The notes under the pieces were generated by a model, which worked only from the letters and a program-made list of their open reading frames with translations, did not search any database and was not told the origin of the DNA. A stretch of 64,000 nucleotides of DNA. Origin: an uncultured Candidatus Saccharibacteria bacterium (GTDB lineage: Bacteria > Patescibacteriota > Minisyncoccia > Phycocordibacterales > UBA9973). Both the position numbers and the translations under genes were made by a program. The DNA is taken from NCBI GenBank assembly GCA_964348725.1, contig CAYGDG010000001.1, positions 65,898 through 129,897 on the forward strand. Reading direction: 5' to 3'. This document shows positions 1 to 64,000 of the stretch, one piece after another. Positions within the stretch are counted from its first letter, which is position 1. Every line of letters starts with the position of its first letter.

Positions 1-185
1 CTTTTTCTACAGAGGCAGCCGCGTCGGCAAAATCGCTCACATAGCCGTGGCGGAAGCCGCGCGCTTCGCATTCGCCGATGCCGATGATCTTAGGATTTTT
101 TTCTCCCTTTAAGAATTCTCCCACCACGACGCGCGTCGTCTGAGAGCCCGCGTCTATCCCGATTGAAATATTTCGTATCATATTT
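1..185 (-). CDS. ftsA: Cell division protein FtsA, N-terminal fragment running off the window
   Basis: Minus-strand translation from the ATG at 183-185 gives MIRNISIGIDAGSQTTRVVVGEFLKGEKNPKIIGIGECEARGFRHGYVSDFADAAASVEK. This has the actin-like phosphate-1 motif and FtsA-like N-terminal layout. It is absent from the ORF track because it is truncated by the window edge. Confidence 0.55.
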
Positions 186-542
186 TTGTTCAGCTTTCTC
201 CATTATAGCGCTATGTTCCATTCCTTTCAAATGAAGCATTCCGTGGATAACTAAAAAGCCCAAAAATTCTTTGAAATTTTTATCAAAATTTGGCGCTTCT
301 CTTTTGACGACGGCCGGGCAGAGGATGAGCTCACCTGATTTTTTGGATAGTGGGAAAGAGAGTACATTCGTGGATTTGTCCTTGCCGCGATAGGTGCGGT
401 TCAGCTCGCGGGATTTTGCTTCGCCCACGAAGGCGACGGACAGCTCATATGCCTTGCCGAGGATATCGTCCTTGAGCTCAGCAAAAGGCAAGCGGGGAAG
501 CTTGCCTTTTGTGGTATTCAGTATGGAAACTTTTTCGGTCAT
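90..542 (-). CDS. ybeY: Endoribonuclease YbeY (rRNA maturation factor)
   Basis: 150 aa with the HGMLHLKGMEH zinc-binding motif (HGxLHLxGxxH), typical of YbeY. Confidence 0.8.
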   Translation of the reverse strand: MTEKVSILNTTKGKLPRLPFAELKDDILGKAYELSVAFVGEAKSRELNRTYRGKDKSTNVLSFPLSKKSGELILCPAVVKREAPNFDKNFKEFLGFLVIHGMLHLKGMEHSAIMEKAEQKYDTKYFNRDRRGLSDDARRGGRILKGRKKS

Positions 543-545
543 TAT

Positions 546-791
546 TTAGCGAGATGGGCGTCCGGAAGAAATCTTGCCGAGTTTTTTGAGCTTTTCGATT
601 TCCTTGCGGCGAGCCATTCTCTTGAGTGCTCCTGCCTTTACCTTCAGTTTGCTTTCCTTGCGCTCGTTGTAGCGTGCGCCCTTTACCTTGTGGATGATAC
701 CGGACTCCTGGATGCGGCGGGAAAAACGGCGCAATACGCTTGCGTTGTTCTCGTTCGGGTTCTTCTTTACTTCTACTACTGTTTTTGCCAT
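546..791 (-). CDS. rpsU: 30S ribosomal protein S21
   Basis: 81-aa highly basic protein. VLRRFSRRIQESGIIHKVKGARYNERKESKLKVK matches the S21 pattern. Confidence 0.75.
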   Translation of the reverse strand: MAKTVVEVKKNPNENNASVLRRFSRRIQESGIIHKVKGARYNERKESKLKVKAGALKRMARRKEIEKLKKLGKISSGRPSR

Positions 792-871
792 ATGACATAT
801 AGACTATCATATAAAAAAAATATTGCAATACCGCTTTGACTTTCGCATTCAAAAAAGCTACTATAGACGCA

Positions 872-1339
872 ATGAATAAAGAAGCCGATTACATAACAGA
901 AGAGAAGCGCAAGGAGCTGGAAGCCGAGCTCGTTGATTTGAAGGGGCCAAAAAGGAAAATAATTTTGGACAGTTTGGAATATGCGAAGTCGCTCGGCGAC
1001 CTGTCTGAAAATGCGGAATACCACCAAGCTCGCGAAGAACAAGGCAAGCTGGAAGAGCGCATTCAGAAAGTGGAAGGCATATTGCAGTCTTCACAAGTCG
1101 TGAGCGGCGGCGGCGGAGATGTCATCGAGATCGGTTCGAAAGTCATCGTGCAGAAAGAAGGCAGCAAGGATGAAAAGACATATATGATAGTAGGCAGCGA
1201 AGAAGCGGATATGGCTGCAGGTAAGATCTCGAATCACTCGCCGATCGGCGAAGCGCTTTTCGGCAAGAAGAAAGGCGACACCGTTTCCTTCAATACTCCG
1301 AACGGTAAGGTGAATTACAAAATAATCAAAGTTTCTTAA
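872..1339 (+). CDS. greA: Transcription elongation factor GreA
   Basis: N-terminal coiled coil (ITEEKRKELEAELVDL) and C-terminal FKBP-like domain with SPIGEALFGKKKGD. The start is moved to the internal ATG at 872, which sits 7 nt after a TACTAT -10 box. Confidence 0.85.
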   Translation: MNKEADYITEEKRKELEAELVDLKGPKRKIILDSLEYAKSLGDLSENAEYHQAREEQGKLEERIQKVEGILQSSQVVSGGGGDVIEIGSKVIVQKEGSKDEKTYMIVGSEEADMAAGKISNHSPIGEALFGKKKGDTVSFNTPNGKVNYKIIKVS

Positions 1340-1341
1340 TA

Positions 1342-2802
1342 ATGTCTTCAATAGAAGAAATCAGGGACGCTCGTCTTAAAAAACTGGAACTCCTCAAAGA
1401 GAAAGGCATAAATCCGTACCCGGCGGAATCTTTGCGCGAGTTATCGCTCGCCGAAGCGATAGAGAAATTCGAAGTGCTTGAAAAGAGCGCCGAAGAAAAA
1501 TGGGTTTCCGGCCGTGTGATGTCTATCCGCGGACAGGGAGCGATTATCTTTCTCACGCTGTATGACGGCACGGCCTCTTTTCAAGCGCTTCTTAAAAAAG
1601 ATTCGATGGGGGATGAAAAATTTGATCTGTTCGCGAATGTTGCCGATATGGGTGACTTCGTGGAAGTGCGTGGCTTTTTCTTTACTACCAAGCGCGGCGA
1701 AAAAACCGTCGAAGCCAAAGATTGGCGGATGCTCACGAAGACGCTCCAGCCTTTGCCGGAAAAGTGGCACGGCCTGCAGGACATAGAAGAGCGCTTCCGC
1801 AAGCGCTATTTGGACATATTGATGGACCCGGAAATAAAAGACCTCTTTGAAAAAAAGACAAAATTCTGGGAGACGGCGCGCAATTTCATGAAAGAGCGCG
1901 GATTTTTGGAAGTGGAGACGCCTTCCTTAGAAGTTACCACCGGCGGTGCTGAAGCGACACCTTTTAAAACATACAATGAATCATTCAACTTGCCGCTCTA
2001 TATGCGCATCTCTATTGGCGAGCTGTGGCAGAAGCGCCTCATGGCTGCCGGCTTTCCAAAGACATTTGAAATCGGCCGCGCATACAGGAATGAAGGCACG
2101 GACATGAACCATATCAATGAATTCACCAACCTTGAATTCTACTGGGCATATGCGAATTACAAAGACGGTATGGAACTCGTAGAAGCTTTGTATAAAAAAA
2201 TAGCGCTTGATGTATTCGGCAAGACCGAATTTGAAACTCGCGGACACAAGTTTGATTTGGGCGGGAAGTGGGAGCGCATCGATTATCGCGAACATGTGAA
2301 GAAAGAAACTGGTATCGATGTGCTCGACACCACATATGAAGAAGTAAAAAAGAAATTGGAACAGCTCGAAGTGAAATATGACGGAGATACCATGGAGCGC
2401 ATGATAGACACGCTCTGGAAATACTGCCGCCGGAAAATTTCCGGTCCGGTATTTTTGATCGGGCATCCGAAGCTCGTCTCTCCGCTGTCAAAATCAATGC
2501 CGGGAAATTCTGAACTTACCGAGCGCTTTCAGATAATTCTCGCTGGCTCGGAAGTGGGTAACGGCTTCTCAGAATTGAACGATCCGATAGACCAGGCAAA
2601 ACGGTTTGAAGTCCAGCAAGAGCTCACCAAAGCGGGGGACAAGGAAGCCATGATGCCTGATATGGAATTCGTGGAAATGCTGGAGCACGGCATGCCGCCC
2701 ACCTGCGGCTTTGGTTTCGGTGAAATGCTTTTTGCCTTCCTTGCCGACAAGCCTATCCGCGAAACGCAGCTCTTCCCGCTTATGCGGCCGAAACAGGAAT
2801 AA
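1342..2802 (+). CDS. lysS: Lysyl-tRNA synthetase, class II
   Basis: 486 aa. N-terminal OB anticodon-binding region and class II core motifs (FEIGRAYRNEG, GFGFGEMLFAFL). Confidence 0.95.
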   Translation: MSSIEEIRDARLKKLELLKEKGINPYPAESLRELSLAEAIEKFEVLEKSAEEKWVSGRVMSIRGQGAIIFLTLYDGTASFQALLKKDSMGDEKFDLFANVADMGDFVEVRGFFFTTKRGEKTVEAKDWRMLTKTLQPLPEKWHGLQDIEERFRKRYLDILMDPEIKDLFEKKTKFWETARNFMKERGFLEVETPSLEVTTGGAEATPFKTYNESFNLPLYMRISIGELWQKRLMAAGFPKTFEIGRAYRNEGTDMNHINEFTNLEFYWAYANYKDGMELVEALYKKIALDVFGKTEFETRGHKFDLGGKWERIDYREHVKKETGIDVLDTTYEEVKKKLEQLEVKYDGDTMERMIDTLWKYCRRKISGPVFLIGHPKLVSPLSKSMPGNSELTERFQIILAGSEVGNGFSELNDPIDQAKRFEVQQELTKAGDKEAMMPDMEFVEMLEHGMPPTCGFGFGEMLFAFLADKPIRETQLFPLMRPKQE

Positions 2803-2820
2803 AATTTTGCAAATAAAAAA

Positions 2821-2846
2821 CCCACGCATTGTGTGTGGATTTTTGA
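2821..2846 (+). terminator. Rho-independent terminator after lysS
   Basis: Hairpin CCCACGCA-TTG-TGTGTGG followed by ATTTTTG. Confidence 0.6.
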
Positions 2847-3232
2847 GTTATAAAAATTCTTTTCACGTCTAGGTCAACACAAGTGTCGTGTCGCAGCTTT
2901 TTGCGCTGAACGAGCCTGCTTCCTCCTTGATTCGTCATTTTTTGGTTTAACCTTGGCATATATACTAGATGCCAAGGCCCTGTCTTCTTTTTTAGAAGGG
3001 AAGACAATTTTAATTCCTTCCTTAACTCTCAGTTTATTTAAAAACTCAAAGTTCGTATCGGGAATTATCTGATCATTTGATTTATCCATGATGTTTAATT
3101 TTTTATGATTTAGAGGAACTTTAGCACACTTACAGAAAATGACAATAATTCGCAAGAATCGTTCTTTCCATGCATTGACTTCCGCACAGGGAAAAGTAGA
3201 ATCAAGATAAACATTTCAAAAACATATAACTT

Positions 3233-3673
3233 ATGGATATTCTTACTTTCCGCTTTCCCATACATGTATGGACGAGCTTCCGATCGACTTCTCATTCTCT
3301 GACGCTCCGCGGGTTCTGCAGCATCCTCGCGCGTAACGGCTTTCCTTTGCCCGCCTGGATACTTGACCTCTGCGCTGCGCTCTTGAATATCCCCGCGTGG
3401 ATTTTCGGACACAGGTTTCCGCTTTCCACCGATAAGGACATCGACCTTGCCGAGTGGTATGTTCGGAAGTATCTCCGAGCACAGAGGCGCAAAGAGAAGA
3501 TCGATGGACGCCTACTGACATATTTCACCGGCATCGTCGCTCGCATCAATCATGAAAACGGGCGCGAAAATTACCTGGATCTTTCGTTCTTTGGGCTTAC
3601 CGGAAATCTGAAAGAAGAAGCCGAATATGAATACCCGTTTGCGTATTCGATGTGGTGCAGAAAAAGATACTGA
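3233..3673 (+). CDS. Hypothetical protein (weak call)
   Basis: 146-aa ORF in a GC-elevated region. The N-terminal half has odd composition and no recognisable domain. It ends at a strong bidirectional terminator. Confidence 0.25.
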   Translation: MDILTFRFPIHVWTSFRSTSHSLTLRGFCSILARNGFPLPAWILDLCAALLNIPAWIFGHRFPLSTDKDIDLAEWYVRKYLRAQRRKEKIDGRLLTYFTGIVARINHENGRENYLDLSFFGLTGNLKEEAEYEYPFAYSMWCRKRY

Positions 3674-3683
3674 AGAAAATAAA

Positions 3684-3712
3684 AATCCCCGACTGAAAAG
3701 CGGGGATTTGTT
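3684..3712. terminator. Bidirectional rho-independent terminator
   Basis: AATCCCCG-ACTGAAAAG-CGGGGATT, a perfect 8-bp stem flanked by an A-run upstream and a T-run downstream. The ORFs 3233-3673 (+) and 3714-4022 (-) converge on it. Confidence 0.75.
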
Positions 3713-3713
3713 T

Positions 3714-4022
3714 TTAGGCTGAAGCTGGCACTTGTTCGAATATCGGCATCTTGTATGTGGGATATCTCTTCAAAGTCAAACCTTTCTCTTCTTCCGTGAT
3801 TGTTTCAGGACGCACAGGTTGTTTTGCTTGGATATCTTTTTCGATCTGTGCTAATTCTGCGGCATCGAAATTTTTAAATTCAATTTGACCGCCATCTTTT
3901 ATTCGAGAAAGCAAAACAGATTCTGCCTTCTTTTTTCCTTTTTTGAACAAAAAAGTCAGTACCCAATCTCTGTTGGGTTGCGAGGACATTATTGTCCCCA
4001 TTTTTTGTAGAGTTTCTCCCAT
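3714..4022 (-). CDS. Hypothetical protein
   Basis: 102-aa ORF ending at the bidirectional terminator. No recognisable domain. Confidence 0.4.
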   Translation of the reverse strand: MGETLQKMGTIMSSQPNRDWVLTFLFKKGKKKAESVLLSRIKDGGQIEFKNFDAAELAQIEKDIQAKQPVRPETITEEEKGLTLKRYPTYKMPIFEQVPASA

Positions 4023-4123
4023 TGGTTTATTTGATTAAGTACGGTTAAGATTTCTAAAGATAATATACAACATAAAAGTTTTTATTTCAAGTAGTAAAAG
4101 CTTAGTTATCCACACTAATTCTT

Positions 4124-4176
4124 TTGCACAGTGGGACAAGGTGGTTTATAATATACATTAAGTGGGAGAAAGTGGG
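4124..4176 (+). promoter_or_regulatory. mraZ promoter with four MraZ-box direct repeats
   Basis: TTGCAC (4124-4129), a 17-nt spacer, then TATAAT (4147-4152). GTGGG/GTGGT repeats lie at 4131, 4141, 4162 and 4172, spaced 10, 21 and 10 nt. This matches the MraZ operator architecture of direct GTGG repeats with 10-bp periodicity. Confidence 0.6.
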
Positions 4177-4208
4177 ATAGAGAAAAAGAAGGGTAATGTA
4201 GAAAAAAT

Positions 4209-4655
4209 ATGCTTATCGGAGAATACACGCACACCATAGACGAAAAAGGCCGCATCTCGTTGCCGGCGAAATTCCGGAAAGAGATGGGCCGGAAGGTTGT
4301 GATGACGCGCGGGCTCGATAAGTGCCTGTTCATTTTCACAAGTCGCGAGTGGGCCAAGGTCAGCGCTGAACTTTCAGCCAGGCCGTGGCTCAAGTCCGAC
4401 ACCCGCGCTTTCAATCGCCGCATCTTCGGAGGCGCGATGGAAATAGATGTGGACACCGTGGGCAGGATGCTGATTCCTGAATTCTTGAAGGCCGAATCCG
4501 GTCTGGCAGGAGCGGAAAAAGCGGTATTGGTCGGCGTCGACAATCGCGTGGAAGTTTGGAATGCAAAGTCTTGGGCTTCATATCGCGACAGTGCCGAGAA
4601 AAAGGCGGACGAGATAGCCGAAAGCCTGGGCGATAAGGGAAGAAGCGATGAATAG
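4209..4655 (+). CDS. mraZ: Transcriptional regulator MraZ
   Basis: 148 aa with tandem SpoVT/AbrB-like halves (IDEKGRISLPAKFR and DTVGRMLIPEFLK). Confidence 0.9.
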   Translation: MLIGEYTHTIDEKGRISLPAKFRKEMGRKVVMTRGLDKCLFIFTSREWAKVSAELSARPWLKSDTRAFNRRIFGGAMEIDVDTVGRMLIPEFLKAESGLAGAEKAVLVGVDNRVEVWNAKSWASYRDSAEKKADEIAESLGDKGRSDE

Positions 4656-5544
4656 CGTTCACACGACAGTTCTTTTAAATGAAACGGTAGAGGGACTCAA
4701 TCTTCGCAAAGGCGGGGTGGTGATAGACGGCACATTTGGCGGCGGAGGGCACAGCGCTCTGGCATGCGAAAAAGGCGCGAAAGTCATCGCCATAGATCAG
4801 GATGCCGGAGCATTTGAAAAGGCGAAGCATAAGTTTGCGGAAGCAGGGAAGAATTGCAAAATAACTTTCCATAATGACAACTTTCGCAACTTGGATAAAG
4901 TGCTCACAAGCGAAGGAGTAGAAAAAGTAGATGGTATTATGCTGGACCTCGGATTATCTTCCGACCAGCTCGAAAATTCCGGACGAGGATTTTCTTTTAT
5001 CAAGGATGAACCCATCCTGATGACGATGAAAGAAAATCCGCGGCCAGAAGACCTGACCGCCCGCGAGGCGCTGAACTCTTGGAGTGAAAAAAATCTCGCG
5101 GATGTGATATACGGCTACGGCGAAGAAAGATATTCGCGCCGGATAGCTAGTGCCATAGTGGACGCGCGGCAAAAAGGAGATATACAGACGACCAAAGAGC
5201 TCGTCGATATCATTTCCAAAGCTGTGCCGAGCCTGTATCGCCGAGGACGCTTGCATTTTGCCACCCGCACATTCCAAGCTCTGCGTATCGCCGTGAATGA
5301 CGAGCTTGGCGCGTTATCCGAAGGCTTGGCAAAAGGGTTCGAAGCCCTAGCGCCAAACGGCAGAATGGCTGTGATCAGCTTTCACAGCCTTGAAGATAGA
5401 GTAGTGAAGAAATTTTTCAAAGAGAAAGCGGATGAGAAGAAAGGAATTTTAATAAACAAGAAGCCGATAATCGCGGGAGAGACAGAAATGAAAGAGAATC
5501 CTCGAGCACGCAGCGCCAAACTTCGAATCATACAAAAAGCATAA
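4648..5544 (+). CDS. rsmH: 16S rRNA m4C1402 methyltransferase RsmH (MraW)
   Basis: SAM-binding region DGTFGGGGHS. It overlaps mraZ by 8 nt in the conserved dcw order. Confidence 0.95.
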   Translation: MNSVHTTVLLNETVEGLNLRKGGVVIDGTFGGGGHSALACEKGAKVIAIDQDAGAFEKAKHKFAEAGKNCKITFHNDNFRNLDKVLTSEGVEKVDGIMLDLGLSSDQLENSGRGFSFIKDEPILMTMKENPRPEDLTAREALNSWSEKNLADVIYGYGEERYSRRIASAIVDARQKGDIQTTKELVDIISKAVPSLYRRGRLHFATRTFQALRIAVNDELGALSEGLAKGFEALAPNGRMAVISFHSLEDRVVKKFFKEKADEKKGILINKKPIIAGETEMKENPRARSAKLRIIQKA

Positions 5545-5560
5545 AAATAATTTAAACAAA

Positions 5561-5911
5561 ATGAGAACAGCCATATTACAAATTAAGAGAGCGGGAAATA
5601 TGCAGATTGTGAACAATAGCGATCTGTCGCACAAGCTGCTGCGCTTTTTATTGACTTCTCTTGGAGCGTTGGCTCTCTGCTATGCGTTTCTCATCGCTAC
5701 GATGGTATTCAATATCGTCGAGCGCCGCTCTCTGGAAGCTGATGCTCGCGATCTCGGCAATGAAGTCGGCGAGCTCGAGCTCGAATATTTGGCTGCATCA
5801 AATAAAATAGACTTGAATCTCGCGGCATCCATGGGCTTTACTGAAGGCAAGAAGCAGTTCGCCACCCGCACATCACTTGGCAGCTTAAAAGTGGCTACAA
5901 ATGAATTATAG
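5561..5911 (+). CDS. ftsL: Cell division protein FtsL-like
   Basis: Small bitopic protein with one TM helix (LLTSLGALALCYAFLIATMVF) followed by a coiled coil. It sits between rsmH and ftsI. The exact start is uncertain. Confidence 0.55.
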   Translation: MRTAILQIKRAGNMQIVNNSDLSHKLLRFLLTSLGALALCYAFLIATMVFNIVERRSLEADARDLGNEVGELELEYLAASNKIDLNLAASMGFTEGKKQFATRTSLGSLKVATNEL

Positions 5912-7610
5912 TTTTCCGAACCGCACCAAGGTTCTTTCTTTTTTTATACTCCTCTTCGCCCTCACGCTCTCGGCGAAGCTTTTTTTAGTTCAGGTAGTGC
6001 ATTCGAATTCATATTCTGATCGGGCGGATAGGCAATACGCCACGCCGGCATCCGATATTTTTGAACGCGGCACCATTTATTTTACGGATAAAGTCGGCAG
6101 CTTGGTTTCCGCCGCTTCGCAGACGACCGGTTTTAAGGTGGCGCTCGATACGGCAAAGCTGAAAGATAAAGAAAATACATATAAGACATTGTCTGCTAAG
6201 ATACCGCTCAGCCGCGAGGATTTTTTTGCAAAAGCGAATAAAACAAATGACCCATATGAAGAAGTAGCGACGCATATCACTCGTATCCAAGCGGATGCCA
6301 TTTCCGCTGAAAAAATTCCGGGCGTTTCCATCTATAAAGAAAAATGGCGCTTCTATCCAGGCGGCAATTTGGCTTCGCATGCGCTCGGCTTCGTGGGTTA
6401 CAAGGGCGATGAACTCGGCGGCCGCTACGGCCTCGAGCGGCAGTATGATGCCGTGCTTTCCCGTGATGACGAAGGCGCATATGTGAACTTCTTTGCCGAA
6501 GTATTTTCGAATATAAACGATACGATTTTCAAGGGAAGCGAACGCAGCGGCGATGTCGTGACGAGCATTGAGCCCCAGGTGCAAGGCTTTCTCGAGACAA
6601 AACTTTCAGAAGTGCGCACCAAGTATACTGTGGATTCCATCGGAGGCATCATCATGGATCCGATGACGGGAGAAATTTACGCGCTCTCGGCCAAACCGGA
6701 TTATGACCCGAATAATTTTTCGAAGATAAAAAATCCTTCGATCTTTACCGATCCGCTGGTGGAAAATGTCTTTGAATTCGGTTCAGTGGTGAAGCCGCTC
6801 GTCATGGCTGCCGGCCTCGACACTGGTGCGGTGAAAGCAGACACAAAATATACTGACCGCGGCTCTGTCATCGTGGAGAAAAAAGAAATATTCAACTTCG
6901 ACAAGAAAGCGCGCGGCGTGGTGACGATGCAAGATGTCCTCAATCAGTCGCTGAACACCGGCATGGTCTATGTATACCAGCACCTTGGCAAAGAAAAGAT
7001 GCGCGACTATATGCTCTCCTACGGTATCAAAGAAAAGACAGGTATCGATCTACCGAATGAAACCAGTGGCCTCGTGGCGAACTTGAACAGCCCTCGTGAA
7101 CTGGAATACGCGAACGCTTCTTTCGGCCAAGGTATCGCACTCACGCCCATGGAGATGGTCCGCGCGCTGGCATCGCTCGCGAACGGGGGCAATCTCGTTA
7201 CACCGCATATCGTAAAAGAAATAAAATACCCAGATGGCACATCCAAGAAATTTACTTACCCGACGGCACCCACAAAGATCAGCAAGCAGACTTCCGAAGA
7301 GATCACTCGGATGCTGGTAACGGTGATGGATAAGTCGCTCAAAGGCGGCTTGGCCAAGATGGAACATTATTCCATCGGCGTGAAGACCGGTACGGCGCAA
7401 GTTGCCAAGGAAGGCGGCGGAGGATATTATGAAGATAGGCATACGCATTCATTCTTTGGCTATTTGCCCGCGTATGAGCCGCGCTTTATCGTATTCCTGT
7501 ACGCGGTGAATCCGAAGGGCGTACCGTACGCATCACAGACATGGGCCGATCCATTTCTCGATATAGCTAAATTTTTACTTAATTATTACGAAGTCCCTCC
7601 GGACCGATGA
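5901..7610 (+). CDS. ftsI: Penicillin-binding protein 2/3 transpeptidase (FtsI)
   Basis: N-terminal TM helix, SVVK (SxxK), SLN (SxN) and KTGT motifs. Confidence 0.9.
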   Translation: MNYSFPNRTKVLSFFILLFALTLSAKLFLVQVVHSNSYSDRADRQYATPASDIFERGTIYFTDKVGSLVSAASQTTGFKVALDTAKLKDKENTYKTLSAKIPLSREDFFAKANKTNDPYEEVATHITRIQADAISAEKIPGVSIYKEKWRFYPGGNLASHALGFVGYKGDELGGRYGLERQYDAVLSRDDEGAYVNFFAEVFSNINDTIFKGSERSGDVVTSIEPQVQGFLETKLSEVRTKYTVDSIGGIIMDPMTGEIYALSAKPDYDPNNFSKIKNPSIFTDPLVENVFEFGSVVKPLVMAAGLDTGAVKADTKYTDRGSVIVEKKEIFNFDKKARGVVTMQDVLNQSLNTGMVYVYQHLGKEKMRDYMLSYGIKEKTGIDLPNETSGLVANLNSPRELEYANASFGQGIALTPMEMVRALASLANGGNLVTPHIVKEIKYPDGTSKKFTYPTAPTKISKQTSEEITRMLVTVMDKSLKGGLAKMEHYSIGVKTGTAQVAKEGGGGYYEDRHTHSFFGYLPAYEPRFIVFLYAVNPKGVPYASQTWADPFLDIAKFLLNYYEVPPDR

Positions 7611-7643
7611 TGTAGCAACATCATGCCTTGGGCATAAAATAAT

Positions 7644-8948
7644 ATGAAAGAAATATTTAAAAAAACAATCACACATATATTGCGCTGGGAATCCCAGCTC
7701 GTGCTCAAGAAATACAAGCCCAAAGTAGTGGCCATTACCGGCTCGGTAGGCAAGACTTCCACCAAGGATGCCGTCTTTGCTGTGCTTTCCAAGATGGCAT
7801 ATGTCCGAAAGAGCGAAAAGAGCTACAACAGCCAGATCGGCTTGCCGCTTACTATCTTGGGCATTCCGAATGCCTGGAGTGATCCGCTCGGCTGGCTAAA
7901 AAATATCGTCATAGGGTTTTGGCTCATCGTGTGGCCGCACAAGTACCCGGAATGGCTTGTACTCGAAGTCGGCGTCGGTAAGCCGGGCGACATGAAAGAG
8001 ACCGCTTCATGGCTCAAAACGGATGCGGTGATAGAGACGGCTATCGGAGACACACCAGTGCATATAGAATTCTTTCCGTCACGCGAGCATCTCATCGAAG
8101 AAAAAGCCGGACTCATTAAAACCTTAAAAAAAGATGGCACACTTATTTTGAATGGTGATGACGGCGCCATTCTCGGAATGAAAACAAAAAGCGCAAATCG
8201 CGCCGTCACTTACGGTTTCACAGAAGGCACTGATCTTTTTGCTTCCGGCGATACTATCGAATGCGGCAGCGACGGCGAGCCTCTCGGCGCAATATTCCGC
8301 GTGGATGCCGAAGGCAAGAGCCTGCCGGTCATCATCGAAGGCGCATTCGGCAGGAATCATATCTATGCCGCCCTTGCTGCTCTGGCCTTCGCCTACGGAC
8401 AAAAACTCAATATGCTGACCGCAGCCGAGGCTCTCAAGAATTACGAAATGCCGCCGGGCCGGATGCGCTTGCTGACCAGTATCAAGGAAACGCGCATCAT
8501 CGATGATACGTACAATTCTTCTCCGTTTGCCGCGCAGGCTGCGCTTGATACTTTGCAAAGTGTAAAATCAGATGGCCGAAAAAATAGGAAGATTGCCGTT
8601 CTCGGCGACATGCTCGAGCTCGGCAAGCACACGGAAGAAGCACACCGTACTATCGGCGCATTAGCAGCGGAGAGCGCCAAAATACTCATCACCGTCGGTC
8701 CGCGTGCGCAAGGCATCAAGCAAGGCGCATTGGATGCCGGCATGGATGCGAAGAATATTTTTGATTTTGCTGACTCAGTGCAAGCAGGAGTATTCCTCAA
8801 AGACTTTATAAAAAAAGGGGACATCATCCTCATCAAAGGCTCGCAAGGCGTGCGCATGGAGCGTATTTCTGCGGCACTCTTGCAAGATCAGGAAAATCGC
8901 AAAAAATTGCTTGTCCGCCAGGAAGACGAATGGATGGCGAAAGAATAG
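7644..8948 (+). CDS. murF: UDP-MurNAc-tripeptide--D-Ala-D-Ala ligase MurF
   Basis: Mur ligase P-loop VVAITGSVGKTSTKD, MurF-like SYNSQIGLPLTIL, and central and C-terminal Mur ligase domains. Confidence 0.85.
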   Translation: MKEIFKKTITHILRWESQLVLKKYKPKVVAITGSVGKTSTKDAVFAVLSKMAYVRKSEKSYNSQIGLPLTILGIPNAWSDPLGWLKNIVIGFWLIVWPHKYPEWLVLEVGVGKPGDMKETASWLKTDAVIETAIGDTPVHIEFFPSREHLIEEKAGLIKTLKKDGTLILNGDDGAILGMKTKSANRAVTYGFTEGTDLFASGDTIECGSDGEPLGAIFRVDAEGKSLPVIIEGAFGRNHIYAALAALAFAYGQKLNMLTAAEALKNYEMPPGRMRLLTSIKETRIIDDTYNSSPFAAQAALDTLQSVKSDGRKNRKIAVLGDMLELGKHTEEAHRTIGALAAESAKILITVGPRAQGIKQGALDAGMDAKNIFDFADSVQAGVFLKDFIKKGDIILIKGSQGVRMERISAALLQDQENRKKLLVRQEDEWMAKE

Positions 8949-9119
8949 TGTATGTTGCCGATGTGATGTAATTGTATCATTTGCGCTTTCTGCCGAGGCA
9001 GTTTCGAAATGTGAGCGTTCAGCAGATAGAACTAATCTATTCGTTGCCTGGCAAGGTGGAGTATTACTCTCCTAGTATACCAGACCGATCCATCTCGTGC
9101 GTCTCTTAATTCCTCGCAA

Positions 9120-9980
9120 TCATTTTGCTTTGTGCTTATTTAGTAGATAAAGAATATTATTAAGCTCTAGCCATAGGTACACATATTCCTTTTCAGTAAA
9201 ATTTTTTGGCTGACCTCCATTCTCGTGGTGAACATTTTTAATTACATAATCTAGAAAATTCTCAAAGTCAGAATTACTATCGTTAAATAGTATGTTTGAT
9301 AACTGCTTTTTCTCATGGATCCGCGGAAAGGTTCCGTCTGATCTTTTATAGCCATTCTGTAATGTATTTTCCACAACCTTTTTGAGATTATCGAGTGACT
9401 TATTATAAAAAAGTTTATCACTTTTAATTACATCTTTTTTATACAAAAGAAAATCTGAGACACATTCTTGATAGCGAATTTTATTATCACCTTCTAAGTC
9501 CGAATCGTTAGAATTGATTAATCTCGTATTTATCTCGTCAATCTTCCTTCGAAAATCATGATTTTTCTTATCGTAGTAGAAATCAAGATTAAAAACACTA
9601 GGGTTATTTGAACTAGCTATCAAATCAAAAAATTTATAAGTAATCACTGTAAAATCAGATCTTCGTTCATTGGGTATTTTTTGATACTGCCATTCTTCTT
9701 TTCCGAGGTATTGTAAGATGTTTGGTAATATTTCATTAAAAAATGATAAGAAAATTTCTTGCTCACCGTTCAAGTAAGTTTCTGCCAAAAAACTCATTAC
9801 AGGGTACCCATTTCTTTTTTTCTCACTATATTTATATTGAGAATTAATATCATCCGTTAGAATATACCTAATAATATTTTTATTCTCTGCTTCATTAAAT
9901 AAATTACAGGCTGATGCGTAAAAAGATTGATAATCATGAGCAAACTTTTCAAGATTAAGTTTTTGAAATTCATCATTCAT
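9120..9980 (-). CDS. Uncharacterised 286-aa protein, operon partner of the Shedu-like nuclease
   Basis: AT-rich ORF whose start overlaps the stop of the upstream gene by 8 nt (co-operonic). Asn/Lys/Tyr-rich composition and no recognisable motif. Confidence 0.6.
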   Translation of the reverse strand: MNDEFQKLNLEKFAHDYQSFYASACNLFNEAENKNIIRYILTDDINSQYKYSEKKRNGYPVMSFLAETYLNGEQEIFLSFFNEILPNILQYLGKEEWQYQKIPNERRSDFTVITYKFFDLIASSNNPSVFNLDFYYDKKNHDFRRKIDEINTRLINSNDSDLEGDNKIRYQECVSDFLLYKKDVIKSDKLFYNKSLDNLKKVVENTLQNGYKRSDGTFPRIHEKKQLSNILFNDSNSDFENFLDYVIKNVHHENGGQPKNFTEKEYVYLWLELNNILYLLNKHKAK

Positions 9981-11040
9981 ATAATGATTTTAAAAGTTTT
10001 AACTTTGAAATGACTTCATCAAAGGTCAGTATTTGATTCTTGCCTAATGATTTTCGAAATAGATCAAAAGACTTTTTTTGAGTTTCAGAAAGCGAATCGT
10101 ATGTTCCAGCTATTAAGACTCCGCAAGGGTTTAAATGTGTGAGTCCATCAAAATCAGCACCAATTTGAGTATTAAAATATTCTGTAGCAATATGAATTTG
10201 ATTTTCCATTTGAACAACTCCACCCGATAGATCTCCATGAATGCTGTACACTTCATTTTTTTCTCCGGAATCTTTTTCTCCTCGGTAACATGAACCGACA
10301 AGCGAGCAATTTGGCTCTTTAATCTCGACAACCGCAAAACTTCCATTTGAACCATTTTTAAATAAAAAATCAGTTGCAGATCCGCCTGACCCTTGGCGGC
10401 CTTTCGAATTTTTTCCACCTAAATATGTTTCTCCATTTAAGTATATAACGGGATATAAGAAAACTTGTTGCAATACCCACGGACGTTCTTCAAAAAAGGT
10501 TTGCCAAAAAGATTCTTCGTGATTTGAAAGACTAGACTCCATGTCAGCGATAGCTTTTTCAAGTCGAGCACGTCCAATTGCAAGACCTAGATTTTCAAAA
10601 TTGTTATCTTCAAGAGATCGTAACTGTTCAATGACCCATTCTCGATTAGAGATGTCTCCAATTTGTAAAAAAATACCAGGTGCACTTTCTTTCGTTAATG
10701 GAACTACTGTCGTTCCATAGGAATGACCATACTTTGTAAGAGTACTATTAATTTCAGATAACCTACTAAGTAATAAAGATACTTCTTCACCTTTGAGGGA
10801 AAGCTCGTAGCCTTCGTCTGACTTTAACGAGCTGAGTGTTTCATGTTCAATTGTCTCCCAAGTTCCTAAACGGGATTTTCTTTCAAATCTGAATAGGCCT
10901 CTTAACGAGTTGTCTGATTCGCTTACCCAAACAGGTGCAAAGATAAGACGAGATGTACTTGTCTCACGTAGCACAATAGGACTTATGTCCATTGTGGCAT
11001 TTGATGTTGATTTGGTAATTATTCTAGCAAGCATATTCAT
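9973..11040 (-). CDS. Shedu (SduA)/DUF4263-like PD-(D/E)xK nuclease
   Basis: 355 aa. The central segment ESFWQTFFEERPWVLQQVF resembles the DUF4263 N-terminal signature. Putative catalytic residues lie in TDFLF...FAVVEIKEP (D...ExK), and the tail ILTFDEVISKL is typical of the family. AT-rich composition; the gene sits directly downstream of a tRNA. Confidence 0.5.
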   Translation of the reverse strand: MNMLARIITKSTSNATMDISPIVLRETSTSRLIFAPVWVSESDNSLRGLFRFERKSRLGTWETIEHETLSSLKSDEGYELSLKGEEVSLLLSRLSEINSTLTKYGHSYGTTVVPLTKESAPGIFLQIGDISNREWVIEQLRSLEDNNFENLGLAIGRARLEKAIADMESSLSNHEESFWQTFFEERPWVLQQVFLYPVIYLNGETYLGGKNSKGRQGSGGSATDFLFKNGSNGSFAVVEIKEPNCSLVGSCYRGEKDSGEKNEVYSIHGDLSGGVVQMENQIHIATEYFNTQIGADFDGLTHLNPCGVLIAGTYDSLSETQKKSFDLFRKSLGKNQILTFDEVISKLKLLKSLYE

Positions 11041-11067
11041 AATAAAACTTCTCGTGCTAGCACGATA

Positions 11068-11141
11068 CGGTGACCCTACCGGGAATCGAACCCGGATTTA
11101 AGGCTTGAGAAGCCTCCGTCCTAACCGTTAGACGATAGGGC
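11068..11141 (-). tRNA. tRNA-Glu (anticodon CTC)
   Basis: Minus-strand read GGCCCTATCGTCTAACGGTTAGGACGGAGGCTTCTCAAGCCTTAAATCCGGGTTCGATTCCCGGTAGGGTCACC folds as a cloverleaf with anticodon loop TTCTCAA. D arm TCGTCTA..GGTTAGGAC is Glu-like. Confidence 0.85.
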
Positions 11142-11198
11142 CATCGACAGGTGCCTATCATAAACGATAGGCCCAAGTGGAAACATCATATCATTTAC

Positions 11199-11244
11199 AT
11201 AAAAAAAATCAAAAAAAAGAGAGCGTGCCTGGTGGGGCACGCTC
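11199..11244 (-). terminator. Rho-independent terminator (minus strand) after the Gre-like gene
   Basis: Perfect 10-bp stem GAGCGTGCC-TGGT-GGGCACGCTC followed by a T-run on the minus strand. Confidence 0.7.
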
Positions 11245-11275
11245 CTAAAATTAAAACTAATAAAACACATAAAAT

Positions 11276-11809
11276 TTACGCTACCGCTGCACCGGATTCT
11301 TCCGTCTGAAGAGCTAGATCTGCAGTATCTTCTTTCATGATCATCGGCAGTTCTTTTTCTGCGGTCGAATCTGTCAAAAAAGATTTTCCCTTGAACATCT
11401 TCTTTGCTTCAATAGGACCAACGATTTTTGAAATAATTAGGGTGATTTTTTTTCCTGTACCTTCGTGAGTAAAGGATTTCGTTTGTCCTTTACGTCCTCC
11501 AATAAGTGCTTTACCTATGGGGGAACTCTCTGAGGAAACAGAATGATTCTTTGGGAGGCCGTCTCCGTTCAGGGGATAGCCATCGATGATAGTGAAGTAA
11601 TTTTCTGCACCGATCATGAATGCTATCCCGCTTCCGAATTTGGCCACCTTTGTTTGTTCATTTTTCGGGTAAAATTCCGGTGCTGCGACGAGCTTCGAAT
11701 ACAGCCTTTTCTGCTGTTCCGTTGAGTTTGGGTCTTTTAAAAGTTTGCGTGCGTGTTTTTTGGACCAAGGAAGAATCCGTAGGTGTCCAGGAGTTTCATG
11801 ACTGACCAT
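11276..11809 (-). CDS. GreA/GreB-family (Rnk-like) protein with the Gre C-terminal FKBP-like domain only
   Basis: SPIGKALIGGRKGQTKSF...KITLIISKI matches the Gre-factor C-terminal domain. It lacks the N-terminal coiled coil. An upstream TTGACT-N17-TATACT promoter lies on the minus strand. Confidence 0.7.
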   Translation of the reverse strand: MVSHETPGHLRILPWSKKHARKLLKDPNSTEQQKRLYSKLVAAPEFYPKNEQTKVAKFGSGIAFMIGAENYFTIIDGYPLNGDGLPKNHSVSSESSPIGKALIGGRKGQTKSFTHEGTGKKITLIISKIVGPIEAKKMFKGKSFLTDSTAEKELPMIMKEDTADLALQTEESGAAVA

Positions 11810-11892
11810 AAATTTTAGTTTTTTTTTAGTTAAACAAAGATCGTTAGTTAGCTTTTAGTATATAAAATCTATAATCTAAAGTCAAAGTGTGG

Positions 11893-11926
11893 GATTATAA
11901 AAAAGCACGATCTTACGGGATCGTGC
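11893..11926 (-). terminator. Rho-independent terminator (minus strand)
   Basis: AAGCACGATC-TTACGG-GATCGTGCTT, a 10-bp perfect stem with a T-run on the minus strand. Confidence 0.65.
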
Positions 11927-11954
11927 TTTAAATTAATAACAAAAAAACTGTTTT

Positions 11955-11981
11955 AGGCTATGCTATTTTATAGCATAGCCT
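11955..11981 (-). terminator. Hairpin/terminator overlapping the stop of the 11963-12178 ORF
   Basis: AGGCTATGCTAT-TTTA-TAGCATAGCCT, a perfect 11-12 bp stem followed by a T-rich tract on the minus strand. Confidence 0.5.
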
Positions 11982-12178
11982 TTGTAGCGTCCCCGTTCGT
12001 CTTTGGTCGGGGTGATCGAATGTGTTCTCGCCAATATCTTGCCATTGCCTCCCTGAATAGGGGTGGAACTGAGGCCTGGATTATTATCCAGTGTTCTTTT
12101 GGCTTCTTTTAAGCCTGTTTGAAAAGTACCTACTGTTTCTGCGGTAGGATAGAATTGGGGAGAGTGTTTTGTCTTCAT
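11963..12178 (-). CDS. Small hypothetical protein (71 aa)
   Basis: ORF whose last codons are encoded by the terminator stem. No homology recognised. Possibly co-transcribed with rmuC. Confidence 0.3.
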   Translation of the reverse strand: MKTKHSPQFYPTAETVGTFQTGLKEAKRTLDNNPGLSSTPIQGGNGKILARTHSITPTKDERGRYKGYAIK

Positions 12179-12267
12179 ACACTTAGGTTTTTAAATTTTT
12201 AATGAAATATTGGTTAGCCTTCATTATAAGGAATGTGGGTATTTTAGTCAACTATTTCGGTGGATAT

Positions 12268-13317
12268 CTATTCTTCAAATTTTGGCTTCTCGATCTCGAG
12301 GCTCGTGAGCTCAGGCGAGGAGCCGGTGATTCGCATGACGTCTTTATCTATTTGTTTCAGTGCTTTATTGGATGCGGTGTAATGGTTTACTACTGTGCCG
12401 AGCGCGTTGCCGAGCTTGAGGTGGTATTCTTCGTAGCCTTTCAAATGCTTACCGAGGTCTTCCACGCGCTTGATGATGTCTTTAGCACTTTCTTCTATCT
12501 GCATCGCTTTTAAGCCCTGGAGGACTGTCTGCAAATATGCCAGGAATGAAGTGGGCGAAGTGATGATGACTTTGTATTTGCCCGCCGCGCGCTGGATGAG
12601 GTTTTCGTTGTCTTCGTCTTTCAGTCCGCCGATCTTGTTCACCAGCAAGTCATAATAGATAGCTTCGTGGGGGATGAACATGAAAGCAAAGTCGGTGGTG
12701 CCTTGGCTCGGCTGTACGTATTTTGCTGTTTCTACTATTCTGTTTTTTAGGTCGTTCACGAATATCTTTTCATATCTTTCTTTTTCGCCCGCGTCTATCG
12801 CTTCTGCCATACGATTGTAATTTTCCAACGAGAATTTTGAATCTATCGGAATTATTTTATCTTTCACGAATACCACTGCGTCCACTATCGTGCTGTCGGG
12901 GAATGGGTACTGCATCTGGTAACTGCCGGGCGGGAGGACATTTTTCAAAACCGTCTCCAAATAATATTCGCCGAGTATTCCGCGCTGTTTTGGATTCTTT
13001 AATATATTTTGCAAGTCCTGCAATTGGTCTGCAAAGCCCACGACTTGCTTTTGCCCTTCGCCCACGCGCACGAGCTCTTCAGTAATCTCGCGGATTATTT
13101 TATTTGATTCAGTGGAGTGAAATTTAAGAGACTCATTCATTTGCTTGTGCGTGTCGCCGAGTTTCGCGTCCACTGTCTTCTGTAATTCGTTCATCTGCTG
13201 GAGCAGGAGAGAAAAGCCCGTATCGTTCTGCGTATTTTCTTTTTTTCTGCCAAAGACGAAATAAACGACCACGCCGCCTGCGATGAGCCCGATAAGTATC
13301 CAAAATCCTGTTTGCAT
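12268..13317 (-). CDS. rmuC: DNA recombination protein RmuC
   Basis: N-terminal TM helix, a long coiled coil and the conserved LGEYYLETVL, FMFIPHEAIYYD region of the RmuC family. Confidence 0.85.
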   Translation of the reverse strand: MQTGFWILIGLIAGGVVVYFVFGRKKENTQNDTGFSLLLQQMNELQKTVDAKLGDTHKQMNESLKFHSTESNKIIREITEELVRVGEGQKQVVGFADQLQDLQNILKNPKQRGILGEYYLETVLKNVLPPGSYQMQYPFPDSTIVDAVVFVKDKIIPIDSKFSLENYNRMAEAIDAGEKERYEKIFVNDLKNRIVETAKYVQPSQGTTDFAFMFIPHEAIYYDLLVNKIGGLKDEDNENLIQRAAGKYKVIITSPTSFLAYLQTVLQGLKAMQIEESAKDIIKRVEDLGKHLKGYEEYHLKLGNALGTVVNHYTASNKALKQIDKDVMRITGSSPELTSLEIEKPKFEE

Positions 13318-13624
13318 AGGTCTATTTTAGCAGGATTTATAAGAATAGAATAGCACTTGACAAAATATCTTTAATTTGCTATGCTCACTAGTAAGAATAT
13401 CTTTGCAAGTAAATACAGCCACGGGAGTGTAGCCCATTACTCGTGCTGAACATAATCAGTAGAATGAGCTTCTTGAGTCAAATTACAACAGACGATCTTT
13501 AATCTGTTGAGATGAGCCTAGTTTTTGTTTTTGGTGCACGAAAACATGACTAGTGAGATAAGTTCTATACACGTAAGCGCAGTTAGCAACTTGGATCAGC
13601 GAATGTGTTTATTGCAAAATTTTC

Positions 13625-13667
13625 AAAACCGCCCTCAAAAAATAATTGAGGCGGTTTTTTTATTTTC
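13625..13667. terminator. Bidirectional rho-independent terminator
   Basis: CCGCCCTCAA-AAAATAA-TTGAGGCGG followed by TTTTTTTATTTT, with an A-run on the other side. It lies 50 nt downstream of the exoX-like gene stop. Confidence 0.7.
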
Positions 13668-13711
13668 TGTATTTGTTAGAAATTCTGCTATGGCTGAAAA
13701 CCTAACAAAGA

Positions 13712-14425
13712 TTATTTCCCCAAAAAGTGCTCCAGCGTATAAATCCAATCTTCTTCATTTGATTCACTTTGTTTTTTCTGGGCGAGTAACCACTGCAGAT
13801 ATCCCGGGTCTATGCGCGCGACGTCTTCTACCTTTTGCCCGTTGTATTTACCGAAAGGGAATGTCCGCATCAGGGACGGCTTGGCGGAAATTTCTATCAT
13901 TTTTTCTATAGCCTCGTCTTCACTCATACCGCTGTCGGTCAATTTTTTCTGTAATCTTTCAAAAAGCTTTTCTAATACTTTCACATCACCCATGGCATCG
14001 TGCGCTTGCGCGTCTATTTCTATTTCCAAGAGGTAGCGCAAGTATTGCAGATTATATTTTTCAATTTTCCCTTCGGCGTCCAGGTCGCGCGCCACGCGCA
14101 AAGTGCAGATGAAATTTGCCGGCACTATGCCTTCATTTTTCAGCATGCCCAAATCAAAAGCCGCATTGTGCGCGACGCAGATGGTTTCAGCATCTTCAAA
14201 AAGTTCTTTTATTTTTTGCTTGCCTTCATGCTCGGCGAAAGATGCTTTGCTTTCCACCATCTTATTTGAAATGTGATGCACTGCGCTGGCTTCTGGTGGA
14301 ATTTTTACCGGCGGCTTGTAGAGGCAGTTGAATTCTTCAGCACCATACTTGTATGCCAGCTGGCAGATGTAATCAGTAGTTGTATTACCAGTAGTCTCCG
14401 TATCAAAAAATATTATTTTCTTCAT
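13712..14425 (-). CDS. DEDDh 3'-5' exonuclease (exonuclease X-like) with C-terminal DUF3820-like domain
   Basis: Exo I/II/III motifs FFDTETTG, HNAAFDLGML, HDAMGDV. The C-terminal FGKYNGQKVEDV...DPGYLQWLL resembles the ExoX C-terminal domain. Confidence 0.8.
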   Translation of the reverse strand: MKKIIFFDTETTGNTTTDYICQLAYKYGAEEFNCLYKPPVKIPPEASAVHHISNKMVESKASFAEHEGKQKIKELFEDAETICVAHNAAFDLGMLKNEGIVPANFICTLRVARDLDAEGKIEKYNLQYLRYLLEIEIDAQAHDAMGDVKVLEKLFERLQKKLTDSGMSEDEAIEKMIEISAKPSLMRTFPFGKYNGQKVEDVARIDPGYLQWLLAQKKQSESNEEDWIYTLEHFLGK

Positions 14426-14511
14426 ACTGATATTCTAGCATAATAAAAAAAGTATAAAAAATAGCCATATCAGTTTCCCAATATGGCTATTTAAATTCAA
14501 TCACTCACACA

Positions 14512-16074
14512 TTACTTTGCATACGGCTTGCAGACTTTCGCCTTCAAGGTCCAGAAGCTCACAGTGAATTTCTGCACGATATTACCGGTCACGCTTGCAG
14601 CTTTCGGAATATGAGTCAAATCAATTTTCTCTGGTGTTTGCTTAATATTATATGCATTATCCAGGTATGATCTGTACTCAATTCTTTTCCTTTCAACTTT
14701 ATTCGGCTTACCAGAAATTCTTTCTTTTTCCAGTCGTAATTTTCTTTGCTCCTCGAGTTTATCCGAAATATAATCCGCGCCGGAGCTGAGAAAAGTTTCT
14801 GTGTTTTTCCAAACTTTCTTCCTAAACTTTACAAGAAGCAAGAGAACGATAAGCCCTGCAAGTATTTTGAGTGTACTTGCAGATGTCGCACTGTTTGATA
14901 GGTGCGTCGCTACTTCAGGTTTTACCCAATTAACGGCTAAATTATATCCAAGCCAGGGAAGGAAAAAAAGAGCAAAGGCGAAGGCGGAAATCAATCCTGC
15001 CGTACCCCCACTGATTTCCTTGGGATCATCTGCCGGACGCCACGTAGCGAGAACAGGCCATAAATTTACACAAATACCAAACAGTGAAGCGGCACTTACC
15101 CAATTACTGGGTTCTTTGAATACGGAAGTCCAGAAAATTATTTGCAAAGTCACCTGGATAGTGAATGCGAGAGGTGACATCCAAACATGAATCTCCTTTT
15201 TGCCGAAAGTGTACGTCTTATAATCATCCCAATCAAGATCCTTTCCTGGGTTCGGACATTCGTCAACGTCTGCTTCCTTTTTAAAGATGTACGATGACCA
15301 AAGTTTTCCAAACCACTTCCATCTCCCGAATGAATTTGCCTGAAATCCGATAAAGAAACCACCGAGTTCAACGAATCCTTTTACTATGATCGTAACGAAT
15401 AGGGCGATTATTATGCGAACGATGAAGAAAACAATCCACCAAAGCATAAGAAGAAAATACCAAATCGGTAACGCAATCAATTTTGGGATAAACGTAAGCA
15501 AGATTCGCCTGCGCAGATCGCATTGGTCTTCCGGTTTGTGCTTGAACCACAGATTTCCAAACCAGTAGATGGCTTTGGAAACTTTTGTTTGAGGTCTCCG
15601 CGCAAAGAACGCTTCCGGAATTTCAACAAATTTTTCCGCATATGCTACCTGTCCCTCAAATGTGTCGCGCTCGCCGTTCAGATCCGAATACCAAAGCATA
15701 TGCTGATAATAGGATCCATCACGTTTGAGGAATTTTTTCTCATCTTTTTCATAAAGTTCTTTCAAGAAAATAAAGATGAGATGGTGCACTCCAGGAGAAA
15801 TAAACTGAACGAATTGGATCGGCTGATTCAATTTGAAGATCATTCTTTTGCCGCGCCTCGTGGTGTGGTTTGACTCATTACGGTCGTATTTTACGTCGTC
15901 TTCACTGCGGTCAATGATTAAGACATGTGTCGGCATTTTATCACGAACTTCTTCGTTGAAGCCATAAGTTACCGGTACTGTAGCTGAATCAAGTTGCGGT
16001 TTTCCGCCATTTAATACGACCTTCACGGAACTCTGTTCCGGGAGGAAATTTGTGTGAGGTTTTTCTGGTTCCAT
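14512..16074 (-). CDS. Large polytopic membrane protein of unknown function
   Basis: 520 aa. A soluble N-terminal domain of about 190 aa is followed by at least 8 predicted TM helices and a C-terminal charged coiled-coil tail. No family recognised. Confidence 0.7.
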   Translation of the reverse strand: MEPEKPHTNFLPEQSSVKVVLNGGKPQLDSATVPVTYGFNEEVRDKMPTHVLIIDRSEDDVKYDRNESNHTTRRGKRMIFKLNQPIQFVQFISPGVHHLIFIFLKELYEKDEKKFLKRDGSYYQHMLWYSDLNGERDTFEGQVAYAEKFVEIPEAFFARRPQTKVSKAIYWFGNLWFKHKPEDQCDLRRRILLTFIPKLIALPIWYFLLMLWWIVFFIVRIIIALFVTIIVKGFVELGGFFIGFQANSFGRWKWFGKLWSSYIFKKEADVDECPNPGKDLDWDDYKTYTFGKKEIHVWMSPLAFTIQVTLQIIFWTSVFKEPSNWVSAASLFGICVNLWPVLATWRPADDPKEISGGTAGLISAFAFALFFLPWLGYNLAVNWVKPEVATHLSNSATSASTLKILAGLIVLLLLVKFRKKVWKNTETFLSSGADYISDKLEEQRKLRLEKERISGKPNKVERKRIEYRSYLDNAYNIKQTPEKIDLTHIPKAASVTGNIVQKFTVSFWTLKAKVCKPYAK

Positions 16075-16185
16075 TTTTATGTAGGTTTAAGTTTTCAAAA
16101 AATTTATTTGTTGCTAATTTAGCATAATAAGATCAATAAAGTCAATAGCTTCTAAGAGAGAATGGATGCATTGGCCGCGTCTTTT

Positions 16186-16201
16186 TGTTATAATATTTCC
16201 C
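16186..16201 (+). promoter_or_regulatory. Extended -10 promoter driving a leaderless yqeY mRNA
   Basis: TGTTATAAT at 16186-16194, then a 7-nt spacer, then ATG at 16202. Confidence 0.5.
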
Positions 16202-16651
16202 ATGTTACACGAACAGATAAAAAGCCAAATAAAAGAAGCCATGATGGCAAAGGATAGCGTACGGCTCGAAGTACTTCGTGGCATGAGTGCCGCTTGTACG
16301 AATGAAGCCGTAGCGAAAGGCAAGACCCCGCAGGATATGCTGACGGACGAGGAAACGCTCGCAGTCATCACGCGCCTCGCGAAGCAGAGAAAAGATTCCA
16401 TAGAGCAATTCACAAAAGGCGGCAGGGAAGACTTGGTGGCCGAAGAATCTGCCCAGCTCGCGATCTTGGAAACATACTTGCCGGCGATGATGCCGCGCGA
16501 AGAAGTAGAAAAAATCGCCCGCGCAAAAAAAGAAGAACTTGCTATAACCGATCCGACCAAAAAAGGCATGCTCATGTCCGCGCTGATGAAAGACCTGAAA
16601 GGCAAAGCTGACGGCAATGACGTGAAAGCGGCGGTGGATTCTCTGTTCTAA
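16202..16651 (+). CDS. yqeY: GatB/YqeY domain protein
   Basis: MLHEQIKSQIKEAMMAKDSVRLEVLRG... is the characteristic YqeY helical domain. The ORF-track start at 16166 is replaced by the ATG placed for a leaderless transcript. Confidence 0.8.
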   Translation: MLHEQIKSQIKEAMMAKDSVRLEVLRGMSAACTNEAVAKGKTPQDMLTDEETLAVITRLAKQRKDSIEQFTKGGREDLVAEESAQLAILETYLPAMMPREEVEKIARAKKEELAITDPTKKGMLMSALMKDLKGKADGNDVKAAVDSLF

Positions 16652-16662
16652 AGAATACCGTC

Positions 16663-17280
16663 ATGCACACCGTTAATTTCCTGACTCATCTCGTAGAAAA
16701 TCACCAAGCATTGGCGTATCTTTTTATTTTCATAGGGCTCATATTTGAAGGCGAAATCATCGTCATCTCTGCGGGCATCCTGGCGCACCTCGGCGCGCTA
16801 GATATCTTTACCGCGCTTCTTTTCATCTGGGGCGGCGGCGTGGTAAAGATGCTGGCCGGCTATCACCTCGGCTATCTTCTGCAGAAAAAGTACAATCACA
16901 ATCGCTTTTTTCGTTATTTAGAGCACAAAGTGTCGCACATCATGCCACACTTCCGTGAAAAACCCTTCTGGTCAATTTTCATTTCAAAGTTTATAATGGG
17001 AGCGAACTGCATTGTGATAATTTTTTCCGGGTATGAGCGCATACCATTCCGCACATATTTGAAAGCTGAGCTCATTTCCACCGCCATCTGGGCGCCGGTC
17101 ATGCTCTGCCTCGGATATTTCTTCAGCCACACCGCTCTTTCCATCACGCGCGAGATAGGCAAGTTCACGCTGATTGTCGCGGGTCTCACGATCGGATTCT
17201 TTATTATAGATCGCCTCATCGCCATGCTGTATGAATATCTGGAAACTATAAAAAATCAAAAAAATGGACAAGAAAAATAA
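16663..17280 (+). CDS. dedA: DedA/SNARE-associated (VTT domain) membrane protein
   Basis: LFIFIGLIFEGEIIVISAGIL matches the DedA signature [F/Y]xxxGxxxEGE. Multiple TM helices. Confidence 0.8.
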   Translation: MHTVNFLTHLVENHQALAYLFIFIGLIFEGEIIVISAGILAHLGALDIFTALLFIWGGGVVKMLAGYHLGYLLQKKYNHNRFFRYLEHKVSHIMPHFREKPFWSIFISKFIMGANCIVIIFSGYERIPFRTYLKAELISTAIWAPVMLCLGYFFSHTALSITREIGKFTLIVAGLTIGFFIIDRLIAMLYEYLETIKNQKNGQEK

Positions 17281-18154
17281 ATTTATTACGCATAGCGGTT
17301 CTTTTCACGCAGACGATGTGTTTGCCTGTGCCACTTTGATGATCCTGCTCGATAAGCGCGGCGAAGGATATGAAGTCACTCGTACGCGCGAGCCGGAAAT
17401 CATAGCCGCCGGTGATTTTGTCTTTGATGTCGGCGGCATACATGATGAATCCATAAATCGTTTTGATCATCACCAGCCGGGCGGTGCAGGTAAGCGCGAC
17501 AATGGTATCGAATACGCATCGTTCGGACTTGTCTGGAAAAAATACGGCACGGAAGTGGCCGGCTCACACGAGGCGGCAAAAAAGATAGATCAAAAGCTCG
17601 CACAAGTGATAGACGCGGGGGATAATGGCATCAGTATTTCTAAAAATCTCTTTGAAGATGCTTCGCCGTATGAATTTCATAACATCATTCACGCATTCTT
17701 ACCGACCTGGCGTGAGGATACGGACAAGGACGCTCTCTTTTTAGAACTCGTTACATTCGGCAAAAAAATTCTTGAGCGCGAAATAGTAAAAGCCAAGAGC
17801 GCCGAGGACGACAGAAAGAAAGTACTCGAAGCATATGATGCCGCGGAAGATAAAAGGATCATAATTCTAGATGAAAGATATTCTTGGGGGGATACATTGT
17901 CCGAATTCCCCGAGCCGTTGTTTGTCATCCAGCCGCGCGAAGATGGTGCATGGAATATTGCGGCTATCCGTAAGGAAAAGGATTCATTTAAGAACCGCAA
18001 AGACTTGCCGGCCGCATGGGGTGGACTGACTGGCTCACAATTAGCGCAAGCTACCGGCGTATCGGATGCCGTGTTCTGCCACCGTGCTCTTTTTCTGGCT
18101 GGTGCCAAAAGCCGCGAAGGCGCTTTGAAAATGGTGCAAACTGTGGTAGAATGA
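17264..18154 (+). CDS. MYG1/UPF0160 family metal-dependent hydrolase
   Basis: N-terminal THSGSFHADDVFACA and DHHQPGG motifs typical of the MYG1 family. Confidence 0.8.
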   Translation: MDKKNKFITHSGSFHADDVFACATLMILLDKRGEGYEVTRTREPEIIAAGDFVFDVGGIHDESINRFDHHQPGGAGKRDNGIEYASFGLVWKKYGTEVAGSHEAAKKIDQKLAQVIDAGDNGISISKNLFEDASPYEFHNIIHAFLPTWREDTDKDALFLELVTFGKKILEREIVKAKSAEDDRKKVLEAYDAAEDKRIIILDERYSWGDTLSEFPEPLFVIQPREDGAWNIAAIRKEKDSFKNRKDLPAAWGGLTGSQLAQATGVSDAVFCHRALFLAGAKSREGALKMVQTVVE

Positions 18155-18158
18155 GAAT

Positions 18159-18542
18159 ATGGAACGCCCAAAGAATTTAAACCAGATAAAAATAGATTTT
18201 GATGCGGCAGAAACCGAGCATGCAAAAGATATAGAAAAAAAGATACAGATTTTGGCTTTGCGGAACAAGTACTTCAAGGAATATGTGGACCAAAAATTCC
18301 GTTTTGAAGATTACAATATGGCAGAAATAAAAAAGGATGCTATCAATGCCGATCTGAAAAAATTGGATTTGGAAAAAATGGCAACGACCGTGCTTGCCAC
18401 GGATAAAAATGGCTCTTTTAATCAATGGCGAGTGAATCTGGATTTCCAAAAACTGACCGAGCTATTTCGCGATATTACGGCGGATGTACTGGATGAAAAT
18501 GGCTTGATACAGGTGAAATCAGAGTTGAAAAATGCGGCATAA
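18159..18542 (+). CDS. Hypothetical protein
   Basis: 127-aa ORF with compact operon spacing. No domain recognised. Confidence 0.5.
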   Translation: MERPKNLNQIKIDFDAAETEHAKDIEKKIQILALRNKYFKEYVDQKFRFEDYNMAEIKKDAINADLKKLDLEKMATTVLATDKNGSFNQWRVNLDFQKLTELFRDITADVLDENGLIQVKSELKNAA

Positions 18543-18548
18543 AAATAA

Positions 18549-19544
18549 ATGGCATTCATAGATGAAATAAAAATATACGCGGAGGCTGGGCGCGGAGGCG
18601 ACGGCGTGGTGCGTTGGCGCCAGGAAAAATTTATTGAGCGTGGCGGCCCGGCTGGCGGCGACGGCGGCAAAGGTGGGGATGTGTATGCCCTCGCAGTGCG
18701 CGATGTGCATATCCTCGCGAAATACAAAGCGAAGAAAGAATTTCTCGCTGAGCGCGGCGAGGATGGCGGCAGCAAGCAGATGCACGGTGCGAATGGTAAA
18801 GATCTTTTTATAGAGCTTCCCATCGGCTCGGTCATCACGAATCTTGAAACCGAAGAAAAATTTTTACTCACGGAAGAGGGACAGAAAGAACTGCTCCTCA
18901 AAGGCGGCTGGGGAGGTTTTGGTAATGAACATTTCAAGAGCTCCACGAATGTTACCCCACAAGAAAATACCGCCGGCCAGCTCGGCGGTGCTTCACATTT
19001 TTCTATAGAACTTGAACTCTTCGCTGACATTGGGCTCGTGGGCTTGCCGAATGCCGGAAAATCTTCGCTCTTAAATTCCATCACCAATGCCGACGCAAAA
19101 GTGGGTGACTATGCTTTCACCACGCTGGACCCGAACCTTGGCGCTTTTTACGGCTACATCATCGCGGACATCCCGGGAATTATCGAAGGCGCATCCGAAG
19201 GCAAAGGCCTCGGCGTAAAATTTTTAAAACATGTAAAGCGCACGAAAATGCTCGCGCATCTTATCTCTTTTGAAAACCCGAATATGATGAAGACATATAA
19301 AGAAATCCGCGCCGAGCTGGAAGCCTATGATACAAAAGCAGGTATTACCGAAGGCGGGCTTTCCACAAAAGAAGAAATCATCGTCCTTACAAAGACCGAT
19401 GTACTACAGGATGAGCCGAAGATGATAGAAAAGAAAAAGAAAGAATTCGAAAAGCTCGGCAAGCCTGTTTTCACCCTATCGCTCTATGAAGATGACTCAG
19501 TAAAGAACTTCCGTGACGAGCTTATAAAAATTTTGAAAAAGTAG
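18549..19544 (+). CDS. obg: GTPase Obg/CgtA
   Basis: Obg fold with glycine-rich repeats (GGDGGKGGDV, GGWGGFGN), followed by G1-G4 GTPase motifs (GLPNAGKSSL, DIPG, TKTD). Confidence 0.95.
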   Translation: MAFIDEIKIYAEAGRGGDGVVRWRQEKFIERGGPAGGDGGKGGDVYALAVRDVHILAKYKAKKEFLAERGEDGGSKQMHGANGKDLFIELPIGSVITNLETEEKFLLTEEGQKELLLKGGWGGFGNEHFKSSTNVTPQENTAGQLGGASHFSIELELFADIGLVGLPNAGKSSLLNSITNADAKVGDYAFTTLDPNLGAFYGYIIADIPGIIEGASEGKGLGVKFLKHVKRTKMLAHLISFENPNMMKTYKEIRAELEAYDTKAGITEGGLSTKEEIIVLTKTDVLQDEPKMIEKKKKEFEKLGKPVFTLSLYEDDSVKNFRDELIKILKK

Positions 19545-19556
19545 TATACTATCTGG

Positions 19557-20990
19557 ATGGAAAAGAAGTATTATCCGACCATCGGACTTGAAATTCACGC
19601 GGAATTGGCGACGAAGACCAAGATGTTCTGCGCTTGCCTGAATGATCCGGACGAAGAAATTCCGAATAAAAATATCTGTCCCGTCTGCATGGCGCATCCG
19701 GGCACTTTGCCTGTGCCGAATAAGCAGGCCATTGAAAATGTGATAAAAATCGGCCTGGCGATAGGCGCGAATATCGCCGACTTTTCCGAATTTGACCGCA
19801 AGAATTATTTTTATCCCGACATACCAAAGGGTTACCAAATTTCACAATTCAAATACCCGATAGTTTCCGGCGGCAAGCTGGCTGATTTCGACATCACCCG
19901 TATCCATCTCGAAGAAGACACCGCGAACAATAAGCACGACCGCGGCGATTTTTCACTTATCGACTTCAACCGCGCCGGCGTACCGCTCTCCGAGCTCGTC
20001 ACTGAAGCGATGACATTCGATACTGCCGAAGATGCAGCCCACGCCGCTTCGAATTTTGCCAAAGAATACCAGCTATTGCTCCAGTATCTCGGCGTATGCG
20101 AAGCGAATATGGAAAAAGGCGAAATGCGCGTCGAAGCGAATGTATCCGTCTCGCCTGACCGCGAGAAAAAATGGAGCGCGTATGTGGAAGTAAAAAATCT
20201 GAACTCGTTCAAAACAGTAGAGAAAGCCATCAAGTATGAAGTCGAGCGGATGATAGAGCTTTTTGAAGCAGGCAGGGAAGCGGAAATCGTGAAGGAGACG
20301 CGCGGCTTCGACGACGGCAAGCAAGCCACTTTTTCCCAGCGCAAAAAAGAATCCAGCCAGGATTATCGTTATTTCCCGGATCCCGACCTGCCAAAGATGA
20401 AATTGCACGAAGCTTTTAATATCGAGAAATTAAGAAATGAATTGCCTGAGCTGCCGGTCGCCAAGCGCGCCCGTTATCAGAATGATTTCGGCATCAAGGA
20501 TGAAGACATCGAGACGTTCATCAATGAACATGAATTGGCGGCGTGGTTCGAAGGCACGGCTAAAATTTTAAATGACAAGGAAAAATCTCGCACTGCGGCG
20601 AACTTCATCACTTCTGACTTCATTGGTCTGCGAAAAGCTGACTTGGAGGCAAGACCTCCAAGCGCGGAGAGCTTTGCCGAATTGGTGAATATGTTCGCCG
20701 ATGCGAAGATATCTTCCCGCGCGGCCAAGGATATTTTGGCGATGATTTCCAAAAATGATGAAAGCCCGATGAAGATAGCCGAAGAGAAGAAATTGCTCCA
20801 GCAGAATGATGAAGGCGCATTGAAAGAAATCGTACAGAAAACGATAGACGCGAATCCCGAAGTCGTTGCTACATATAAGGGCGGAAAAGAAAATGCTATA
20901 ATGTCGCTAGTCGGAAAGGTGATAAAGGAGACGGCGGGCAGCGCCAATCCGCAAGTCGTTATAAAATTATTAAAAGAACTTTTAGCATAA
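19557..20990 (+). CDS. gatB: Asp-tRNA(Asn)/Glu-tRNA(Gln) amidotransferase subunit B
   Basis: YYPTIGLEIHAELATKTKMFCAC, the GatB N-terminal signature, plus a C-terminal YqeY-like domain. Confidence 0.95.
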   Translation: MEKKYYPTIGLEIHAELATKTKMFCACLNDPDEEIPNKNICPVCMAHPGTLPVPNKQAIENVIKIGLAIGANIADFSEFDRKNYFYPDIPKGYQISQFKYPIVSGGKLADFDITRIHLEEDTANNKHDRGDFSLIDFNRAGVPLSELVTEAMTFDTAEDAAHAASNFAKEYQLLLQYLGVCEANMEKGEMRVEANVSVSPDREKKWSAYVEVKNLNSFKTVEKAIKYEVERMIELFEAGREAEIVKETRGFDDGKQATFSQRKKESSQDYRYFPDPDLPKMKLHEAFNIEKLRNELPELPVAKRARYQNDFGIKDEDIETFINEHELAAWFEGTAKILNDKEKSRTAANFITSDFIGLRKADLEARPPSAESFAELVNMFADAKISSRAAKDILAMISKNDESPMKIAEEKKLLQQNDEGALKEIVQKTIDANPEVVATYKGGKENAIMSLVGKVIKETAGSANPQVVIKLLKELLA

Positions 20991-20999
20991 TCAAAATCA

Positions 21000-21866
21000 A
21001 TGAAAAGTTTGCGCGAATACATCACAGAAGCCGAAGAAAAAAAAGTAGCGATAGGACATTTTAATATTTCAAATCTGGAAGCTCTGCACGGCATTTATAA
21101 TGCTGCAAAGAAATTAAATCTGCCAGTCATCATTGGCCTTTCCGAAGGTGAAGAAAAATTCGTCGGGCGGGAAGAAGCCGTCGCCCTTATAAAAACAATC
21201 CGCGAGCGGGATAATTTTCCCATATTCCTGAATGCCGACCATCACGCTTCCTTTGAATCCGTCAAAGCGTGCATTGATGACGGCTTTGATATGGAAATCA
21301 TCGACGGCGCGAAGCTTTCTTTTGAAGAAAATATAAAACTCACCAAGCAGTGCGTCGATTACGCGCGCGAAATCAGCCAGAAAACCGGACGCGACATCCT
21401 CATAGAAGCTGAGCTCGGTTACATCGGCTCCGGATCGGACATCAAGGAAAAAATTCCTGAAGGTGCGGGTGTGCTCACCACTCCGGAAGACGCGAAAAGA
21501 TTCGTGGATGAGACCGGTGTAGACCTTTTCGCCCCATCCGTCGGCAGCATTCATGGCCTCATCAAGAGCGGCAAGCCACATATCGATGCCGAGCTCGTAA
21601 AAAAGATCCGTGAAGCCACAGGCAAGCCGCTTGTCCTCCACGGTGGCTCGGGTCTTCGCGATGAAGACTTTACGAACGCCATCGCTGCCGGCATTTCCAT
21701 CGTGCATATAAATTCCGAACTCCGCCTCGCATTCCGCGACGCAGTGCAAAAAACAATTATGGAAAATCCCGAAGAGATCACTCCAGCAAAACTCTTGAAG
21801 CCGGCTGTGAGTGCGATTGAAGCTGTGGTGGAATCACGATTAAAACTTTTTAATAATATAAAGTAA
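21000..21866 (+). CDS. fba: Class II fructose/ketose-bisphosphate aldolase
   Basis: VAIGHFNISNLE, LNADHHASFE and VLHGGSGL match the class II aldolase metal-binding motifs. Confidence 0.85.
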   Translation: MKSLREYITEAEEKKVAIGHFNISNLEALHGIYNAAKKLNLPVIIGLSEGEEKFVGREEAVALIKTIRERDNFPIFLNADHHASFESVKACIDDGFDMEIIDGAKLSFEENIKLTKQCVDYAREISQKTGRDILIEAELGYIGSGSDIKEKIPEGAGVLTTPEDAKRFVDETGVDLFAPSVGSIHGLIKSGKPHIDAELVKKIREATGKPLVLHGGSGLRDEDFTNAIAAGISIVHINSELRLAFRDAVQKTIMENPEEITPAKLLKPAVSAIEAVVESRLKLFNNIK

Positions 21867-21870
21867 TTTT

Positions 21871-22599
21871 ATGAAAAAAATACAATTTCTTTTACTCATA
21901 CTTTTCATCGGACTTTCTTTTCTTTATTTTAAATATAATTTCGGCGCCGAAAATACGGATAAGATTTTCATCACCATCACTACATTCTTCTTTTCTATTT
22001 TTACCGGATTCTTTATTACCAGGCAGGGAACTCGCTACACAAAAATCCGCGAGATAATTAGTTCCTTTGACGGCAAGATGTCCTCCACATATCGCGTGGC
22101 GGGAAATATTTCTGCGTCCGTACAGCAAAGAATCGGCGCAATCATCGCCGAGCACTATAAAAAAATATTAGATTCACAATCTTGGGATTATCATTTCACC
22201 CATAAATCAAATACTATTTCCACTGTCCATAATATTTTGGAAGAAGAAATCGGCGGCGCAAAACAGGAAAGCCTACGCAATCAATCCGTCGGTCGCGTAC
22301 TCGCAAATATGGGCGACTGCCAAGTGCTTCGCAAGAATATGGTGATGATCTATCAAGAGCGCATACCGAGCTTCCAGTGGTTTCTCATCTGTTTCTTTAT
22401 GCTTATTCTTCTCTCTGCTGTCACCGTCATCCCGTCTGCCGGTTTTCTGCTCGGCTCCATTCTCAAATCCGCTTTCGTCGTTTCCATTCTGTCTGTCATT
22501 GTCATCCTCCACAATCTGGACAATCTGCACTTATTTGAGCGTTTCATTGGCGAAAACTCCGCCCGTGATGTGGTAGGAATAATTGAGGGGCATAAATAA
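21871..22599 (+). CDS. Membrane protein of unknown function
   Basis: Two N-terminal and two C-terminal TM helices flank a soluble loop. It resembles the DUF4239-type layout. Confidence 0.55.
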   Translation: MKKIQFLLLILFIGLSFLYFKYNFGAENTDKIFITITTFFFSIFTGFFITRQGTRYTKIREIISSFDGKMSSTYRVAGNISASVQQRIGAIIAEHYKKILDSQSWDYHFTHKSNTISTVHNILEEEIGGAKQESLRNQSVGRVLANMGDCQVLRKNMVMIYQERIPSFQWFLICFFMLILLSAVTVIPSAGFLLGSILKSAFVVSILSVIVILHNLDNLHLFERFIGENSARDVVGIIEGHK

Positions 22600-22838
22600 T
22601 GAAACATAAACTTCTAGAAATGTATGGCTGGTACGGGGCGGTAGCCATTCTTACGAGCTTTTTTCTCATCAGTTTCAATTATGTAGATTCTCATTCCCTG
22701 ATTTATCAAATACTAAATTTCACCGGTGCGCTCGGGATTGCCCTTAATGCAATAGTTAAAAAAGATTATCCGGCGAGTGCCTTAAATATTATTTATTCTA
22801 TTATCGCTCTTGTCGTCTTGGCGCAGATAATTTTCTAG
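22599..22838 (+). CDS. Small membrane protein (79 aa)
   Basis: Three hydrophobic helices. Its start overlaps the upstream stop. Confidence 0.5.
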   Translation: MKHKLLEMYGWYGAVAILTSFFLISFNYVDSHSLIYQILNFTGALGIALNAIVKKDYPASALNIIYSIIALVVLAQIIF

Positions 22839-23759
22839 ATGATTTATCTAACCGCAGGTGAAGAGTATAACGATATAGATGCTTTTGCCTGTGCAGTTGC
22901 GTATGGGTACTTTCTTACACAAAAAGGAATTGAGAATAAGATTTATTTACCTGGGCCGCTCAATGCGAGCATTACGGAGAACATTAAGTCGTGGAAAATA
23001 AATTTTGAAACGAAAATTACTGTAGAAAAAGAGGATAAATTTGTGGTTGTTGATGTTTCAGAACCGAAACATATTGCTAGAGCCGCTACAGAGCAATCAA
23101 TCATAGAAATTTTTGACCATAGATACGGCTTTCAGGAATATTGGCAGAAATTACTTGGCGAAAAAGCAAAAATAGAATTTGTCGGCTCTTGCGCCACTCT
23201 CATATGGGAAGAGTATAAGAAGTCCGGCGTCAGTATTGATGCGCTCAATGCGAATTTGCTTGCTATTGCCATCGTCTCCAATACTTTGGATTTTAAATCA
23301 TCGGTCAATACAGAACGAGATATAATTGCGTATAAAGAATTGGAATCCTTTATGGATTTGCCGAAAAATTGGAAAGAAAAGTATTTTAATGACCAGGTGT
23401 CTTTTGTTCAAAATAATCCAGAAAAAGCTATAAAAGAAGATACTAAAATAATTTTAGACAAGATAGCTTTCGGTCAGGTAGAAATCTGGAACGGGAAGCA
23501 ATTCGTGCAAGACAATTTGCCCATCGCTAAAAAAGTCCTACAAAGTTTCGGTTATCCGGATTGGATGCTCAGTGTACCGAGCATCAGTGAGGGAATTAAT
23601 TATATTTATACAGAAAGCCCTGGATTGAAAGATTTACTTAATCAAACAATAGGAGTAAAATTTGAAGGGGATATCGGAAAAACCGATAAGCTCTGGTTGC
23701 GGAAAGAAATCCGCGCAAAGTTGTTGAAATTACAAGAAACGAGTACCGCGAGTATCTAA
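22839..23759 (+). CDS. DHH-family phosphoesterase-like protein (catalytic DHH degenerated to DHR)
   Basis: DHH motifs I (NDIDAFACAVA), II (FVVVDVSEP) and IV (GSCATL) are present. Motif III reads IFDHRYG rather than DHH. Confidence 0.5.
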   Translation: MIYLTAGEEYNDIDAFACAVAYGYFLTQKGIENKIYLPGPLNASITENIKSWKINFETKITVEKEDKFVVVDVSEPKHIARAATEQSIIEIFDHRYGFQEYWQKLLGEKAKIEFVGSCATLIWEEYKKSGVSIDALNANLLAIAIVSNTLDFKSSVNTERDIIAYKELESFMDLPKNWKEKYFNDQVSFVQNNPEKAIKEDTKIILDKIAFGQVEIWNGKQFVQDNLPIAKKVLQSFGYPDWMLSVPSISEGINYIYTESPGLKDLLNQTIGVKFEGDIGKTDKLWLRKEIRAKLLKLQETSTASI

Positions 23760-23796
23760 TTACATTCTAATATTCTATAGAATTATAGAATAGATT

Positions 23797-24075
23797 ATGA
23801 ACAAAAAATTAGAGTACAGAAAGCTGGAGAGAATAGTCAAAGGTTTTGCGAATCATCGGCGATTACAAGTTTTGGAACTTCTTGAAAAAGAGTCTGAGTT
23901 GTCGGTGGGCGATATAGCAGAAAAAGTAAAATCAGATATAAAAAATATCTCTGCGCACATACATAAGATGGCTATTGCCGGTTTAATTATGAAAAGGAAC
24001 GAGGGAAACATCGTGCGCCATAAACTAACTAATCGTGGTAAAAGTATTCTACAATTCGTTAGAATTATAGAATAG
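23797..24075 (+). CDS. ArsR/SmtB-family transcriptional regulator
   Basis: 92 aa with a winged HTH: RRLQVLELL...LSVGDIAEKV...ISAHIHKMAIAGLIMKR. Confidence 0.75.
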   Translation: MNKKLEYRKLERIVKGFANHRRLQVLELLEKESELSVGDIAEKVKSDIKNISAHIHKMAIAGLIMKRNEGNIVRHKLTNRGKSILQFVRIIE

Positions 24076-24082
24076 ATAAATT

Positions 24083-24550
24083 ATGAAAAAAACCGAAGCG
24101 GCATTTAAGTGGATAGTAAATATTTTAAATGAGCATCAGATTCCTTTCCAAATTGCCGGAGGATTTGCCGCTCGGCTGTATGGGTCTACAAGAGAACTTG
24201 CTGATATCGATATAGATATCCCCGCAGGAAGAATCGAAGACATACAAGAGGATGTGAAAGAATATATAATCTTTGGCCCTGAGATGTATAAAGATGAAAA
24301 TTGGGATTTATTATTGATGACCTTGCGATATGAAGGCCAGGATATAGATATTTCTAGTATTGATACGGTCAAAATTTTTAATCAAAATACCCAGAATTGG
24401 GAAGATGGTGCTTTAGATTTTCAAGATACAAGAATCCATACTGTCTTTGGTCTGGATGTTCCAGTCATTTCTAGGGAAAATCTGATAAAATATAAGAGCA
24501 AGCTCTTGAGAGAAGTAGATAAGCTAGATATTGAAGAAATTTCAAAATGA
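24083..24550 (+). CDS. ANT(2'')/Lnu(A)-family nucleotidyltransferase-like protein
   Basis: IPFQIAGGFAARLYGSTRELADIDIDIP parallels the WIGGGWAIDARLGRVTRKHDDIDLTFP core of aminoglycoside-2''-adenylyltransferase and lincosamide nucleotidyltransferase. About 155 aa. Confidence 0.65.
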   Translation: MKKTEAAFKWIVNILNEHQIPFQIAGGFAARLYGSTRELADIDIDIPAGRIEDIQEDVKEYIIFGPEMYKDENWDLLLMTLRYEGQDIDISSIDTVKIFNQNTQNWEDGALDFQDTRIHTVFGLDVPVISRENLIKYKSKLLREVDKLDIEEISK

Positions 24551-26274
24551 AATCCGAAATCAAAAAATTCTTTAAGGGGGAAGTGGAGGATGATGTGGAA
24601 ACACTCGGCAAGTACAGCCACGATGCGAGCATTTTTGAAGTGCGGCCGCAGGTGGTGTGCTATCCGAAGGATTCGTACGATGTACAGCACCTCGTCGCCT
24701 GGGTGGCGGATAATAAAAAACATCATCCGCATCTTTCCATCACCGCCCGCTGTGCTGGCACGGACATGTCCGGTGCGGCCATTGGTGAATCCATTATTTT
24801 GGATTTCACCCGGCATATGAATAAATTGATTGCATTCTCACCCTCTCCTTTACAAGGAGAGGGCCGGGGTGAGGTGAATTCCACTTCCATCACCGTCCAG
24901 CCCGGTATGTTCTACCGCGATTTTGAAAAAATTACTTTGGAGAAGGGAATGATTCTGCCGTGTTATACCGCTTCAAAGAGCATCAATGCAGTGGGCGGGA
25001 TGTACGGTAATAATTCTGCCGGCGAGCGCACGCTGAAATACGGCAAGACGGAGAATTATATCGTGTCGGCGAAAGTGGTTTTTGCGGATGGTGTTGAAAG
25101 GGAAGTGAAATCTTTTCCGGTAGGTATGATGGAAAAACAGCCAGAGATGTACAGGAAATTGTACGAGCTCGTAAAAAATAATGAAGACGATATTACTCAT
25201 GCAAAGCCGCAGGTAAGCAAGAATTCCGCCGGATATTATTTGTGGAATCTAATCCGGCGGGACTCTGCTAATTTTGCCGCTTTACCCGCAAGCGGGCTCC
25301 GACAGGGCCAAAATTCCCAGAGTCCCGCCTACTTTGATCTGAACAAAGTACTTGTCGGCTCGCAAGGCACGCTCGGCATTGCTACGGAAATCACTTTTCG
25401 CCTCGTGCCAGAGCAGAAATATTCAAAATTAGTGGCGATATTCATGAATGACCTTTCGCCGCTCGGGCGCCTTGTGCCGGAGATATTATCGCAAGAGCCG
25501 GAAACGCTAGAGAGCTATGACGACAAGACTATGAAGCTTGCCGTGCGATTTTTCCCCGATTTTTTAAAAAATAAAGGACTCATCGGAATGATAAAATTCA
25601 TGTGGAGCTTTGTACCGGAATTAAAAATGATGCTCGGTATTCATGGGGGTGGTTTCCCGAAACTCATTTTACTTGCGGAATTTGCCGGCGAAAATGAGGA
25701 AGAAGCGCACAAGAAATGCGAGCGATTGGTGGAACGCATCAAAGAATTTAAATTAAAGACACACATCACAAAGAGCAAAGCTGAGGCGGATAAGTATTGG
25801 GACATCCGTCGGCAGAGCTTCGCACTCCTGCGCAAGCACGTGGCGGGAAAAAAAACCGCGCCGTTCATAGATGACATCATCGTGCGTCCGGAATTCTTGC
25901 CGAAATTTATTCCGGAGCTGAACGCCATACTTTCAAAATATGATTTGACCTATACCATAGCCGGCCACGCAGGCGACGGGAATTTCCACATCATCCCGCT
26001 GATGGATTTCAAACGCGAAGACACGGGGAAGATAATCATGGAGCTGTCAGACAAAGTGTATGACCTGGTGGCGCGCTATCGCGGCTCCATCACCGCCGAG
26101 CACAATGACGGTCTCGTGCGCACGCCGTATCTCGGCAAAATGTACAGTGAAAAGATGCTCCGCCTCTTTGCTGAAACCAAGAAGATTTTTGATCCGCAAT
26201 ACATTCTCAATCCAGGTAAAAAAGTGGGCACCACTAAGCAGTATTTAGCAGAGCATATCTCGAAAAACATCTAG
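24547..26274 (+). CDS. FAD-linked oxidase (GlcD/D-lactate dehydrogenase family)
   Basis: PCMH-type FAD-binding domain (ITARCAGTDMSGAA...TVQPGM) and a C-terminal FAD-oxidase domain. It contains two in-frame repeat insertions. Confidence 0.85.
   Translation: MKSEIKKFFKGEVEDDVETLGKYSHDASIFEVRPQVVCYPKDSYDVQHLVAWVADNKKHHPHLSITARCAGTDMSGAAIGESIILDFTRHMNKLIAFSPSPLQGEGRGEVNSTSITVQPGMFYRDFEKITLEKGMILPCYTASKSINAVGGMYGNNSAGERTLKYGKTENYIVSAKVVFADGVEREVKSFPVGMMEKQPEMYRKLYELVKNNEDDITHAKPQVSKNSAGYYLWNLIRRDSANFAALPASGLRQGQNSQSPAYFDLNKVLVGSQGTLGIATEITFRLVPEQKYSKLVAIFMNDLSPLGRLVPEILSQEPETLESYDDKTMKLAVRFFPDFLKNKGLIGMIKFMWSFVPELKMMLGIHGGGFPKLILLAEFAGENEEEAHKKCERLVERIKEFKLKTHITKSKAEADKYWDIRRQSFALLRKHVAGKKTAPFIDDIIVRPEFLPKFIPELNAILSKYDLTYTIAGHAGDGNFHIIPLMDFKREDTGKIIMELSDKVYDLVARYRGSITAEHNDGLVRTPYLGKMYSEKMLRLFAETKKIFDPQYILNPGKKVGTTKQYLAEHISKNI
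24841..24876. repeat. Family-A GC-rich palindromic repeat inserted in frame in the FAD oxidase gene
   Basis: CCCTCTCC-TTTACAA-GGAGAGGG-CCGGGGTGAGGTG, translated PLQGEGRGEV. About 29/36 nt identical to the copy at 35231-35263. Confidence 0.7.
25279..25330. repeat. Family-B-like palindromic repeat (TTTACCCGC-AA-GCGGG...) in frame in the FAD oxidase gene
   Basis: TTTACCCGCAAGCGGGCTCCGACAGGGCCAAAATTCC, translated LPASGLRQGQNSQSP. It shares TTTACCCGC...GCGGG with the atpG copy at 35561. Confidence 0.5.
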
Positions 26275-26324
26275 TCGCTTCCTCAGCTCTTGCATTTTTT
26301 AATTTTTCATATATACTCAGGACT

Positions 26325-26975
26325 ATGTTAGTTTTAAAGGCAAAAAGCAGGAATATCAGCGAAAATAACGAAACCTTGAGAAAAGGCGGCTCTTTGCCGG
26401 CAGTATTCTACGGCGCAGGAAAGAACTCGACTCCTATTTCCATCTCCATGATCGAATTCAAGAAGATCTGGCACAAGGCCGGTGAATCTACGACCGTAAA
26501 GATCGAGTCCGATGCGGGAGCAGTAGACACGCTCATTCACGAAGTGCAGACCGATCCGGTGACTGATGAGCCGATACACGCGGACTTTCTCGTCATCGAT
26601 ATGAACAAGAAGATCAAGGTGAACGTAGCCCTCGAATTCGAAGGCGTATCCGGTGCGGTAAAAGGCAATCTCGGAAACTTGGTCAAAGTGCTTCACGAAG
26701 TTGAAATCGAAGCGCTCCCGAAAGATCTGCCGCACAATCTCGTTGTCGATATCTCTCATTTGAACGCAGTCGGCGATCAGATCCTCGTATCCGACATCAA
26801 AGTACCGACCGGAGTAGAGATCATCTCTGGTCCTGAAGAAGTAGTAGCTTCCATCGCTGAACAGAAAGAAGAAGTTGAAGAAACCGCACCAGTAGACCTC
26901 TCCAGCATCGAAGTGGAAAAGAAAGGCAAGAAAGAAGAAGAGGGAGCTGAAGGCGCTGCTGAAGAGAAAAAATAG
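26325..26975 (+). CDS. rplY: 50S ribosomal protein L25/general stress protein Ctc
   Basis: Ctc-form L25 with the N-terminal L25 domain and a C-terminal acidic extension. The ATG follows a TATACT -10 box by 7 nt. Confidence 0.9.
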   Translation: MLVLKAKSRNISENNETLRKGGSLPAVFYGAGKNSTPISISMIEFKKIWHKAGESTTVKIESDAGAVDTLIHEVQTDPVTDEPIHADFLVIDMNKKIKVNVALEFEGVSGAVKGNLGNLVKVLHEVEIEALPKDLPHNLVVDISHLNAVGDQILVSDIKVPTGVEIISGPEEVVASIAEQKEEVEETAPVDLSSIEVEKKGKKEEEGAEGAAEEKK

Positions 26976-27013
26976 CCCTGAAATAAAACAAAATATATGG
27001 TACAATAAAAACT

Positions 27014-28372
27014 ATGGTGAAGAAAACCATAGTTTTTATATTCTTATTCGCACTCCTGGCACAAGCTACGCCTATTTTGAAGGTTCATGCCCAATCCACT
27101 GAGCTTACAGCAGCGCAGGCTGATAGGGCCAAGCTCGAAGCTGAACTCATCGCACTCGAAGCCGAGATCAAAAAAAAGGAAGCGGAGCTTTCCGGTCAGA
27201 AAGGACAATCAGCTTCGCTGAATCGCGATATCGCCGTATTGAAGACAAAAATATCAAAATCCCAGCTCGACATCAAAGCGAAGAACCTCACTATCCAGAA
27301 GCTCAGCGGGGAAATAAAGCAGAAGAGCAGCGCCATTCAGAACCTGACAGAAAAGATCGAAGTGGAAAAAGATTCTTTGGCACAGCTCATCCGCAAGAAT
27401 CAGCAGATAGATAATCAGACACTGCTTGCCCTCCTCATCTCAAATAATTCACTCTATGACATGTATGGCGATGTGGACGCCTTCAACGCTCTCAAGCAAG
27501 CAATCAGCGCGTCCGTGCAGGAAATAAAAGGCGATCGGGCTGAGACTGAGATGGAAAAGAAATCTTTGGAAGAGAAACAAGATGCGGAATCAGATGCCAA
27601 GGCGGCGCTCGAAAAAGACAAGAAGCAGGTGGAAAATAACGAAAAGGAAAAACAAAAGCTGCTCTCTATCAGCAAAGACAAAGAAAAAGAATATCAGAAA
27701 ATTATAGCTGAACAGCAAAAGAAAGTGGCCGATATCAGGGCGCGTCTTTTCAATCTTGCCGGAGGCTCACAAGCTATTCGCTTTGATGTAGCGCTGGGAT
27801 ATGCGGAAGAAGCTTCAACCCGCACTGGTGTAGAGCCGGCATTCATTTTGGCCATCATTACACAAGAGAGCAAGCTTGGCGCAAACGTAGGCAAATGTTA
27901 CCTGACTGACACTACTACCGGGGCGGGTGTATCGACCACCGGCAAGGCTTGGTCAAACTTAATGAAACCCTCCCGCGATGTGGGGCCGTTTTTGGAAATT
28001 ACTTCCGCTCTGGCCCTCAACGCATTCAAGACTGTCGTGTCCTGTCCGATTGCCGGAGTGGCCGGTTATGGAGGTGCGATGGGTCCGGCGCAATTTATCC
28101 CGAGCACATGGAAAATCTTTGAATCACGCGTAAAGAAAATTACCGGTTCGGCAAATCCATGGGCACCGCGTGATGCTTTCACTGCTTCAGCCCTTTATTT
28201 GGCAGATCTCGGCGGCACCGGTTCCAGCCAGGCAGCCCAGAAGAAAGCAGCCTGCAAATATTACGGTTCGGGAGGCACTTCTTGCTCATATGGCAATAGC
28301 GTCATAAAGCTCAAAGACAGCATCCAGGACGACATCGATTACTTGAAAGAATACGGCGTTTCTAAACGATAA
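27014..28372 (+). CDS. Secreted coiled-coil protein with C-terminal lytic transglycosylase (SLT)-like domain
   Basis: Signal peptide (MVKKTIVFIFLFALLAQA), a coiled coil of about 200 aa, then an SLT-like C-terminus with ITQESKLG (catalytic Glu-Ser), GAMGPAQFIPSTW and ALYLADLGG. Confidence 0.65.
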   Translation: MVKKTIVFIFLFALLAQATPILKVHAQSTELTAAQADRAKLEAELIALEAEIKKKEAELSGQKGQSASLNRDIAVLKTKISKSQLDIKAKNLTIQKLSGEIKQKSSAIQNLTEKIEVEKDSLAQLIRKNQQIDNQTLLALLISNNSLYDMYGDVDAFNALKQAISASVQEIKGDRAETEMEKKSLEEKQDAESDAKAALEKDKKQVENNEKEKQKLLSISKDKEKEYQKIIAEQQKKVADIRARLFNLAGGSQAIRFDVALGYAEEASTRTGVEPAFILAIITQESKLGANVGKCYLTDTTTGAGVSTTGKAWSNLMKPSRDVGPFLEITSALALNAFKTVVSCPIAGVAGYGGAMGPAQFIPSTWKIFESRVKKITGSANPWAPRDAFTASALYLADLGGTGSSQAAQKKAACKYYGSGGTSCSYGNSVIKLKDSIQDDIDYLKEYGVSKR

Positions 28373-28395
28373 ATAGCTCGCTCGCCTTTGGCGAG

Positions 28396-28665
28396 TTGCC
28401 AAAAACCATGTCTTGTGATAACATCATTCCTATGCAAAAGAAGATACATCCAAAATACGATATGAAGACCAAAGCCACTTGCGCATGCGGAGCGGTATTT
28501 GAAGTTGGTTCCACTCTCCCTGAAATCAACGTAGAAATCTGCAGTTCGTGCCACCCGTTCTACTCTGGCAAGGAAAACCTTCTCGATATGGCCGGCCGCG
28601 TAGACCGCTTCAAGAAGCGTGCTGCCGCCTCTGCCGCAGTCAAGACTACTAAAGCGAAGAAATAA
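28396..28665 (+). CDS. rpmE: 50S ribosomal protein L31
   Basis: KKIHPKYD...CACG...CSSCHPFYSGKENLLDMAGRVDRFKKR is the L31 zinc-ribbon signature. The true start may be the internal ATG at about 28432. Confidence 0.8.
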   Translation: MPKTMSCDNIIPMQKKIHPKYDMKTKATCACGAVFEVGSTLPEINVEICSSCHPFYSGKENLLDMAGRVDRFKKRAAASAAVKTTKAKK

Positions 28666-28677
28666 ACCTCTACAAAT

Positions 28678-28707
28678 AAAAGCCCGCTTTGTCGGGTTTT
28701 TATTTTT
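28678..28707 (+). terminator. Rho-independent terminator after rpmE
   Basis: AAAGCCCG-CTTTGT-CGGGTTT followed by TTATTTTT. Confidence 0.6.
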
Positions 28708-28721
28708 GCTATACTATACAC

Positions 28722-29690
28722 ATGGAATTAGATATCGACGAACTGAAGAAGAATCACAAGACCGCATACCTTGCGGAGATTTTGGAGCGCTTGAACCAAC
28801 AAGAAGCCGAAGTACGAGAGATGCTCGAAGGAGATGAGACGCTTCGCGAGATGGCTTCGGCCGAACTTGCAGGCATCGAAGAACAGCAGGCAAATACAAA
28901 AAAGCAGATCCAAGATATTCTCGATAAAGACAAAGAGGAAGAAGAATCTCCGAATGAGATCGTGCTCGAAGTACGTGCCGGCGCAGGGGGAGATGAAGCC
29001 TCTCTTTTTGCCTGGCAGCTCGCGCATGCATATGAAAAATTCGCTGAAATACAAGGCTGGAGCTGGAAAGTGAACTATGAGAGCAAGAGCGACTTGGACG
29101 GCTACAAAGAAGCCAGCTTTGAAATAAAAGGAAAAGATTCATATAAAAAAATGCGTTACGAGACAGGCGTGCATCGCGTTCAGCGCGTGCCGGCCACTGA
29201 AAAGAACGGTCGCGTGCACACTAGTACCGCGTCGGTGGCGATTTTGCCTATCAGGAAGAAAGTGACTTTTGAGATAAATCCGGCGGATTTTGATATGGAA
29301 TACTCACGCTCCGGCGGCAAAGGCGGACAGAATGTGAACAAGGTGGAGACTGCAGTGCGCATCATTCACAAGCCGACAGGCCTCGATGTTCGCTCCACGA
29401 ATGAACGCTCCCAGCTCGCGAATCGCGAAAAAGCAATGATGATTTTGACTAATAAGCTCCAGCAATTGAAAGAAGAAGAAGAAGCAAAAAAATATGCCGG
29501 CGTGCGCAAAGACCAGATCGGCTCCGGCGACCGCTCGGAAAAAATCCGCACCTACAATTTTCCGCAGGACCGCATCACGGACCACCGCATCAAGAAATCT
29601 TGGCACAATCTGCCGAAGATATTGGAAGGGGAACTCACCCCTATCATTTCAGCTCTGGAGTCAGGAGAGACGGGGAATGAGGAGGAATAA
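28722..29690 (+). CDS. prfA: Peptide chain release factor 1
   Basis: GGQ motif (SRSGGKGGQNVNKVETAVR) and PxT-type decoding region. The start is set at the ATG at 28722, 6 nt after TGCTATACT (leaderless), rather than the ORF-track 28689. Confidence 0.9.
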   Translation: MELDIDELKKNHKTAYLAEILERLNQQEAEVREMLEGDETLREMASAELAGIEEQQANTKKQIQDILDKDKEEEESPNEIVLEVRAGAGGDEASLFAWQLAHAYEKFAEIQGWSWKVNYESKSDLDGYKEASFEIKGKDSYKKMRYETGVHRVQRVPATEKNGRVHTSTASVAILPIRKKVTFEINPADFDMEYSRSGGKGGQNVNKVETAVRIIHKPTGLDVRSTNERSQLANREKAMMILTNKLQQLKEEEEAKKYAGVRKDQIGSGDRSEKIRTYNFPQDRITDHRIKKSWHNLPKILEGELTPIISALESGETGNEEE

Positions 29691-29736
29691 GGCTTGTATG
29701 GGTTTTACACAGGTCATTGCTTTTTAGTTCTGTTTA

Positions 29737-29839
29737 TGCTATACTGTTGTCTAGTAGTTTCTCCCATAGCTTTCGGGCGTAAGAGGGCTGCATTTATAAG
29801 TAGTTTTTGCCCGTTTAGGAAAATGGGAGAAAAAATAGT
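29737..29839 (+). promoter_or_regulatory. Promoter (TGCTATACT) plus a structured 5' UTR of about 90 nt for the RRM protein gene
   Basis: Extended -10 TGCTATACT at about 29737-29745. The leader has long-range complementarity between TCTCCCAT and ATGGGAGA, and an internal CGGGC...GCCCG stem. Confidence 0.45.
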
Positions 29840-30184
29840 ATGGCTACAAAGCTATATGTAGGGGGACTCCCTTACAGCACTCAAGAAGACGCTCTCAAAG
29901 AGCACTTCGCACAGGCAGGTAATGTTACCTCTGCTGTGATTATCATGGACAAGATGTCCGGTCGCTCTAAGGGTTTCGGATTCGTTGAAATGTCTACGGA
30001 CGAGGAAGCGCAAAACGCTGTCTCTATGTTCAACGGTCAGGAATTCGAAGGACGCAAGCTCACAGTCAACGAAGCTCGTCCGATGGAAGCTCGCCCGCCA
30101 AGAACTGGTGGTGCAGGTGGATACGGAGGAGGTAACGGTGGAAACGGCGGATACGGTGCAAACCGCGGTCGCCGAGAATACTAA
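29840..30184 (+). CDS. Glycine-rich RNA-binding protein (RRM domain)
   Basis: RNP2 KLYVGGL, RNP1 KGFGFVEM, and a C-terminal GGYGGGNGGNGGYG tail. Confidence 0.9.
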   Translation: MATKLYVGGLPYSTQEDALKEHFAQAGNVTSAVIIMDKMSGRSKGFGFVEMSTDEEAQNAVSMFNGQEFEGRKLTVNEARPMEARPPRTGGAGGYGGGNGGNGGYGANRGRREY

Positions 30185-30200
30185 TTTTCTCTGACTCTCA

Positions 30201-30227
30201 AAAAACCCGCTTCGGCGGGTTTTTTGT
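30201..30227 (+). terminator. Rho-independent terminator after the RRM gene
   Basis: AAAAACCCGC-TTCG-GCGGGTTTTTT. Confidence 0.8.
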
Positions 30228-30258
30228 TGCTTAAATTCGCTTTTTTTGTTATATTCCA

Positions 30259-30299
30259 AAGCGAGGCAAGACCTAACATGTTAGGTCTTGCCTCGCTTA
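30259..30299 (+). other. Perfect 19-bp hairpin in the 5' leader of the tRNA-Ile transcript
   Basis: AAGCGAGGCAAGACCTAAC-ATG-GTTAGGTCTTGCCTCGCTT, directly after a TGTTATATT -10 box at 30247-30255, with tRNA-Ile 11 nt downstream. Confidence 0.6.
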
Positions 30300-30310
30300 A
30301 GCCGACTTAT

Positions 30311-30382
30311 GAGTGTGTAGTTCAGTGGTAGAACGCTGTCCTGATAAGACAGAGGTCGATGGTCCGATTCCATCCACACTCA
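30311..30382 (+). tRNA. tRNA-Ile (anticodon GAT)
   Basis: GAGTGTGTAGTTCAGTGGTAGAACGCTGTCCTGATAAGACAGAGGTCGATGGTCCGATTCCATCCACACTCA, 72 nt. Anticodon loop CTGATAA; clean cloverleaf. Confidence 0.9.
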
Positions 30383-30489
30383 CAAGATGAACAAAAATGT
30401 CATTACGATCGTATTTGTCATCGCGATGCTGATTTTTCAGGTTTTATACTGGTTGCGCATCATTAATTTTTAGCCTATAATTCTGGCGT

Positions 30490-30717
30490 ATGCATGAAAA
30501 ATTATGGCAGCCTGTGTTGTTATTTTACGCGAAAGCCACCGGCTGGATAGCTTTGCCGATAGTGCTGGCATCCGTCTTCAGCAAGAATTTGCCTGACGCG
30601 GGCCGTATCGCGGCATTCGTCGTAGCGTTCCTCATTTCAATCTGGGGAATTTACCGCGAGATAAAAAAGTACCAGAAAGATATAAACAATACGGAAAACA
30701 AAAATGGCGACAAATAA
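30490..30717 (+). CDS. Small two-TM membrane protein, ATP synthase protein I (AtpI/AtpZ)-like
   Basis: 75 aa with two hydrophobic helices, immediately upstream of and overlapping atpB. The ATG follows TATAAT (30476-30481) by 8 nt. Confidence 0.5.
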   Translation: MHEKLWQPVLLFYAKATGWIALPIVLASVFSKNLPDAGRIAAFVVAFLISIWGIYREIKKYQKDINNTENKNGDK

Positions 30718-31642
30718 TACTGCAAATCAAATAGAGCATACAGAAGAAATTCCGCACGAGGCCGGAGCCGAGCAGGTACAGGGCGGCGCGCATACCCCGC
30801 CGATATACGCCGAGCCACTTTTTCATATTGGAAAATTCCAGGTTACCAATGCACTCCTCACATCATGGCTCGCTGTCATCGTCATCGCCGCGCTCGCATT
30901 TTGGATGCGGAGCAAGATGAAAAAGATTCCCGGCAAGGCCCAGCACATTTTTGAAATCATGCTGGAAGGCGCGATGTCGCTCGTAGACCAGATCACGAAT
31001 GACCGCAAGATCACGCTCAAAATTTTTCCGCTTGTGTTCACGCTATTCGTCTTTATCCTTATCAACAACTGGATAGGCATCATGCCATTTGTCGGCTCCA
31101 TCGGCTATTATGCCTTGCATGACGGGCACAATGTATTCGTGCCTTTCTTCCGCGGGGGAATGGCGGATATCAACACTACGCTCGCCCTTTCCATCGCCAC
31201 TGTCGTCGGCTCAAATGTCTTCGGCGTCCTCGCTATCGGCCTCTGGAAAACTTTCAATAAATATGTTAATCTAAGTGCGCTCGCGTCCATGTTTACAAAA
31301 GTGAGAAAAGACCCGAGCGTGCTCATCGTCTCGCCTATCACATTCTTTGTGGGCCTTATGGAACTCATCGGAGAGATGGCAAAAATAGCCTCGCTGTCAT
31401 TTCGTCTCTTCGGAAACGTCTTCGCCGGCGAAGTGCTCCTCGCATCCATGGCGGCGATATTCGCTTTTGTCGTCCCCGGACCATTTCTTTTTTTGGAAGT
31501 GTTCGTGGGACTCATCCAGGCGCTCATCTTCTCTTTGCTTGCGACCGTGTACTTCACCATAGGGGCGCAAGATCATGGCGAGCATGAAGAACATGATGAG
31601 CAGCACGAGCACAAAGAAGCGCACCAAGTGGCTCGCGCATAA
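30704..31642 (+). CDS. atpB: F0F1 ATP synthase subunit a
   Basis: Five TM helices and the conserved LSFRLFGNVFAGE essential-Arg helix. C-terminal His/Glu-rich tail. Confidence 0.9.
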   Translation: MATNNTANQIEHTEEIPHEAGAEQVQGGAHTPPIYAEPLFHIGKFQVTNALLTSWLAVIVIAALAFWMRSKMKKIPGKAQHIFEIMLEGAMSLVDQITNDRKITLKIFPLVFTLFVFILINNWIGIMPFVGSIGYYALHDGHNVFVPFFRGGMADINTTLALSIATVVGSNVFGVLAIGLWKTFNKYVNLSALASMFTKVRKDPSVLIVSPITFFVGLMELIGEMAKIASLSFRLFGNVFAGEVLLASMAAIFAFVVPGPFLFLEVFVGLIQALIFSLLATVYFTIGAQDHGEHEEHDEQHEHKEAHQVARA

Positions 31643-31693
31643 ATTATTATAAAGTCGAAACTCCGCCACGGCGGATAAAATTATCAATTATAA

Positions 31694-31945
<252 letters not shown>

Positions 31946-32028
31946 TGATTGGAACCTCAGTGCTCGCCGTGCAAACGGAAAGAGCATTGTGTTTCGCTCA
32001 GTATTAACAGCGAATAATAAAAAACAAA

Positions 32029-32478
32029 ATGCAAGAACTTATCGCCACATTTCATATAGACTGGAAACTGATGCTCGCACAGATTTTTAACTTCGCGCTC
32101 GTCTTCGCCGCGCTCTACCTCATCGCCGCCAAGCCGCTCCGCAAATTGATGGCTGAGCGCACGGAAGAAATCACTAAAGGCCTTGAAGACGCGAAGCAGA
32201 ATGCCGAGAAACTGAAAGCCACCACGGCGGACTACGAAGCCACGCTTTCCAAAGCCCGCACCGAAGCGAATGCCATTTTTGATAAGACGAAGAAAGACGC
32301 CGAAGCAAAGCGCGCTGAAATCCTCGCCCAGGCGCAAGCTGAAATGACGGCCACCCTGGAAAATGGCAGAAAGATTTTGGAAGCCGACAAGGCAAAAGTG
32401 CTCGCTGATGCCAAGAATGAAATCGCTTCACTCGTAATTTCGGCGACTGAAAAGGTCTTGGGAGAAAAGCAGAAATAA
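32029..32478 (+). CDS. atpF: F0F1 ATP synthase subunit b
   Basis: N-terminal TM helix plus a long Ala/Lys/Glu-rich helix. Confidence 0.85.
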   Translation: MQELIATFHIDWKLMLAQIFNFALVFAALYLIAAKPLRKLMAERTEEITKGLEDAKQNAEKLKATTADYEATLSKARTEANAIFDKTKKDAEAKRAEILAQAQAEMTATLENGRKILEADKAKVLADAKNEIASLVISATEKVLGEKQK

Positions 32479-32482
32479 TAAT

Positions 32483-32833
32483 ATGGAAACAAAAAAAGTA
32501 GCATTTAATAAAGACTTTAAAACCCTCATAGCTCCGTGGCTTATGTTAGCTGTAATTTGGGCTTTGGCTATAATCAAATCTAAATATCAGCTTATGTATA
32601 CAAATACGGATATAGGAGAGGGGGATATGTGGGGATTTGTTGTTATGATGAGAGGTATTTTATTTGAATACTCTATTCCCTTATTTTCAATTCCTGTTTC
32701 TATTCTTTTGTCTCTCATTGCCACTGTGTCCAAAACTGAGACAACATTCAGAAAGATAAATAGGATAATTTTCTGGATTATGATTTTAAATATAGCTTTA
32801 TTTATTCCTGTTCTGTTGAGTAAGTTAATTTAA
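32483..32833 (+). CDS. AT-rich membrane protein of unknown function inserted between atpF and atpH
   Basis: 116 aa with 3-4 TM helices and an AT-rich codon bias unlike the flanking atp genes. Confidence 0.5.
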   Translation: METKKVAFNKDFKTLIAPWLMLAVIWALAIIKSKYQLMYTNTDIGEGDMWGFVVMMRGILFEYSIPLFSIPVSILLSLIATVSKTETTFRKINRIIFWIMILNIALFIPVLLSKLI

Positions 32834-32840
32834 TTATTTT

Positions 32841-33224
32841 ATGTCCAAAATTTCTATTAAAAACATAGCTCACGCGATATACGAATCAAAAGCACAGGCA
32901 AAGGATGTCGTGAAGTTTTTGAATAGGAATAAATTGCTCGGAAAGTCGGAAGAAATACTGCAAGAACTTGAAAAGATAGAAAATAAAGAAAAGGGGATTA
33001 TGAAGATGAAAGTGCACAGTGCCGCGAAAGTCCCCGCTGAAAAGAGAAAAGAGCTGGAGACGAAGATAAAGGAAAAATATAAGGCGAAAGAAATAGTGAG
33101 TGAATATTTTGAAGATAAATACTTGCTCGGCGGAATGAAAATACAGGTAGGGGAGGAAGTAATGGATATGACACACAGGAACAAATTAAACCAATTATCA
33201 AAGCATTTACTTACTAGCAACTAG
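32841..33224 (+). CDS. atpH: F0F1 ATP synthase subunit delta (OSCP), shortened
   Basis: The C-terminus LLGGMKIQVGEEVMDMTHRNKLNQL matches the delta-subunit signature. At 127 aa it is only about 70% of the usual length. Confidence 0.65.
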   Translation: MSKISIKNIAHAIYESKAQAKDVVKFLNRNKLLGKSEEILQELEKIENKEKGIMKMKVHSAAKVPAEKRKELETKIKEKYKAKEIVSEYFEDKYLLGGMKIQVGEEVMDMTHRNKLNQLSKHLLTSN

Positions 33225-33247
33225 AACCTATAACCTAAAACCTAATT

Positions 33248-34744
33248 ATGAACCACATCGTAGAAAATTTAAGAAAAGAAATAGAAGGCTTCAAGGCGGA
33301 AATGAAGACCGAAAAAATCGGCCATGTCGTGGAAGTCTTTGACGGCATCGCCAAGATTTCCGGCCTTTCGGACATCAAGGCATCCGAAATGGTCACTTTC
33401 CCAAATGGCGAGACGGGCGTGACGCTGAACCTTGAAGACGATTCCGTGGGTGTCATCATTCTCGGCGACTTCTCTAAAATCCGCGAAGGCGATGAAGTGA
33501 AAGCTACGGGAAAAATTTTGGAAGTGCCTGTAGGCGATGCGATGGTAGGCAGAGTAGTAAACGCACTCGGCGCGGCGATAGACGGTAAGGGTACTATTAA
33601 AACTTCTGAAAATAATCCGATAGAAAAAGTCGCTTCCGGCGTGATGAGCCGCCAGTCCGTAGACCAGCCCGTGCAGACCGGTATCAAAGCCATTGACGCG
33701 CTCATCCCTATCGGCCGCGGACAGCGCGAGCTCATCATCGGCGACCGCCAGACCGGAAAGACCGCTATCGCCATCGACGCTATCTTGAACCAAAAGGGGC
33801 AGAATATGATTTGCGTCTATGTCTCTATCGGCCAGAAAGATTCTAAACTCCGCAAACTCCAGACCCGTCTTGAAGAAGGCGGCGCGATGGCGTACACCGT
33901 CATCGTCTCCGCAGGTTCTTCCGAGCCGGCCGCGATGTCTTACATCGCTCCGTACACCGGCGTCTCCATCGCTGAATACTTTATGGACAAAGGGCAGGAT
34001 GTCCTCATCATTTACGATGACCTTTCCAAGCACGCCGTCGCCTACCGCGAAATTTCCCTCCTCCTCCGCCGTCCGCCGGGTCGCGAAGCGTATCCGGGCG
34101 ATGTCTTCTACCTGCACTCCCGCTTGCTTGAAAGAGCGTGCCGCAAAAATAAAGAATACGGCGGCGGCTCTATCACCGCGCTACCGATTATTGAAACCCA
34201 AGCCGGTGATGTGTCCGCCTACATTCCGACGAATGTCATCTCTATTACTGATGGACAAATATTCCTTGAAACAGATTTATTTTACAAAGGTATTCGTCCT
34301 GCAGTAAACGTGGGTCTTTCCGTGTCCCGCGTGGGTTCTTCCGCGCAGATAAAAGCGATGAAAAAAGTCGCCGGCACTTTGAAACTTGACCTCGCGCAGT
34401 TCCGCGAGCTTGAAGCGTTCGCGCAGTTCGGCTCTGACCTTGATGAAGCTACCAAGCGCCAGTTGGAACGCGGAAAGCGCGCCGTGGAAGTGCTGAAACA
34501 GCCGCAATATTCTCCGGTCATCGTGGAAAACCAGGTCGTCACCCTCTATGCGCTCGTGAAAGGGCATATGGATGATGTGCCTGTGGCGAAGATAAAAGAG
34601 TTTGAAATCGGCCTCGTAGAATATGCCGAAAATAATGCAAAAAAGTTCTTCTCCCAAATCCGCGAGAAAAAGATGTGGGAAGACGACGGCGAAGCGGAAC
34701 TTAAACAGGCGATAGGGGATTTTAAGGCAGGTTTTTTGAAGTAA
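33248..34744 (+). CDS. atpA: F0F1 ATP synthase subunit alpha
   Basis: P-loop [13 protein letters not shown] and the alpha-subunit signature throughout. Confidence 0.97.
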
Positions 34745-34747
34745 TTT

Positions 34748-34912
34748 ATGGAAGAAAAGAAAGACATTGAAATAAAAAAAGCTAAATTCGCAATAAAAAT
34801 TTCCACCACAGTTTTTGTTGGAATATTTATTGTTTTAGTAATACCACTAGTAAGTTTTATTGTTTTTTCTATAAACCCGGTAGCGTGGATTATTAAATCC
34901 TTGAATAATTAA
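34748..34912 (+). CDS. Small single-pass membrane protein (54 aa) between atpA and atpG
   Basis: MEEKKDIEIKKAKFAIKISTTVFVGIFIVLVIPLVSFIVFSINPVAWIIKSLNN. It exactly fills the atpA-atpG gap and is not in the ORF track because it is under 60 aa. Confidence 0.4.
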   Translation: MEEKKDIEIKKAKFAIKISTTVFVGIFIVLVIPLVSFIVFSINPVAWIIKSLNN

Positions 34913-34916
34913 TTTT

Positions 34917-35855
34917 ATGGCCTCAACGAAAGAAATCAAAAGACGAATAAAGTCGGTGAAGAACACCAAGAAGATAACCAAAGCGATGGAACTCGTGGCG
35001 GCTTCAAAGATGCGCCGCGCGGTGGCGCAGGCGCTTTCTTCGCGCGTGTATGCCGGATATTCGTGGGAGCTTTTGACTTCTCTTTCGGCGCGGTTGGACG
35101 AGATCACGCACCCATTTTTCAATGAAGCCAAAGACGGAAAGACCTTGCTTGTCCTCATCACCTCAAACGGCTCATTGTGCGGAGGATATAACGCGCAAGC
35201 AATCAAAAAGGCTATTTCTCTTCTGCGCGACCCTCTCATTGCCAGGAGAGGGCAGGGTGAGGTAGACATAGTTTCAATAGGAAAGAAAGGCGATGCCGCG
35301 ATGCGCCGGACGGGGCAAAATGTCATCGCCGCATTTACGGACTTGCCCGCCGGGCTCTCGCTTTCCGATGTCTCGCCCATCTCCGCCCTCCTCCTTTCCG
35401 AATACAAAAAGAAAAATTATAAGGAAATATTTGTCGTCTATACGGACTTCGTATCCGCCCTCACGCAGAAGCCGAATATCAGGAAGCTCCTGCCGATTTC
35501 AAAACAAGAAATAAAAGATTTGATAGAGATAGAAAAGAAAGAGGCGAGAGTGGAGAGAGGTTTACCCGCCGTGGCGGGAGTCGGGGCGAATTCAGAAATT
35601 CCTTACCTCATAGAAGGCGACGCCAACAAACTGATAGAAATGCTCGCGGAGAAATTGGTCAGAATGCAGATTTATCAGATGCTCCTGGAGTCCGGAGCGA
35701 GCGAGCAGTCAGCCAGGATGGTCGCGATGAAAAATGCCTCCGAAGCCGCCGGCGAAATGATAGAAGACCTCACCCTCGTCTTCAACAAAGCCCGCCAAGC
35801 CGGCATCACGCAGGAAATATCGGAGATAAGCGCGGGTATGGCATCGGTTAGCTAA
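34917..35855 (+). CDS. atpG: F0F1 ATP synthase subunit gamma
   Basis: MASTKEIKRRIKSVKNTKKITKAMELVAASKMRRA and the C-terminal ARQAGITQEISEISAG are gamma-subunit signatures. It carries two in-frame palindromic repeats. Confidence 0.9.
   Translation: MASTKEIKRRIKSVKNTKKITKAMELVAASKMRRAVAQALSSRVYAGYSWELLTSLSARLDEITHPFFNEAKDGKTLLVLITSNGSLCGGYNAQAIKKAISLLRDPLIARRGQGEVDIVSIGKKGDAAMRRTGQNVIAAFTDLPAGLSLSDVSPISALLLSEYKKKNYKEIFVVYTDFVSALTQKPNIRKLLPISKQEIKDLIEIEKKEARVERGLPAVAGVGANSEIPYLIEGDANKLIEMLAEKLVRMQIYQMLLESGASEQSARMVAMKNASEAAGEMIEDLTLVFNKARQAGITQEISEISAGMASVS
35231..35263. repeat. Family-A GC-rich palindromic repeat in frame in atpG
   Basis: CCCTCTCA-TTGCCAG-GAGAGGG-CAGGGTGAGGT, translated PLIARRGQGEV. 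Paralogous to 24841-24876. Confidence 0.7.
35561..35590. repeat. Family-B palindromic repeat (CCCGCCGTGGCGGG core) in frame in atpG
   Basis: TTTACCCGCCGTGGCGGGAGTCGGGGCGAA, translated LPAVAGVGA. The identical 14-mer CCCGCCGTGGCGGG recurs at 45660. Confidence 0.65.
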
Positions 35856-35877
35856 ATTATAAGTAATATATAAATAT

Positions 35878-37713
<1,836 letters not shown>

Positions 37714-37733
<20 letters not shown>

Positions 37734-37959
37734 CGGATGAGTTGTTCTTTGGTAAATTTTTTATCTTTATTACTGCTATAATTGCGGAAATGAAACCGAG
37801 TATTGCCATTGAAACAAGTAACCAGTGTGAGATTGGTTCATTGTTTCTGTCAAAAAATGGTTCAGTGAACATTCCGCAAAATCCAGTAATCAAAGATGCC
37901 AAAACCCATCTTGTGAGAAAGGACTCTCTTTTTGTAAGAACTGATTGATTAGTTTTCAT
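37714..37959 (-). CDS. Small two-TM membrane protein between atpD and atpC, opposite strand
   Basis: 81 aa with two hydrophobic helices. It has its own TGTTATAAT promoter and a terminator whose stem encodes the last codons. Confidence 0.4.
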
Positions 37960-38011
37960 AAGAACAAAATTTAAGGTTAATACTAAATAAAGTATACAAA
38001 ATTATAACAAA

Positions 38012-38461
38012 ATGTCAAGTAAACAATTAAAACTAAAAATAGTCACCCCTGAAAAGCTCATCTTGGAAGAGCTAGTAGAAAGCGTCGCTTTGCCGACCAC
38101 CGAAGGGGAGATAACCATATTGCCTGACCATGTGCCGATAGTCGCAGGATTAAAATCCGGCGATATCGTGGCATTAAAAGATGGCGAGTATATACCGATG
38201 GCATTAGTCGGCGGATTCGTTGAGGTGAAGAAGGGCGAAAGCGGAATGACCGAAGTCGCCATCCTCGCCGACTTCGTAGAACACATCGGCGACATCACCG
38301 AAGAAGCCGTCACCAAAGCCAAAGCCCGTGCCGAAGAACTGCGCAAGCAGGCCGAAAACAAAGAAGTCGTAGACTTCGAACACTTCGCCACCGAGCTGGA
38401 GCGCTCCCTCACCCGCGTCAAAATCGCGGATAAGTGGAAGACGAGGAAGTATAGGAAATAA
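38012..38461 (+). CDS. atpC: F0F1 ATP synthase subunit epsilon
   Basis: N-terminal beta-sandwich (LKLKIVTPEKLILEELVESVALPTTEGEITILPDHVPIV) and a C-terminal helical hairpin. Confidence 0.9.
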   Translation: MSSKQLKLKIVTPEKLILEELVESVALPTTEGEITILPDHVPIVAGLKSGDIVALKDGEYIPMALVGGFVEVKKGESGMTEVAILADFVEHIGDITEEAVTKAKARAEELRKQAENKEVVDFEHFATELERSLTRVKIADKWKTRKYRK

Positions 38462-38511
38462 TTAAAATTTCTTTATCTAAATTTTATCTCCGTATAGTAT
38501 CTTTCATATAC

Positions 38512-38533
38512 CCCTAATTCGCACGAATAAGGG
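38512..38533 (+). promoter_or_regulatory. ArsR-type operator palindrome overlapping the arsR promoter
   Basis: CCCTAATTCG-CA-CGAATAAGGG, an inverted repeat with one mismatch, 10 nt upstream of the ATG. Confidence 0.55.
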
Positions 38534-38543
38534 ATGTATAAAT

Positions 38544-38804
38544 ATGAAAGAGCATGAAAAAATTTTAAAGGCATTGGCGAATCGCCGACGACTCACGCTG
38601 ATTAAATTTTTGAAAGAAAAGAAGACGGCGAATGTTACCACACTTGCCGAGCATCTAGAGCTTTCCTTCAAGGCCACTTCCAGGCATCTCGCCGTCCTGC
38701 GCGGAGCAGGGATAGTAGATAGGGAACAGAAGAGCTTGGAGATGTATTATTCTATTTCAAATTCGTTGCCAAAGCTCGCGAGTCAGGTGATTGACTTAAT
38801 TTAA
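38544..38804 (+). CDS. ArsR/SmtB-family transcriptional regulator
   Basis: RRRLTLIKFL...ANVTTLAEHLELSFKATSRHLAVLRGAGIV is a winged HTH. Confidence 0.8.
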   Translation: MKEHEKILKALANRRRLTLIKFLKEKKTANVTTLAEHLELSFKATSRHLAVLRGAGIVDREQKSLEMYYSISNSLPKLASQVIDLI

Positions 38805-38819
38805 TTTTTGTATTTCTCT

Positions 38820-38847
38820 ATAGGCTAATTCGTGCGAATTAGCCTAT
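38820..38847 (+). promoter_or_regulatory. Second ArsR-type operator palindrome in the promoter of the downstream membrane-protein gene
   Basis: ATAGGCTAATTCG-TG-CGAATTAGCCTAT, perfect 13-bp arms. It lies about 25 nt upstream of a TGTTAGAAT -10 box; the ATG is at 38890. Confidence 0.6.
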
Positions 38848-38889
38848 TAATCTATTTGTCTGATAACATCTATGTGTTAGAATATCCCT

Positions 38890-39360
38890 ATGCCTGATTT
38901 CAAGCAAAACATAGACACTATAGACGCGGGGATAATCCACACGATGCGAAAGTGGGCTTTGCCATTTGGTAGGTTTGCTATTTTCGTCGTGTACTTTTGG
39001 TTCGGAATTTTAAAATTATTTTCTCTCTCGCCAGCAAATCCGCTCGTGGCGGCACTCTTGATAAAAATTTTGCCCGGTGTTTCTTTTGATACTTTTATCG
39101 TGGCTCTTGGTGCTTTTGAAATAATGCTCGGCGTGATATTTCTGATCCCGACGCTTTCCCGCCTGGCCATATTTTTCCTTTTCTTGCATATGATTATGGT
39201 AGTGATGCCGCTGATCCTCGTGCCGGCGGCTACGTGGCAAAGCTTCCTCGTGCCGACACTCGAAGGGCAATACATCATCAAAAACATTCTCATCGTAGGC
39301 CTGGCCATAGTCATCGCCGCGCATTTGCATCCGTTCAAGCATACAAAGAGCAATGCCTAA
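38890..39360 (+). CDS. Four-TM membrane protein of unknown function (DoxX/DUF417-like topology)
   Basis: 156 aa with four hydrophobic helices. Likely target of the adjacent ArsR regulator. Confidence 0.55.
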   Translation: MPDFKQNIDTIDAGIIHTMRKWALPFGRFAIFVVYFWFGILKLFSLSPANPLVAALLIKILPGVSFDTFIVALGAFEIMLGVIFLIPTLSRLAIFFLFLHMIMVVMPLILVPAATWQSFLVPTLEGQYIIKNILIVGLAIVIAAHLHPFKHTKSNA

Positions 39361-40024
39361 ATTTTATGTAGTCGCCACGCCGATAGGCAATATGGAAGAC
39401 ATCACGCATCGCGCGGTGCGTATTTTGGGCGAGGTGGATATGATACTCTGCGAAGACACGCGGATGACAGCAAAAATTTTAAATAAATACGGCATCAAAA
39501 AGCCAACGATGAGCTATCACGCGCAGAGTAAGCTTTCGAAGACTGAAAAGATTTTTGAACTTTTGGAAGAGGGGAAAGATTTAGCGCTGGTTTCAGATGC
39601 CGGTACGCCTGGTATATCTGACCCAGGTGCTTTACTTGTTTCTCAAATAAAAGAAAAACTGCCTGAAGTACAGGTGATTCCTGTACCCGGCCCATCCGCC
39701 CTCATCGCCGCGCTTTCAGCTTCGGGACTACCGACGCATGAATTTACATTCTTGGGATTTCTGCCACACAAGAAGGGAAGAGAAACTTTATTTAAAGAAA
39801 TAGCCGCCGCCGAACGCACGATGGCCTTTTATGAAAGCCCGCACAGAATTTTAAAAACTTTAGAATCTTTACAGAAATTTTGCCCGAATAAGAAAGTCTG
39901 TATTGCTCGCGAAATCACCAAAATATACGAAGAATTTAAAACCGGTACAGCTGCCGAGTTGTCAGCTTACTTTGCCGAAAATCCGGACAAAGTGCGCGGC
40001 GAGTTCGTAGTACTGGTGGCCTAA
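39353..40024 (+). CDS. rsmI: 16S rRNA 2'-O-ribose C1402 methyltransferase RsmI
   Basis: Tetrapyrrole-methylase fold: YVVATPIGNMEDITHRAVRIL...ILCEDTR. Confidence 0.9.
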   Translation: MPKFYVVATPIGNMEDITHRAVRILGEVDMILCEDTRMTAKILNKYGIKKPTMSYHAQSKLSKTEKIFELLEEGKDLALVSDAGTPGISDPGALLVSQIKEKLPEVQVIPVPGPSALIAALSASGLPTHEFTFLGFLPHKKGRETLFKEIAAAERTMAFYESPHRILKTLESLQKFCPNKKVCIAREITKIYEEFKTGTAAELSAYFAENPDKVRGEFVVLVA

Positions 40025-41982
40025 AGTATATCCTCAGGATCTGCATGTACAGAAAATTCCGGTGGTAGGGAAAGGATTTTTACAGCGAGGCGCTCGTCTG
40101 GCATTTTTCCGGCGGGAATTTTGATCAGCATATTTGTGATATATGCGCCTGCCTGCCGTCCGGTAAATGCGGCATAGATGTGCGGCTCGTATTCGCGGAA
40201 TACTTCGGCGAGGGCGTGCTTTATTTCAGCCGCTTGTTCGCGCGTGCCCTGGTGGGTGATTTTAAGAAAGCGCACATACGGCGGATAGCCGAGCTTTTCC
40301 CGGTCCGCTAATTCTTCGCGCACATATGGCAGGATGTTGCCTTCGGTGATGGCGCGCAGGGCCGGTTCATTCGGATTTTTTGTGCGGATGAGCAGGCGAT
40401 TGCTCTTTGCGATGATGGCAAGCAAGAGCTGGAGCGCTCGTTCGCCGATGCGGAAATTCGGTATGGAAAAAAGGGAATCAAGCGAAGCGATGACTGAGAG
40501 CGGCACGCGCTCGGGCAGATACGGAAATGCGAGCTCTGTGCCCACGAGGATGGCGCCGCGGCTCTCGGCGAATTGCGCGGCTATTTTTTTTGCCTGCGGG
40601 GCGGTCTTTACGGATTCTTTGTCCAGCTGGAATATTTCTGTTTTCGGAAAATTTTCGCGGCATGCTTCAGCCACGGCATCCGTACCCACGCCGAGCGGCA
40701 TGAGGTTCCAGCCGCCGCATGTTGCGCACTTGGTATTGGAATCTTTTTCGCTGTGGCAACGGTTGCAGGCGTAGCGGCGTTTTGATTTGTCACGCGAGAA
40801 ATACAGCACTACCGGTGCGGAGCATTTATCGCAGAATACTGGCGTGCCGCAATCGCGGCATACGGTGAGCGTGCCGAGCCCTTTGCGCAGGGAAAAGATA
40901 AAAACATTCTCGCCTTTTTGCAAAGTGCTTTGTATCTCCTCCCGTGCGGCTTCGGGCAGGATATTGAACCCGCCCGGGCGGGCAGGCTTCTCTTCTTTTT
41001 CCAGTATTTTGATTTCGCAGTCTGAATCGGTGCGGAAAGAAAATCGCACTTCGCCGAAGTGTTCGTTCTCGCGGCGGGCGATGGTGTCAAAGCGGAGCAA
41101 CGTGTCCGCAAAGATGAGCCGGGCGCCCATTTTCGCCGCGAAAAATTCGGCAAAGATGCGCAAGTCCAGATATGGGCGTGCGATGAGCTTATACGCGCCG
41201 GAGCTTTCATGCTCTATGATTACTGTGCCGATGTCGGCCCGCGGTATGGATACGTATGGCGCGGTGGCGAGGATGAGCACGGGGTGAGGGCACGCTATAG
41301 TAGCGAGCCAGGTACTCGTCTGCTTTTTTGTGGTCATGCCGCCATGGACGGAGAAAGTAAAATTCTCTATGCCTTTTTGTAATAACTCGGAAAATATTTC
41401 TATGTCGCGCTCGGTGGGCAATACGATAAAGACGGATTTTTTCTCGGCGAATGACGAGCGGATGAGCGTTTTGTAATGCGAGACGCGTTCGGCGAGTGGA
41501 GATTGGAAAAGAAGTTTTTCGGGCACGCTTCGCGCAGAATGTGAATCCTGGGGTCGCATAATTTCCTGCTGGAAATTTGCTCCTGCTCGGCCCGACGGCC
41601 TGTGCAAGACCCCAGGATTCACATTCTGCGCTTTACTGATGAGATCATAATTCTCCCGGAATGCCGCGGGGATGAGCGAAGCGATAGTGTCATTTTTTCT
41701 GGCGGCGGAATATTTTGCCAGCTCCAGCGCGCTTTCTAAAAATTCCGGGCGAAATACGGAGTTGCCTTTTACCTCGGTCACCTTGCGCAGATTGAAATCC
41801 ATATTCTTAATGTCGCTCTTTGCGCCCTCGGCATCTTCAGTGGAAGCCACCAGCCCGAGGATATTTTTTTTACGCACCGGTATTTCCACGATGGCGCCTA
41901 CAGGCGCGTCCTTTGCCGTAAAATACGTCAGGTCCTCGCGGAAAGCGCCTTTTTGGAGGGGAATTACGGTCAGGATTTTCAT
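40021..41982 (-). CDS. priA: Primosomal protein N' (PriA) with degenerate helicase motifs
   Basis: N-terminal 3' DNA-binding domain, Cys-rich zinc-binding insert (CRDCGTPVFCDKCSAPV...CNRCHS...CATCGG) and a C-terminal domain. Walker A is replaced by SPLAERVSHY and DEEH by IEHE. Confidence 0.8.
   Translation of the reverse strand: MKILTVIPLQKGAFREDLTYFTAKDAPVGAIVEIPVRKKNILGLVASTEDAEGAKSDIKNMDFNLRKVTEVKGNSVFRPEFLESALELAKYSAARKNDTIASLIPAAFRENYDLISKAQNVNPGVLHRPSGRAGANFQQEIMRPQDSHSARSVPEKLLFQSPLAERVSHYKTLIRSSFAEKKSVFIVLPTERDIEIFSELLQKGIENFTFSVHGGMTTKKQTSTWLATIACPHPVLILATAPYVSIPRADIGTVIIEHESSGAYKLIARPYLDLRIFAEFFAAKMGARLIFADTLLRFDTIARRENEHFGEVRFSFRTDSDCEIKILEKEEKPARPGGFNILPEAAREEIQSTLQKGENVFIFSLRKGLGTLTVCRDCGTPVFCDKCSAPVVLYFSRDKSKRRYACNRCHSEKDSNTKCATCGGWNLMPLGVGTDAVAEACRENFPKTEIFQLDKESVKTAPQAKKIAAQFAESRGAILVGTELAFPYLPERVPLSVIASLDSLFSIPNFRIGERALQLLLAIIAKSNRLLIRTKNPNEPALRAITEGNILPYVREELADREKLGYPPYVRFLKITHQGTREQAAEIKHALAEVFREYEPHIYAAFTGRQAGAYITNMLIKIPAGKMPDERLAVKILSLPPEFSVHADPEDIL
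40969..40982. repeat. Family-B palindrome CCCGCCCGGGCGGG inside priA
   Basis: 14-nt perfect palindrome of the CCCGCC-NN-GGCGGG type, encoding KPARPGGF on the minus strand. Confidence 0.5.
41532..41631. repeat. ~100-nt compound inverted-repeat (MITE-like) element in frame inside priA
   Basis: Perfect 24-bp arms GCGCAGAATGTGAATCCTGGGGTC and GACCCCAGGATTCACATTCTGCGC flank a 52-nt core that has its own small IRs (TTTCCTGCTGGAAA, GGCCCGACGGCC). Confidence 0.7.
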
Positions 41983-42020
41983 GGCTTTATTTTATCACAA
42001 GATGTGCTAATATTGGCTCT

Positions 42021-43034
42021 ATGGGATTGTTTTCAAGGAAACTCGGCATAGACCTCGGCACGGCGAATACGCTGGTGTTTTTGCCGGGCAAGGGCATCGT
42101 CTTGAACGAGCCTTCGGTGGTGGCCGTGTCCGAACAAGACAATAAAATTCTCGCTATCGGCTTTGAAGCAAAAAATATGATAGGAAAAACTCCGGACTCC
42201 ATCATCGCCTATCGTCCGATGAAGGACGGCGTCATCGCGGACTACCGTGTCACCGAAGCGATGCTCCGCTATTTCATAAATAAAGCGATGGGCAAGTGGA
42301 ACCTCTGGAAGCCAGATGTCATGGTATCCGTGCCTGCGGGCGTCACCAGCACCGAGCGCCGCGCCGTGGTGGAAGCCGCCATCCGTGCAGGCGCGCGCAA
42401 TGCATACGTCGTCAAAGAGCCGATTCTTGCGGCTATCGGCGCAGGTATTCCGATCTACGAATCAAAAGGATACATGGTGGTGGACATCGGTGGCGGTACG
42501 ACGGACGTGGCGGTGATTTCTCTCGGCGGCATCGTGGCTTCTACTTCGGTAAAATGCGCCGGAAATAAAATTGACCAAGCGATAGCGGATTACATCAAAA
42601 AAACTTTCAACCTCGCCATTGGAGACCGGACTGCCGAAGAAGTAAAAATAAAAATCGGCGCGGCTGTGCCTTTGGAAGAAGAGCTTCGGGTCACCATCAA
42701 AGGCCGCGACTTTATCCAGGGCCTGCCCCGCTCGGCTCAGGTCAGTACGAATGAAATAGTAAAAGCCATAGACGGCGAGCTAAAGATGATGATAAAAGCG
42801 ATCAAGGATGTACTGCAGGAAACTCCGCCTGAATTAGCATCGGATATCATAGACCACGGTATTATTATGACCGGCGGCTCTTCCCAGCTCCGGAATTTGA
42901 CCGACCTCGTGTATAGAAAGACTGGCGTAAAAGCGACCCTGGCTGAAGATGCGCTGTACTGCGTGGCAAAAGGCACGGGCATCGCGCTGGAGCACTTGGA
43001 TGTGTACAAAAAAGCAATTTTGAGTAAGAAATAA
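42021..43034 (+). CDS. mreB: Rod shape-determining protein MreB
   Basis: Actin-like ATPase with IGIDLGTANTLV and DIGGGTTD. A leaderless TGCTAATAT promoter lies 7 nt upstream. Confidence 0.95.
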   Translation: MGLFSRKLGIDLGTANTLVFLPGKGIVLNEPSVVAVSEQDNKILAIGFEAKNMIGKTPDSIIAYRPMKDGVIADYRVTEAMLRYFINKAMGKWNLWKPDVMVSVPAGVTSTERRAVVEAAIRAGARNAYVVKEPILAAIGAGIPIYESKGYMVVDIGGGTTDVAVISLGGIVASTSVKCAGNKIDQAIADYIKKTFNLAIGDRTAEEVKIKIGAAVPLEEELRVTIKGRDFIQGLPRSAQVSTNEIVKAIDGELKMMIKAIKDVLQETPPELASDIIDHGIIMTGGSSQLRNLTDLVYRKTGVKATLAEDALYCVAKGTGIALEHLDVYKKAILSKK

Positions 43035-43036
43035 AT

Positions 43037-43708
43037 ATGCTTGCCGAACATTTTCACCACGCATATCTGATAGAAGGAAATGAAATTCCGGAGGATATGC
43101 GGGAATTTTGCCAGAATTCTGATCTGTGCGAGATAGTCCTGGATACTTTTAAAATAGATGATGCGAAGCACGTGCGGGCGCTGGCGGGGGAGAAAAGCAG
43201 TAAGCGGAAAATCTTTGCCGTCCGCGCGAACAGCCTGACTTTAGATGCGCAGAACGCGCTCCTGAAGATATTTGAAGAGCCTGCGCCGGACACGCATTTT
43301 CTTCTGATTGTGCCGGAGAAAGCATCGCTTTTGCCCACGCTCCTTTCGCGCTTTTATCATGTGCCGAGCGAACAGAACGTAGACACGAGGGACGCGGAAA
43401 AATTTATACGCATGCCGCGCGCGGCGAGGGTAGAGTTTTTAAAAGAACTGCTTACTGAGGAAGATTTTGAAGATGTATCAGCCGAGCTTCGCGCCGACTC
43501 GCCGCGCTCCAAAGCGCTAAAATTCTTAAATGCCCTAGAGCGCGCCCTGCATGACCAGATTTTTGCAAAGGACGGTCCTTTGCAATCCAAAGGACCGTCC
43601 TTTGCAACTTTTGACCAGATATTCACTGCCCGCGAATTTATCCGCATGCCAGGCTCTTCGGCGAAATCCCTCATGGAATCGGTCGCGCTGGCGATTCCAA
43701 ATTTTTAG
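43037..43708 (+). CDS. holB: DNA polymerase III delta' subunit (HolB), short form
   Basis: AAA+ clamp-loader layout with HAYLIEG, FEEPAPDTHFLLIV and sensor TLLSRFY. It contains an in-frame repeat insertion. Confidence 0.75.
   Translation: MLAEHFHHAYLIEGNEIPEDMREFCQNSDLCEIVLDTFKIDDAKHVRALAGEKSSKRKIFAVRANSLTLDAQNALLKIFEEPAPDTHFLLIVPEKASLLPTLLSRFYHVPSEQNVDTRDAEKFIRMPRAARVEFLKELLTEEDFEDVSAELRADSPRSKALKFLNALERALHDQIFAKDGPLQSKGPSFATFDQIFTAREFIRMPGSSAKSLMESVALAIPNF
43552..43620. mobile_element. 51-nt palindromic insertion flanked by a 9-bp target-site duplication, in frame in holB
   Basis: TGACCAGAT [TTTTGCAAAGGACGGTCCTTTGCAATCCAAAGGACCGTCCTTTGCAACTTT] TGACCAGAT. The insert is two copies of the self-complementary 20-mer CAAAGGAC(G/C)GTCCTTTGCAA. 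Insert plus duplication is 60 nt, so the frame is kept, with DQIF duplicated at protein level. Confidence 0.7.
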
Positions 43709-43730
43709 TTTTTCTGCTACAATTAAGGCT

Positions 43731-44282
43731 ATGCAATACAATTTTTCAAACTTTAAGAACGAATTAAAAAAGGTAGAGGAATTTTTGGCTAAGGAATACA
43801 GCCAGCTTTCCGCCGGCCGGGCTAGCCCGATGGTGCTGGACAGTGTGTCTGTAGAAGTATACGGCGCATTTCAGCCAGTGAAAAACGTGGCTTCCATCTC
43901 CATTGAAGACCCGAAGACGCTCCGCATTGCGCCGTGGGACAAGAGTCAGATAAAGGCAATTGAAAAAGCCATCACGGTCGCGAACTTGGGCCTATCCACC
44001 GCTGTAGACGAATCAGGCATCCGCCTCATTTTCCCCCAGCTCACCACCGAGACCCGCCAGAAATTGGCGAAAGTGCTGAAAGAAAAATTGGAAGAATCAC
44101 GCATCACCGTGCGCCGCGAGCGCGAGCGCGTGTGGGAAGAAATACAGGAGATGGAAAAAAATGCGAAGATGACCGAAGATGAAAAATTCCGCGCCAAGGA
44201 TGACTTGCAGAAAGTGATAGACGAGGCGAACGGGAACTTGGAAAAAGTTTTTGAGAAAAAAGAAACGGAAATAATGGGATAA
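43731..44282 (+). CDS. frr: Ribosome recycling factor
   Basis: 183 aa from the ATG at 43731, which sits 7 nt after TGCTACAAT. MVLDSVSVEVYG...LGLSTAVDESGIRLIFPQLTTETR matches RRF. The ORF-track start at 43551 is an out-of-frame extension overlapping holB. Confidence 0.9.
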   Translation: MQYNFSNFKNELKKVEEFLAKEYSQLSAGRASPMVLDSVSVEVYGAFQPVKNVASISIEDPKTLRIAPWDKSQIKAIEKAITVANLGLSTAVDESGIRLIFPQLTTETRQKLAKVLKEKLEESRITVRRERERVWEEIQEMEKNAKMTEDEKFRAKDDLQKVIDEANGNLEKVFEKKETEIMG

Positions 44283-44286
44283 CATC

Positions 44287-45384
44287 ATGAATATACTCAT
44301 CTTTATCGTAATTTTATTGGTGCTGGTGCTCGCTCATGAATGGGGGCATTTTTTCGCCGCGAAGAAATTTGGCATCCGTGTGGATGAATTCGGCTTCGGT
44401 TTTCCACCGCGCGCGCTAAAACTTTTTAAAAGAGGCGAGACGCTTTTTACTTTAAACTGGCTTCCGATCGGCGGCTTCGTGAAAATATTCGGCGAAAATC
44501 CTGATGAAGAAAATACTTCCGGACCTGATGCGGCCCGCAGCTTTGTAAACAAACCGAAATGGCAGCAGGCCATCGTGCTTTTTGCCGGTATCTTTATGAA
44601 CTTCGTTCTTGCGTGGGTATTGTTCTCTATTGGTTTTATGTCCGGACTTCCTACATCCGTCGGTAATGCACCCAAGGGTTACGAATTGCAAGACCAGCAC
44701 CTCGTCGTCGTGTCTGTACTGAAAGATTCTCCAGCCGAAATGGCGGGACTAAAATCCGGCGATAAGATAATTTCTGCCACTTCAGTTGACGGAATTCTTT
44801 CTGAAATAAATCCCGACACCTTGAAAGCATTCGTGGTAGCTCATCCGTCTACGGAAATTTCCATCGGCTACTTACGCGGCGAAGAAAAAGGCGAAATCAA
44901 GATCGTCCCAGCTTCTACTGCTTCAGATAAAAGCCCGAGCATCGGCATCGCAATGGATGAGATAGGCGTGGCAAAATTGCCCTTCTTTGCGGCCTTTTGG
45001 GAGGGTCTTCGCCTGGACTGGCAAGTCACGAAAGGCACTGTCGTAGGACTGTATAACCTCATCGCAGGGGGTATTATGGGCACAGGCAGCTTTGATTCAG
45101 TCACCGGGCCTGTGGGTATGGTGGGCATCGTCGGAGACGCATACAAATTCGGCTTCGCATATCTTTTATCTTTCGCGGCGCTCATTTCCGTAAACCTCGC
45201 AATTATAAACTTGATTCCATTTCCGGCGCTGGACGGCGGCCGCTTGCTCTTCCTTCTGATAGAAAAAATCAAAGGCTCGCGCATCACGCCGAAAATAGCA
45301 AATACTATGAATATGATCGGCTTTGCTATTTTGATGATAGTCATGTTGCTCGTGACGTACCATGACATCGTAAAATTGCTGTAA
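44287..45384 (+). CDS. rseP: RIP metalloprotease RseP (site-2 protease, M50)
   Basis: HEWGHFFAAKKFG (HExxH) in TM1, a PDZ domain, and a C-terminal LDGG motif. Confidence 0.9.
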   Translation: MNILIFIVILLVLVLAHEWGHFFAAKKFGIRVDEFGFGFPPRALKLFKRGETLFTLNWLPIGGFVKIFGENPDEENTSGPDAARSFVNKPKWQQAIVLFAGIFMNFVLAWVLFSIGFMSGLPTSVGNAPKGYELQDQHLVVVSVLKDSPAEMAGLKSGDKIISATSVDGILSEINPDTLKAFVVAHPSTEISIGYLRGEEKGEIKIVPASTASDKSPSIGIAMDEIGVAKLPFFAAFWEGLRLDWQVTKGTVVGLYNLIAGGIMGTGSFDSVTGPVGMVGIVGDAYKFGFAYLLSFAALISVNLAIINLIPFPALDGGRLLFLLIEKIKGSRITPKIANTMNMIGFAILMIVMLLVTYHDIVKLL

Positions 45385-45385
45385 T

Positions 45386-46132
45386 ATGAAAAATAAGCTC
45401 ATACACGAAATCAGAGCAGTAAAAAATAAAACAGAGCTGGCGAATATTGTGAAAGCGCAGAGAATTGCCGAGCGGGTTTTGGTTGATGTTTTAAAAAAAC
45501 TCCGCACCGGAATTACTGAACTGGAAGTACAGGATTTTATCTGTGCATCATTTACGAAATACGGTGCGCCGGTGCTTTCTTTTCCGCCTATCGTAGCTTT
45601 CGGAAAAAATACGGCGAATATTCATCACGAGCCAGGGAAAAGTAAATTAAAAAGGCCTGCCCGCCGTGGCGGGGCGGATACAGTGATGTTGGATTTTGGG
45701 TGCACTGTGAATCATTATTGCTCGGACATGACACGCACATATTTCTGGGGCGAGCCGAGTGCGAAGCAGAAGAAAATTTATTTGGCAGTATTGGAAGCGC
45801 AGGAGCGCGCTTTGGCAAAGCTTGCGAAAGGAGAAAAAAATTGCAAAAAGATTGATAGCAGTGCTCGTGATTTTTTGAATAAAAAATTCCCTAAAAATTT
45901 CCAGCATGGCCTGGGGCACGGCGTAGGCACCGTCATCCACGAATGGCCAAATTTTAAGCCGAAAAGCACGGATATTTTGCCCGCCGGATGCGTGATGACT
46001 ATTGAGCCCGGGCTGTATTTCCCAGGCTTTGCTGGTGTGCGCATTGAAGATATGGCGCTCATCACGAAGAGCGGATGCGTGAATCTAACCCATGTGCCGA
46101 AATCGTTCGAAAGTGCTATACTTTCCGCATGA
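45386..46132 (+). CDS. M24-family metallopeptidase (Xaa-Pro aminopeptidase-like catalytic domain)
   Basis: HGLGHGVGTVIHEWP, IEPGLY and RIEDMALIT metal-binding motifs. It lacks the usual N-terminal domain. Confidence 0.8.
   Translation: MKNKLIHEIRAVKNKTELANIVKAQRIAERVLVDVLKKLRTGITELEVQDFICASFTKYGAPVLSFPPIVAFGKNTANIHHEPGKSKLKRPARRGGADTVMLDFGCTVNHYCSDMTRTYFWGEPSAKQKKIYLAVLEAQERALAKLAKGEKNCKKIDSSARDFLNKKFPKNFQHGLGHGVGTVIHEWPNFKPKSTDILPAGCVMTIEPGLYFPGFAGVRIEDMALITKSGCVNLTHVPKSFESAILSA
45660..45673. repeat. Family-B palindrome CCCGCCGTGGCGGG in frame in the M24 peptidase gene
   Basis: 14-mer identical to the atpG copy. It encodes PARRGG within the apparent insert KRPARRGGAD. Confidence 0.65.
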
Positions 46133-47253
46133 GGAATTCTCCGCTCGCATATATAGAGCTCTCTGCCGCAAACTTGGTTCACAATTTCCAGGCGCTCAAG
46201 AATGTGGCAAAAAAAGGCGTAAAAATGGCCGCGGTGGTCAAGGCGAATGCATACGGGCACGGACAGAATGAAGTGGCAAAAATTCTGGATGCCCACACGG
46301 ATTATTTTGCGGTCAACAGCATTTCGGAACTGGAATCATTGCGTAAAACAAGCAAGAAAAAAACTTTCGTACTCGGCTACACTCAGGAATCAGATCTTAA
46401 AAAAGCATTTCGTCTGGGCGCCGTAGTTTCCGTATTCTCTACTGAGCACCTACTTCACATACAAAAAAATGCCGACAAAACCGTCGAGGTTAATATCGCC
46501 ATCGATGCTCTGCTCGGCAGGGAAGGATTGATGGAGCGCGACTTGCCTCTGTTCTTTGACGAATTAAAAAAATGTAAGAAAATAAAAGTGCTTGGCATAT
46601 ACGCTCACTTTGCAAATATAGAAGACACGACCAATTTTACGCACGCTAAAAAACAGATATTGAAATTTAATAAAGTACTTGAAATTGTGAAAAAAGCCGG
46701 ATTAAAAAATATACAGACTCATATTTCGGCGACATCGGGACTTTTGGTATATGAAAAAAACAAAGGCGTGCATTCTGTCGTGCGAATGGGTGTAGGGCTG
46801 TACGGGATGTGGCCTTCAGAGCATATTCATTTTTTGTACCAGAAAAAAATGGAATTGAAATCGATATTATCCTGGAAAACAAAAATAGCCCAGATCAAGA
46901 CTATTCCTGCCGGGCGCACTATCGGCTACGGTCTTTCACATATGACCTATAAGGCTACGAATATAGCTGTCATCCCCCAAGGCTATTCCGACGGCTATGA
47001 CCGCAAGCTTTCAAATAAGGGCGAAGTGCTGATAGCAGGCCGCAGATGCCCCATTTTGGGCCGTGTGGCGATGAATATGTTTGTAGTGGATGTGTCTCAC
47101 TTACCGGGGGTACAAGCTGAAGATGAGGTCGTATTGCTTGGAAAACAGGGTGGAGAAGAAATCACAGCCGAGGAGTTGGCGGACAAGGTGGGTACGATAA
47201 ATTATGAAATTACCACCCGTTTGAGCCCCCTTTTGCCGAGAAAAGTTATTTAG
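46129..47253 (+). CDS. alr: Alanine racemase
   Basis: PLP-lysine motif AVVKANAYGHG and a C-terminal beta domain. The start overlaps the M24 stop (ATGA). Confidence 0.9.
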   Translation: MRNSPLAYIELSAANLVHNFQALKNVAKKGVKMAAVVKANAYGHGQNEVAKILDAHTDYFAVNSISELESLRKTSKKKTFVLGYTQESDLKKAFRLGAVVSVFSTEHLLHIQKNADKTVEVNIAIDALLGREGLMERDLPLFFDELKKCKKIKVLGIYAHFANIEDTTNFTHAKKQILKFNKVLEIVKKAGLKNIQTHISATSGLLVYEKNKGVHSVVRMGVGLYGMWPSEHIHFLYQKKMELKSILSWKTKIAQIKTIPAGRTIGYGLSHMTYKATNIAVIPQGYSDGYDRKLSNKGEVLIAGRRCPILGRVAMNMFVVDVSHLPGVQAEDEVVLLGKQGGEEITAEELADKVGTINYEITTRLSPLLPRKVI

Positions 47254-47336
47254 CTTCCTATTGACTTTTAAGAAATTCTACAATATTATTGTGGGCAAAC
47301 CGAACCTTGTAAAAGGTCACCTAAACCCCACTACAG

Positions 47337-48077
47337 ATGAAAACTGCATATGCCACCTCCATACTAGAAGCTAAGGCTTCTGTTAAGCTACTCGTCAACA
47401 AAAGGAAAGAATACAAAGTCGAAAGGGTTTTTGAAACCTTGCACGATCTCGGAGTGTCACTGACTTCGGAAGAACAAGAGATTGTTATTCACTTCGTCTT
47501 AGCTCTGGACTTTGTCGACCAGATCGATGATTCGGGATATGTTCCAGATATATATGAACGATCCCTGAATTATATTTCCAGTGAGAGTGATTTCTTGCCT
47601 TTATGTTTGCCTCCAAATGTCATAGAAACTTTTGATATTTTAAAAAAAGGAATAAACAAAAGGGGGCTTAAGGAAGATCTCATAAGGCATTCAAGATCGC
47701 TTTTTTCAAAACGTTCCCAGCGGAATAATACCCTGAGTTCCTATGAATATGTCCGCTTCTCTTTGGAAGAAGGTGGACTGTATGCACAAGTGGCTTTTCT
47801 TTTTCTGCCGCGAGAAAAAATGAGCCAGAGCAGTTTAGAGCTGATTCGCGTGGGAAACTTTATCGTCCGTATTTACGATAATCTTGTCGACCTGAAGGAG
47901 GATTATCAAAAAGGACAAATAGCTTTTAGGCCAAACCTTAAAGTGCAGTTAGGTTTGAGACTAGCATTGATTATTCTAACTTTTCGCGCTTTCAGGCTAT
48001 ATCCAAAAAAGAAAGGGGCATTTGCTTTAGCGAAGAAATACCTTAAACGCTCATTACAAAGACAGGCTAATACATGA
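47337..48077 (+). CDS. Hypothetical protein
   Basis: 246-aa ORF. No domain recognised. Confidence 0.5.
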   Translation: MKTAYATSILEAKASVKLLVNKRKEYKVERVFETLHDLGVSLTSEEQEIVIHFVLALDFVDQIDDSGYVPDIYERSLNYISSESDFLPLCLPPNVIETFDILKKGINKRGLKEDLIRHSRSLFSKRSQRNNTLSSYEYVRFSLEEGGLYAQVAFLFLPREKMSQSSLELIRVGNFIVRIYDNLVDLKEDYQKGQIAFRPNLKVQLGLRLALIILTFRAFRLYPKKKGAFALAKKYLKRSLQRQANT

Positions 48078-48134
48078 TATTAGCCTGCTTTTTATTTACT
48101 TGCCTTTTCAGCCCTTTTATACTAAGATGTAGCC

Positions 48135-48293
48135 ATGTCTCAAGACCGACTTATAAAACTCGCCTGCGGAACTTGCAAGAGGATCAATTACTGGTCCAGC
48201 AAGAATAAGAAGCTCGTCACTAAAAAGATTGAGTTGAATAAATACTGCAAGTGGTGCAAGAAGAAGACCAAGCACAAAGAAATCAAGAAATAA
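48135..48293 (+). CDS. rpmG: 50S ribosomal protein L33
   Basis: MSQDRLIKLACGTCKRINYWSSKNKKLVTKKIELNKYCKWCKKKTKHKEIKK, a 52-aa zinc ribbon of the L33 type. It is missing from the ORF track because it is under 60 aa, and lies in the conserved position before tRNA-Trp. Confidence 0.8.
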   Translation: MSQDRLIKLACGTCKRINYWSSKNKKLVTKKIELNKYCKWCKKKTKHKEIKK

Positions 48294-48456
48294 TCAAGAA
48301 AATTTTGATTTTTTCTAATCTCTGATATAATCAAAGCGCAACAAAAGTTTGTTGCTTGTTCTTTCCTTGAATGGACGCGTTTTTTTAAGCGCTTCATTTC
48401 ATAGGATGCGCCGATTATTATTATCTGCGTATTCGCGTTCCGGCTCTGCCGGAATG

Positions 48457-48527
48457 TGGGCGATTAGTTAAGTGGCATAACTGCGGTCTCCAAAACCGCT
48501 GTCGTAGGTTCGATTCCTACATCGCCC
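48457..48527 (+). tRNA. tRNA-Trp (anticodon CCA)
   Basis: GGGCGATTAGTTAAGTGGCATAACTGCGGTCTCCAAAACCGCTGTCGTAGGTTCGATTCCTACATCGCCCG. Anticodon loop CTCCAAA; clean cloverleaf. Confidence 0.85.
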
Positions 48528-48600
48528 GCAAATTCACGATAGGTTATCAGGTACTAGATGCATCGTACAAATAGTTGAAGTATTAAACAAAATTTATTCT

Positions 48601-49413
48601 ATGACGGATCCTTCTACTTTAGAGCCACAAAAAATTAGGTTAGGGATAGAAATCTTGCTAGGAGGAGGATTTTTGGCATATATTTCTCTGCGAGCATTAA
48701 ATATTTACAGAGCAAAGAGAATTTTACCTGTTTCTAAAATTAGATCTCTGGCTGTTGGTCCTGTACATCTTTTAGGTAATTTAATTTCTGATTCTAAATT
48801 GACTGCTTCTATTACCGGAGAAAAAGGGGTTTTAATAGTTTCAGAAATTGAAGTCCTTAAATCAAGAAGATTATGGACACCTATTTTTAGTACTGGGCTA
48901 TGGGATAAACTTTTTATTAAAGATGAAACTGGTACTATTGAAGTTGACCCTCCACTTTTTCAGTATTTTCTCAATCCAGTTTTTAAATATCAAAGTTTTT
49001 CTAAAGTAAAAAAATCTAATACTCTGGATGCTTTTCTAAAAAAAGCTGATTTTTGCCCTCATGTTAGCTTTTTGGGTATAAGAATTCCTAAAATTTATAG
49101 AGTAAGAGAATATGTCATAAAAAATGGCTATCCAATTGAAATATTTGGATATGCTTCAATTCAATCAAAAAAGGATGGATTGACTGTAACGAGTACAGAA
49201 AAAAAGACGCTCATTTTTCAAGAAGTAGGACATAAAGATTTTCCTTATAAATCTTTGTTCTTACTGATTACGGGAGGTGCGTTGGTAGGGGTAGGTATTT
49301 CTACAATAGTATTCGCCACACAAAGTGTTTCTTCTTCTGTTCACGGTTTGCTTATATGGGTAATTGTAGTATTATTAACCCTGTTCGTTTCACTGCATTA
49401 TATATTAAAATAA
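48601..49413 (+). CDS. AT-rich membrane protein (N-terminal TM helix, C-terminal TM helices) upstream of lemA
   Basis: 270 aa with an N-terminal anchor, a soluble middle region and 2 C-terminal TM helices. Confidence 0.55.
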   Translation: MTDPSTLEPQKIRLGIEILLGGGFLAYISLRALNIYRAKRILPVSKIRSLAVGPVHLLGNLISDSKLTASITGEKGVLIVSEIEVLKSRRLWTPIFSTGLWDKLFIKDETGTIEVDPPLFQYFLNPVFKYQSFSKVKKSNTLDAFLKKADFCPHVSFLGIRIPKIYRVREYVIKNGYPIEIFGYASIQSKKDGLTVTSTEKKTLIFQEVGHKDFPYKSLFLLITGGALVGVGISTIVFATQSVSSSVHGLLIWVIVVLLTLFVSLHYILK

Positions 49414-49423
49414 ATATAAATTT

Positions 49424-49999
49424 ATGTTCACACAAATCATTATAACTAGCGTTGTTTTTCTAATCTTAGCTTTTTTATTGTATATGATTACTGTCTTTAA
49501 CAGTTTAAAAGCGGTAAAGAATAATGTGATTAAAGCCGAGGCAAATATAAAAGTTTTATTGAAACAGCGTTTTGATGAGATTCCCCAATTAGTAGAAGTT
49601 TGTAAAAAATACATGGATTATGAGACAAGTGTGTTAAAAGATCTTACTAATCTGAGAAGTGATTTTGAAGAAAAGATTAATAAAAAAGAAGAATTACAAG
49701 TTGAAGAAATAGAGAGTTTTGATGAAGAATTGAGTAATCAAATAGGTAATCTGAAAGCCACCGCTGAAAACTATCCCAACCTGAAGACTTCTGAACAATT
49801 CCTTAACCTACAAATAAGAATTTCTTCTATAGAGGAACAGATAGCAGACAGACGGGAGTTTTTCAACGAAAGTGTGAATGCCTACAATATTAATATAGAA
49901 TCATTTCCAGACATGATTATCTCTTCTATTTTGGGTTATAGAAAGAAAGATATGTTAGATATTTCTGAAAAAGAAAAGGAAATACCAAAGAATTTTTAG
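49424..49999 (+). CDS. lemA: LemA-family protein
   Basis: N-terminal TM helix followed by FNSLKAVKNNVIKAEANIKVLLKQRFDEIPQLVEVCKKYMDYE, the LemA signature. Confidence 0.8.
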   Translation: MFTQIIITSVVFLILAFLLYMITVFNSLKAVKNNVIKAEANIKVLLKQRFDEIPQLVEVCKKYMDYETSVLKDLTNLRSDFEEKINKKEELQVEEIESFDEELSNQIGNLKATAENYPNLKTSEQFLNLQIRISSIEEQIADRREFFNESVNAYNINIESFPDMIISSILGYRKKDMLDISEKEKEIPKNF

Positions 50000-50092
50000 T
50001 GTGTAAAGGACCATGTTCTGTAAAGAAAAAAAAGTTCTTTCAAAAGAATTCGGAGAAAAATACCTCAAATACAGACAACGTACTTGGTTCTA

Positions 50093-50123
50093 AGGAATAG
50101 AATGACGTTCTATTCCTTTATTT
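50093..50123. terminator. Bidirectional terminator shared by lemA (+) and the UPF0391 gene (-)
   Basis: AGGAATAGAA-TGAC-GTTCTATTCCT flanked by T/A runs. Confidence 0.7.
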
Positions 50124-50297
50124 CTCCGTAAAGCTCTTTATGAGCGCTCCGCCGAAAAGGATAGAGAGCACGAAGAGAACAAGGAAAATAAAGAATAGGA
50201 TTTTAGCTATTCCTATTGCGGCTCCGGCGACATTCGTGAAGCCGAGCAAAGCGGCGATAAGGGCTATGACGAGAAACGTGATTGACCATCTAAGCAT
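50118..50297 (-). CDS. UPF0391/DUF1328 small membrane protein
   Basis: [59 protein letters not shown] matches the DUF1328 consensus. 59 aa, absent from the ORF track. Confidence 0.65.
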
Positions 50298-50345
50298 AAA
50301 ATTAATAGGTTAAAAATAGTAATAGACCTTTATCTACTTATTATA

Positions 50346-51230
50346 CTACTTTTTTATTTTAGACGCATCTCGCCATTTTATTTCTTTATCTCTTTTGAAC
50401 CACGTCATCTGCCGCTTGGCGTATTTGTGAATCTCAGAATCCAGTTTTGCCAGCATCTCTGGCTTAGTCATTTTTTTCTGCAAATATAAAGCGAGATAGC
50501 GATACTCCAAGCCGAGCTCAGCCATGCGTTTCCAGGAAAGGCCTTTTTTGTGTAAATTCTGCGCTTCCCTCAGCATGCCTGTTTTCATTCTCTTCAAAAG
50601 GCGAGCATGAATTTTTACTTTCAATTTTTCTTCAGGCAGATACAGCCCGATTTTTTCAAATTGGTATTTTGGAGAAGACTTTTTTATTTTTGGCACTTTG
50701 CCGAGGGCCGTGGCTATTTCAATCGCACGGATTATGCGGACGTTGTTATCTTTATCTATGGTTTTTGCGCGAGCCGGGTCTAGCTTCTGCAATGTAACAA
50801 AATTTGCGATAGCAGACTTTGTTACAAGTTTCTTGCGGAGCGCGGCATCAGGCGGAACTTCGGGTAATACGATACCGTTCACTACCGCATCTATATAAAA
50901 GCCCGTGCCACCGCAGAGGATAGGCGTGTGGCTGCGAGCGATGATTTCTTTTATTTTTACATCAGCCAATTTTTTAAAATCAGCGACAGAAAAAACCCCG
51001 CCACGGCGGGCAAGTTTCTTTGGATTCGCGACATCTAGCAGATGATGCGGCACGCCCCGCATTTCTTTTTTTGTTATTTTACCGGAACCGATATCAAGGC
51101 CTGTGTACACTTGCCGCGAATCAGCGGAGATAATTTCGCCGTTTACTTTTTTAGCAAGCTTTACAGCTAAGTCGCTCTTGCCAGTGGCCGTCTGCCCCAA
51201 TATGACGATGACTTTTGGTTTTTTTTGCAT
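50346..51230 (-). CDS. miaA: tRNA dimethylallyltransferase MiaA
   Basis: P-loop GQTATGKS and the MiaA core DIGSGKIT. Confidence 0.9.
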   Translation of the reverse strand: MQKKPKVIVILGQTATGKSDLAVKLAKKVNGEIISADSRQVYTGLDIGSGKITKKEMRGVPHHLLDVANPKKLARRGGVFSVADFKKLADVKIKEIIARSHTPILCGGTGFYIDAVVNGIVLPEVPPDAALRKKLVTKSAIANFVTLQKLDPARAKTIDKDNNVRIIRAIEIATALGKVPKIKKSSPKYQFEKIGLYLPEEKLKVKIHARLLKRMKTGMLREAQNLHKKGLSWKRMAELGLEYRYLALYLQKKMTKPEMLAKLDSEIHKYAKRQMTWFKRDKEIKWRDASKIKK

Positions 51231-51240
51231 TGGTATTTTT

Positions 51241-51262
51241 CTCCCCCTGCGAAGGGGGAGTG
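51241..51262. other. GC-rich hairpin in the murA-miaA intergenic region
   Basis: CTCCCCCT-GCGA-AGGGGGAG, followed by CAGAGGCGAGGGGGTC. On the minus strand it sits 8-10 nt upstream of the miaA ATG. Confidence 0.5.
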
Positions 51263-51286
51263 CCTCAGCAGAGGCGAGGGGGTCTT

Positions 51287-52623
51287 TTAATCCTGCACTG
51301 CCTGTATCTTTGCGCCGACAGAAGCGAGACGCTTTACGATATCTTCATAGCCGCGGTTTATCATGTATACACTACGGAGTGTGGATTTACCTTTGGCGGC
51401 GAGCATGGCGAGCATGATGACTACGGACGGGCGGAGCGCCGGCGGGCACACGACTTGAGCAGGCTTCCATACGGTAGGGCCTTCTATGTACACGCGATGC
51501 GGATCAGCGAGGAGTACAGTGGCGCCGAGGCGATTTAATTCGGTCAGATATATGGCGCGATTCTCATATACCCAGTCATGGATAAGCGTTTGCCCTTTTG
51601 CGCAAGCGGCGATGAGTCCAAAGAAGGGAAGATTGTCTATATTCAGCCCCGGATACGGGCGAGCTTCTATTTTATCTTCCAGCGCTTTCAACTTAGAAGG
51701 CAGGATAATTATGTCAGCAAGGCGGGTGCGGCCATTTCCGGAGAAATATTTTTTTAATACTTTATATTTGAGGCCCATCTTTTTGAGCTTATAGAGTTCC
51801 AGCTCCAAAAATTCAATCGGGCAGCGCTTCACGGTGAGCTCCGAATCAGTGGCGATAGCGGCCGTAATCCACATCATGGATTCTATCGGGTCTTCGCTGT
51901 TCGTGTATTCAATATTCTGATTTATTTCTTTCACGCCGTGGATGGTGAGCGTGGTGGTGCCGATGCCTTCTATTTTTACGCCGAGCTTTTCTAGGAAGAA
52001 GCACACTTCCTGTACCATATAATTTGCAGCAGCATATTTTATGACAGTCTTGCCCGGAATAAGCGCCGCGGCAGTGACGAGGTTCTCACAAGCAGTGTCG
52101 CCGCTCTCATACATGACGATTTCCGCAGGCTTTAATTTTTTGGCGGAAATTTCATAATTTTGATTCGTTACTTTTATTTTTACTCCCATTTCTTCCAGAC
52201 CGTAGATGTGCGCGGATACGGTGCGCTTGCCGAGCTTGCATCCTTGCGCGTGCGGCAGGGAAAATTTTTCCATGCGGTGGATGAGCGGGCCCGCGAACAT
52301 GATGATGCTTCGCGTCTTTATCGCCGAGTCAGCATCCAACCCTCCCATTTTAAAATTCTTCGGCGGAAGCACTTCCAAAGTGTGTTCGCCTTTCCAAGTA
52401 ATTTTTACGCCGATGCTCTCCAGCACTTCAATGATGCGGTATACTTCTTCAATGCGGGAAATGCCGTGGAGCGTAGTCTTGCCTTTATTCAGCAGCGCAG
52501 CGCAGAGCAAGCCCACTGAGCCGTTTTTTGATGTGTTCGTGGAAATAACACCGGAAAGTTTCCGTCCGCCTTCTATTTCAAAATTTTCTATTTTTTGTTC
52601 TTTCATAAAAATGTGTGCCGGGA
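51287..52623 (-). CDS. murA: UDP-N-acetylglucosamine 1-carboxyvinyltransferase MurA
   Basis: EPSP-synthase fold with the active-site Cys region. The true start is the ATG at 52623 (MKEQKIENFEIEGG). The ORF-track N-terminal extension reads through tRNA-Leu. Confidence 0.9.
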
Positions 52624-52632
52624 GAGAGACTT

Positions 52633-52716
52633 GAACTCTCATGGGGTTGCCCCCGAACGATTTTGAGTCGTTTGCGTCTACCAATTCCGCCATCCCGGCG
52701 ATTCTTCACAACTTAT
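52633..52716 (-). tRNA. tRNA-Leu (anticodon CAA)
   Basis: GCCGGGATGGCGGAATTGGTAGACGCAAACGACTCAAAATCGTTCGGGGGCAACCCCATGAGAGTTCAAGTCTCTCTCCCGGCA. Long variable arm, anticodon loop CTCAAAA. Confidence 0.85.
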
Positions 52717-52777
52717 CAACCCGCGACAGGCGGGCGAGCTCTTCCACTTTACTAAAGTTTTGTGCTAAAATCAACCA

Positions 52778-53785
52778 ATGTCCAACCTGTATTCCAACTC
52801 AATATTCTGGATTGAAACTGGCAAGATCAAGCCGAACCCGTACCAGCCGCGCCGGGAATTTGAAGAGGCGAAGCTGCGTGACTTAGCAGACTCTATAAAG
52901 CAGTACGGTGTGCTTCAGCCGCTCACCGTTTCTCGTGTGGAAGTGGAAAAGGAAGAAGGCGGCTTGGTGACTGAATATGAGCTCATTGCCGGAGAGCGCC
53001 GCCTGCGCGCGGCAAAGCTCGCCGGAGTGGCGCAGGTGCCGGCTATTATCCGCGTGGGGGATACATCCATGATGAAATTGGAGCTCGCTATCATTGAAAA
53101 CCTCCAGCGCGAAGACTTGAACGTCGTGGATCGCGCTCGCGCTTTCTTCAAGCTGGCAAGCGAATTCAAATTCACGCATGCCGAGATAGCAAAAAAAATG
53201 GGCCGGAGTCGTGAATATGTTTCAAACTCCCTCCGTATTCTTTCTTTGCCGGAAGAAGTGCTGAATGCTCTTTCTGAAGGCAAGATCACCGAAGGTCACA
53301 CCCGTCCGATACTCATGCTTGCTGACCATCCGGAAGAGCAGATCGTATTGTTCAAGGAAATACTCTATAAGAAAATTACTGTGCGTGAAGCAGAACGTCT
53401 GGCACGCAAAATCGCGTATGACCGAGTGCGTAAGAAAGAATTTATGCCGGACCCGGAAATAGTGGAGCTAGAAGAAGAATTTCAGGAGAAGCTCGGTACG
53501 CGCGTGCATATAGACCGGAAGGAGCTTGGCGGCCAGATCAAGATAGATTATTTTTCTACTGATGACCTGCGCATGATCTTGGAACTCATCCAGAAATCCG
53601 GCACGGAAAAGAAGCCGGCGGAAATGTTAGAGAATCATATAGCGAAAATCGAACCAACAAAGGATCCACTAGCGGCCGAACTAGCCTCAGTAAATCCGAA
53701 CGAAGCTCCGATGGACGATCGCACCGGCGATGAAATACAGGAAGACGATGCAGAGCTGTACGATATCTCTAAATTTAGCGTCTAA
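52778..53785 (+). CDS. parB: Chromosome partitioning protein ParB/Spo0J
   Basis: ParB box GERRLRAAKLAG and HTH. Leaderless TGTGCTAAAAT promoter. Confidence 0.9.
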   Translation: MSNLYSNSIFWIETGKIKPNPYQPRREFEEAKLRDLADSIKQYGVLQPLTVSRVEVEKEEGGLVTEYELIAGERRLRAAKLAGVAQVPAIIRVGDTSMMKLELAIIENLQREDLNVVDRARAFFKLASEFKFTHAEIAKKMGRSREYVSNSLRILSLPEEVLNALSEGKITEGHTRPILMLADHPEEQIVLFKEILYKKITVREAERLARKIAYDRVRKKEFMPDPEIVELEEEFQEKLGTRVHIDRKELGGQIKIDYFSTDDLRMILELIQKSGTEKKPAEMLENHIAKIEPTKDPLAAELASVNPNEAPMDDRTGDEIQEDDAELYDISKFSV

Positions 53786-55254
53786 GACTGACCAAAAGAT
53801 TTGAGGCGGTTCAAGAGGCTGTTCTTTTCACTATAAGCACGGATGTGTTTTTTAGCCACGGTAGTCTTCGCATGTTCGAGCCATTTACTGGATGGGTGGG
53901 CGTCTTGGCGGGTCATGATCTCGACGATGTCGCCGTTCTTGAGCTTGGTGTTTATTGGAGTCATTTTTTTATTTACTTTAGTGCTAGCTAAATGATCCCC
54001 GATATCGGAATGGATAGTATATGCGAAATCAATCGGCGTAGAGTTTTCCGGCAGATCCACTACATCGCCATCGGGAGTGAAGACGAAAATACGGTCATTG
54101 AAGAAATCCATCTTGAGGTGCTCGATAAACTTCTGCGGCTTACCGGCTATATCAGTCAGATCACGGAGCTGATCAATCCAATCAAATTTTGACTGATCTT
54201 TCTTGGCTTTCTTATCGCCATTTTCTTTATACGCGAAGTGTGCCGCGATACCGTATGCCGCTTCGGCGTGCATTTTTTGCGTACGTATTTGTACTTCGGC
54301 AATACCGCCAGAGCCGGTGAATATAGTAGTGTGAATACTTCGGTATCCTGTCGTCTTCGGCAAGGCGATGTAATCTTTGATGCGGCCAGGAAGGGGCTTC
54401 CAAAGGGAGTGCACGAGGCCAAGCACACGGTAGCATTCTTCCACACTTTCTACGATTACACGGAGCGCCACAATGTCGTGAATCTTATCTAAATCCATAT
54501 TATGCCGTTGCAGCTTTTTCCATAAGCTGTATTTGTGCTTCACTCGATAGTCTATTTCTAACACATTTACTTTATTTTTCTTCAGTTCTTTTTGCAGTGT
54601 CACGCGTACTTCTTCAAGGTATTTTTGATATGGTTCTTGTTGGTCGGCGATGATCTGTGACACTTGCGCGTATTCTTTTGGATAGGCGAAAGGGAAGGCG
54701 GCATCCTCTATTTCGCCCTTGAGCTTTCCCATGCCGAGGCGGTTTGCCAGCGGCGCGTATACTTCTATGGATTCTATCGCGATGCGCTTTTGCTTATCTT
54801 CGCGCACATACTGGAGGGTGTGCAGGTTGTGCAAGCGGTCGGCGAATTTGATCATGACCACGCGGAGATCATTTGCCATCGCCACGAAAAATTTACGTAA
54901 AGATTCCACATGCCGTTCATGTCCGCGATATTTTAATGTTCCTAATTTTGTAACGCCTTTGACGAGAAAGACGATATTCTCGCCGAATTCTTTTTTCATT
55001 TCTTCCTCTGACGTATCAGTATCTTCTAGCACGTCATGGAGCAATCCTGCCGCCAGAGTGTCTGCATCCATGCCGAGCTTTGCCAAAGTTTTCGCCGTCT
55101 CAAAAACGTGGAGAAAATATGGGTCGCCGCTTCGGCGTTCTTGTCCATCATGCGCACGCTTTGCAAAATCATATGCTTTGTGTACGAGTTCCTGATCCGC
55201 GGGCGTCAATTTTCCCGCCTGCTCAAATATCTCTTGTATATCCATTCTTTCCAT
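53782..55254 (-). CDS. rel: (p)ppGpp synthetase/hydrolase Rel (HD + synthetase + TGS, no ACT)
   Basis: HD motif HDVLEDT, synthetase domain (RVKHKYSLWKKL, IHDIVALRVIV) and TGS (VFTPDGDVVDLPENSTPIDFAYTIHSDIG). Confidence 0.9.
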   Translation of the reverse strand: MERMDIQEIFEQAGKLTPADQELVHKAYDFAKRAHDGQERRSGDPYFLHVFETAKTLAKLGMDADTLAAGLLHDVLEDTDTSEEEMKKEFGENIVFLVKGVTKLGTLKYRGHERHVESLRKFFVAMANDLRVVMIKFADRLHNLHTLQYVREDKQKRIAIESIEVYAPLANRLGMGKLKGEIEDAAFPFAYPKEYAQVSQIIADQQEPYQKYLEEVRVTLQKELKKNKVNVLEIDYRVKHKYSLWKKLQRHNMDLDKIHDIVALRVIVESVEECYRVLGLVHSLWKPLPGRIKDYIALPKTTGYRSIHTTIFTGSGGIAEVQIRTQKMHAEAAYGIAAHFAYKENGDKKAKKDQSKFDWIDQLRDLTDIAGKPQKFIEHLKMDFFNDRIFVFTPDGDVVDLPENSTPIDFAYTIHSDIGDHLASTKVNKKMTPINTKLKNGDIVEIMTRQDAHPSSKWLEHAKTTVAKKHIRAYSEKNSLLNRLKSFGQS

Positions 55255-55325
55255 AAGAGAATTATACTCCCAATTTACTTGGTTTCAAAGAAACCTTAGA
55301 AAATTGCAGTCCTTTAGGGCCATTT

Positions 55326-57551
55326 TTATGTTATCTGGTTTAACTTATGCGGATTATGATTTGGGCAGGATTTGCTGGAACATCTTTCAGGGATAGTTTT
55401 TGTGCCTTCCATCATCAAGCTACCGCACAGGTCGCAGGTGCGTCCGGTCGGTTTTGCTTTGATTGCATTCTTGCAGTCAGGATAATTTGAGCAGGAGTAA
55501 AAGATGCCGAAGCGGCCGCGGCGTTCCATCATCTCGCCTTTTTTACACGTAGGGCACTGTACGCCCGTCATTTTCTTTTTCTTTTCTTCCTCGTCTTCTT
55601 TTATAAATTTACATTTCGGATAACGCGAGCAGGAAACGAAGGCTCCAAATTTTCCTTCGCGTACTACGAGCTTTCCGCCGCCTGATTTGCCTTTTTTCTC
55701 GCCACAGAGAGGACACATCTCGCCGGTCTCTTTCGGGCCGGCCATTTCCGTACCGTCCAGTTTTAATGCACCTTCGCAGTCCGGATAATTGGCGCAGGAA
55801 TAGAATTTGCCGTTCTTGGAAAGCTTGATAATCATTTTTCCTCCGCACTTCGGACACTTGATATCATCCGGCGCGTCACCGAGATTGGTGGCTTTTTCTA
55901 ATTTATCTTTTTCTTTTACTTCTTTAGTGAATGGGCCGTAAAAATCTTTGAGCGTCTTTTCATATTCGCGGTCACCGGTGGAAATTTCGTCCAGCTTGTC
56001 TTCCATTTCCGCGGTAAAAGTATCTGAAATATAATTTGCGAAATTATTTTCCAAGAAATCAGAGACAACTTCGCCGGTATCAGTAGGGAACAATGTGCGG
56101 CCTTCTTTGCGTACATATTCGCGCTCTTCCAGTGTACGCATAATGCTCGCGTAAGTAGACGGGCGGCCGATGCCGCGGGCTTCAAGTTCTTTGACAAGGC
56201 CTGCTTCAGAATATCTGCCAGGAGGCTCGGTAAATTTTTCTTCTTTGATGAGGTCAAGCAATTTCAAAGCTTCACCCTGTTTCATTTCCGGCAATTCCAC
56301 ATCTTCGCCGCGGGCGTCCTGATCCACTGCCAGCCAGCCGGGGAAAAGCATGCGTGAGCCGTTTGCGGAAAAATCAGGCAAGTCCTCGCGACCTTCTATC
56401 ATAGCGGAAACTTTTGTTTTGAGAAGTTTTGCATCGGTCATTTGCGAAGAAACTGCGCGCTCCCAGATGAGGCGGTAGAGTTTGGATTGCTCATCCGTGC
56501 CGGCATAGCCGTGCTCGATATGCGTCGGGCGAATGGCTTCGTGCGCTTCCTGCGCGTTTTTGGATTTTGTCTTATATATGCGCGCTTCGGCGTATTGTAT
56601 GCCGTATTCTTTTTCCACCATTTTAACTATCTGCTCCTGCGCTACTTTGGAAAGATTCGTGCTGTCCGTACGCATATATGTAATGTGTCCGGCTTCGTAC
56701 AATTTTTGCGCTATCTGCATGGTGCGCGAAGGGGAATAGCCGAGGCGTGTGGATGCAGTCTGCTGTAAAGTGGAAGTAGTGAATGGCGCGCGAGGGCTTC
56801 GCTTCTGTTCGCTTTCCTTGATGCCGGAAATTTTCCAATTGCCTTTTTTGCCTTCGTGTAATATTTCATCTACCAGCTTTTCACCCGCCCCGGCGGGCAA
56901 GTCGCGCGGTTCTTCAGAACAATGCAAAGTTATTTTTGCTTTTTTCTGCGTTTCAAAATCCCCCCAGATGCGGAAGAATTTTTCCGGTACGAAAGCGCGT
57001 ATTTCGCGCTCGCGTTCCATGATGATGCGAAGGGCCGGGGATTGCACGCGGCCGGCGGAAAGGCCGTAGCGCACTTTTTTCCAAATCAAACCCGACAAAT
57101 CATAACCTACCAACCTGTCCAAAACTCTGCGTGCTTCCTGGGCACGGCGCAAAGCCGTATCGATATCCCGCGGATGTTTCAATGCTTCTTCCACTGCGAG
57201 CTTGGTGATTTCGTGAAATGCCACGCGCTGTATCGGCGCTTTTACTTTCTTATCTTCTTTTAAAAGTTCTTCAATATGCCAAGCGATCGCTTCTCCTTCG
57301 CGGTCCGGGTCCGTCGCCAGCATTATCTCGGTCGCTTTCTCAGCGAGGGAGCGCAGTTCGGAAACTACTTTTTCCTTGCCTTTGGAAATTTCATAATGCG
57401 GCACGAATCCCGCTTCCACATCTATCGCTTTCTTATTTGATTTCGGCAAATCCCTCACATGTCCCACGCTCGCGCGCACAGTAAAAGCGCCATCAAGATA
57501 CTTCTCAATGGTCTTTGCTTTGCTTGGCGACTCAACAATCAAAAGCTTCAT
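55326..57551 (-). CDS. topA: DNA topoisomerase I with C-terminal zinc-ribbon repeats
   Basis: TOPRIM KLLIVESPSKAKTI, active-site Tyr region, and at least four C4 zinc ribbons (CPKCGG, CPLCGE, CPTC..., CDLCGS). Confidence 0.9.
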   Translation of the reverse strand: MKLLIVESPSKAKTIEKYLDGAFTVRASVGHVRDLPKSNKKAIDVEAGFVPHYEISKGKEKVVSELRSLAEKATEIMLATDPDREGEAIAWHIEELLKEDKKVKAPIQRVAFHEITKLAVEEALKHPRDIDTALRRAQEARRVLDRLVGYDLSGLIWKKVRYGLSAGRVQSPALRIIMEREREIRAFVPEKFFRIWGDFETQKKAKITLHCSEEPRDLPAGAGEKLVDEILHEGKKGNWKISGIKESEQKRSPRAPFTTSTLQQTASTRLGYSPSRTMQIAQKLYEAGHITYMRTDSTNLSKVAQEQIVKMVEKEYGIQYAEARIYKTKSKNAQEAHEAIRPTHIEHGYAGTDEQSKLYRLIWERAVSSQMTDAKLLKTKVSAMIEGREDLPDFSANGSRMLFPGWLAVDQDARGEDVELPEMKQGEALKLLDLIKEEKFTEPPGRYSEAGLVKELEARGIGRPSTYASIMRTLEEREYVRKEGRTLFPTDTGEVVSDFLENNFANYISDTFTAEMEDKLDEISTGDREYEKTLKDFYGPFTKEVKEKDKLEKATNLGDAPDDIKCPKCGGKMIIKLSKNGKFYSCANYPDCEGALKLDGTEMAGPKETGEMCPLCGEKKGKSGGGKLVVREGKFGAFVSCSRYPKCKFIKEDEEEKKKKMTGVQCPTCKKGEMMERRGRFGIFYSCSNYPDCKNAIKAKPTGRTCDLCGSLMMEGTKTIPERCSSKSCPNHNPHKLNQIT

Positions 57552-57672
57552 ATCACCCAAGTATTACACAGAATCCAATTTTTTGGCAAATTATGCCGTT
57601 TGACTTTCGCTTTACACAAGCATATTATCAAGAAAAATATCTACATTTAAACTTATATAAAAAGGAGGCAAT

Positions 57673-57954
57673 ATGAAAGAATTTTGGAGTTGTTCTAAAG
57701 AGTTCGTGAAATCGCCCTGGCGGATAATTGCGACATTAATGATGCTTGGCTTCATTCATTCCGTACTTTCTCCTTTCGCTACATTTACCTTGATTAATTA
57801 TATCGGGAGTTATTTTAACGAGAGAGAATTTACTTTGATTTCTCTTTTCTGGGGCACTGTATTTTTAGTATTTTTCGGGGAAACAGTAGTAAGATTTTTT
57901 ATAGAAAGATATTATATTCCATCTGACATTAAATTAAAAAACACAGAGCAGTAA
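57673..57954 (+). CDS. Small membrane protein, hypothetical
   Basis: 93 aa with two TM helices. It has a strong AAAAGGAGG Shine-Dalgarno, which is rare in this window, and its own terminator. Confidence 0.45.
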   Translation: MKEFWSCSKEFVKSPWRIIATLMMLGFIHSVLSPFATFTLINYIGSYFNEREFTLISLFWGTVFLVFFGETVVRFFIERYYIPSDIKLKNTEQ

Positions 57955-57975
57955 ATTGTTCTGTGTTTTTTTTGT
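57939..57975 (+). terminator. Rho-independent terminator
   Basis: AACACAGAGCAG-TAAATT-GTTCTGTGTT followed by TTTTTTTG. Confidence 0.65.
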
Positions 57976-57977
57976 AA

Positions 57978-58051
57978 TAAAAAACAGTACCTTGTCGGTG
58001 CTGTAGGCAAATACGGGCTGCCTACCCAATTGACTTTCCCTTTGGGAAAGC
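57978..58051 (-). terminator. Tandem hairpins plus T-run terminating the 58054-58263 (-) gene
   Basis: CTTTCCC-TTT-GGGAAAG and GTAGGCA-AATACGGGC-TGCCTAC, followed on the minus strand by CTGTTTTTT. Confidence 0.55.
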
Positions 58052-58053
58052 AG

Positions 58054-58263
58054 TTACCTTAACAAAGGACTTCGCCTTTTTGATTTAGGCCCTTCTCGTG
58101 ATTCTTCTTCTAAATCCTCGAGAGTTTTATAAATCTCCTCAGCTGCTTTTCGGTTCACTTTTGGTTTTTCATACGTAATCTTACCTTTCTTGTTGAGCTC
58201 GCGCACCATTTTTTGAATGCGATCTTCGCTTCTTTGTACTTTTCTCTTATTTGCCATCGTCAT
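58054..58263 (-). CDS. Small basic hypothetical protein (69 aa)
   Basis: Lys/Arg/Glu-rich ORF with its own terminator. Confidence 0.4.
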   Translation of the reverse strand: MTMANKRKVQRSEDRIQKMVRELNKKGKITYEKPKVNRKAAEEIYKTLEDLEEESREGPKSKRRSPLLR

Positions 58264-58268
58264 AGTTT

Positions 58269-58610
58269 TTAGATTAAGGATTTCTGTTTTTGTACTCCTT
58301 TAAAAAGATAAGTGGTTGCTATGCCGGATAGTATTAGAATTATGAAGCCATAAATCCAAAGTCCATACGGCAAAGGAAGAAAATGATGTCCAATCTCGCC
58401 AAATGTGTAATCATAGCGGAACATTAGAGCAGGTGGAATAGTTAGTACAAAGAAAAGTGATGCTAGGACAAAAAATTTACTTTTTTGAGTTCGGCATTCT
58501 TTAGCTGTGACTAGAATTTCCCAAATAAGGGCAGAGTAGATGGGACCACCTACCGTGAATGCAATCACGGCTTCAGAGTCCCAATAAAGAAGGTCGCTTA
58601 GTTCTTTCAT
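58269..58610 (-). CDS. Small membrane protein, hypothetical
   Basis: 113 aa with 3-4 hydrophobic helices. Confidence 0.5.
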   Translation of the reverse strand: MKELSDLLYWDSEAVIAFTVGGPIYSALIWEILVTAKECRTQKSKFFVLASLFFVLTIPPALMFRYDYTFGEIGHHFLPLPYGLWIYGFIILILSGIATTYLFKGVQKQKSLI

Positions 58611-58680
58611 AAGATTGATATTTAAAGTTTGACAATAGTTCTATTTGAAATAATCATAACATAATAGAATAAAAAGTAAA

Positions 58681-59547
58681 TCAGAATGTAGCCCGGATTT
58701 CGCCAAGTTCTTCGCGGATAAGGCCTTTGATTTCCATCACCGAAAGCAGGGCATTCGCTTCGGCTGTGCCGAGCTTCATCGTACGAATGAGGTCATCCCG
58801 TTCCATCGGCTCAGTGAGGAGTTTTAGTACTTTCTTTTCTTCCGGCGTGGCGTCTTCAAATAGCGATGCCTGCTTTTTACTTTCATCCACTTCAAAGCCG
58901 AGCGCTTGCAAGATGTCTTCGCTGGAAGTGATGGCCGTCGCGCCTGCCCGGATAAGCTTGTTCGTGCCTTTGGAAAATGAAGAATTTATTTGTCCGGGCA
59001 AGGCCAGGACTTCGCGATTATAATCTAGGGCCATACGCGCAGTGATAAGCGTGCCGGATTTTTCTTCGGCTTCTATGATGAGTGCCGCTTTGGAAATTCC
59101 GGCTACCAATCTATTCCGCATCGGGAAAAAATAATATTCCGCTTTTGCTTCCGGTTCAAATTCAGAAATAAGGCAGCCGCCGGCATCCAGGATTTTTTCC
59201 GCGAGGCCGAGGTGATTGGACGGGAAGAATGCTTTTTCAGAAAGTCCCGAGCCGGGAAAACCTACGGGTATGAGCCCGGCATCAAGTGCCGCTTCGTGCG
59301 CGAGGGCGTCTATGCCGACAGCGAGACCGGACACGATGGCGATAGGGTAGCCACGCAATCCGGCAATAAGCTTTTTCACCGCATCTTTGCCATACGTAGT
59401 GCATTTACGCGAGCCGACCACGGCCAAATACACCGTGCCTTCGGGTGGCAGTTCACCGGCGATGTACAGCTTTTCCGGTGGCTGGGGAATTTCCCGCAGG
59501 ACTTCCGGAATGCCTTTATTTTTTAAAATTTTGAGTTTGAATTCCAC
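58681..59547 (-). CDS. dprA: DNA-processing protein DprA (Smf)
   Basis: Rossmann-like DprA core VVGSRKCTTYG...IVSGLAVGIDALAHEAAL and a C-terminal winged-helix region. Confidence 0.85.
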   Translation of the reverse strand: MEFKLKILKNKGIPEVLREIPQPPEKLYIAGELPPEGTVYLAVVGSRKCTTYGKDAVKKLIAGLRGYPIAIVSGLAVGIDALAHEAALDAGLIPVGFPGSGLSEKAFFPSNHLGLAEKILDAGGCLISEFEPEAKAEYYFFPMRNRLVAGISKAALIIEAEEKSGTLITARMALDYNREVLALPGQINSSFSKGTNKLIRAGATAITSSEDILQALGFEVDESKKQASLFEDATPEEKKVLKLLTEPMERDDLIRTMKLGTAEANALLSVMEIKGLIREELGEIRATF

Positions 59548-59608
59548 GGGCGTTACAGCCTCGCGGACCTGATTTGAAGATTATATCAACTTCATATATA
59601 ATAGTGCA

Positions 59609-60874
59609 ATGCTAGATATTAAATTCATCCGGGAAAACAAGGACATCGTGCAAGCGGGCGCCAAGAAAAAGCGCATCACTATAGACATTGACGCACTCAT
59701 TACTCTGGATGACGCTCGCCTTACCGTACTCAAAGAAGTGGAAGCGCTGCGCGGCGAAGTGAACCGCGTATCAAATGACATCGCCCGTGACCAAGACCCG
59801 GCGCTCAAAATTCAACTCATAGAAGAAATGCGCGCGGTAAAGGAAGATATCAAACAAAAAGAAGAACAGCTCAAGAAAACGACCGAAGAATGGCAGAAGC
59901 TCATGCTGGAAGTACCGAATGTACCGGACATGACCGTGCCGGATGGGAAAGATGATTCTGAAAATCAAGAAATAAAAACGTGGGGCGAAAAGCCAAACTT
60001 TGCTTTTGAACCGAAAGACCACATGGAAATTATGACTGCGCTCCGCATGTGTGACTTTGAGCGCGGACAGAAAGTGCATGGCTTCCGTGGTTATTTTCTG
60101 ACCGGTGAAGGCGCGCGATTGTGCTTTGCGATTTGGAGCTATGCACTGGACTTTTTCGGCTCGCGCGGATTCGTGCCGGTGATTCCTCCGGTAATAGACA
60201 GGAAAGAAAACTTTATGGGCACGGGATTTTTGCCGCAGGGTGAAGAGGACTTGTATAAGACACAGGATGGAGAATTTCTCGCAGGTACAGCTGAAGTGCC
60301 GATCATGGGCATGCATGCCGGCGAAATTTTAAATAAAGAAACTTTCCCGATAAAGTATCTCGGCTTCTCCCCGTGCTTCCGCCGCGAAGCAGGAAGCCAC
60401 GGCAAGGATGTGAAAGGCCTCATCCGCGTGCACGAATTTTACAAGATGGAGCAGGTCATGCTGTGCGAAGCTGATCATGAACTCTCTGTACGCATGCATG
60501 ATGAGCTGAACCGGAACACAGAAGAATTCATAGAGTCCCTCGGCATTCCGTATCACACGGTCATAAACTGCGGCGGCGACCTTGGCCTCGGCCAGGTGAA
60601 AAAATACGATATAGAATTGTGGGTGCCGAAAGAAGGCAAGTACCGCGAGATTTCTTCCGCTTCATATTTCCATGATTTCCAGACCCGCCGGCTTGGAATT
60701 CGCTACAAGGATGAAGAAGGCAAGACGCGCTTTGCTCACTCGTTGAATTCCACCGCCATTCCGACTCCGCGCATCCTCGTGTCCCTCATTGAAAATTTCC
60801 AGACGCCCGAAGGTGGCGTGATGATACCGGAAGTACTCCGAAAATACATGGGCGGTAAAGAATTTATCATCTAA
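59609..60874 (+). CDS. serS: Seryl-tRNA synthetase
   Basis: N-terminal coiled coil plus class II motifs (FRREAGSHGKDVKGLIRVHEF, GGDLGLGQVKKYDIELW). Confidence 0.95.
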   Translation: MLDIKFIRENKDIVQAGAKKKRITIDIDALITLDDARLTVLKEVEALRGEVNRVSNDIARDQDPALKIQLIEEMRAVKEDIKQKEEQLKKTTEEWQKLMLEVPNVPDMTVPDGKDDSENQEIKTWGEKPNFAFEPKDHMEIMTALRMCDFERGQKVHGFRGYFLTGEGARLCFAIWSYALDFFGSRGFVPVIPPVIDRKENFMGTGFLPQGEEDLYKTQDGEFLAGTAEVPIMGMHAGEILNKETFPIKYLGFSPCFRREAGSHGKDVKGLIRVHEFYKMEQVMLCEADHELSVRMHDELNRNTEEFIESLGIPYHTVINCGGDLGLGQVKKYDIELWVPKEGKYREISSASYFHDFQTRRLGIRYKDEEGKTRFAHSLNSTAIPTPRILVSLIENFQTPEGGVMIPEVLRKYMGGKEFII

Positions 60875-60875
60875 T

Positions 60876-61718
60876 ATGGAAAAGCGTAGCGTTTTAAATA
60901 CTCCGCGTGTCGCCGAGATGAAGCGCAAGAGGCACGAAGCGCTTCGCAATAAAATAATTTTAAGCTCGGTGGTTTTCGTGCTTTTTTTCATCGGGTTTGG
61001 ATTTTTGGCGAATTGGCAGAAAATAAATATCGAGCAAATAACTGTATCCGGAAATAAAATAATAGATTCGGATGTTATTATTACTGAAGTACAGGCGCAG
61101 ATATCCGGTAAATATCTTTTTGTTTTCCCAAAAAGTAATTTTGCGCTCTATCCGAAAGGCAAGATAAAAAAAGATCTGTCGGTAAAATTCCCGAGACTTG
61201 ATGACATATCTCTGAACGTACAGAATTTCAAAGAACTTCAAATAGAAGTATCTGAACGAGAAGGCAAATATACCTGGTGCGGAGATGCTTTACCAACTAT
61301 TGGTACTCGGCCAGAGGATACGAAATGTCATTTTATGGATTCGGCTGGTGTGGTCTTTGACGAGGCTCCGTATTTTTCCGGTGATGTATATTTTAGATTT
61401 TATGGAAAGTATAATGACACTCTCTATTTTAATAAGCTTATTAATCTCAAAGAAAACATTGAACGGATGGGGTTGAGACCTTCTTCACTCGTAGCTAAAG
61501 CCGACAATGATATGGAAATGTATCTTTCTTCCGGTAAGTTGCCGCCTGATGCGCCTAAAATTGTTTTCAAATCTGATAGTGACTTTGACAAATTAGCAGA
61601 AAATTTACAGGCGGCAATTTCTACCGAACCGCTTTTGTCTCAATTGAAGAATGAATACGCCGCTTTGGAATACATTGACCTGCGCTTCGGTAATAAGGTA
61701 TATTATCGATTCAAATGA
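60876..61718 (+). CDS. FtsQ/DivIB-like cell division protein (POTRA domain)
   Basis: Cytoplasmic N-terminus, one TM helix, then a POTRA-like IEQITVSGNKIIDSDVIITEV...LQIEVSEREGKYTWCG. Confidence 0.55.
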   Translation: MEKRSVLNTPRVAEMKRKRHEALRNKIILSSVVFVLFFIGFGFLANWQKINIEQITVSGNKIIDSDVIITEVQAQISGKYLFVFPKSNFALYPKGKIKKDLSVKFPRLDDISLNVQNFKELQIEVSEREGKYTWCGDALPTIGTRPEDTKCHFMDSAGVVFDEAPYFSGDVYFRFYGKYNDTLYFNKLINLKENIERMGLRPSSLVAKADNDMEMYLSSGKLPPDAPKIVFKSDSDFDKLAENLQAAISTEPLLSQLKNEYAALEYIDLRFGNKVYYRFK

Positions 61719-61719
61719 A

Positions 61720-61804
61720 TCCCGTTAGAGATTAAAATGTTAAAAGTAATTATTAAAAGCTATATAACTACAGGAATGCGAAGCATTCCTTATCTCTAAC
61801 GGGA
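61720..61804. repeat. Compound palindromic intergenic element spanning exactly from the ftsQ-like stop to the dus start codon
   Basis: 13-bp arms TCCCGTTAGAGAT and ATCTCTAACGGGA flank a 58-nt AT-rich core with an inner IR AGGAATGC-GA-AGCATTCCT. The right arm ends at the A of the dus ATG. Confidence 0.65.
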
Positions 61805-62766
61805 TGAACTTCTGGAATAAATTAAAAAAGCCTTTTTTTGTCCTCGCGCCGATGGCGGATGTGACGGACTGTGCTTTCAGGCAGATCATAAATAAATACG
61901 GTAAACCGGATGTTTTTTGGACGGAATTCGTATCAGCGGACGGCTTGGCGCATCCGGAGGCGCGGGAAAAACTTTTAATTGATTTTAAATTTACGCCGGG
62001 CGAGCACCCGATCGTGGCGCAGATATTCGGCTCGCGGCCGGAGAATATTGAAAAGGCCGCCGCACTGTGCGCTGAGCTTGGTTTTGACGGCGTGGATATC
62101 AATATGGGATGTCCGGATAAGAGTATAGAAAAGCAATGCGCCGGCGCGGCGATGATGAAAGACCCGGCTCTCGCTAGGGAAGTGATCCGTGCGGCAAAAC
62201 GCGGCGCCCGCCGCGGCGGGCAAGCGCCATTGCCGGTATCGGTGAAGACGCGCATCGGCTATAACAAAAATGAAATACAGACATGGCTAGCGGAAATTTT
62301 GAAAGAAGACGTGGCGGCGCTCACGGTGCATTTGCGAACTCGTAAAGAAATGTCCCTCGTGCCAGCGCATTGGGATGTGATGCCAGAAATCGTGGCGCTT
62401 CGGGATAAGCTCGCGCCGGGTACTTTGATAATAGGAAATGGTGATGCAGTAGATATCGCCGACGCAAAACAAAAAGTAAAAGAAACCGGATGCGATGGCG
62501 TGATGCTCGGCAGGGCAATCTTTGGCAACCCGTGGCTTTTTGCGGAAAAAATTCCAACGCTTGAAGAAAAATTGAAAGTGATGATAGAGCATACGAAGCT
62601 CTTTGAAGAACTACTCGGCCAGCACAAAAACTTCGCAATTATGAAAAAGCATTACAAAGCATATGTGAATGGCTTTGACGGCGCGAAAGAAATGCGAGTG
62701 GAACTAATGGAAGCGGAGAATGCAGACCAGATCGCGGCTATTGTTGACAATTTCATGAATAAGTGA
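61804..62766 (+). CDS. dus: tRNA-dihydrouridine synthase (DusB-like)
   Basis: TIM-barrel Dus signature LAPMADVTDCAFRQI and the FMN-binding Cys loop GVDINMGCP. Confidence 0.9.
   Translation: MNFWNKLKKPFFVLAPMADVTDCAFRQIINKYGKPDVFWTEFVSADGLAHPEAREKLLIDFKFTPGEHPIVAQIFGSRPENIEKAAALCAELGFDGVDINMGCPDKSIEKQCAGAAMMKDPALAREVIRAAKRGARRGGQAPLPVSVKTRIGYNKNEIQTWLAEILKEDVAALTVHLRTRKEMSLVPAHWDVMPEIVALRDKLAPGTLIIGNGDAVDIADAKQKVKETGCDGVMLGRAIFGNPWLFAEKIPTLEEKLKVMIEHTKLFEELLGQHKNFAIMKKHYKAYVNGFDGAKEMRVELMEAENADQIAAIVDNFMNK
62207..62220. repeat. Family-B palindrome CCCGCCGCGGCGGG in frame in dus
   Basis: 14-nt perfect palindrome encoding ARRGG within RGARRGGQAPL. Confidence 0.55.
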
Positions 62767-62792
62767 TAAATTAGCTTAAACTATAAATCACA

Positions 62793-63623
62793 TTGTCAAT
62801 GAAAAAACCATTAAAATTGTGGGTATATTTAACCCTCCTTGTTATACTTTCAGCAGTCAAAGTAACAGTTGTCTCAGCGCAGTCATCTTTGGTGTGGGAT
62901 TCAGCCGCTCAACAGGTGTATGATTATGTTGAGAAAATGGGCGATAAAGTTCCTGACGCAGAAAGTATGTTTATATTCCCATTTGTAAATCAGAATAATG
63001 AAATTGCTAGTATTCTTATTTTCCCTTCGGAACATGACAAGGCACTAGAAAAAATCATTATGCTTTTCGACAGCTCAAGCAATTTTGTTGCTTTATCTTC
63101 AAATCCAGATCCAGAAAGTAAAGGTTTTGGAGAACTTCAAGGAGAGGAGGTAACTCACTTTAAGAATTTTCTTAAATGGTTCAATCAAAATAAGCCCAAG
63201 AAACCAACTCCCTTGTGTGACTCAAAGGACTCAACCTCAGTAAAGTTAACTGCTTTGTCTAATAGAATAAAAGTAGAAGGAGAAAAATATGTATTTCCTA
63301 CTTTATTAGACTTCCCTGAAAAGTGGCAAAGCCCTGATTATTCAATTGGAACTGAGCTCACTTCTTTATCTTTACTAGGAGCAGGAGGTGATGTAACATT
63401 ATGTTACGAAGAATGGAGTTGCTGTAAACCAAAAATGAAAGAACAGACTAGTCTTCCACATTCTGCTTTACTTGAAAGCAGACAACAACATCTACATTTA
63501 GTATTTCCTAAAGAATACCCATGGGAGATGGGCGAGTATACTGATGAAATAACAGGCAAAAAGAGGAAAGTGGATGAGCAATTAATAAACCAGTTTTTAT
63601 TGATTGCTCAAACTATTCCTTAG
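62793..63623 (+). CDS. Secreted hypothetical protein
   Basis: Signal peptide MSMKKPLKLWVYLTLLVILSAVKVTVVSA. AT-rich, Cys-containing, no domain recognised. Confidence 0.55.
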   Translation: MSMKKPLKLWVYLTLLVILSAVKVTVVSAQSSLVWDSAAQQVYDYVEKMGDKVPDAESMFIFPFVNQNNEIASILIFPSEHDKALEKIIMLFDSSSNFVALSSNPDPESKGFGELQGEEVTHFKNFLKWFNQNKPKKPTPLCDSKDSTSVKLTALSNRIKVEGEKYVFPTLLDFPEKWQSPDYSIGTELTSLSLLGAGGDVTLCYEEWSCCKPKMKEQTSLPHSALLESRQQHLHLVFPKEYPWEMGEYTDEITGKKRKVDEQLINQFLLIAQTIP

Positions 63624-63644
63624 AAGTTTCTGTTAAGAAATTAA

Positions 63645-63686
63645 AGCTCTGTTTCCTCTCAAAGGGAAATAGAGCTTTTTTATTTT
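63645..63686 (+). terminator. Rho-independent terminator
   Basis: AGCTCTGTTTCC-TCTCAA-AGGGAAATAGAGCT followed by TTTTTTATTTT. Confidence 0.7.
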
Positions 63687-63710
63687 CCCTTTATTTTGTA
63701 TACTAGAGCC

Positions 63711-64000
63711 ATGCACGAACTGGCATTATATAGAAAATACCGCCCGCAGAAGTTTCCGGATGTGGTGGGGCAGGAGCATATCGTGGATGTGCTGGAAAAG
63801 TCCGTGCAGGACGGCACGGTGTCGCACGCATATCTTTTTGTGGGCGGCCGGGGCACAGGAAAGACTTCCGTGGCGCGTATTTTTGCCAGCGAGATAGGCG
63901 TATCGGCGAATGACATTTATGAAATCGATGCGGCTTCGAATAGGGGTGTGGACGAAATCCGTTCATTGCGCGACGGCGTGAGTGTCCTGCCTTTTGATTC
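63711..64000 (+). CDS. dnaX: DNA polymerase III subunit gamma/tau, N-terminal fragment running off the window
   Basis: YRKYRPQKFPDVVGQEHIV...GGRGTGKTSVARIFA, the AAA+ clamp-loader N-terminus. Leaderless TGTATACT promoter 6 nt upstream. Confidence 0.85.
   Translation, partial: MHELALYRKYRPQKFPDVVGQEHIVDVLEKSVQDGTVSHAYLFVGGRGTGKTSVARIFASEIGVSANDIYEIDAASNRGVDEIRSLRDGVSVLPFD

Follow-up and report, generated by a model that had tools for sequence, protein, structure and literature searches.

A Shedu SduA nuclease gene and a Patescibacteria-restricted partner gene at a proposed tRNA-Glu defence locus

A small block of two AT-rich genes was found directly behind a tRNA-Glu gene in the window, which here denotes the whole 64,000-nucleotide stretch of Patescibacteria (CPR) DNA that was analysed. 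The first gene encodes, as judged from its sequence, a canonical Shedu nuclease of the Bacillus cereus type (SduA), while the second encodes a 286-residue protein that is assignable to no known family, is restricted to CPR bacteria and is linked to tRNA-Glu. The block is best regarded, with reasonable though by no means full confidence, as a small tRNA-Glu-anchored defence locus of Paceibacteria-type Patescibacteria, in which a complete single-gene Shedu is accompanied by a functionally separable partner that is the usual occupant of the site. SduA is accordingly placed as a further Shedu member at a tRNA-anchored defence hot spot, and a novel two-gene Shedu system, which an earlier note on this DNA had put forward as a candidate, is unlikely.

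The SduA nuclease

The sduA gene (9973..11040, minus strand) encodes a protein of 355 aa that is constructed from an SduA_N domain and a DUF4263 PD-(D/E)xK nuclease domain, as identified by matches in Pfam, PADLOC and the PDB. The earlier note had called this gene Shedu/DUF4263-like from the letters alone, and the profile-HMM check that was subsequently run bears out the call with scores above the cut-offs. In Pfam, SduA_N (PF21407) scored 57.9 bits (E 1.2e-15) and SduA_C/DUF4263 (PF14082) 73.6 bits (E 2.6e-20), the cut-off being 27 for each. In PADLOC, 16 SduA models matched the gene, the best of them being PDLC00399 (E 3.8e-67). The solved SduA of B. cereus B4264 (PDB 8TI8) shares the same two domains, the same active-site motifs and its own N-terminal sensor within one polypeptide, and it aligns with the window protein over the full length (E 3.7e-44) at an identity of about 30-35%. 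The SduA_N region is included in this alignment, residues 11-110 of the window protein being paired with residues 11-113 of 8ti8. One public annotation gives a 339-aa form of the protein; since both the 8ti8 and the SduA_N alignments begin at residue 11, the long open reading frame starting at 11040 is favoured.

The motifs that had been quoted in the note proved to be real and correspond to the Shedu active-site elements, namely E176/Q180, D224, E239-x-K241 and Q277. All six residues (E176, Q180, D224, E239, K241 and Q277) are invariant or nearly so among 23 relatives, and they match the E-x3-Q, D, E-x-K, Q pattern of EcSduA, whose active site is formed by E226/Q230/D269/E283/K285/Q314 (Loeff et al., bioRxiv 10.1101/2023.08.10.552762). 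The two domains recur together in more than 100 metagenomic proteins (46-89% identity), and those relatives whose source is named belong to Parcubacteria, Saccharibacteria or unclassified bacteria. The ratio dN/dS between the window copy and that of a related locus, L023, is 0.06, which indicates purifying selection. On every sequence-level criterion applied, the first gene reads as a canonical B. cereus-type Shedu SduA with its catalytic residues all kept. By homology the protein would form a homotetramer, in which the N-terminal domains would recognise invading DNA, to be nicked or cleaved by the DUF4263 PD-(D/E)xK core.

Layout, composition and expression of the locus

The anchor of the locus is a tRNA-Glu gene with the anticodon CTC (11069..11142, minus strand), which is detected by ARAGORN and by the Rfam tRNA model (64 bits). 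The 3' end of this tRNA is separated from the ATG of sduA by a spacer of 28 nt (11041..11068, minus strand), which contains the palindrome CGTGCTAGCACG followed by GAAGTTTTAT and recurs in near-identical form in the related loci L020 and L022. The partner gene (9120..9980, minus strand) overlaps the end of sduA by 8 nt with the sequence ATGAATGA, and a conserved non-coding element of about 100 nt (9000..9109, minus strand) is located directly 3' of the partner. The two overlapping co-directional reading frames just downstream of tRNA-Glu were therefore placed correctly in the note, both in their coordinates and in their 8-nt overlap. Compared with the B. cereus system, the window SduA differs in its Patescibacteria host, in its position 28 nt after a tRNA, in having no promoter of its own and in the 8-nt overlap with a downstream gene.

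Only two reading frames lie between the tRNA and murF, neither of which is a recombinase, and no integrase gene was found within 6-15 kb of the two-gene block, in agreement with the note. The flanking gene that had been named Gre-like has only a sub-threshold GreA_GreB match (E 7.5e-4).

The base composition of the block is clearly set apart from its surroundings. sduA has a GC content of 0.364 (GC3 0.24) and the partner one of 0.288 (GC3 0.25), in comparison with 0.506 for murF, 0.492 for the PBP gene and 0.451 for the whole window. The two genes together form a strongly AT-rich block (GC 0.33 versus 0.45), and the 1.9-kb island falls in the 0.8th percentile of equally sized segments with respect to GC (z = -2.9). 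The description of the block as AT-rich against its flanks, foreign in composition and associated with a tRNA is thus sustained. A second AT-rich block, at tRNA-Trp, was considered as a paralogous module and rejected, its content being unrelated to the partner.

Two promoter-like sites were recognised in positions 8850-11350. One of them is a sigma-70-type promoter with an extended -10 (TTGATT-16-TGaTATGAT; 11185..11212, minus strand) upstream of tRNA-Glu, and nothing else resembling a promoter precedes the block of tRNA, SduA and partner. The second site falls within the coding region of the partner; no promoter was found in this range directly before SduA or the partner. The spacer between the tRNA and sduA carries a 5-bp hairpin (11052-11065) and a short T tract, and it reads as a weak terminator or a processing hairpin. 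From this arrangement, the tRNA, SduA and the partner are probably co-transcribed from the tRNA promoter, and a leaky hairpin would let transcription pass from the tRNA into SduA and the partner.

The partner family and its genomic contexts

The note had found no recognisable motif in the 286-aa partner, and this description stands, for no match to any known family was obtained in Pfam, PADLOC, NCBIfam, PHROGs or the PDB sequences. The protein belongs to a small family that is confined to Patescibacteria. A word-indexed search returned 34 homologues, all of them from Patescibacteria-type bins, and a profile search of 1.84 billion representatives returned only 40; pattern scans of metagenomes and genomes yielded few loci, and no homologues were found in phages, plasmids or IMG/VR.

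Within an alignment of 33 family members, the C-terminal half is the conserved part, and Y170, L196, H251, H252 and W270 vary little or not at all. The AlphaFold2 model, which was built on 30 sequences, is confident (pLDDT of 86, pTM of 0.76) and mostly helical; Foldseek searches of the PDB and BFVD with this model gave nothing significant. As modelled, the C-terminal half may represent a helical, HEPN-like domain with an invariant HH dyad (H251, H252), a weak assignment that is to be taken as unproven. The HEPN proteins of Abi and toxin systems, such as the C-terminal domain of AbiA, RnlA/LsoA, the HEPN-MNT toxins and AbiD/AbiJ, differ from the partner, which lacks the Rx4-6H motif, a HEPN match in Pfam, support from Foldseek and an adjacent MNT or antitoxin gene. 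The motif is absent throughout the 33 sequences, no conserved Arg being present 4-6 residues upstream of H251/H252, and no HEPN or Abi profile of Pfam or PADLOC matches the window partner. Membership of the family in AbiJ_NTD4 was likewise rejected, as one of the 33 members matches, and that below the cut-off. The family profile has a weak match to TM1646 (2p61_A; DUF327/YaaR-like) with an E-value of 8.9e-4 over 74 positions, including an RY..[CA]V..FL motif, and no family member is matched by Pfam DUF327. The partner is under purifying selection (dN/dS 0.10, window versus L023), and it would function on its own in an accessory role, perhaps by acting on RNA or as a protein of the defence or toxin type.

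The interpretation turns on the gene neighbourhoods, of which about 14 distinct ones were inspected. Homologues without SduA occur in at least 10 distinct contexts, and a tblastn search for SduA in 18 partner loci found it only in copies identical to the window. In six genomes (L008, L014, L019, L020, L021 and L022), the partner follows tRNA-Glu(CTC) on the same strand at a distance of 10-40 nt, and in L020 and L022 it is preceded by a spacer (CGTGCTAGCACGAGAA...ATG) nearly identical to the one before SduA in the window. These tRNA-Glu-adjacent partner loci lack SduA, and the stable module therefore consists of tRNA-Glu, the partner and the ~100-nt element. In other genomes the adjacency is interrupted or the surroundings are different. 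A 6.7-kb element encoding a large serine recombinase, Rep, a LOOT RNA and AbiD separates tRNA-Glu from the partner in L006. In L016, where the partner is 87% identical to that of the window and SduA is absent, the upstream genes are a serine recombinase, a LOOT RNA, an N6/N4 methyltransferase and a 364-aa protein. The latter was tried as a cryptic Shedu-like nuclease and rejected, since hhalign gave a probability of 0.1% and neither PDB, Pfam nor PADLOC matched; it looks like a zinc-ribbon protein. Downstream of the partner, L022 encodes a GmrSD-type protein and L020 an OLD/GajA-like ATPase. The positions flanking the partner collect variable defence and mobile cargo, and its independence from SduA and its synteny with tRNA-Glu are shown by these loci.

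The ~100-nt element, whose sequence runs CACGAGAAGG..TC ... TGnTATACT ... GGTTCTATC ... GGCTCAC, marks the distal boundary of the island, and its 3' part resembles the T-arm and acceptor end of tRNA-Glu. The nhmmer profile locates it behind the partner in the window, L017/18, L020, L021, L022 and L023; further copies precede SduA in L023 and the partner in L016. The L022 copy, to which the window element is homologous, duplicates the tRNA-3'/spacer sequence of its own genome over 21/23 nt (z = 10.2); a clear repeat is seen only in L022, and at the distal boundary of the window the tRNA-3' repeat is not above chance (z = 0.9), as the note had reported. A structured RNA or pseudo-tRNA was rejected for this element, for which ARAGORN and Rfam find nothing and which has no consensus fold: RNAalifold gave -4.6 kcal/mol for 5 sequences and predicted no pairs when 9 were used, and single sequences fold with z-scores of about 0 to -2. 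What is left is an element conserved at the DNA level.

Origin of the pair and relation to known systems

The closest relative of the window SduA (89% identity) is found in the clade L023-L026, where a partner of 91% identity comes next and overlaps it by the same 8 nt; the genes ftsZ, ftsA and ybeY lie nearby. The host gene ybeY, which is common to the window and L023, has 57% identity versus about 90% for the pair, which implies transfer of the block between divergent hosts. Among the roughly 14 distinct contexts inspected, the overlapping pair recurs only in this one recent clade (about 90% identity), in a divergent host. The note had suggested checking whether the partner co-occurs with DUF4263 genes elsewhere, and the outcome is divided: the partner mostly occurs without SduA, but the same overlapping pair is present in the second host. 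It appears from these two hosts that SduA and the partner travel together at least sometimes, with the overlap kept. SduA also occurs alone, as an 81%-identical protein is encoded within a type I R-M operon of the order HsdM-SduA-HsdS-HsdR from which the partner is absent. This arrangement has been described before: according to Gu et al., 602 of 5,499 Shedu genes are located within R-M systems. The SduA family of the window resembles Shedu as reported, which is found in defence islands and in type I R-M operons.

The two genes of the pair have not diverged equally. Between the window and L023, SduA shows a dS of 1.06 and the partner one of 0.45, and identity at third codon positions is 0.62 and 0.83, respectively, with a step at the junction. 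The dS of the partner to the SduA-less copy of L016 is 0.39, so that this copy is about as close as that of L023. The unequal divergence would fit a single recent insertion of SduA before a pre-existing gene, followed by recombination, and an old co-evolving two-gene system would fit it less well. In the favoured reading, the conserved module of related genomes would comprise tRNA-Glu(CTC), the short hairpin spacer, the partner and the ~100-nt element, with variable cargo on either side of the partner: SduA in the window, and elsewhere the AbiD element with its serine recombinase, the methyltransferase element, GmrSD or the OLD/GajA-like ATPase. In a recent ancestor, SduA would have been inserted between the spacer and the partner, which would have created the 8-nt overlap, and the resulting block would later have moved between divergent hosts. 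This insertion history, like any biochemical role of the partner, is what we infer. Besides the recurrence of the pair in a second host and the weakness of the HEPN assignment, the GC3 of the partner counts against the favoured reading: at 0.17-0.31 it is far below that of the host in every genome compared, which would not be expected of a gene that has long belonged to the locus.

A more adventurous proposal, which we hold to be speculative and rather unlikely, is that the 286-aa family represents a new HEPN-like type of effector or sensor, equipped with a catalytic HH dyad and linked to tRNA-Glu(CUC), acting either as an autonomous single-gene CPR defence or Abi system or, in the window/L023 clade, as a Shedu accessory; in a related form of this proposal, tRNA-Glu, the partner and the element would together be a new integrase-less anchor by which Patescibacteria capture defence cargo. 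If the accessory role in the window and L023 were true, it would constitute a second, unrelated kind of two-gene Shedu.

A lineage-specific two-gene Shedu would require that, in the window/L023 clade, the partner had come to serve SduA, for example as a regulator, a second effector or an antitoxin-like brake, and had been translationally coupled to it through the ATGAATGA overlap. The identical overlap and the amino-acid identities of 89% and 91% in two divergent hosts with different neighbourhoods are in its favour, as is the strong purifying selection on both genes. A precedent is available in KELShedu (PMC12577705), a bicistronic system in which KELA, a 12.6-kDa dsDNA-binding protein, is encoded upstream of the nuclease KELB, a DUF4263 protein with a minimal beta-sheet N-terminal domain that binds KELA. 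A second gene would consequently not by itself be the new architecture that the earlier note had seen in it, a two-component Shedu having already been published (PMC12577705). The window locus is like KELShedu in being a two-gene operon with one DUF4263 nuclease. It differs, however, in that its extra gene is downstream, encodes a helical protein of 286 aa set apart from KELA by description, and occurs mostly without Shedu, and in that its SduA has a full SduA_N and thus a sensor domain of its own, unlike the minimal nuclease of KELShedu. Moreover, the partner stands alone in most contexts, including the next closest copy (87%, L016), a close SduA relative does without it, the two genes have diverged unequally, and the overlap can come simply from insertion, as the partner was already behind the tRNA. 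An accessory relationship of this kind is unlikely, and the candidate two-gene Shedu of the note is not upheld, given the SduA-less contexts of the partner, the partner-less R-M operon and the N-terminal sensor of SduA.

It is also quite improbable, and slightly more so, that the partner is a vertically inherited gene of the host lineage, tied to tRNA-Glu or to the dcw cluster and unconnected with defence, beside which SduA happened to land. Its adjacency to tRNA-Glu is indeed kept in six genomes, dcw genes (murF, murG, ftsZ) are found a few kb away from it in the window, L003, L008, L019, L022 and L023, and its divergence from the L008 and L022 copies (42-48%) is similar to that of murF (about 44%) and the PBP gene (57%). 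Vertical descent is nevertheless at odds with a family so tiny and patchy, about 40 clusters among 1.8 billion representatives, with synonymous sites that are strongly AT-rich in every host, with a conservation between the window and L023 that exceeds that of the host gene ybeY, and with the frequent embedding of the partner among defence and mobile genes.

Least probable of all, and very doubtful, is that the whole 2.1-kb block of SduA, partner and 3' element is the remnant of an integrative island at the tRNA-Glu 3' end whose integrase was later lost, for although the block adjoins the tRNA 3' end, is foreign in composition and ends in an element homologous to the L022 element that repeats the tRNA-3'/spacer, the integrase is absent, the tRNA-3' repeat of the window is not significant, and the tRNA-partner-element module exists without SduA in distant genomes, from which it follows that SduA and the partner did not originally arrive together. 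The favoured locus does resemble tRNA-anchored islands and defence hot spots in its position at a tRNA 3' end, its foreign composition, its variable defence cargo at the same site across genomes and the serine recombinases at the equivalent site in the relatives L006 and L016. It differs from them in that the window lacks an integrase and any significant att repeat, and in that the far boundary is formed by an accessory gene and the ~100-nt element rather than by a core gene.

The Shedu gene itself is ordinary, being a CPR example of a well-studied single-gene nuclease. The locus may be of some value in that its tRNA-Glu site repeatedly holds differing defence cargo beside one conserved and persistently AT-rich gene. 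The defence biology of CPR bacteria is little explored, and a hot spot that recurs and is flagged by a constant marker gene would offer a practical handle for mining their defence repertoire.

A conserved non-coding element beside the partner gene

The partner, an uncharacterised 286-aa gene overlapping the Shedu nuclease gene SduA, is flanked by a conserved non-coding element of about 100 nt, which lies at 9000-9109 in the window. Further copies were located at L016:5435-5545, L021:6838-6940 and L022:2369-2473, in loci carrying partner homologues and no SduA. In L023, the locus of a second host with the overlapping SduA-partner pair, the pair is bracketed by two copies (L023:3171-3281 and 5221-5331) spaced 2,050 nt apart. 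The motif TGnTATACT, invariant among the close copies, looks like an extended -10; CACGAGAAGG-type motifs occur near each of the two ends and the 3' end is similar to the T-arm/acceptor end of tRNA-Glu. No RNA fold of the element was supported.

Sequence at the tRNA junctions

The 5' end of tRNA-Glu (11129-11143) recurs as an imperfect 15-nt copy (13/15) at 11161-11175; this copy precedes the tRNA by 32 nt and falls in the stretch that separates the promoter of the tRNA from its mature 5' end. Both ORFs begin with the same six nucleotides, ATGAAT (SduA, 11035-11040; partner, 9975-9980), and in relatives lacking SduA, the same conserved spacer that separates tRNA-Glu from SduA runs directly into the partner start ATG[AG]AT. 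The shared ATGAAT may reflect microhomology of 6 nt at the junction of the insertion, or it may be coincidental; this common start is absent from L023.

Immediately downstream of tRNA-Trp, at 48458-49999, there is another block that is just as AT-rich (GC about 0.30-0.32); it harbors a 270-aa ORF (48601-49413) with no family match and a LemA-family protein (49424-49999). Its kinship with the partner family was ruled out by an hhalign probability of 0.1%.

Mobile elements and a restriction-modification operon

Inserted elements were found upstream of the partner in two loci, one (L006:1337-7906) encoding a large serine recombinase, a LOOT RNA, a REP_ORF2-G2P Rep protein and AbiD, and the other (L016:208-5404) a large serine recombinase, a LOOT RNA and an N6/N4 methyltransferase. 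Since both elements carry the recombinase together with the LOOT RNA (Rfam RF03000; 51 and 82 bits, both above the gathering score), LOOT RNA seems to be associated with mobile elements of the serine-recombinase type in Patescibacteria. In L027:5484-12533, a type I R-M operon contains an SduA 81% identical to that of the window; this gene has hsdM on one side and hsdS on the other and overlaps both, and about 3 kb upstream there is a serine recombinase.

Proximity to the dcw cluster

A partner homologue of 68% identity was also detected on a 3-kb contig (L009, JBAZVA010000127.1) binned as a Woesearchaeota archaeon, for which mis-binning of a Patescibacteria contig is the likeliest explanation. 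Cell-division (dcw) genes, namely murF/PBP, mraY-ftsW-murG or ftsA-ftsZ, stand within a few kb of the partner in L003, L008, L019, L022, L023 and the window (5901-8948). This proximity holds for most genomes with sufficient flank available, which suggests that the synteny of the region is old even though the partner is foreign in composition.

Follow-up and report, generated by a model that had tools for sequence, protein, structure and literature searches.

The window, a stretch of 64,000 nt of genomic DNA, holds a set of 76 ORFs that were called with a self-trained codon model plus gap filling, and the gene names were checked by Pfam or by the gene calls of the public 174-kb metagenomic contig that contains the window (ENA ERZ27247837 k141_2203926). 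Two other gene-calling procedures were dropped, namely greedy longest-ORF calling, which chose wrong-strand ORFs (e.g., opposite yqeY and rplY), and a 4th-order codon model, which overfitted. The best 80 RF1 relatives among GTDB species representatives are Candidatus Nomurabacteria, Paceibacterota, Minisyncoccia or Parcubacteria MAGs with 60-82% identity, and by this measure the window comes from an uncultured, ultra-small member of the CPR/Patescibacteria, placed in the Parcubacteria group (Nomurabacteria/Paceibacterota). A TAnnnT hexamer reminiscent of a bacterial -10 box, termed here as the “box”, lies a few nucleotides upstream of the ATG of many genes in this stretch. The catalogue of box-ATG sites, headed by the index site at yqeY, consists of the following 23 entries.

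16186-16204, forward strand: yqeY, index site; TGTTATAAT (16186-16194; TGT TATAAT), spacer atttccc of 7 nt, ATG 16202
836-874, forward strand: greA; -35 TTGACT (836-841), 17 nt, TACTAT, 7-nt spacer agacgca, ATG 872
9978-9995, reverse strand: 286-aa hypothetical; TAAAAT, 6 nt, ATG 9980; box within the 3′-terminal part of the Shedu gene that lies upstream
13315-13332, reverse strand: rmuC; TGC TAAAAT, 6 nt, ATG 13317
14423-14492, reverse strand: RNase T/ExoX-like exonuclease; 15-bp terminator hairpin (14492-14459) plus U-tract, TGC TAGAAT, 6 nt, ATG 14425; fold z=-3.97
18125-18161, forward strand: 127-aa hypothetical; TTGAAA, 16 nt, TGG TAGAAT, 6 nt, ATG 18159; box shares bases with the preceding gene's TGA stop
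19542-19559, forward strand: gatB; TATACT, 6 nt, ATG 19557; upstream stop TAG immediately 5′ of the hexamer
23783-23799, forward strand: ArsR-type HTH gene; TAGAAT, 5 nt, ATG 23797
26309-26327, forward strand: rplY (bL25/TL5); upstream -35 TTGCAT, TATACT, 7 nt, ATG 26325
26998-27016, forward strand: SLT transglycosylase; TGG TACAAT, 7 nt, ATG 27014
28416-28434, forward strand: rpmE (L31); TTGCCA, 17 nt, TGA TAACAT, 7 nt, ATG 28432
28674-28724, forward strand: prfA; terminator hairpin with U-tract merging into TGC TATACT, 6 nt, ATG 28722; fold z=-3.84
30473-30492, forward strand: 75-aa ORF at the head of the atp operon (no Pfam match); TTGCGC, 17 nt, TATAAT, 8 nt, ATG 30490
38820-38892, forward strand: 156-aa protein gene; 12-bp hairpin (38820-38847), TTGTCT, 16 nt, TGT TAGAAT, 6 nt, ATG 38890; fold z=-4.16
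41980-41997, reverse strand: priA-like; TGA TAAAAT, 6 nt, ATG 41982
42005-42023, forward strand: mreB; TGC TAATAT, 7 nt, ATG 42021
43715-43733, forward strand: frr; TGC TACAAT, 7 nt, ATG 43731
46114-46131, forward strand: alr; TGC TATACT, 6 nt, ATG 46129; box entirely within the final codons of the upstream gene (ATGA overlap)
52763-52780, forward strand: parB; TGC TAAAAT, 6 nt, ATG 52778
55252-55288, reverse strand: relA/spoT-like; TTGAAA, 16 nt, TATAAT, 6 nt, ATG 55254
59574-59611, forward strand: serS; TTGAAG, 17 nt, TATAAT, 6 nt, ATG 59609
60862-60878, forward strand: 280-aa hypothetical; TATCAT, 5 nt, ATG 60876; weakest site; box within the 3′ end of serS
63696-63713, forward strand: dnaX; TATACT, 6 nt, ATG 63711

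All 14 combinations of box, spacer and ATG that a first-pass annotation of this DNA had listed are present, with two corrections of detail: the greA spacer is 7 nt rather than 6, and the TG in front of the dnaX hexamer directly adjoins it (TTG followed at once by TATACT) and is therefore not a canonical TGn. Nine sites go beyond that list, at rmuC, the exonuclease gene, the 127-aa ORF, alr, the relA/spoT-like gene, rpmE, the 286-aa ORF, the ArsR-type gene and 60876. A further candidate at 29954, with its box conserved in 47/47 orthologs, was removed because it is internal to the RRM-protein gene starting at 29840; after this removal the arrangement is found at 22-23 of the 76 genes (~30%).

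The arrangement is far above chance. TGNTANNNT-N6-ATG occurs nine times in the window against 1.66 expected, TGNTANNNT-N7-ATG occurs seven times against 1.88 expected, and none of 100 dinucleotide-preserving shuffles reached nine or seven, respectively. A count on both strands that makes no use of gene calls found 33 TGNTANANT sites, and 13 of these have an ATG at a spacer of 6-8 nt, compared with ~0.3 for each other spacer. When gene starts are set by a first-ATG-of-ORF rule that is blind to the box (76 ORFs), a strong box is located 5-8 nt upstream of 18/76 starts but of just 30/2053 other ATGs (Fisher p=3.5e-15). The first-pass annotation had named an equal frequency of the hexamers at random ATGs as fatal to its claim, and this count shows no such equality. 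The difference persists against ATGs in an equally AT-rich context, where strong boxes were found at 20/556 (p=2e-8). Spacer lengths peak at 6 nt (12-13 sites) and 7 nt (3-7 sites). As controls we took a 50-kb region of E. coli with 65 annotated starts, which showed no spacing peak and a strong box at 0/65 starts, and 50 kb of phage T4 (34% GC), which contains 569 strong boxes and likewise showed no spacing peak.

The signal is visible only if the box is required to carry TGn or at least 5/6 matches to TATAAT. The loose hexamer TANNNT is by itself nearly uninformative: it occurs at 2009 sites in the window, spacers of 6, 7 and 8 nt account for 41, 40 and 40 of them against ~32, and some TANNNT lies 5-8 nt upstream of ~14% of the ATGs in AT-rich context. 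Moreover, the 30 equally strong boxes at non-start ATGs mean that a box alone is no proof of a start, and a perfect TGCTATAAT-7-ATG at 37774-37792 heads only a 52-aa ORF that is antisense to another ORF. Individual sites, especially those at 60876, 23797 and 9980, may thus be wrong even if the class is real.

The same architecture recurs in related genomes. Our comparative set comprises 1.26 Mb around prfA, drawn from the genomes of the best 80 RF1 relatives, and was again searched without gene calls. Where an ATG begins an ORF of 80 aa or more, TGNTANNNT lies upstream of it at spacers of 6, 7 and 8 nt in 104, 84 and 31 cases, over a background of ~10. The signal was found in 69/73 loci longer than 8 kb, and its density of ~2.3 sites per 10 kb holds across all similarity bins. 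At the level of single genes, 59/64 rplY orthologs (92%) keep a TTGCAT/TTGACT, a TATAAT/TATACT and the 6-7 nt spacer to the ATG, 36/40 SLT orthologs (90%) carry a strong box, and the arrangement is present at 32/38 orthologs (84%) of the class-II FBP aldolase gene, at 6/6 of the exonuclease gene and at 5/6 of the ArsR-type gene. The sequences of the spacers diverge at orthologs while the arrangement of box and ATG is kept. The genes of the ATP-synthase operon, which like many others have no box in the window, have one in just 0-27% of orthologs, which equals the background.

Several properties of the boxes point to promoters. Their consensus is TATAAT, a TG occupies positions -3/-2 of the box in ~50% of the sites in relatives, and boxes without TGn tend to have a TTGnnn 16-17 nt upstream (greA, rplY, relA, serS and the atp leader ORF). 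The peak at 6-7 nt exists for ATG only, with counts in the relatives of 156 and 129 against a background of ~25, and no such peak was detected for GTG, TTG, CTG and control codons. Leaderless translation, as known from E. coli, depends on a 5′-terminal AUG, and the ATG-only peak fits this dependence. Immediately 5′ of the ATG, 72-80% of the sites have a pyrimidine and 6-7% have a G. In a survey of 49 bacteria the transcription start lies 7 bp downstream of the -10 element, and a Y-1 R+1 Y+2 triplet centred 7 or 8 bp past the -10 captures the start in 93% and 79%, respectively (PMC12641261). A “yATG” at a spacer of 6 or 7 nt is just such a Y-R-Y triplet, with the A of ATG as +1.

The space around some boxes is also restricted. 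At the exonuclease gene (14425), prfA and the 38890 gene, a strong terminator hairpin adjoins the box, so that a promoter and any leader would have to fit into 15-40 nt at most, and the priA and mreB boxes stand back to back, both within one 38-bp intergenic region. At priA-mreB and at the hairpin-abutted boxes there is thus no space for a promoter together with a leader. The boxes accordingly behave as sigma-70-type promoters positioned for a predicted transcription start at the A of ATG, which supports the first-pass annotation in reading them as promoters.

We consider it most probable (about 0.8) that the boxes are sigma-70-type promoters making leaderless mRNAs. At ~30% of the genes and ~40% of the transcription units, a housekeeping sigma-70-type promoter would have its -10 hexamer, TAnnnT and usually accompanied by a TGn extension or a TTGnnn -35 element, end 6-7 nt before the ATG. 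RNA polymerase would start 7-8 bp past the -10 at a pyrimidine-purine-pyrimidine, and since the (C/T)-A-T of “yATG” sits at this point, transcription would proceed from the A of ATG and yield an mRNA without a 5′ leader. To judge from promoter geometry, which alone sets the predicted start point, the mRNAs of the box genes probably begin at the start codon. Such leaderless mRNAs would then be translated without Shine-Dalgarno (SD) pairing, with the ribosome presumably recognising the 5′-terminal AUG with the initiator tRNA.

The boxes are unevenly distributed among genes: they precede 17-18 of the 43 candidate first genes of transcription units (~42%) versus 6 of the 33 tightly packed co-directional genes. 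The first-pass annotation went too far in stating that the organism relies mainly on leaderless initiation, since 22-23/76 genes and 17-18/43 candidate first genes fit; leaderless initiation would by these shares be a major mode, not the main one. In the ~70% of genes without a box, the upstream 20 nt contain 45% A and 13% G versus 28% and 23% overall, and at 336 orthologous starts a signal is seen at -6/-5 (A 0.64, G 0.05) that may partly reflect nearby TAA stops. Several of these genes have -10-like boxes 20-45 nt upstream, and the RRM-protein gene (29840) has a TGCTATACT box ~87 nt upstream; by the position of such boxes some genes, e.g., the RRM-protein gene, would clearly be leadered.

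An improbable alternative is that the boxes are not promoters but act at the RNA level, as an A/U-rich ribosome-binding motif of a non-SD type in leadered or polycistronic mRNAs, like that of GeneMarkS-2 group B in Bacteroidota. Six strong boxes do lie before genes whose co-directional upstream neighbour is under 35 nt away, and genes without a box are similarly A-rich and G-poor upstream, so that A/U-richness near starts is general here. However, a ribosome has no known use for a TGn at -15/-14, for a TTGnnn 16-17 nt further up or for an invariant T6 (T1, A2 and T6 of the hexamer being invariant by the definition of the search). The boxes are also more than twice as common at candidate first genes as at internal ones, are missing from the internal genes of the atp operon and at background level in their orthologs, and directly follow terminators in three cases. 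The A-rich signal of genes without a box, moreover, peaks at -6/-5, a position unlike that of the hexamer.

Somewhat less probable still is that the promoters are real while translation begins at a codon further downstream, in which case the +1 ATG would be incidental and the leaders ordinary. This possibility draws on the fact that start codons are inferred: at five genes the open frame contains an earlier ATG than the one next to the box, and one such choice of start, 29954, was wrong. Against it stands the spacing peak, which is confined to ATG and, among ATGs, to those from which a long ORF runs, and the starts themselves agree with independent evidence. The starts corrected by the first-pass annotation were borne out by Pfam, as positions 1-3 of the profiles fall in residues 1-8 of YqeY, bL25, GatB, MreB and L31 (e.g., YqeY profile positions 2-141 align with residues 4-147 of the yqeY product, and L31 profile positions 1-63 with residues 1-63 of the rpmE product). 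For frr, the RRF profile begins at the expected residue 20, and for greA an independent public gene call gives a GreA of 155 aa; both RRF and GreA are of canonical length, and tblastn matches to orthologs start at residues 1-6. In the window, 4-5 of the longest-ORF starts are wrong.

A last explanation, which regards the pattern as a functionless by-product of AT-rich intergenic DNA and of start choice by eye, may appeal to the abundance of loose TANNNT, to its weak excess at spacers 6-8 and to its occurrence near AT-rich-context ATGs, but is refuted by the shuffles, by the AT-context-matched comparison, by the T4 control with its many strong boxes and no peak, and by the recurrence of the peak both across 80 further genomes and at orthologs.

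Promoters making leaderless mRNAs also agree with the state of SD usage in this DNA. SD-like tetramers at -18 to -3 are found at 6/76 window starts versus 4-10 at control offsets, whereas the same test in E. coli returned 46/65 starts versus 1-5 at control offsets. A peak in SD distance is absent from the window and from the 1.26 Mb of relatives, and is clear in E. coli and T4. The view that SD sequences are essentially absent therefore stands, and the single good SD context that had been singled out, AAGGAGG located 4 nt before ATG 57673, does exist and is compatible with chance. A GGAGG-N4-ATG peak in the relatives, considered as residual SD, was rejected, as it stems from GYGGAMGPAQ, a conserved motif inside the SLT protein. 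According to the literature, about half of Parcubacteria have no detectable anti-SD motif, and in these “SD helices do not form” (PMC9297842). No rRNA was found in the window, in the loci of the 80 relatives by fuzzy match to AAGTCGTAACAAGGTA, or in a 10-kb extension of the contig, which is protein-coding only.

Because ~70% of the genes have no box, most genes must initiate translation in a second way that is likewise independent of SD. In our proposal these remaining genes, operon-internal or with short leaders, would depend on an A-rich, G-poor and presumably unstructured upstream region together with close stop-start spacing. Taken to the level of the lineage, it is about an even bet that the Nomurabacteria/Paceibacteria, at some rank from family to class, dropped SD pairing and rely on two SD-independent routes, one leaderless with some of the promoters embedded in upstream genes, the other using A-rich leaders or stop-start coupling. 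If this is true, the reported anti-SD loss of Parcubacteria would have the functional counterpart that it has lacked so far, and these would be the most SD-independent free-standing bacteria described.

Among known systems, the closest is group C of GeneMarkS-2, where a Pribnow box lies 6-8 nt from the start in 25-50% of operons and which is typical of Actinobacteria and Deinococcus-Thermus (PMC6028130). The share of operons in this group, which includes Mycobacterium tuberculosis and Deinococcus deserti, is like that of the window (25-50% vs. ~42%). The remaining genes of group C have SD sites at the same distance, whereas the window shows no SD enrichment, and unlike group C the window comes from a tiny, AT-rich genome in which promoters sometimes lie within upstream coding ends. 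Mycobacterial leaderless genes also use GTG, whereas the peak in the window is confined to ATG. Group B, mostly Bacteroidota/FCB, resembles the window's genes without a box in being A-rich and G-depleted just upstream of the ATG. In that group one motif precedes all genes, operon-internal ones too, and cannot be a promoter (PMC6028130); the TAnnnT box of the window, on the other hand, shows features of a promoter and favours first genes. Haloarchaea and Sulfolobus (group D) likewise rely little on SD, and many of their transcripts begin directly with the start codon; the archaeal promoter box, which TBP/TFB recognise, lies ~26 nt upstream, unlike the bacterial -10/extended -10 found here.

The anti-SD-less Parcubacteria (Tsurumaki et al., 2022, RNA 28:1041) belong to the same broad lineage, and the loss of the anti-SD predicts the missing SD usage of the window (PMC9297842). 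That study covers rRNA and ribosomal proteins; it leaves alternative initiation unstated and does not mention leaderless mRNAs (PMC9297842). In the full-text literature searched we found no description of leaderless mRNAs in CPR, Patescibacteria, Saccharibacteria or Parcubacteria, and a recent perspective on Patescibacteria biology mentions neither promoters nor translation initiation. The architecture is thus a known one in a CPR lineage for which the literature searched has no description of it, and as the mechanism is well known from Actinobacteria, Deinococcus and Archaea, our finding extends its range without adding a new principle. The leaderless architecture could plausibly be what corresponds in function to the loss of the anti-SD described for Parcubacteria, and it offers a concrete candidate answer to how Parcubacteria lacking the anti-SD initiate translation, a question that the ribosome-centred literature leaves open (PMC9297842). 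It is also relevant to a debated point, namely whether reduced genomes have repeatedly adopted leaderless initiation as an adaptation or whether this mode is ancestral. In practical terms, gene starts in CPR genomes are usually predicted with SD-oriented tools, and -10 boxes that mark many true starts would improve these calls.

Finally, the window shows how an extremely compact genome places promoters within the coding ends of upstream genes. Four to five boxes lie within or across the end of an upstream CDS (those of 9980, 18159, 46129 and 60876, while the box of 19557 makes use of the upstream stop codon), and some promoters would be written into the last codons or the stop of the preceding gene, since genes are packed tightly here and SD sites are absent. 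Genes downstream of such embedded promoters would then gain a leaderless transcript of their own, and we infer that the six operon-internal boxes are embedded promoters of this kind. Read-through transcripts would also contain these six boxes internally. In the relatives, gatB ends with ATG-CTA-AAA-TAA, and these codons spell out the TGCTAAAAT of the aldolase gene that follows.

Judged from its sequence, the RRM_1 RNA-binding protein gene (region 29737-29842, +) is a clear leadered exception: the TGCTATACT -10 box at 29737-29745 (+) and the true start at 29840 imply that about 87 nt of leader, with GGGAGA 10 nt upstream of the ATG, precede the coding sequence, and this 5′ UTR is possibly a regulated one. 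Position 29954, an earlier supposed start of this gene, was rejected. The window's only good Shine-Dalgarno context, AAGGAGG 4 nt upstream of ATG 57673 (57662-57675, +), precedes a 93-aa ORF for which no Pfam match was found, one among three small unannotated genes at 57673-58610.

Another arrangement is found behind a tRNA gene.

52615-52699, minus strand: tRNA-Leu(CAA), in the region 52606-52699

The murA-like gene (-) starts at ATG 52606, about 8 nt past the end of this tRNA, and its longest ORF (start 52693) runs into the tRNA itself; the product carries an EPSP_synthase fold whose profile match begins at residue 12. Maturation of the tRNA 3′ end could create the 5′ end of the mRNA, which would then be near-leaderless and have no promoter of its own.

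The box can also be written into an upstream coding sequence. Among the loci fetched from related Nomurabacteria/Paceibacterota genomes, gatB ends in several (L003, L005, L010-L012, L025, L027 and others) with the codons ATG CTA AAA TAA (M-L-K-stop), and this end encodes an extended -10, TGCTAAAAT, 6 nt before the ATG of FBP-aldolase. The window counterpart at 20980-21002 is a decayed version that reads GCATAAT and has a spacer of 8 nt. Two further box sites lie on the same contig just outside the window (L082, the source contig's own stretch, 12490-12517 and 19500-19525), where TGATATAAT-6-GTG at the start of a 509-aa gene represents a possible leaderless GTG case and a NUDIX gene starts with TATAAT-7-ATG.

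Upstream of greA (546-852, -), two candidate ORFs overlap in different frames and neither has a Pfam match; the called 81-aa ORF (ATG 791, -) is without a box, and the alternative 106-aa ORF (ATG 798, -) has TATGAT-7 ahead of its ATG. Within the atp operon, a perfect TGCTATAAT-7-ATG at 37774-37792 (+) opens just a 52-aa ORF, with no Pfam match, that is antisense to another 81-aa ORF (37959-37714, -) with signals of its own.

38018-37991, minus strand: candidate promoter of the 81-aa ORF, near-consensus TTGACA-16-TATACT
37734-37704, minus strand: terminator of the 81-aa ORF, 13-bp

The pair (37704-38018) is flanked by atpD on one side and atpC on the other, and on these signals either strand is a candidate for the expressed one.

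At the SLT transglycosylase gene, a 14-bp inverted repeat ATAAAAACTATGGT...ACCATAGTTTTTAT (27005-27039, +) stretches across start codon 27014; if the transcript is leaderless, the AUG would fall within a short 5′ hairpin. Elsewhere, a stretch of about 40% GC (9120-11142) holds two adjoining features and is probably an acquired defence islet.

9973-11040, minus strand: Shedu anti-phage defence gene, SduA N- and C-domain
11069-11142, minus strand: tRNA-Glu, adjoining the Shedu gene

What the first reader, a model, noticed from the sequence alone, without database searches (positions are those of the whole stretch)
24841..24876. Family-A GC-rich palindromic repeat inserted in frame in two unrelated genes (FAD oxidase and ATP synthase gamma)
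The 36-mer CCCTCTCC-TTTACAA-GGAGAGGG-CCGGGGTGAGGTG at 24841-24876 inside the FAD-oxidase gene has a near copy at 35231-35263 inside atpG: CCCTCTCA-TTGCCAG-GAGAGGG-CAGGGTGAGGT, about 29/36 identical.

Both contain an inverted repeat (CCCTCTC...GAGAGGG) followed by a GGGTGAGGT tail. Both are read in frame, as PLQGEGRGEV and PLIARRGQGEV.

In the oxidase copy this region looks like an extra loop between conserved FAD-domain strands. The genes are otherwise unrelated, so shared ancestry cannot explain the match.

This behaviour matches Rickettsia palindromic elements that colonise ORFs without breaking them, which I do not know to have been described for this kind of genome.
Basis: seen in the sequence. 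Interest (0 to 1): 0.75.

Follow-up and report, generated by a model that had tools for sequence, protein, structure and literature searches.

The report
Triplex-motif repeat inside two genes
Two unrelated housekeeping genes of an ultra-small (Patescibacteria) bacterium each carry, in frame, a copy of a ~35-base GC-rich repeat already known from E. coli and many other bacteria (BoxC / intrastrand triplex motif), where it had only been reported between genes.

Summary
Positions 24841-24876 (FAD-linked oxidase) and 35231-35263 (atpG) share CCCTCTC-loop-GAGAGGG-spacer-GGGTGAGGT, well beyond chance (0 of 200 shuffles). Both are translated, and both encode lineage-specific loop residues.

It is not a new repeat family. 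It is a low-GC variant of the pan-bacterial BoxC / PIT / TM "intrastrand triplex motif" (Holder 2015; Kaplan 2016). That motif has a pyrimidine arm, a complementary purine arm and a mirror-image G-rich third arm. My scan found it in nearly every phylum.

What is unusual is where it sits. In E. coli it is reported only between genes. Here, and in related Patescibacteria, it lies in frame at insertion hot spots of conserved genes. The same element occurs at a different site of the oxidase in another genome, in reverse orientation in another atpG, and between genes.

In five orthologues, third codon positions of the host gene are saturated (26-40% identity in nine of ten pairwise comparisons). 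Inside the element they are 10-12 of 12 identical, so the DNA is being conserved, not the peptide.

The Rickettsia-palindromic-element analogy holds for behaviour but not for membership. How the element spreads is unknown.

The parts
24841..24876 (+). Copy 1 of the triplex-motif repeat, in frame in the FAD-linked oxidase (codons for PSPLQGEGRGEV). Pyrimidine arm 24841-24850 (CCCTCTCCTT), loop 24851-24853 (TAC), purine arm 24854-24863 (AAGGAGAGGG), spacer 24864-24866 (CCG), third arm 24867-24876 (GGGTGAGGTG).
   Evidence: Nine of ten positions form allowed purine-motif triads. Hairpin DNA fold z = -3.8.
35231..35263 (+). Copy 2, in frame in atpG (codons for PLIARRGQGEV). Pyrimidine arm 35231-35237 (CCCTCTC), loop 35238-35245 (ATTGCCAG), purine arm 35246-35252 (GAGAGGG), spacer 35253-35254 (CA), third arm 35255-35263 (GGGTGAGGT). 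It looks like a partly decayed copy, with a shorter stem and a long loop.
   Evidence: Seven allowed triads. Weak hairpin, z = -1.2.
24547..26274 (+). Host gene 1: FAD-binding oxidoreductase (FAD_binding_4 + FAD-oxidase_C), 575 aa. Copy 1 occupies hot spot 1, between strands at residues 94-98 and 114-117.
34917..35855 (+). Host gene 2: ATP synthase F1 gamma subunit, 312 aa. Copy 2 occupies the variable loop between the helix ending ...KKAISLLR and the strand DIVSIGKKG.

Best explanation
**What it is.** Each site is a 33-36 nt copy of the pan-bacterial G/C-rich 'intrastrand triplex motif', known as BoxC, PIT element or TM. The motif has a pyrimidine arm, a short loop, the complementary purine arm, a 2-3 nt spacer, and a G-rich third arm that mirrors the purine arm. 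The copies here belong to a low-GC subfamily: CCCTCTCCTT-loop-AAGGAGAGGG-YYG-GGGTGAGGT.

**How it got there.** In this Patescibacteria lineage the repeat has entered protein-coding DNA as a DNA-level insertion or replacement. It survives only where the protein tolerates extra residues, namely surface loops that are insertion hot spots. It also survives only in the single sense frame without a stop codon, which is why copies end in G-E-V.

**What it does.** The encoded Pro/Gly-rich peptide is a passenger. What is maintained is the nucleotide sequence, either by selection on a DNA structure or binding site, or by continual copying and gene conversion from other copies. My working mechanism is a structure-prone (hairpin or triplex) repeat that promotes local indels and recombination, and is itself propagated by a copy mechanism not yet identified.

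**Shown versus inferred.** Shown:
- motif identity
- presence/absence polymorphism and multi-site distribution
- loop location
- nucleotide-level conservation
- three-way arm covariation

Inferred:
- how copies are made
- whether a triplex forms in vivo
- whether the element has any effect on the host genes
For: The same sequence is listed 23 times in E. coli K-12 as TM_ECO / BoxC / PIT (PMC4666352). I read it directly at hrpB-mrcB.

**Real repeat in this lineage.** About 1.14 Mb of related Patescibacteria DNA holds 11 copies (9 unique), against 0-1 in shuffles.

**Mobility or repeated origin.**
- An identical element, including the loop TTTACAA, sits at a different oxidase site in L151.
- A reverse-orientation copy sits at a second atpG site in L182.
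- Copies in L141 and L157 lie between genes.
- Different sub-variants occupy the same oxidase site in L206 and L134.
- The site is empty in the closest relative, L209.

**DNA is conserved, not the peptide.** Among five orthologues, third-position identity at conserved four-fold-family residues is 0.26-0.40 in nine of ten pairs (0.65 in the close pair L123-L204). Inside the element it is 10-12 of 12 (P from 6e-3 down to 3e-6). The reverse-orientation and intergenic copies do not encode the same peptide.

**Triplex architecture.**
- The variant base pair C:G to T:A is matched by G to T in the third arm in 10 of 10 Patescibacteria copies, against C:G*G in 130 others.
- Unrelated stems in the same genomes carry matching mirror third arms: 17 of 36 Y/R hairpins, against 0 in shuffles.

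**Loop location.**

**Frame constraint.**
Against: - No transposase, target-site duplication or terminal tag was found, so 'mobile' is an inference from distribution. Filled and empty sites do not differ by a clean insertion. In atpG the net gain is about 15 nt for a 33 nt element, and oxidase site 2 in L151 gains about 27 nt.
- All site-1 oxidase copies share one junction. A single old insertion kept by selection would explain them equally well. The neighbour-joining tree that scatters them is poorly resolved.
- The triad covariation rests on essentially one or two evolutionary events (one subfamily, plus L001 and the viral contigs).
- Triplex formation has been shown only for single-stranded E. 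coli oligonucleotides in vitro. It was not seen in vivo (PMC4666352).
- My sample of Patescibacteria DNA was gathered around the oxidase and nearby atp genes. The high genic fraction is therefore biased.
Confidence: 0.7

Rival explanations
1. There was a single ancient insertion at each site, inherited vertically, and the element is no longer mobile. Its nucleotide sequence is kept by selection for a function inside the transcript or gene, such as an mRNA hairpin or G-rich element that paces translation or transcription at a domain boundary.
For: All five or more site-1 oxidase copies share the same junction and the same loop. The window's atpG copy and those of its closest relatives (L207, L208) share a junction. 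Synonymous sites are conserved. The G-rich half is more conserved than the C-rich arm: 1 substitution in 221 positions against 5 in 104.
Against: The identical element sits at a different oxidase site in L151, between genes in L141 and L157, and reversed in L182. Different sub-variants occupy the same site (L206, L134). Most orthologues lack it, including the closest one. The hot spots also host unrelated repeat families, which fits tolerance better than function. Copy 2's hairpin is not better than shuffles.
Confidence: 0.17
2. It is a true transposable element of the REP/REPIN or MITE type, moved in trans by a dedicated transposase such as a RAYT / IS200-type enzyme that recognises the hairpin.
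For: It is a multi-copy hairpin repeat with unrelated flanks in many genomes. It occurs at different sites in orthologous genes. Tandem or inverted pairs occur, as with REPINs (L004, L033, L077, L182). Copies are present on viral contigs.
Against: There is no GTAG/CGTC tag, no terminal inverted repeats beyond the hairpin, and no target-site duplication. Holder et al. found no link to mobile elements in E. coli. I did not look for a transposase. The element is shorter than any described MITE.
Confidence: 0.1
3. It is a protein-level module, or it arose by chance. On this view a Pro/Gly-rich loop (PxPLxGEGxGEV) is selected convergently in both proteins, or the similarity is a compositional accident.
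For: Both peptides end in G-x-G-E-V and sit in loops.
Against: The similarity exceeds all 200 shuffles. The two copies are read in different frames over the hairpin, and the shared frame is forced by stop codons. Synonymous positions are conserved. The same DNA occurs between genes and reversed, encoding other peptides. The same DNA occurs between genes in E. coli and about 150 other sampled places. The peptide is predicted to be disordered.
Confidence: 0.03

Closest known systems
BoxC / PIT element / TM_ECO G/C-rich class II intrastrand triplex motif (Bergler 1992; Hoyne & Maher 2000; Holder et al. 2015, PMC4666352)
   Same: It has the same three-block architecture and nearly the same sequence. 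E. coli: CCCTCTCCC-TGT-GGGAGAGGG-CCG-GGGTGAGGG. Window copy 1: CCCTCTCCTT-TAC-AAGGAGAGGG-CCG-GGGTGAGGTG. It uses the same spacer types (CCG / TTG / TCG), is multi-copy, has unrelated flanks, and is associated with locally variable DNA.
   Different: In E. coli all 23 copies lie between genes. Here the copies are in frame inside conserved genes. The subfamily carries a T:A*T triad where E. coli has C:G*G, has an A/T-rich loop, and forms 7-9 triads rather than 9. Triplex formation has not been measured for this variant.
G-quadruplex-hairpin-duplex switch motifs HPG1/HPG2 of E. coli (Kaplan et al. 2016, PMC5100583)
   Same: This is the same E. coli sequences described from the G-rich side. The hairpin competes with a structure formed by the G-runs.
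   Different: The canonical form needs four runs of at least three G. The window copies have runs of 2, 3, 4, 2 and 2, 3, 3, 2, so at best a two-tetrad quadruplex. The E. coli motifs are reported as 'none within' ORFs.
Rickettsia palindromic elements (RPE; Ogata et al. 2000, from my own knowledge)
   Same: The behaviour is the same: palindromic repeats inserted in frame in unrelated, often essential genes, at surface positions, without destroying the ORF. Copies also occur between genes.
   Different: RPEs are roughly 100-150 bp, have their own sequence families and are restricted to Rickettsia. There is no sequence similarity and no mirror third arm. This element is 33-36 nt and is found across bacteria.
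Other intragenic small repeats: enterobacterial RU-1/2/3 found intragenically (Delihas, PMC2759123) and Coxiella MITEs that affect proteins (PMC5896051); title and abstract only
   Same: They set the precedent that short non-autonomous repeats can be read through as protein.
   Different: They are longer elements (about 100-170 bp or more) with terminal inverted repeats, and belong to different sequence families.
REP / REPIN elements mobilised by RAYT transposases (Nunvar 2010; Bertels & Rainey 2011; Di Nocera 2013, PMC3733652)
   Same: They are short GC-rich hairpin repeats in many copies, sometimes in inverted pairs.
   Different: REPs carry a GTAG or CGTC tag at one end and are linked to a RAYT gene. 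Neither the tag nor such a link was seen here.

Membership tests
BoxC / PIT / TM intrastrand triplex motif | Pyrimidine arm CCCTCTCC(C), a short loop, and the complementary purine arm (G)GGAGAGGG | tested here: met
   Copy 1 has a 10 bp perfect stem. Copy 2 has a 7 bp stem. Both align with E. coli and other phyla.
BoxC / PIT / TM intrastrand triplex motif | A third G-rich arm 1-6 nt downstream that mirrors the purine arm, giving G*G, A*A or T*A triads (class II purine motif) | tested here: met
   Copy 1 has 9 of 10 allowed triads and copy 2 has 7 of 7. The third arm covaries with the stem: C:G*G to T:A*T. Other stems have matching mirror arms.
BoxC / PIT / TM intrastrand triplex motif | Second-loop types as in E. 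coli (type A TTA, type B CCG) | tested here: met
   Spacers are CCG (copy 1), CA (copy 2) and TTG / TCG / CTG in relatives, against E. coli Table 1.
BoxC / PIT / TM intrastrand triplex motif | Repeated in the genome well above chance | tested here: inconclusive
   There are 2 copies in 64 kb (expected 0.01-0.1) and 9 unique copies in about 1.1 Mb of related genomes against 0-1 in shuffles. The whole genome of this organism was not available.
BoxC / PIT / TM intrastrand triplex motif | Intergenic location (a descriptive feature in E. coli: 'always intergenic', 'none within ORFs') | tested here: not met
   Both window copies, and most copies in the sampled relatives, lie inside ORFs. About 4 of 151 copies in other phyla also lie inside Pfam domains. 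This is a habit of the E. coli copies, not a structural criterion.
BoxC / PIT / TM intrastrand triplex motif | Folds into a stable intramolecular triplex as single-stranded DNA (CD/NMR) | not testable with these tools
   Only hairpin energies could be computed.
Rickettsia palindromic elements | Membership in one of the RPE sequence families, about 100-150 bp long | tested here: not met
   The element is 33-36 nt with no conserved flanks. RPE length and families are taken from my own knowledge. No RPE sequences were compared directly.
Rickettsia palindromic elements | In-frame residence in unrelated genes at tolerated surface positions | tested here: met
REP / REPIN (RAYT-associated) | A GTAG or CGTC tetranucleotide at one end of the palindrome | tested here: not met
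   The flanks of 9 Patescibacteria copies and 151 others show no such tag.
REP / REPIN (RAYT-associated) | A cognate RAYT (IS200/IS605-like Y1 transposase) in the genome | not tested
   The window's gene content was not screened for transposases.
MITE | Terminal inverted repeats flanked by a target-site duplication | tested here: not met
   No direct repeat flanks the copies. Comparisons of filled and empty sites are not clean insertions.
Canonical G-quadruplex (G3+ N1-7)x4 | Four runs of at least three G | tested here: not met
   G-runs are 2, 3, 4, 2 (copy 1) and 2, 3, 3, 2 (copy 2), read directly.

The most novel reading that the evidence does not exclude
The BoxC / triplex motif is a universal bacterial element under direct nucleotide-level maintenance. 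On this reading it is recognised, as a three-armed structure, by a conserved but unidentified machinery that copies or homogenises it. The in-frame Patescibacteria copies would be a natural experiment that shows this, because synonymous sites are frozen while the host gene saturates and because all three arms covary. That would make the motif a new class of minimal (~35 nt) mobile or self-maintaining DNA that can colonise even essential genes such as atpG, and would give the first in vivo evidence that the triplex geometry matters.
Probability: 0.2. Interest if true: 0.8.

Novelty: new variant of a known kind. Interest (0 to 1): 0.55.

Why it matters
BoxC / PIT / TM motifs have been known for about 30 years and occur across bacteria. 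Their function and their way of spreading are still unexplained, and published work treats them as strictly intergenic.

Copies embedded in frame in conserved genes offer an internal clock. The host gene's synonymous sites can be compared directly with the element's own sites. Here that comparison shows the element's DNA is conserved or homogenised far beyond what the protein needs. The third arm also covaries with the hairpin.

This makes two questions directly testable with sequence data and simple experiments: whether the triplex geometry is biologically relevant, and how the motif propagates.

It also shows that Patescibacteria proteins, including ATP synthase gamma, carry repeat-derived loops. 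This matters for annotation, alignment and structure prediction in these genomes.

Tried and rejected
- **Rfam scan of the window.** It returned only four tRNAs and nothing at either site.
- **Phylogeny of presence and absence.** A neighbour-joining tree of 120 oxidase orthologues scatters the element-bearing sequences. The tree is star-like at 65-70% identity, so I do not use it as evidence for multiple gains.
- **Target-site duplications and a conserved longer element.** The flanks are unrelated apart from a frequent 5' TC(T/C)C(A/C) and 3' GAAT.
- **Source of the contig.** Taxonomy therefore rests on the names of homologues: Nomurabacteria, Paceibacterota, Patescibacteria.
- **RefSeq annotation of the E. 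coli copy.** No repeat feature is annotated there.
- **Literature.** I found no paper in the searchable library linking in-frame palindromic repeats or MITEs with CPR/Patescibacteria. This is absence from the library, not proof of novelty.
- **One failed DNA fetch.** DNA for orthologue P0005 could not be retrieved.
- **Readings rejected.** I rejected a peptide-level explanation, chance similarity, and RPE, REP and MITE membership, for the reasons given above.
Full report
**1. The observation.**

- Copy 1 (24841-24876): CCCTCTCC-TTTACAA-GGAGAGGG-CCG-GGGTGAGGT-G.
- Copy 2 (35231-35263): CCCTCTC-ATTGCCAG-GAGAGGG-CA-GGGTGAGGT.

A gapped local alignment gives 29 identities in 35 columns and a score of 21. 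The best match of copy 1 in 200 block-shuffled windows averages 13.0 +/- 1.2 with a maximum of 18. Motif searches expect 0.01-0.11 chance matches. There are no other copies in the window.

Both copies lie inside long ORFs. These are a 575-aa FAD-linked oxidase (PF01565 + PF02913) and a 312-aa ATP synthase gamma subunit (PF00231). Homologue names place the genome in the Patescibacteria / CPR (Nomurabacteria, Paceibacterota).

The peptides are PSPLQGEGRGEV and PLIARRGQGEV. The hairpin part is read in different frames in the two genes, and only the tail GGT-GAG-GTN shares a frame. In each copy the other two sense frames hit TGA or TAG. The common '...GEV' is therefore a consequence of stop avoidance.

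**2. Are the residues insertions?**

*Oxidase.* Among the 120 best orthologues (64-73% identical), the segment between FTRHMNKLI.F and ITVQP ranges from 4 to about 45 residues.
- The closest relative (L209, 73%) reads F-QGDS-ITVQ with no element.
- A solved glycolate oxidase has a 10-residue gap opposite PSPLQGEGRG.
- An AlphaFold model (mean pLDDT 72.7) puts residues 99-113 in coil between strands 94-98 and 114-117, with pLDDT below 50 at 101-111.

*atpG.* The lineage baseline is LKQDTTKE-IDF. The window has LRDPLIARRGQGE-VDI, a net gain of about 5 residues. Many orthologues carry other inserts at the same loop. One solved gamma subunit has a loop of equal length and another is 4 residues shorter. 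The oxidase copy is a clear insertion. The atpG copy is better described as a replacement of a variable loop.

**3. What the element is.**

Hits came from Pseudomonas, Xanthomonas, Enterobacteriaceae, Planctomycetota, Dehalococcoidia, Verrucomicrobiota, cyanobacteria and others. The flanks are unrelated, and the consensus is CCCCTCTCCC-loop-GGGAGAGGG-YYR-GGGTGAGGG.

A full-text search for the two G-rich blocks led to two papers.
- Holder et al. 2015 (PMC4666352) list 23 such 'TM_ECO' copies in E. coli K-12. They equate them with BoxC and with Maher's PIT elements, and show by CD and NMR that the single strand folds into a class II purine triplex. They found no triplex signal in duplex DNA or in vivo, report the copies as 'always located intergenically', and link them to locally variable DNA.
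- Kaplan et al. 2016 (PMC5100583) describe the same sequences as a G-quadruplex/hairpin switch, with 'none within' ORFs.

I read the E. coli hrpB-mrcB copy directly. It aligns with the window copies.

The window copies keep the triplex register. Copy 1 has 9 of 10 allowed triads and copy 2 has 7 of 7. They differ from the common form at one triad. C:G*G in 130 copies from other phyla becomes T:A*T in 10 of 10 unique Patescibacteria copies, and also in one Melioribacteraceae copy. That is a coordinated change in all three arms, although it reflects few independent events.

A sequence-agnostic search of about 1.0 Mb of non-redundant Patescibacteria DNA looked for perfect pyrimidine/purine hairpins. 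It found 36, of which 17 have a mirror third arm, against 1-2 hairpins and 0 mirror arms in shuffles. Several have quite different stems, for example CCTCCCCT/AGGGGAGG/GGAGGGGT and CCCCTCCTT/AAGGAGGGG/GGGGTGGTA. The three-arm architecture, not one sequence, is what recurs.

**4. Behaviour in related genomes.**

I fetched 89 loci of related Patescibacteria DNA around oxidase and atpG orthologues. The first 83, together with the window (1.14 Mb), hold 11 copies of the motif (9 unique), against 0-1 in shuffles. Contexts are as follows.
- Oxidase site 1 carries the same loop TTTACAA, with single-base variants in two cases, in the window, L121, L123, L204 and L205.
- The same site carries different sub-variants in L206 (shorter loop, different frame over the hairpin, peptide SPLLSGEGQGEV) and in L134.
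- The identical element sits at a different oxidase site in L151 (before FDLNKLLVGSQG).
- atpG site 1 carries the element in the window's closest atpG relatives, L207 and L208 (APLLNKERGGGEV).
- A reverse-orientation copy sits at a second atpG site in L182 (LSPTPLLNKERGE).
- Copies in L141 and L157 lie between genes.

Other triplex families sit in frame at oxidase site 2 (L136, L141) and atpG site 2 (L207, L208).

The habit is not exclusive to Patescibacteria. About 4 of the 151 copies from other phyla lie in frame inside Pfam domains: Planctomycetota LigA adenylation domain, YgiQ Radical_SAM_N, PMT_2 and PrmC.

The T:A*T subfamily also occurs on 21 stretches of low-GC IMG/VR viral contigs. 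Most of those copies lie between genes, and one 7.3 kb contig has five copies.

**5. DNA is conserved, not the peptide.**

I compared five orthologues that carry the element at oxidase site 1.
- Overall nucleotide identity of the host gene is 0.66-0.75 in nine of ten pairs. Third-position identity at conserved four-fold-family residues is 0.26-0.40 in those nine pairs, which is essentially saturated. The tenth pair, L123-L204, is more closely related (0.86 and 0.65).
- Inside the 12 element codons, 32-34 of 36 nucleotides are identical, and 10-12 of 12 third positions are identical. Binomial P ranges from 6e-3 down to 3e-6.

Together with the reversed and intergenic copies, this excludes a peptide-level explanation. 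It means either selection on the nucleotide sequence or structure, or recent copying or gene conversion from other copies.

Among 13 Patescibacteria copies the pyrimidine arm has 5 substitutions in 104 positions. The purine arm has 0 in 104 and the third arm 1 in 117. This hints that the G-rich half is the more constrained part. Ascertainment by pattern limits the weight of this result.

**6. Mechanism.**

The best-supported reading has four parts.
- A short structure-prone repeat of the BoxC/TM class enters DNA by an unidentified copy process.
- In gene-dense Patescibacteria genomes it is retained where the product tolerates it, namely surface loops that act as general insertion hot spots.
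- It is retained only in the open frame.
- It is kept similar to other copies at the DNA level.

I found no target-site duplication, no GTAG/CGTC tag and no terminal repeats. Filled and empty sites do not differ by a clean 33-36 nt. Classical transposition is therefore not demonstrated.

The main rival is one old insertion per site, conserved for a function within the gene or mRNA. It explains the shared junctions and the synonymous conservation. It does not explain the identical element at another site, the sub-variants at one site, the intergenic copies, or the sharing of the hot spots with unrelated repeats.

**7. Comparison with known systems and novelty.**

The element passes the structural criteria of the BoxC / PIT / TM family. 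It fails only the descriptive 'intergenic' habit.

It works like a Rickettsia palindromic element but is not one, given its length, sequence and distribution. It lacks the defining features of REP/REPIN and MITE elements, and its G-runs fall short of a canonical G-quadruplex.

I found no paper in the searchable library describing in-frame copies of this motif, or in-frame palindromic repeats in CPR genomes. That library is incomplete.

I therefore rate it a new variant of a known kind. The motif is known. It comes here as a new low-GC subfamily with a new in-frame habit, and the nucleotide-level conservation bears on an old open question.

**8. Verdict.**

The element itself is known, but its residence in essential genes, its frozen synonymous sites and its three-arm covariation are unexpected and testable.

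Noticed in passing
window 25247-25338: A second in-frame palindromic insert lies in the same oxidase gene, at hot spot 2. It has 35-nt arms that are 77% complementary and encodes RRDSANFAALPASGLRQGQNSQSPAY. The AALPASGLRHGQNF-type peptide recurs in many orthologues at both hot spots, so this is another repeat family. The AlphaFold model has pLDDT below 50 at residues 240-257.
   Followed up: partly
window 35565-35578, 40969-40982, 45660-45673, 50997-51010, 56884-56897, 62207-62220: Six copies of a 14-nt GC-rich palindrome, CCCGCC-N2-GGCGGG, all lie inside long open frames. They read as ARRGG, PAVAG, ARPGG or PAGAG. One sits in atpG at its second variable loop (RVERGLPAVAGVG). This is a separate family of in-frame palindromes.
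   Followed up: partly
oxidase orthologues P0001-P0120 and loci L124-L203, hot spots after FTRHMNKLI and after GYYIWNV: More than half of the orthologues carry 8-45 residue inserts at these two loops. The inserts fall into a few recurrent peptide families: KNSSGLTLPGVPGGTHTVQNSS, KNFGAFALGDKGQGTHDAKN, NFSTLLHPSGGTFRxQNYP, SSPDKGRLGGV and EGIIPRxxEGS. Many are bounded by KN(S/F)...QN(S/F), which suggests about 60-nt elements with inverted ends. In-frame repeat colonisation looks pervasive in this lineage.
   Followed up: partly
L207 6118-6148, L208 7877-7910, L136 1349-1380, L141 1177-1208, L148 2381-2412, L174 1785-1819: Other three-arm triplex-type repeats have different stems but matching mirror third arms, for example CCTCCCCT/AGGGGAGG/GGAGGGGT and CCCCTCCTT/AAGGAGGGG/GGGGTGGTA. 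Several are in frame in atpG site 2, oxidase site 1 or oxidase site 2.
   Followed up: partly
L211-L231 (IMG/VR viral contigs), especially L212: The low-GC T:A*T subfamily of the motif occurs on 21 stretches of viral contigs, mostly between genes. L212 has five copies in 7.3 kb. Holder et al. reported no association with phages in E. coli. Whether these contigs are true phages, or what their hosts are, was not checked.
   Followed up: no
L063 (Planctomycetota LigA), L108 (YgiQ radical SAM), L110 (PMT_2 glycosyltransferase), L010 (PrmC): In-frame copies of the canonical GGGAGAGGG/GGGTGAGGG motif lie inside Pfam domains of genes from other phyla. Residence inside ORFs is rare, but it is not unique to Patescibacteria.
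   Followed up: partly
L004 421-755 (Pseudomonas crudilactis), L090 224-723: The motif occurs in tandem arrays with a unit of about 150-270 bp whose flanks are also conserved. In some genomes it is therefore part of a longer repeat unit.
   Followed up: no
window 41532-41555 / 41608-41631: A perfect 24-nt inverted repeat (GCGCAGAATGTGAATCCTGGGGTC) with arms 52 nt apart lies within the window's most GC-rich stretch (GC 0.51-0.53 at 40-44 kb).
   Followed up: no
window 23764-23808 and 24046-24090: A 45-nt AT-rich direct repeat (ATTCTA.ATTC..TAGAATTATAGAATAGAT), 78% identical between copies, lies immediately upstream of two consecutive small ORFs (23797-24075 and 24083-24550). It may be a duplicated promoter or operator.
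   Followed up: no
window 24836-24876; also L151 and L205: In three copies the 5' flank reads TCTCA/TCA before the pyrimidine arm. CTCACCC there can pair with the third arm GGGTGAG, giving an alternative extended hairpin. This is the minimum-free-energy DNA fold of copy 1.
   Followed up: no
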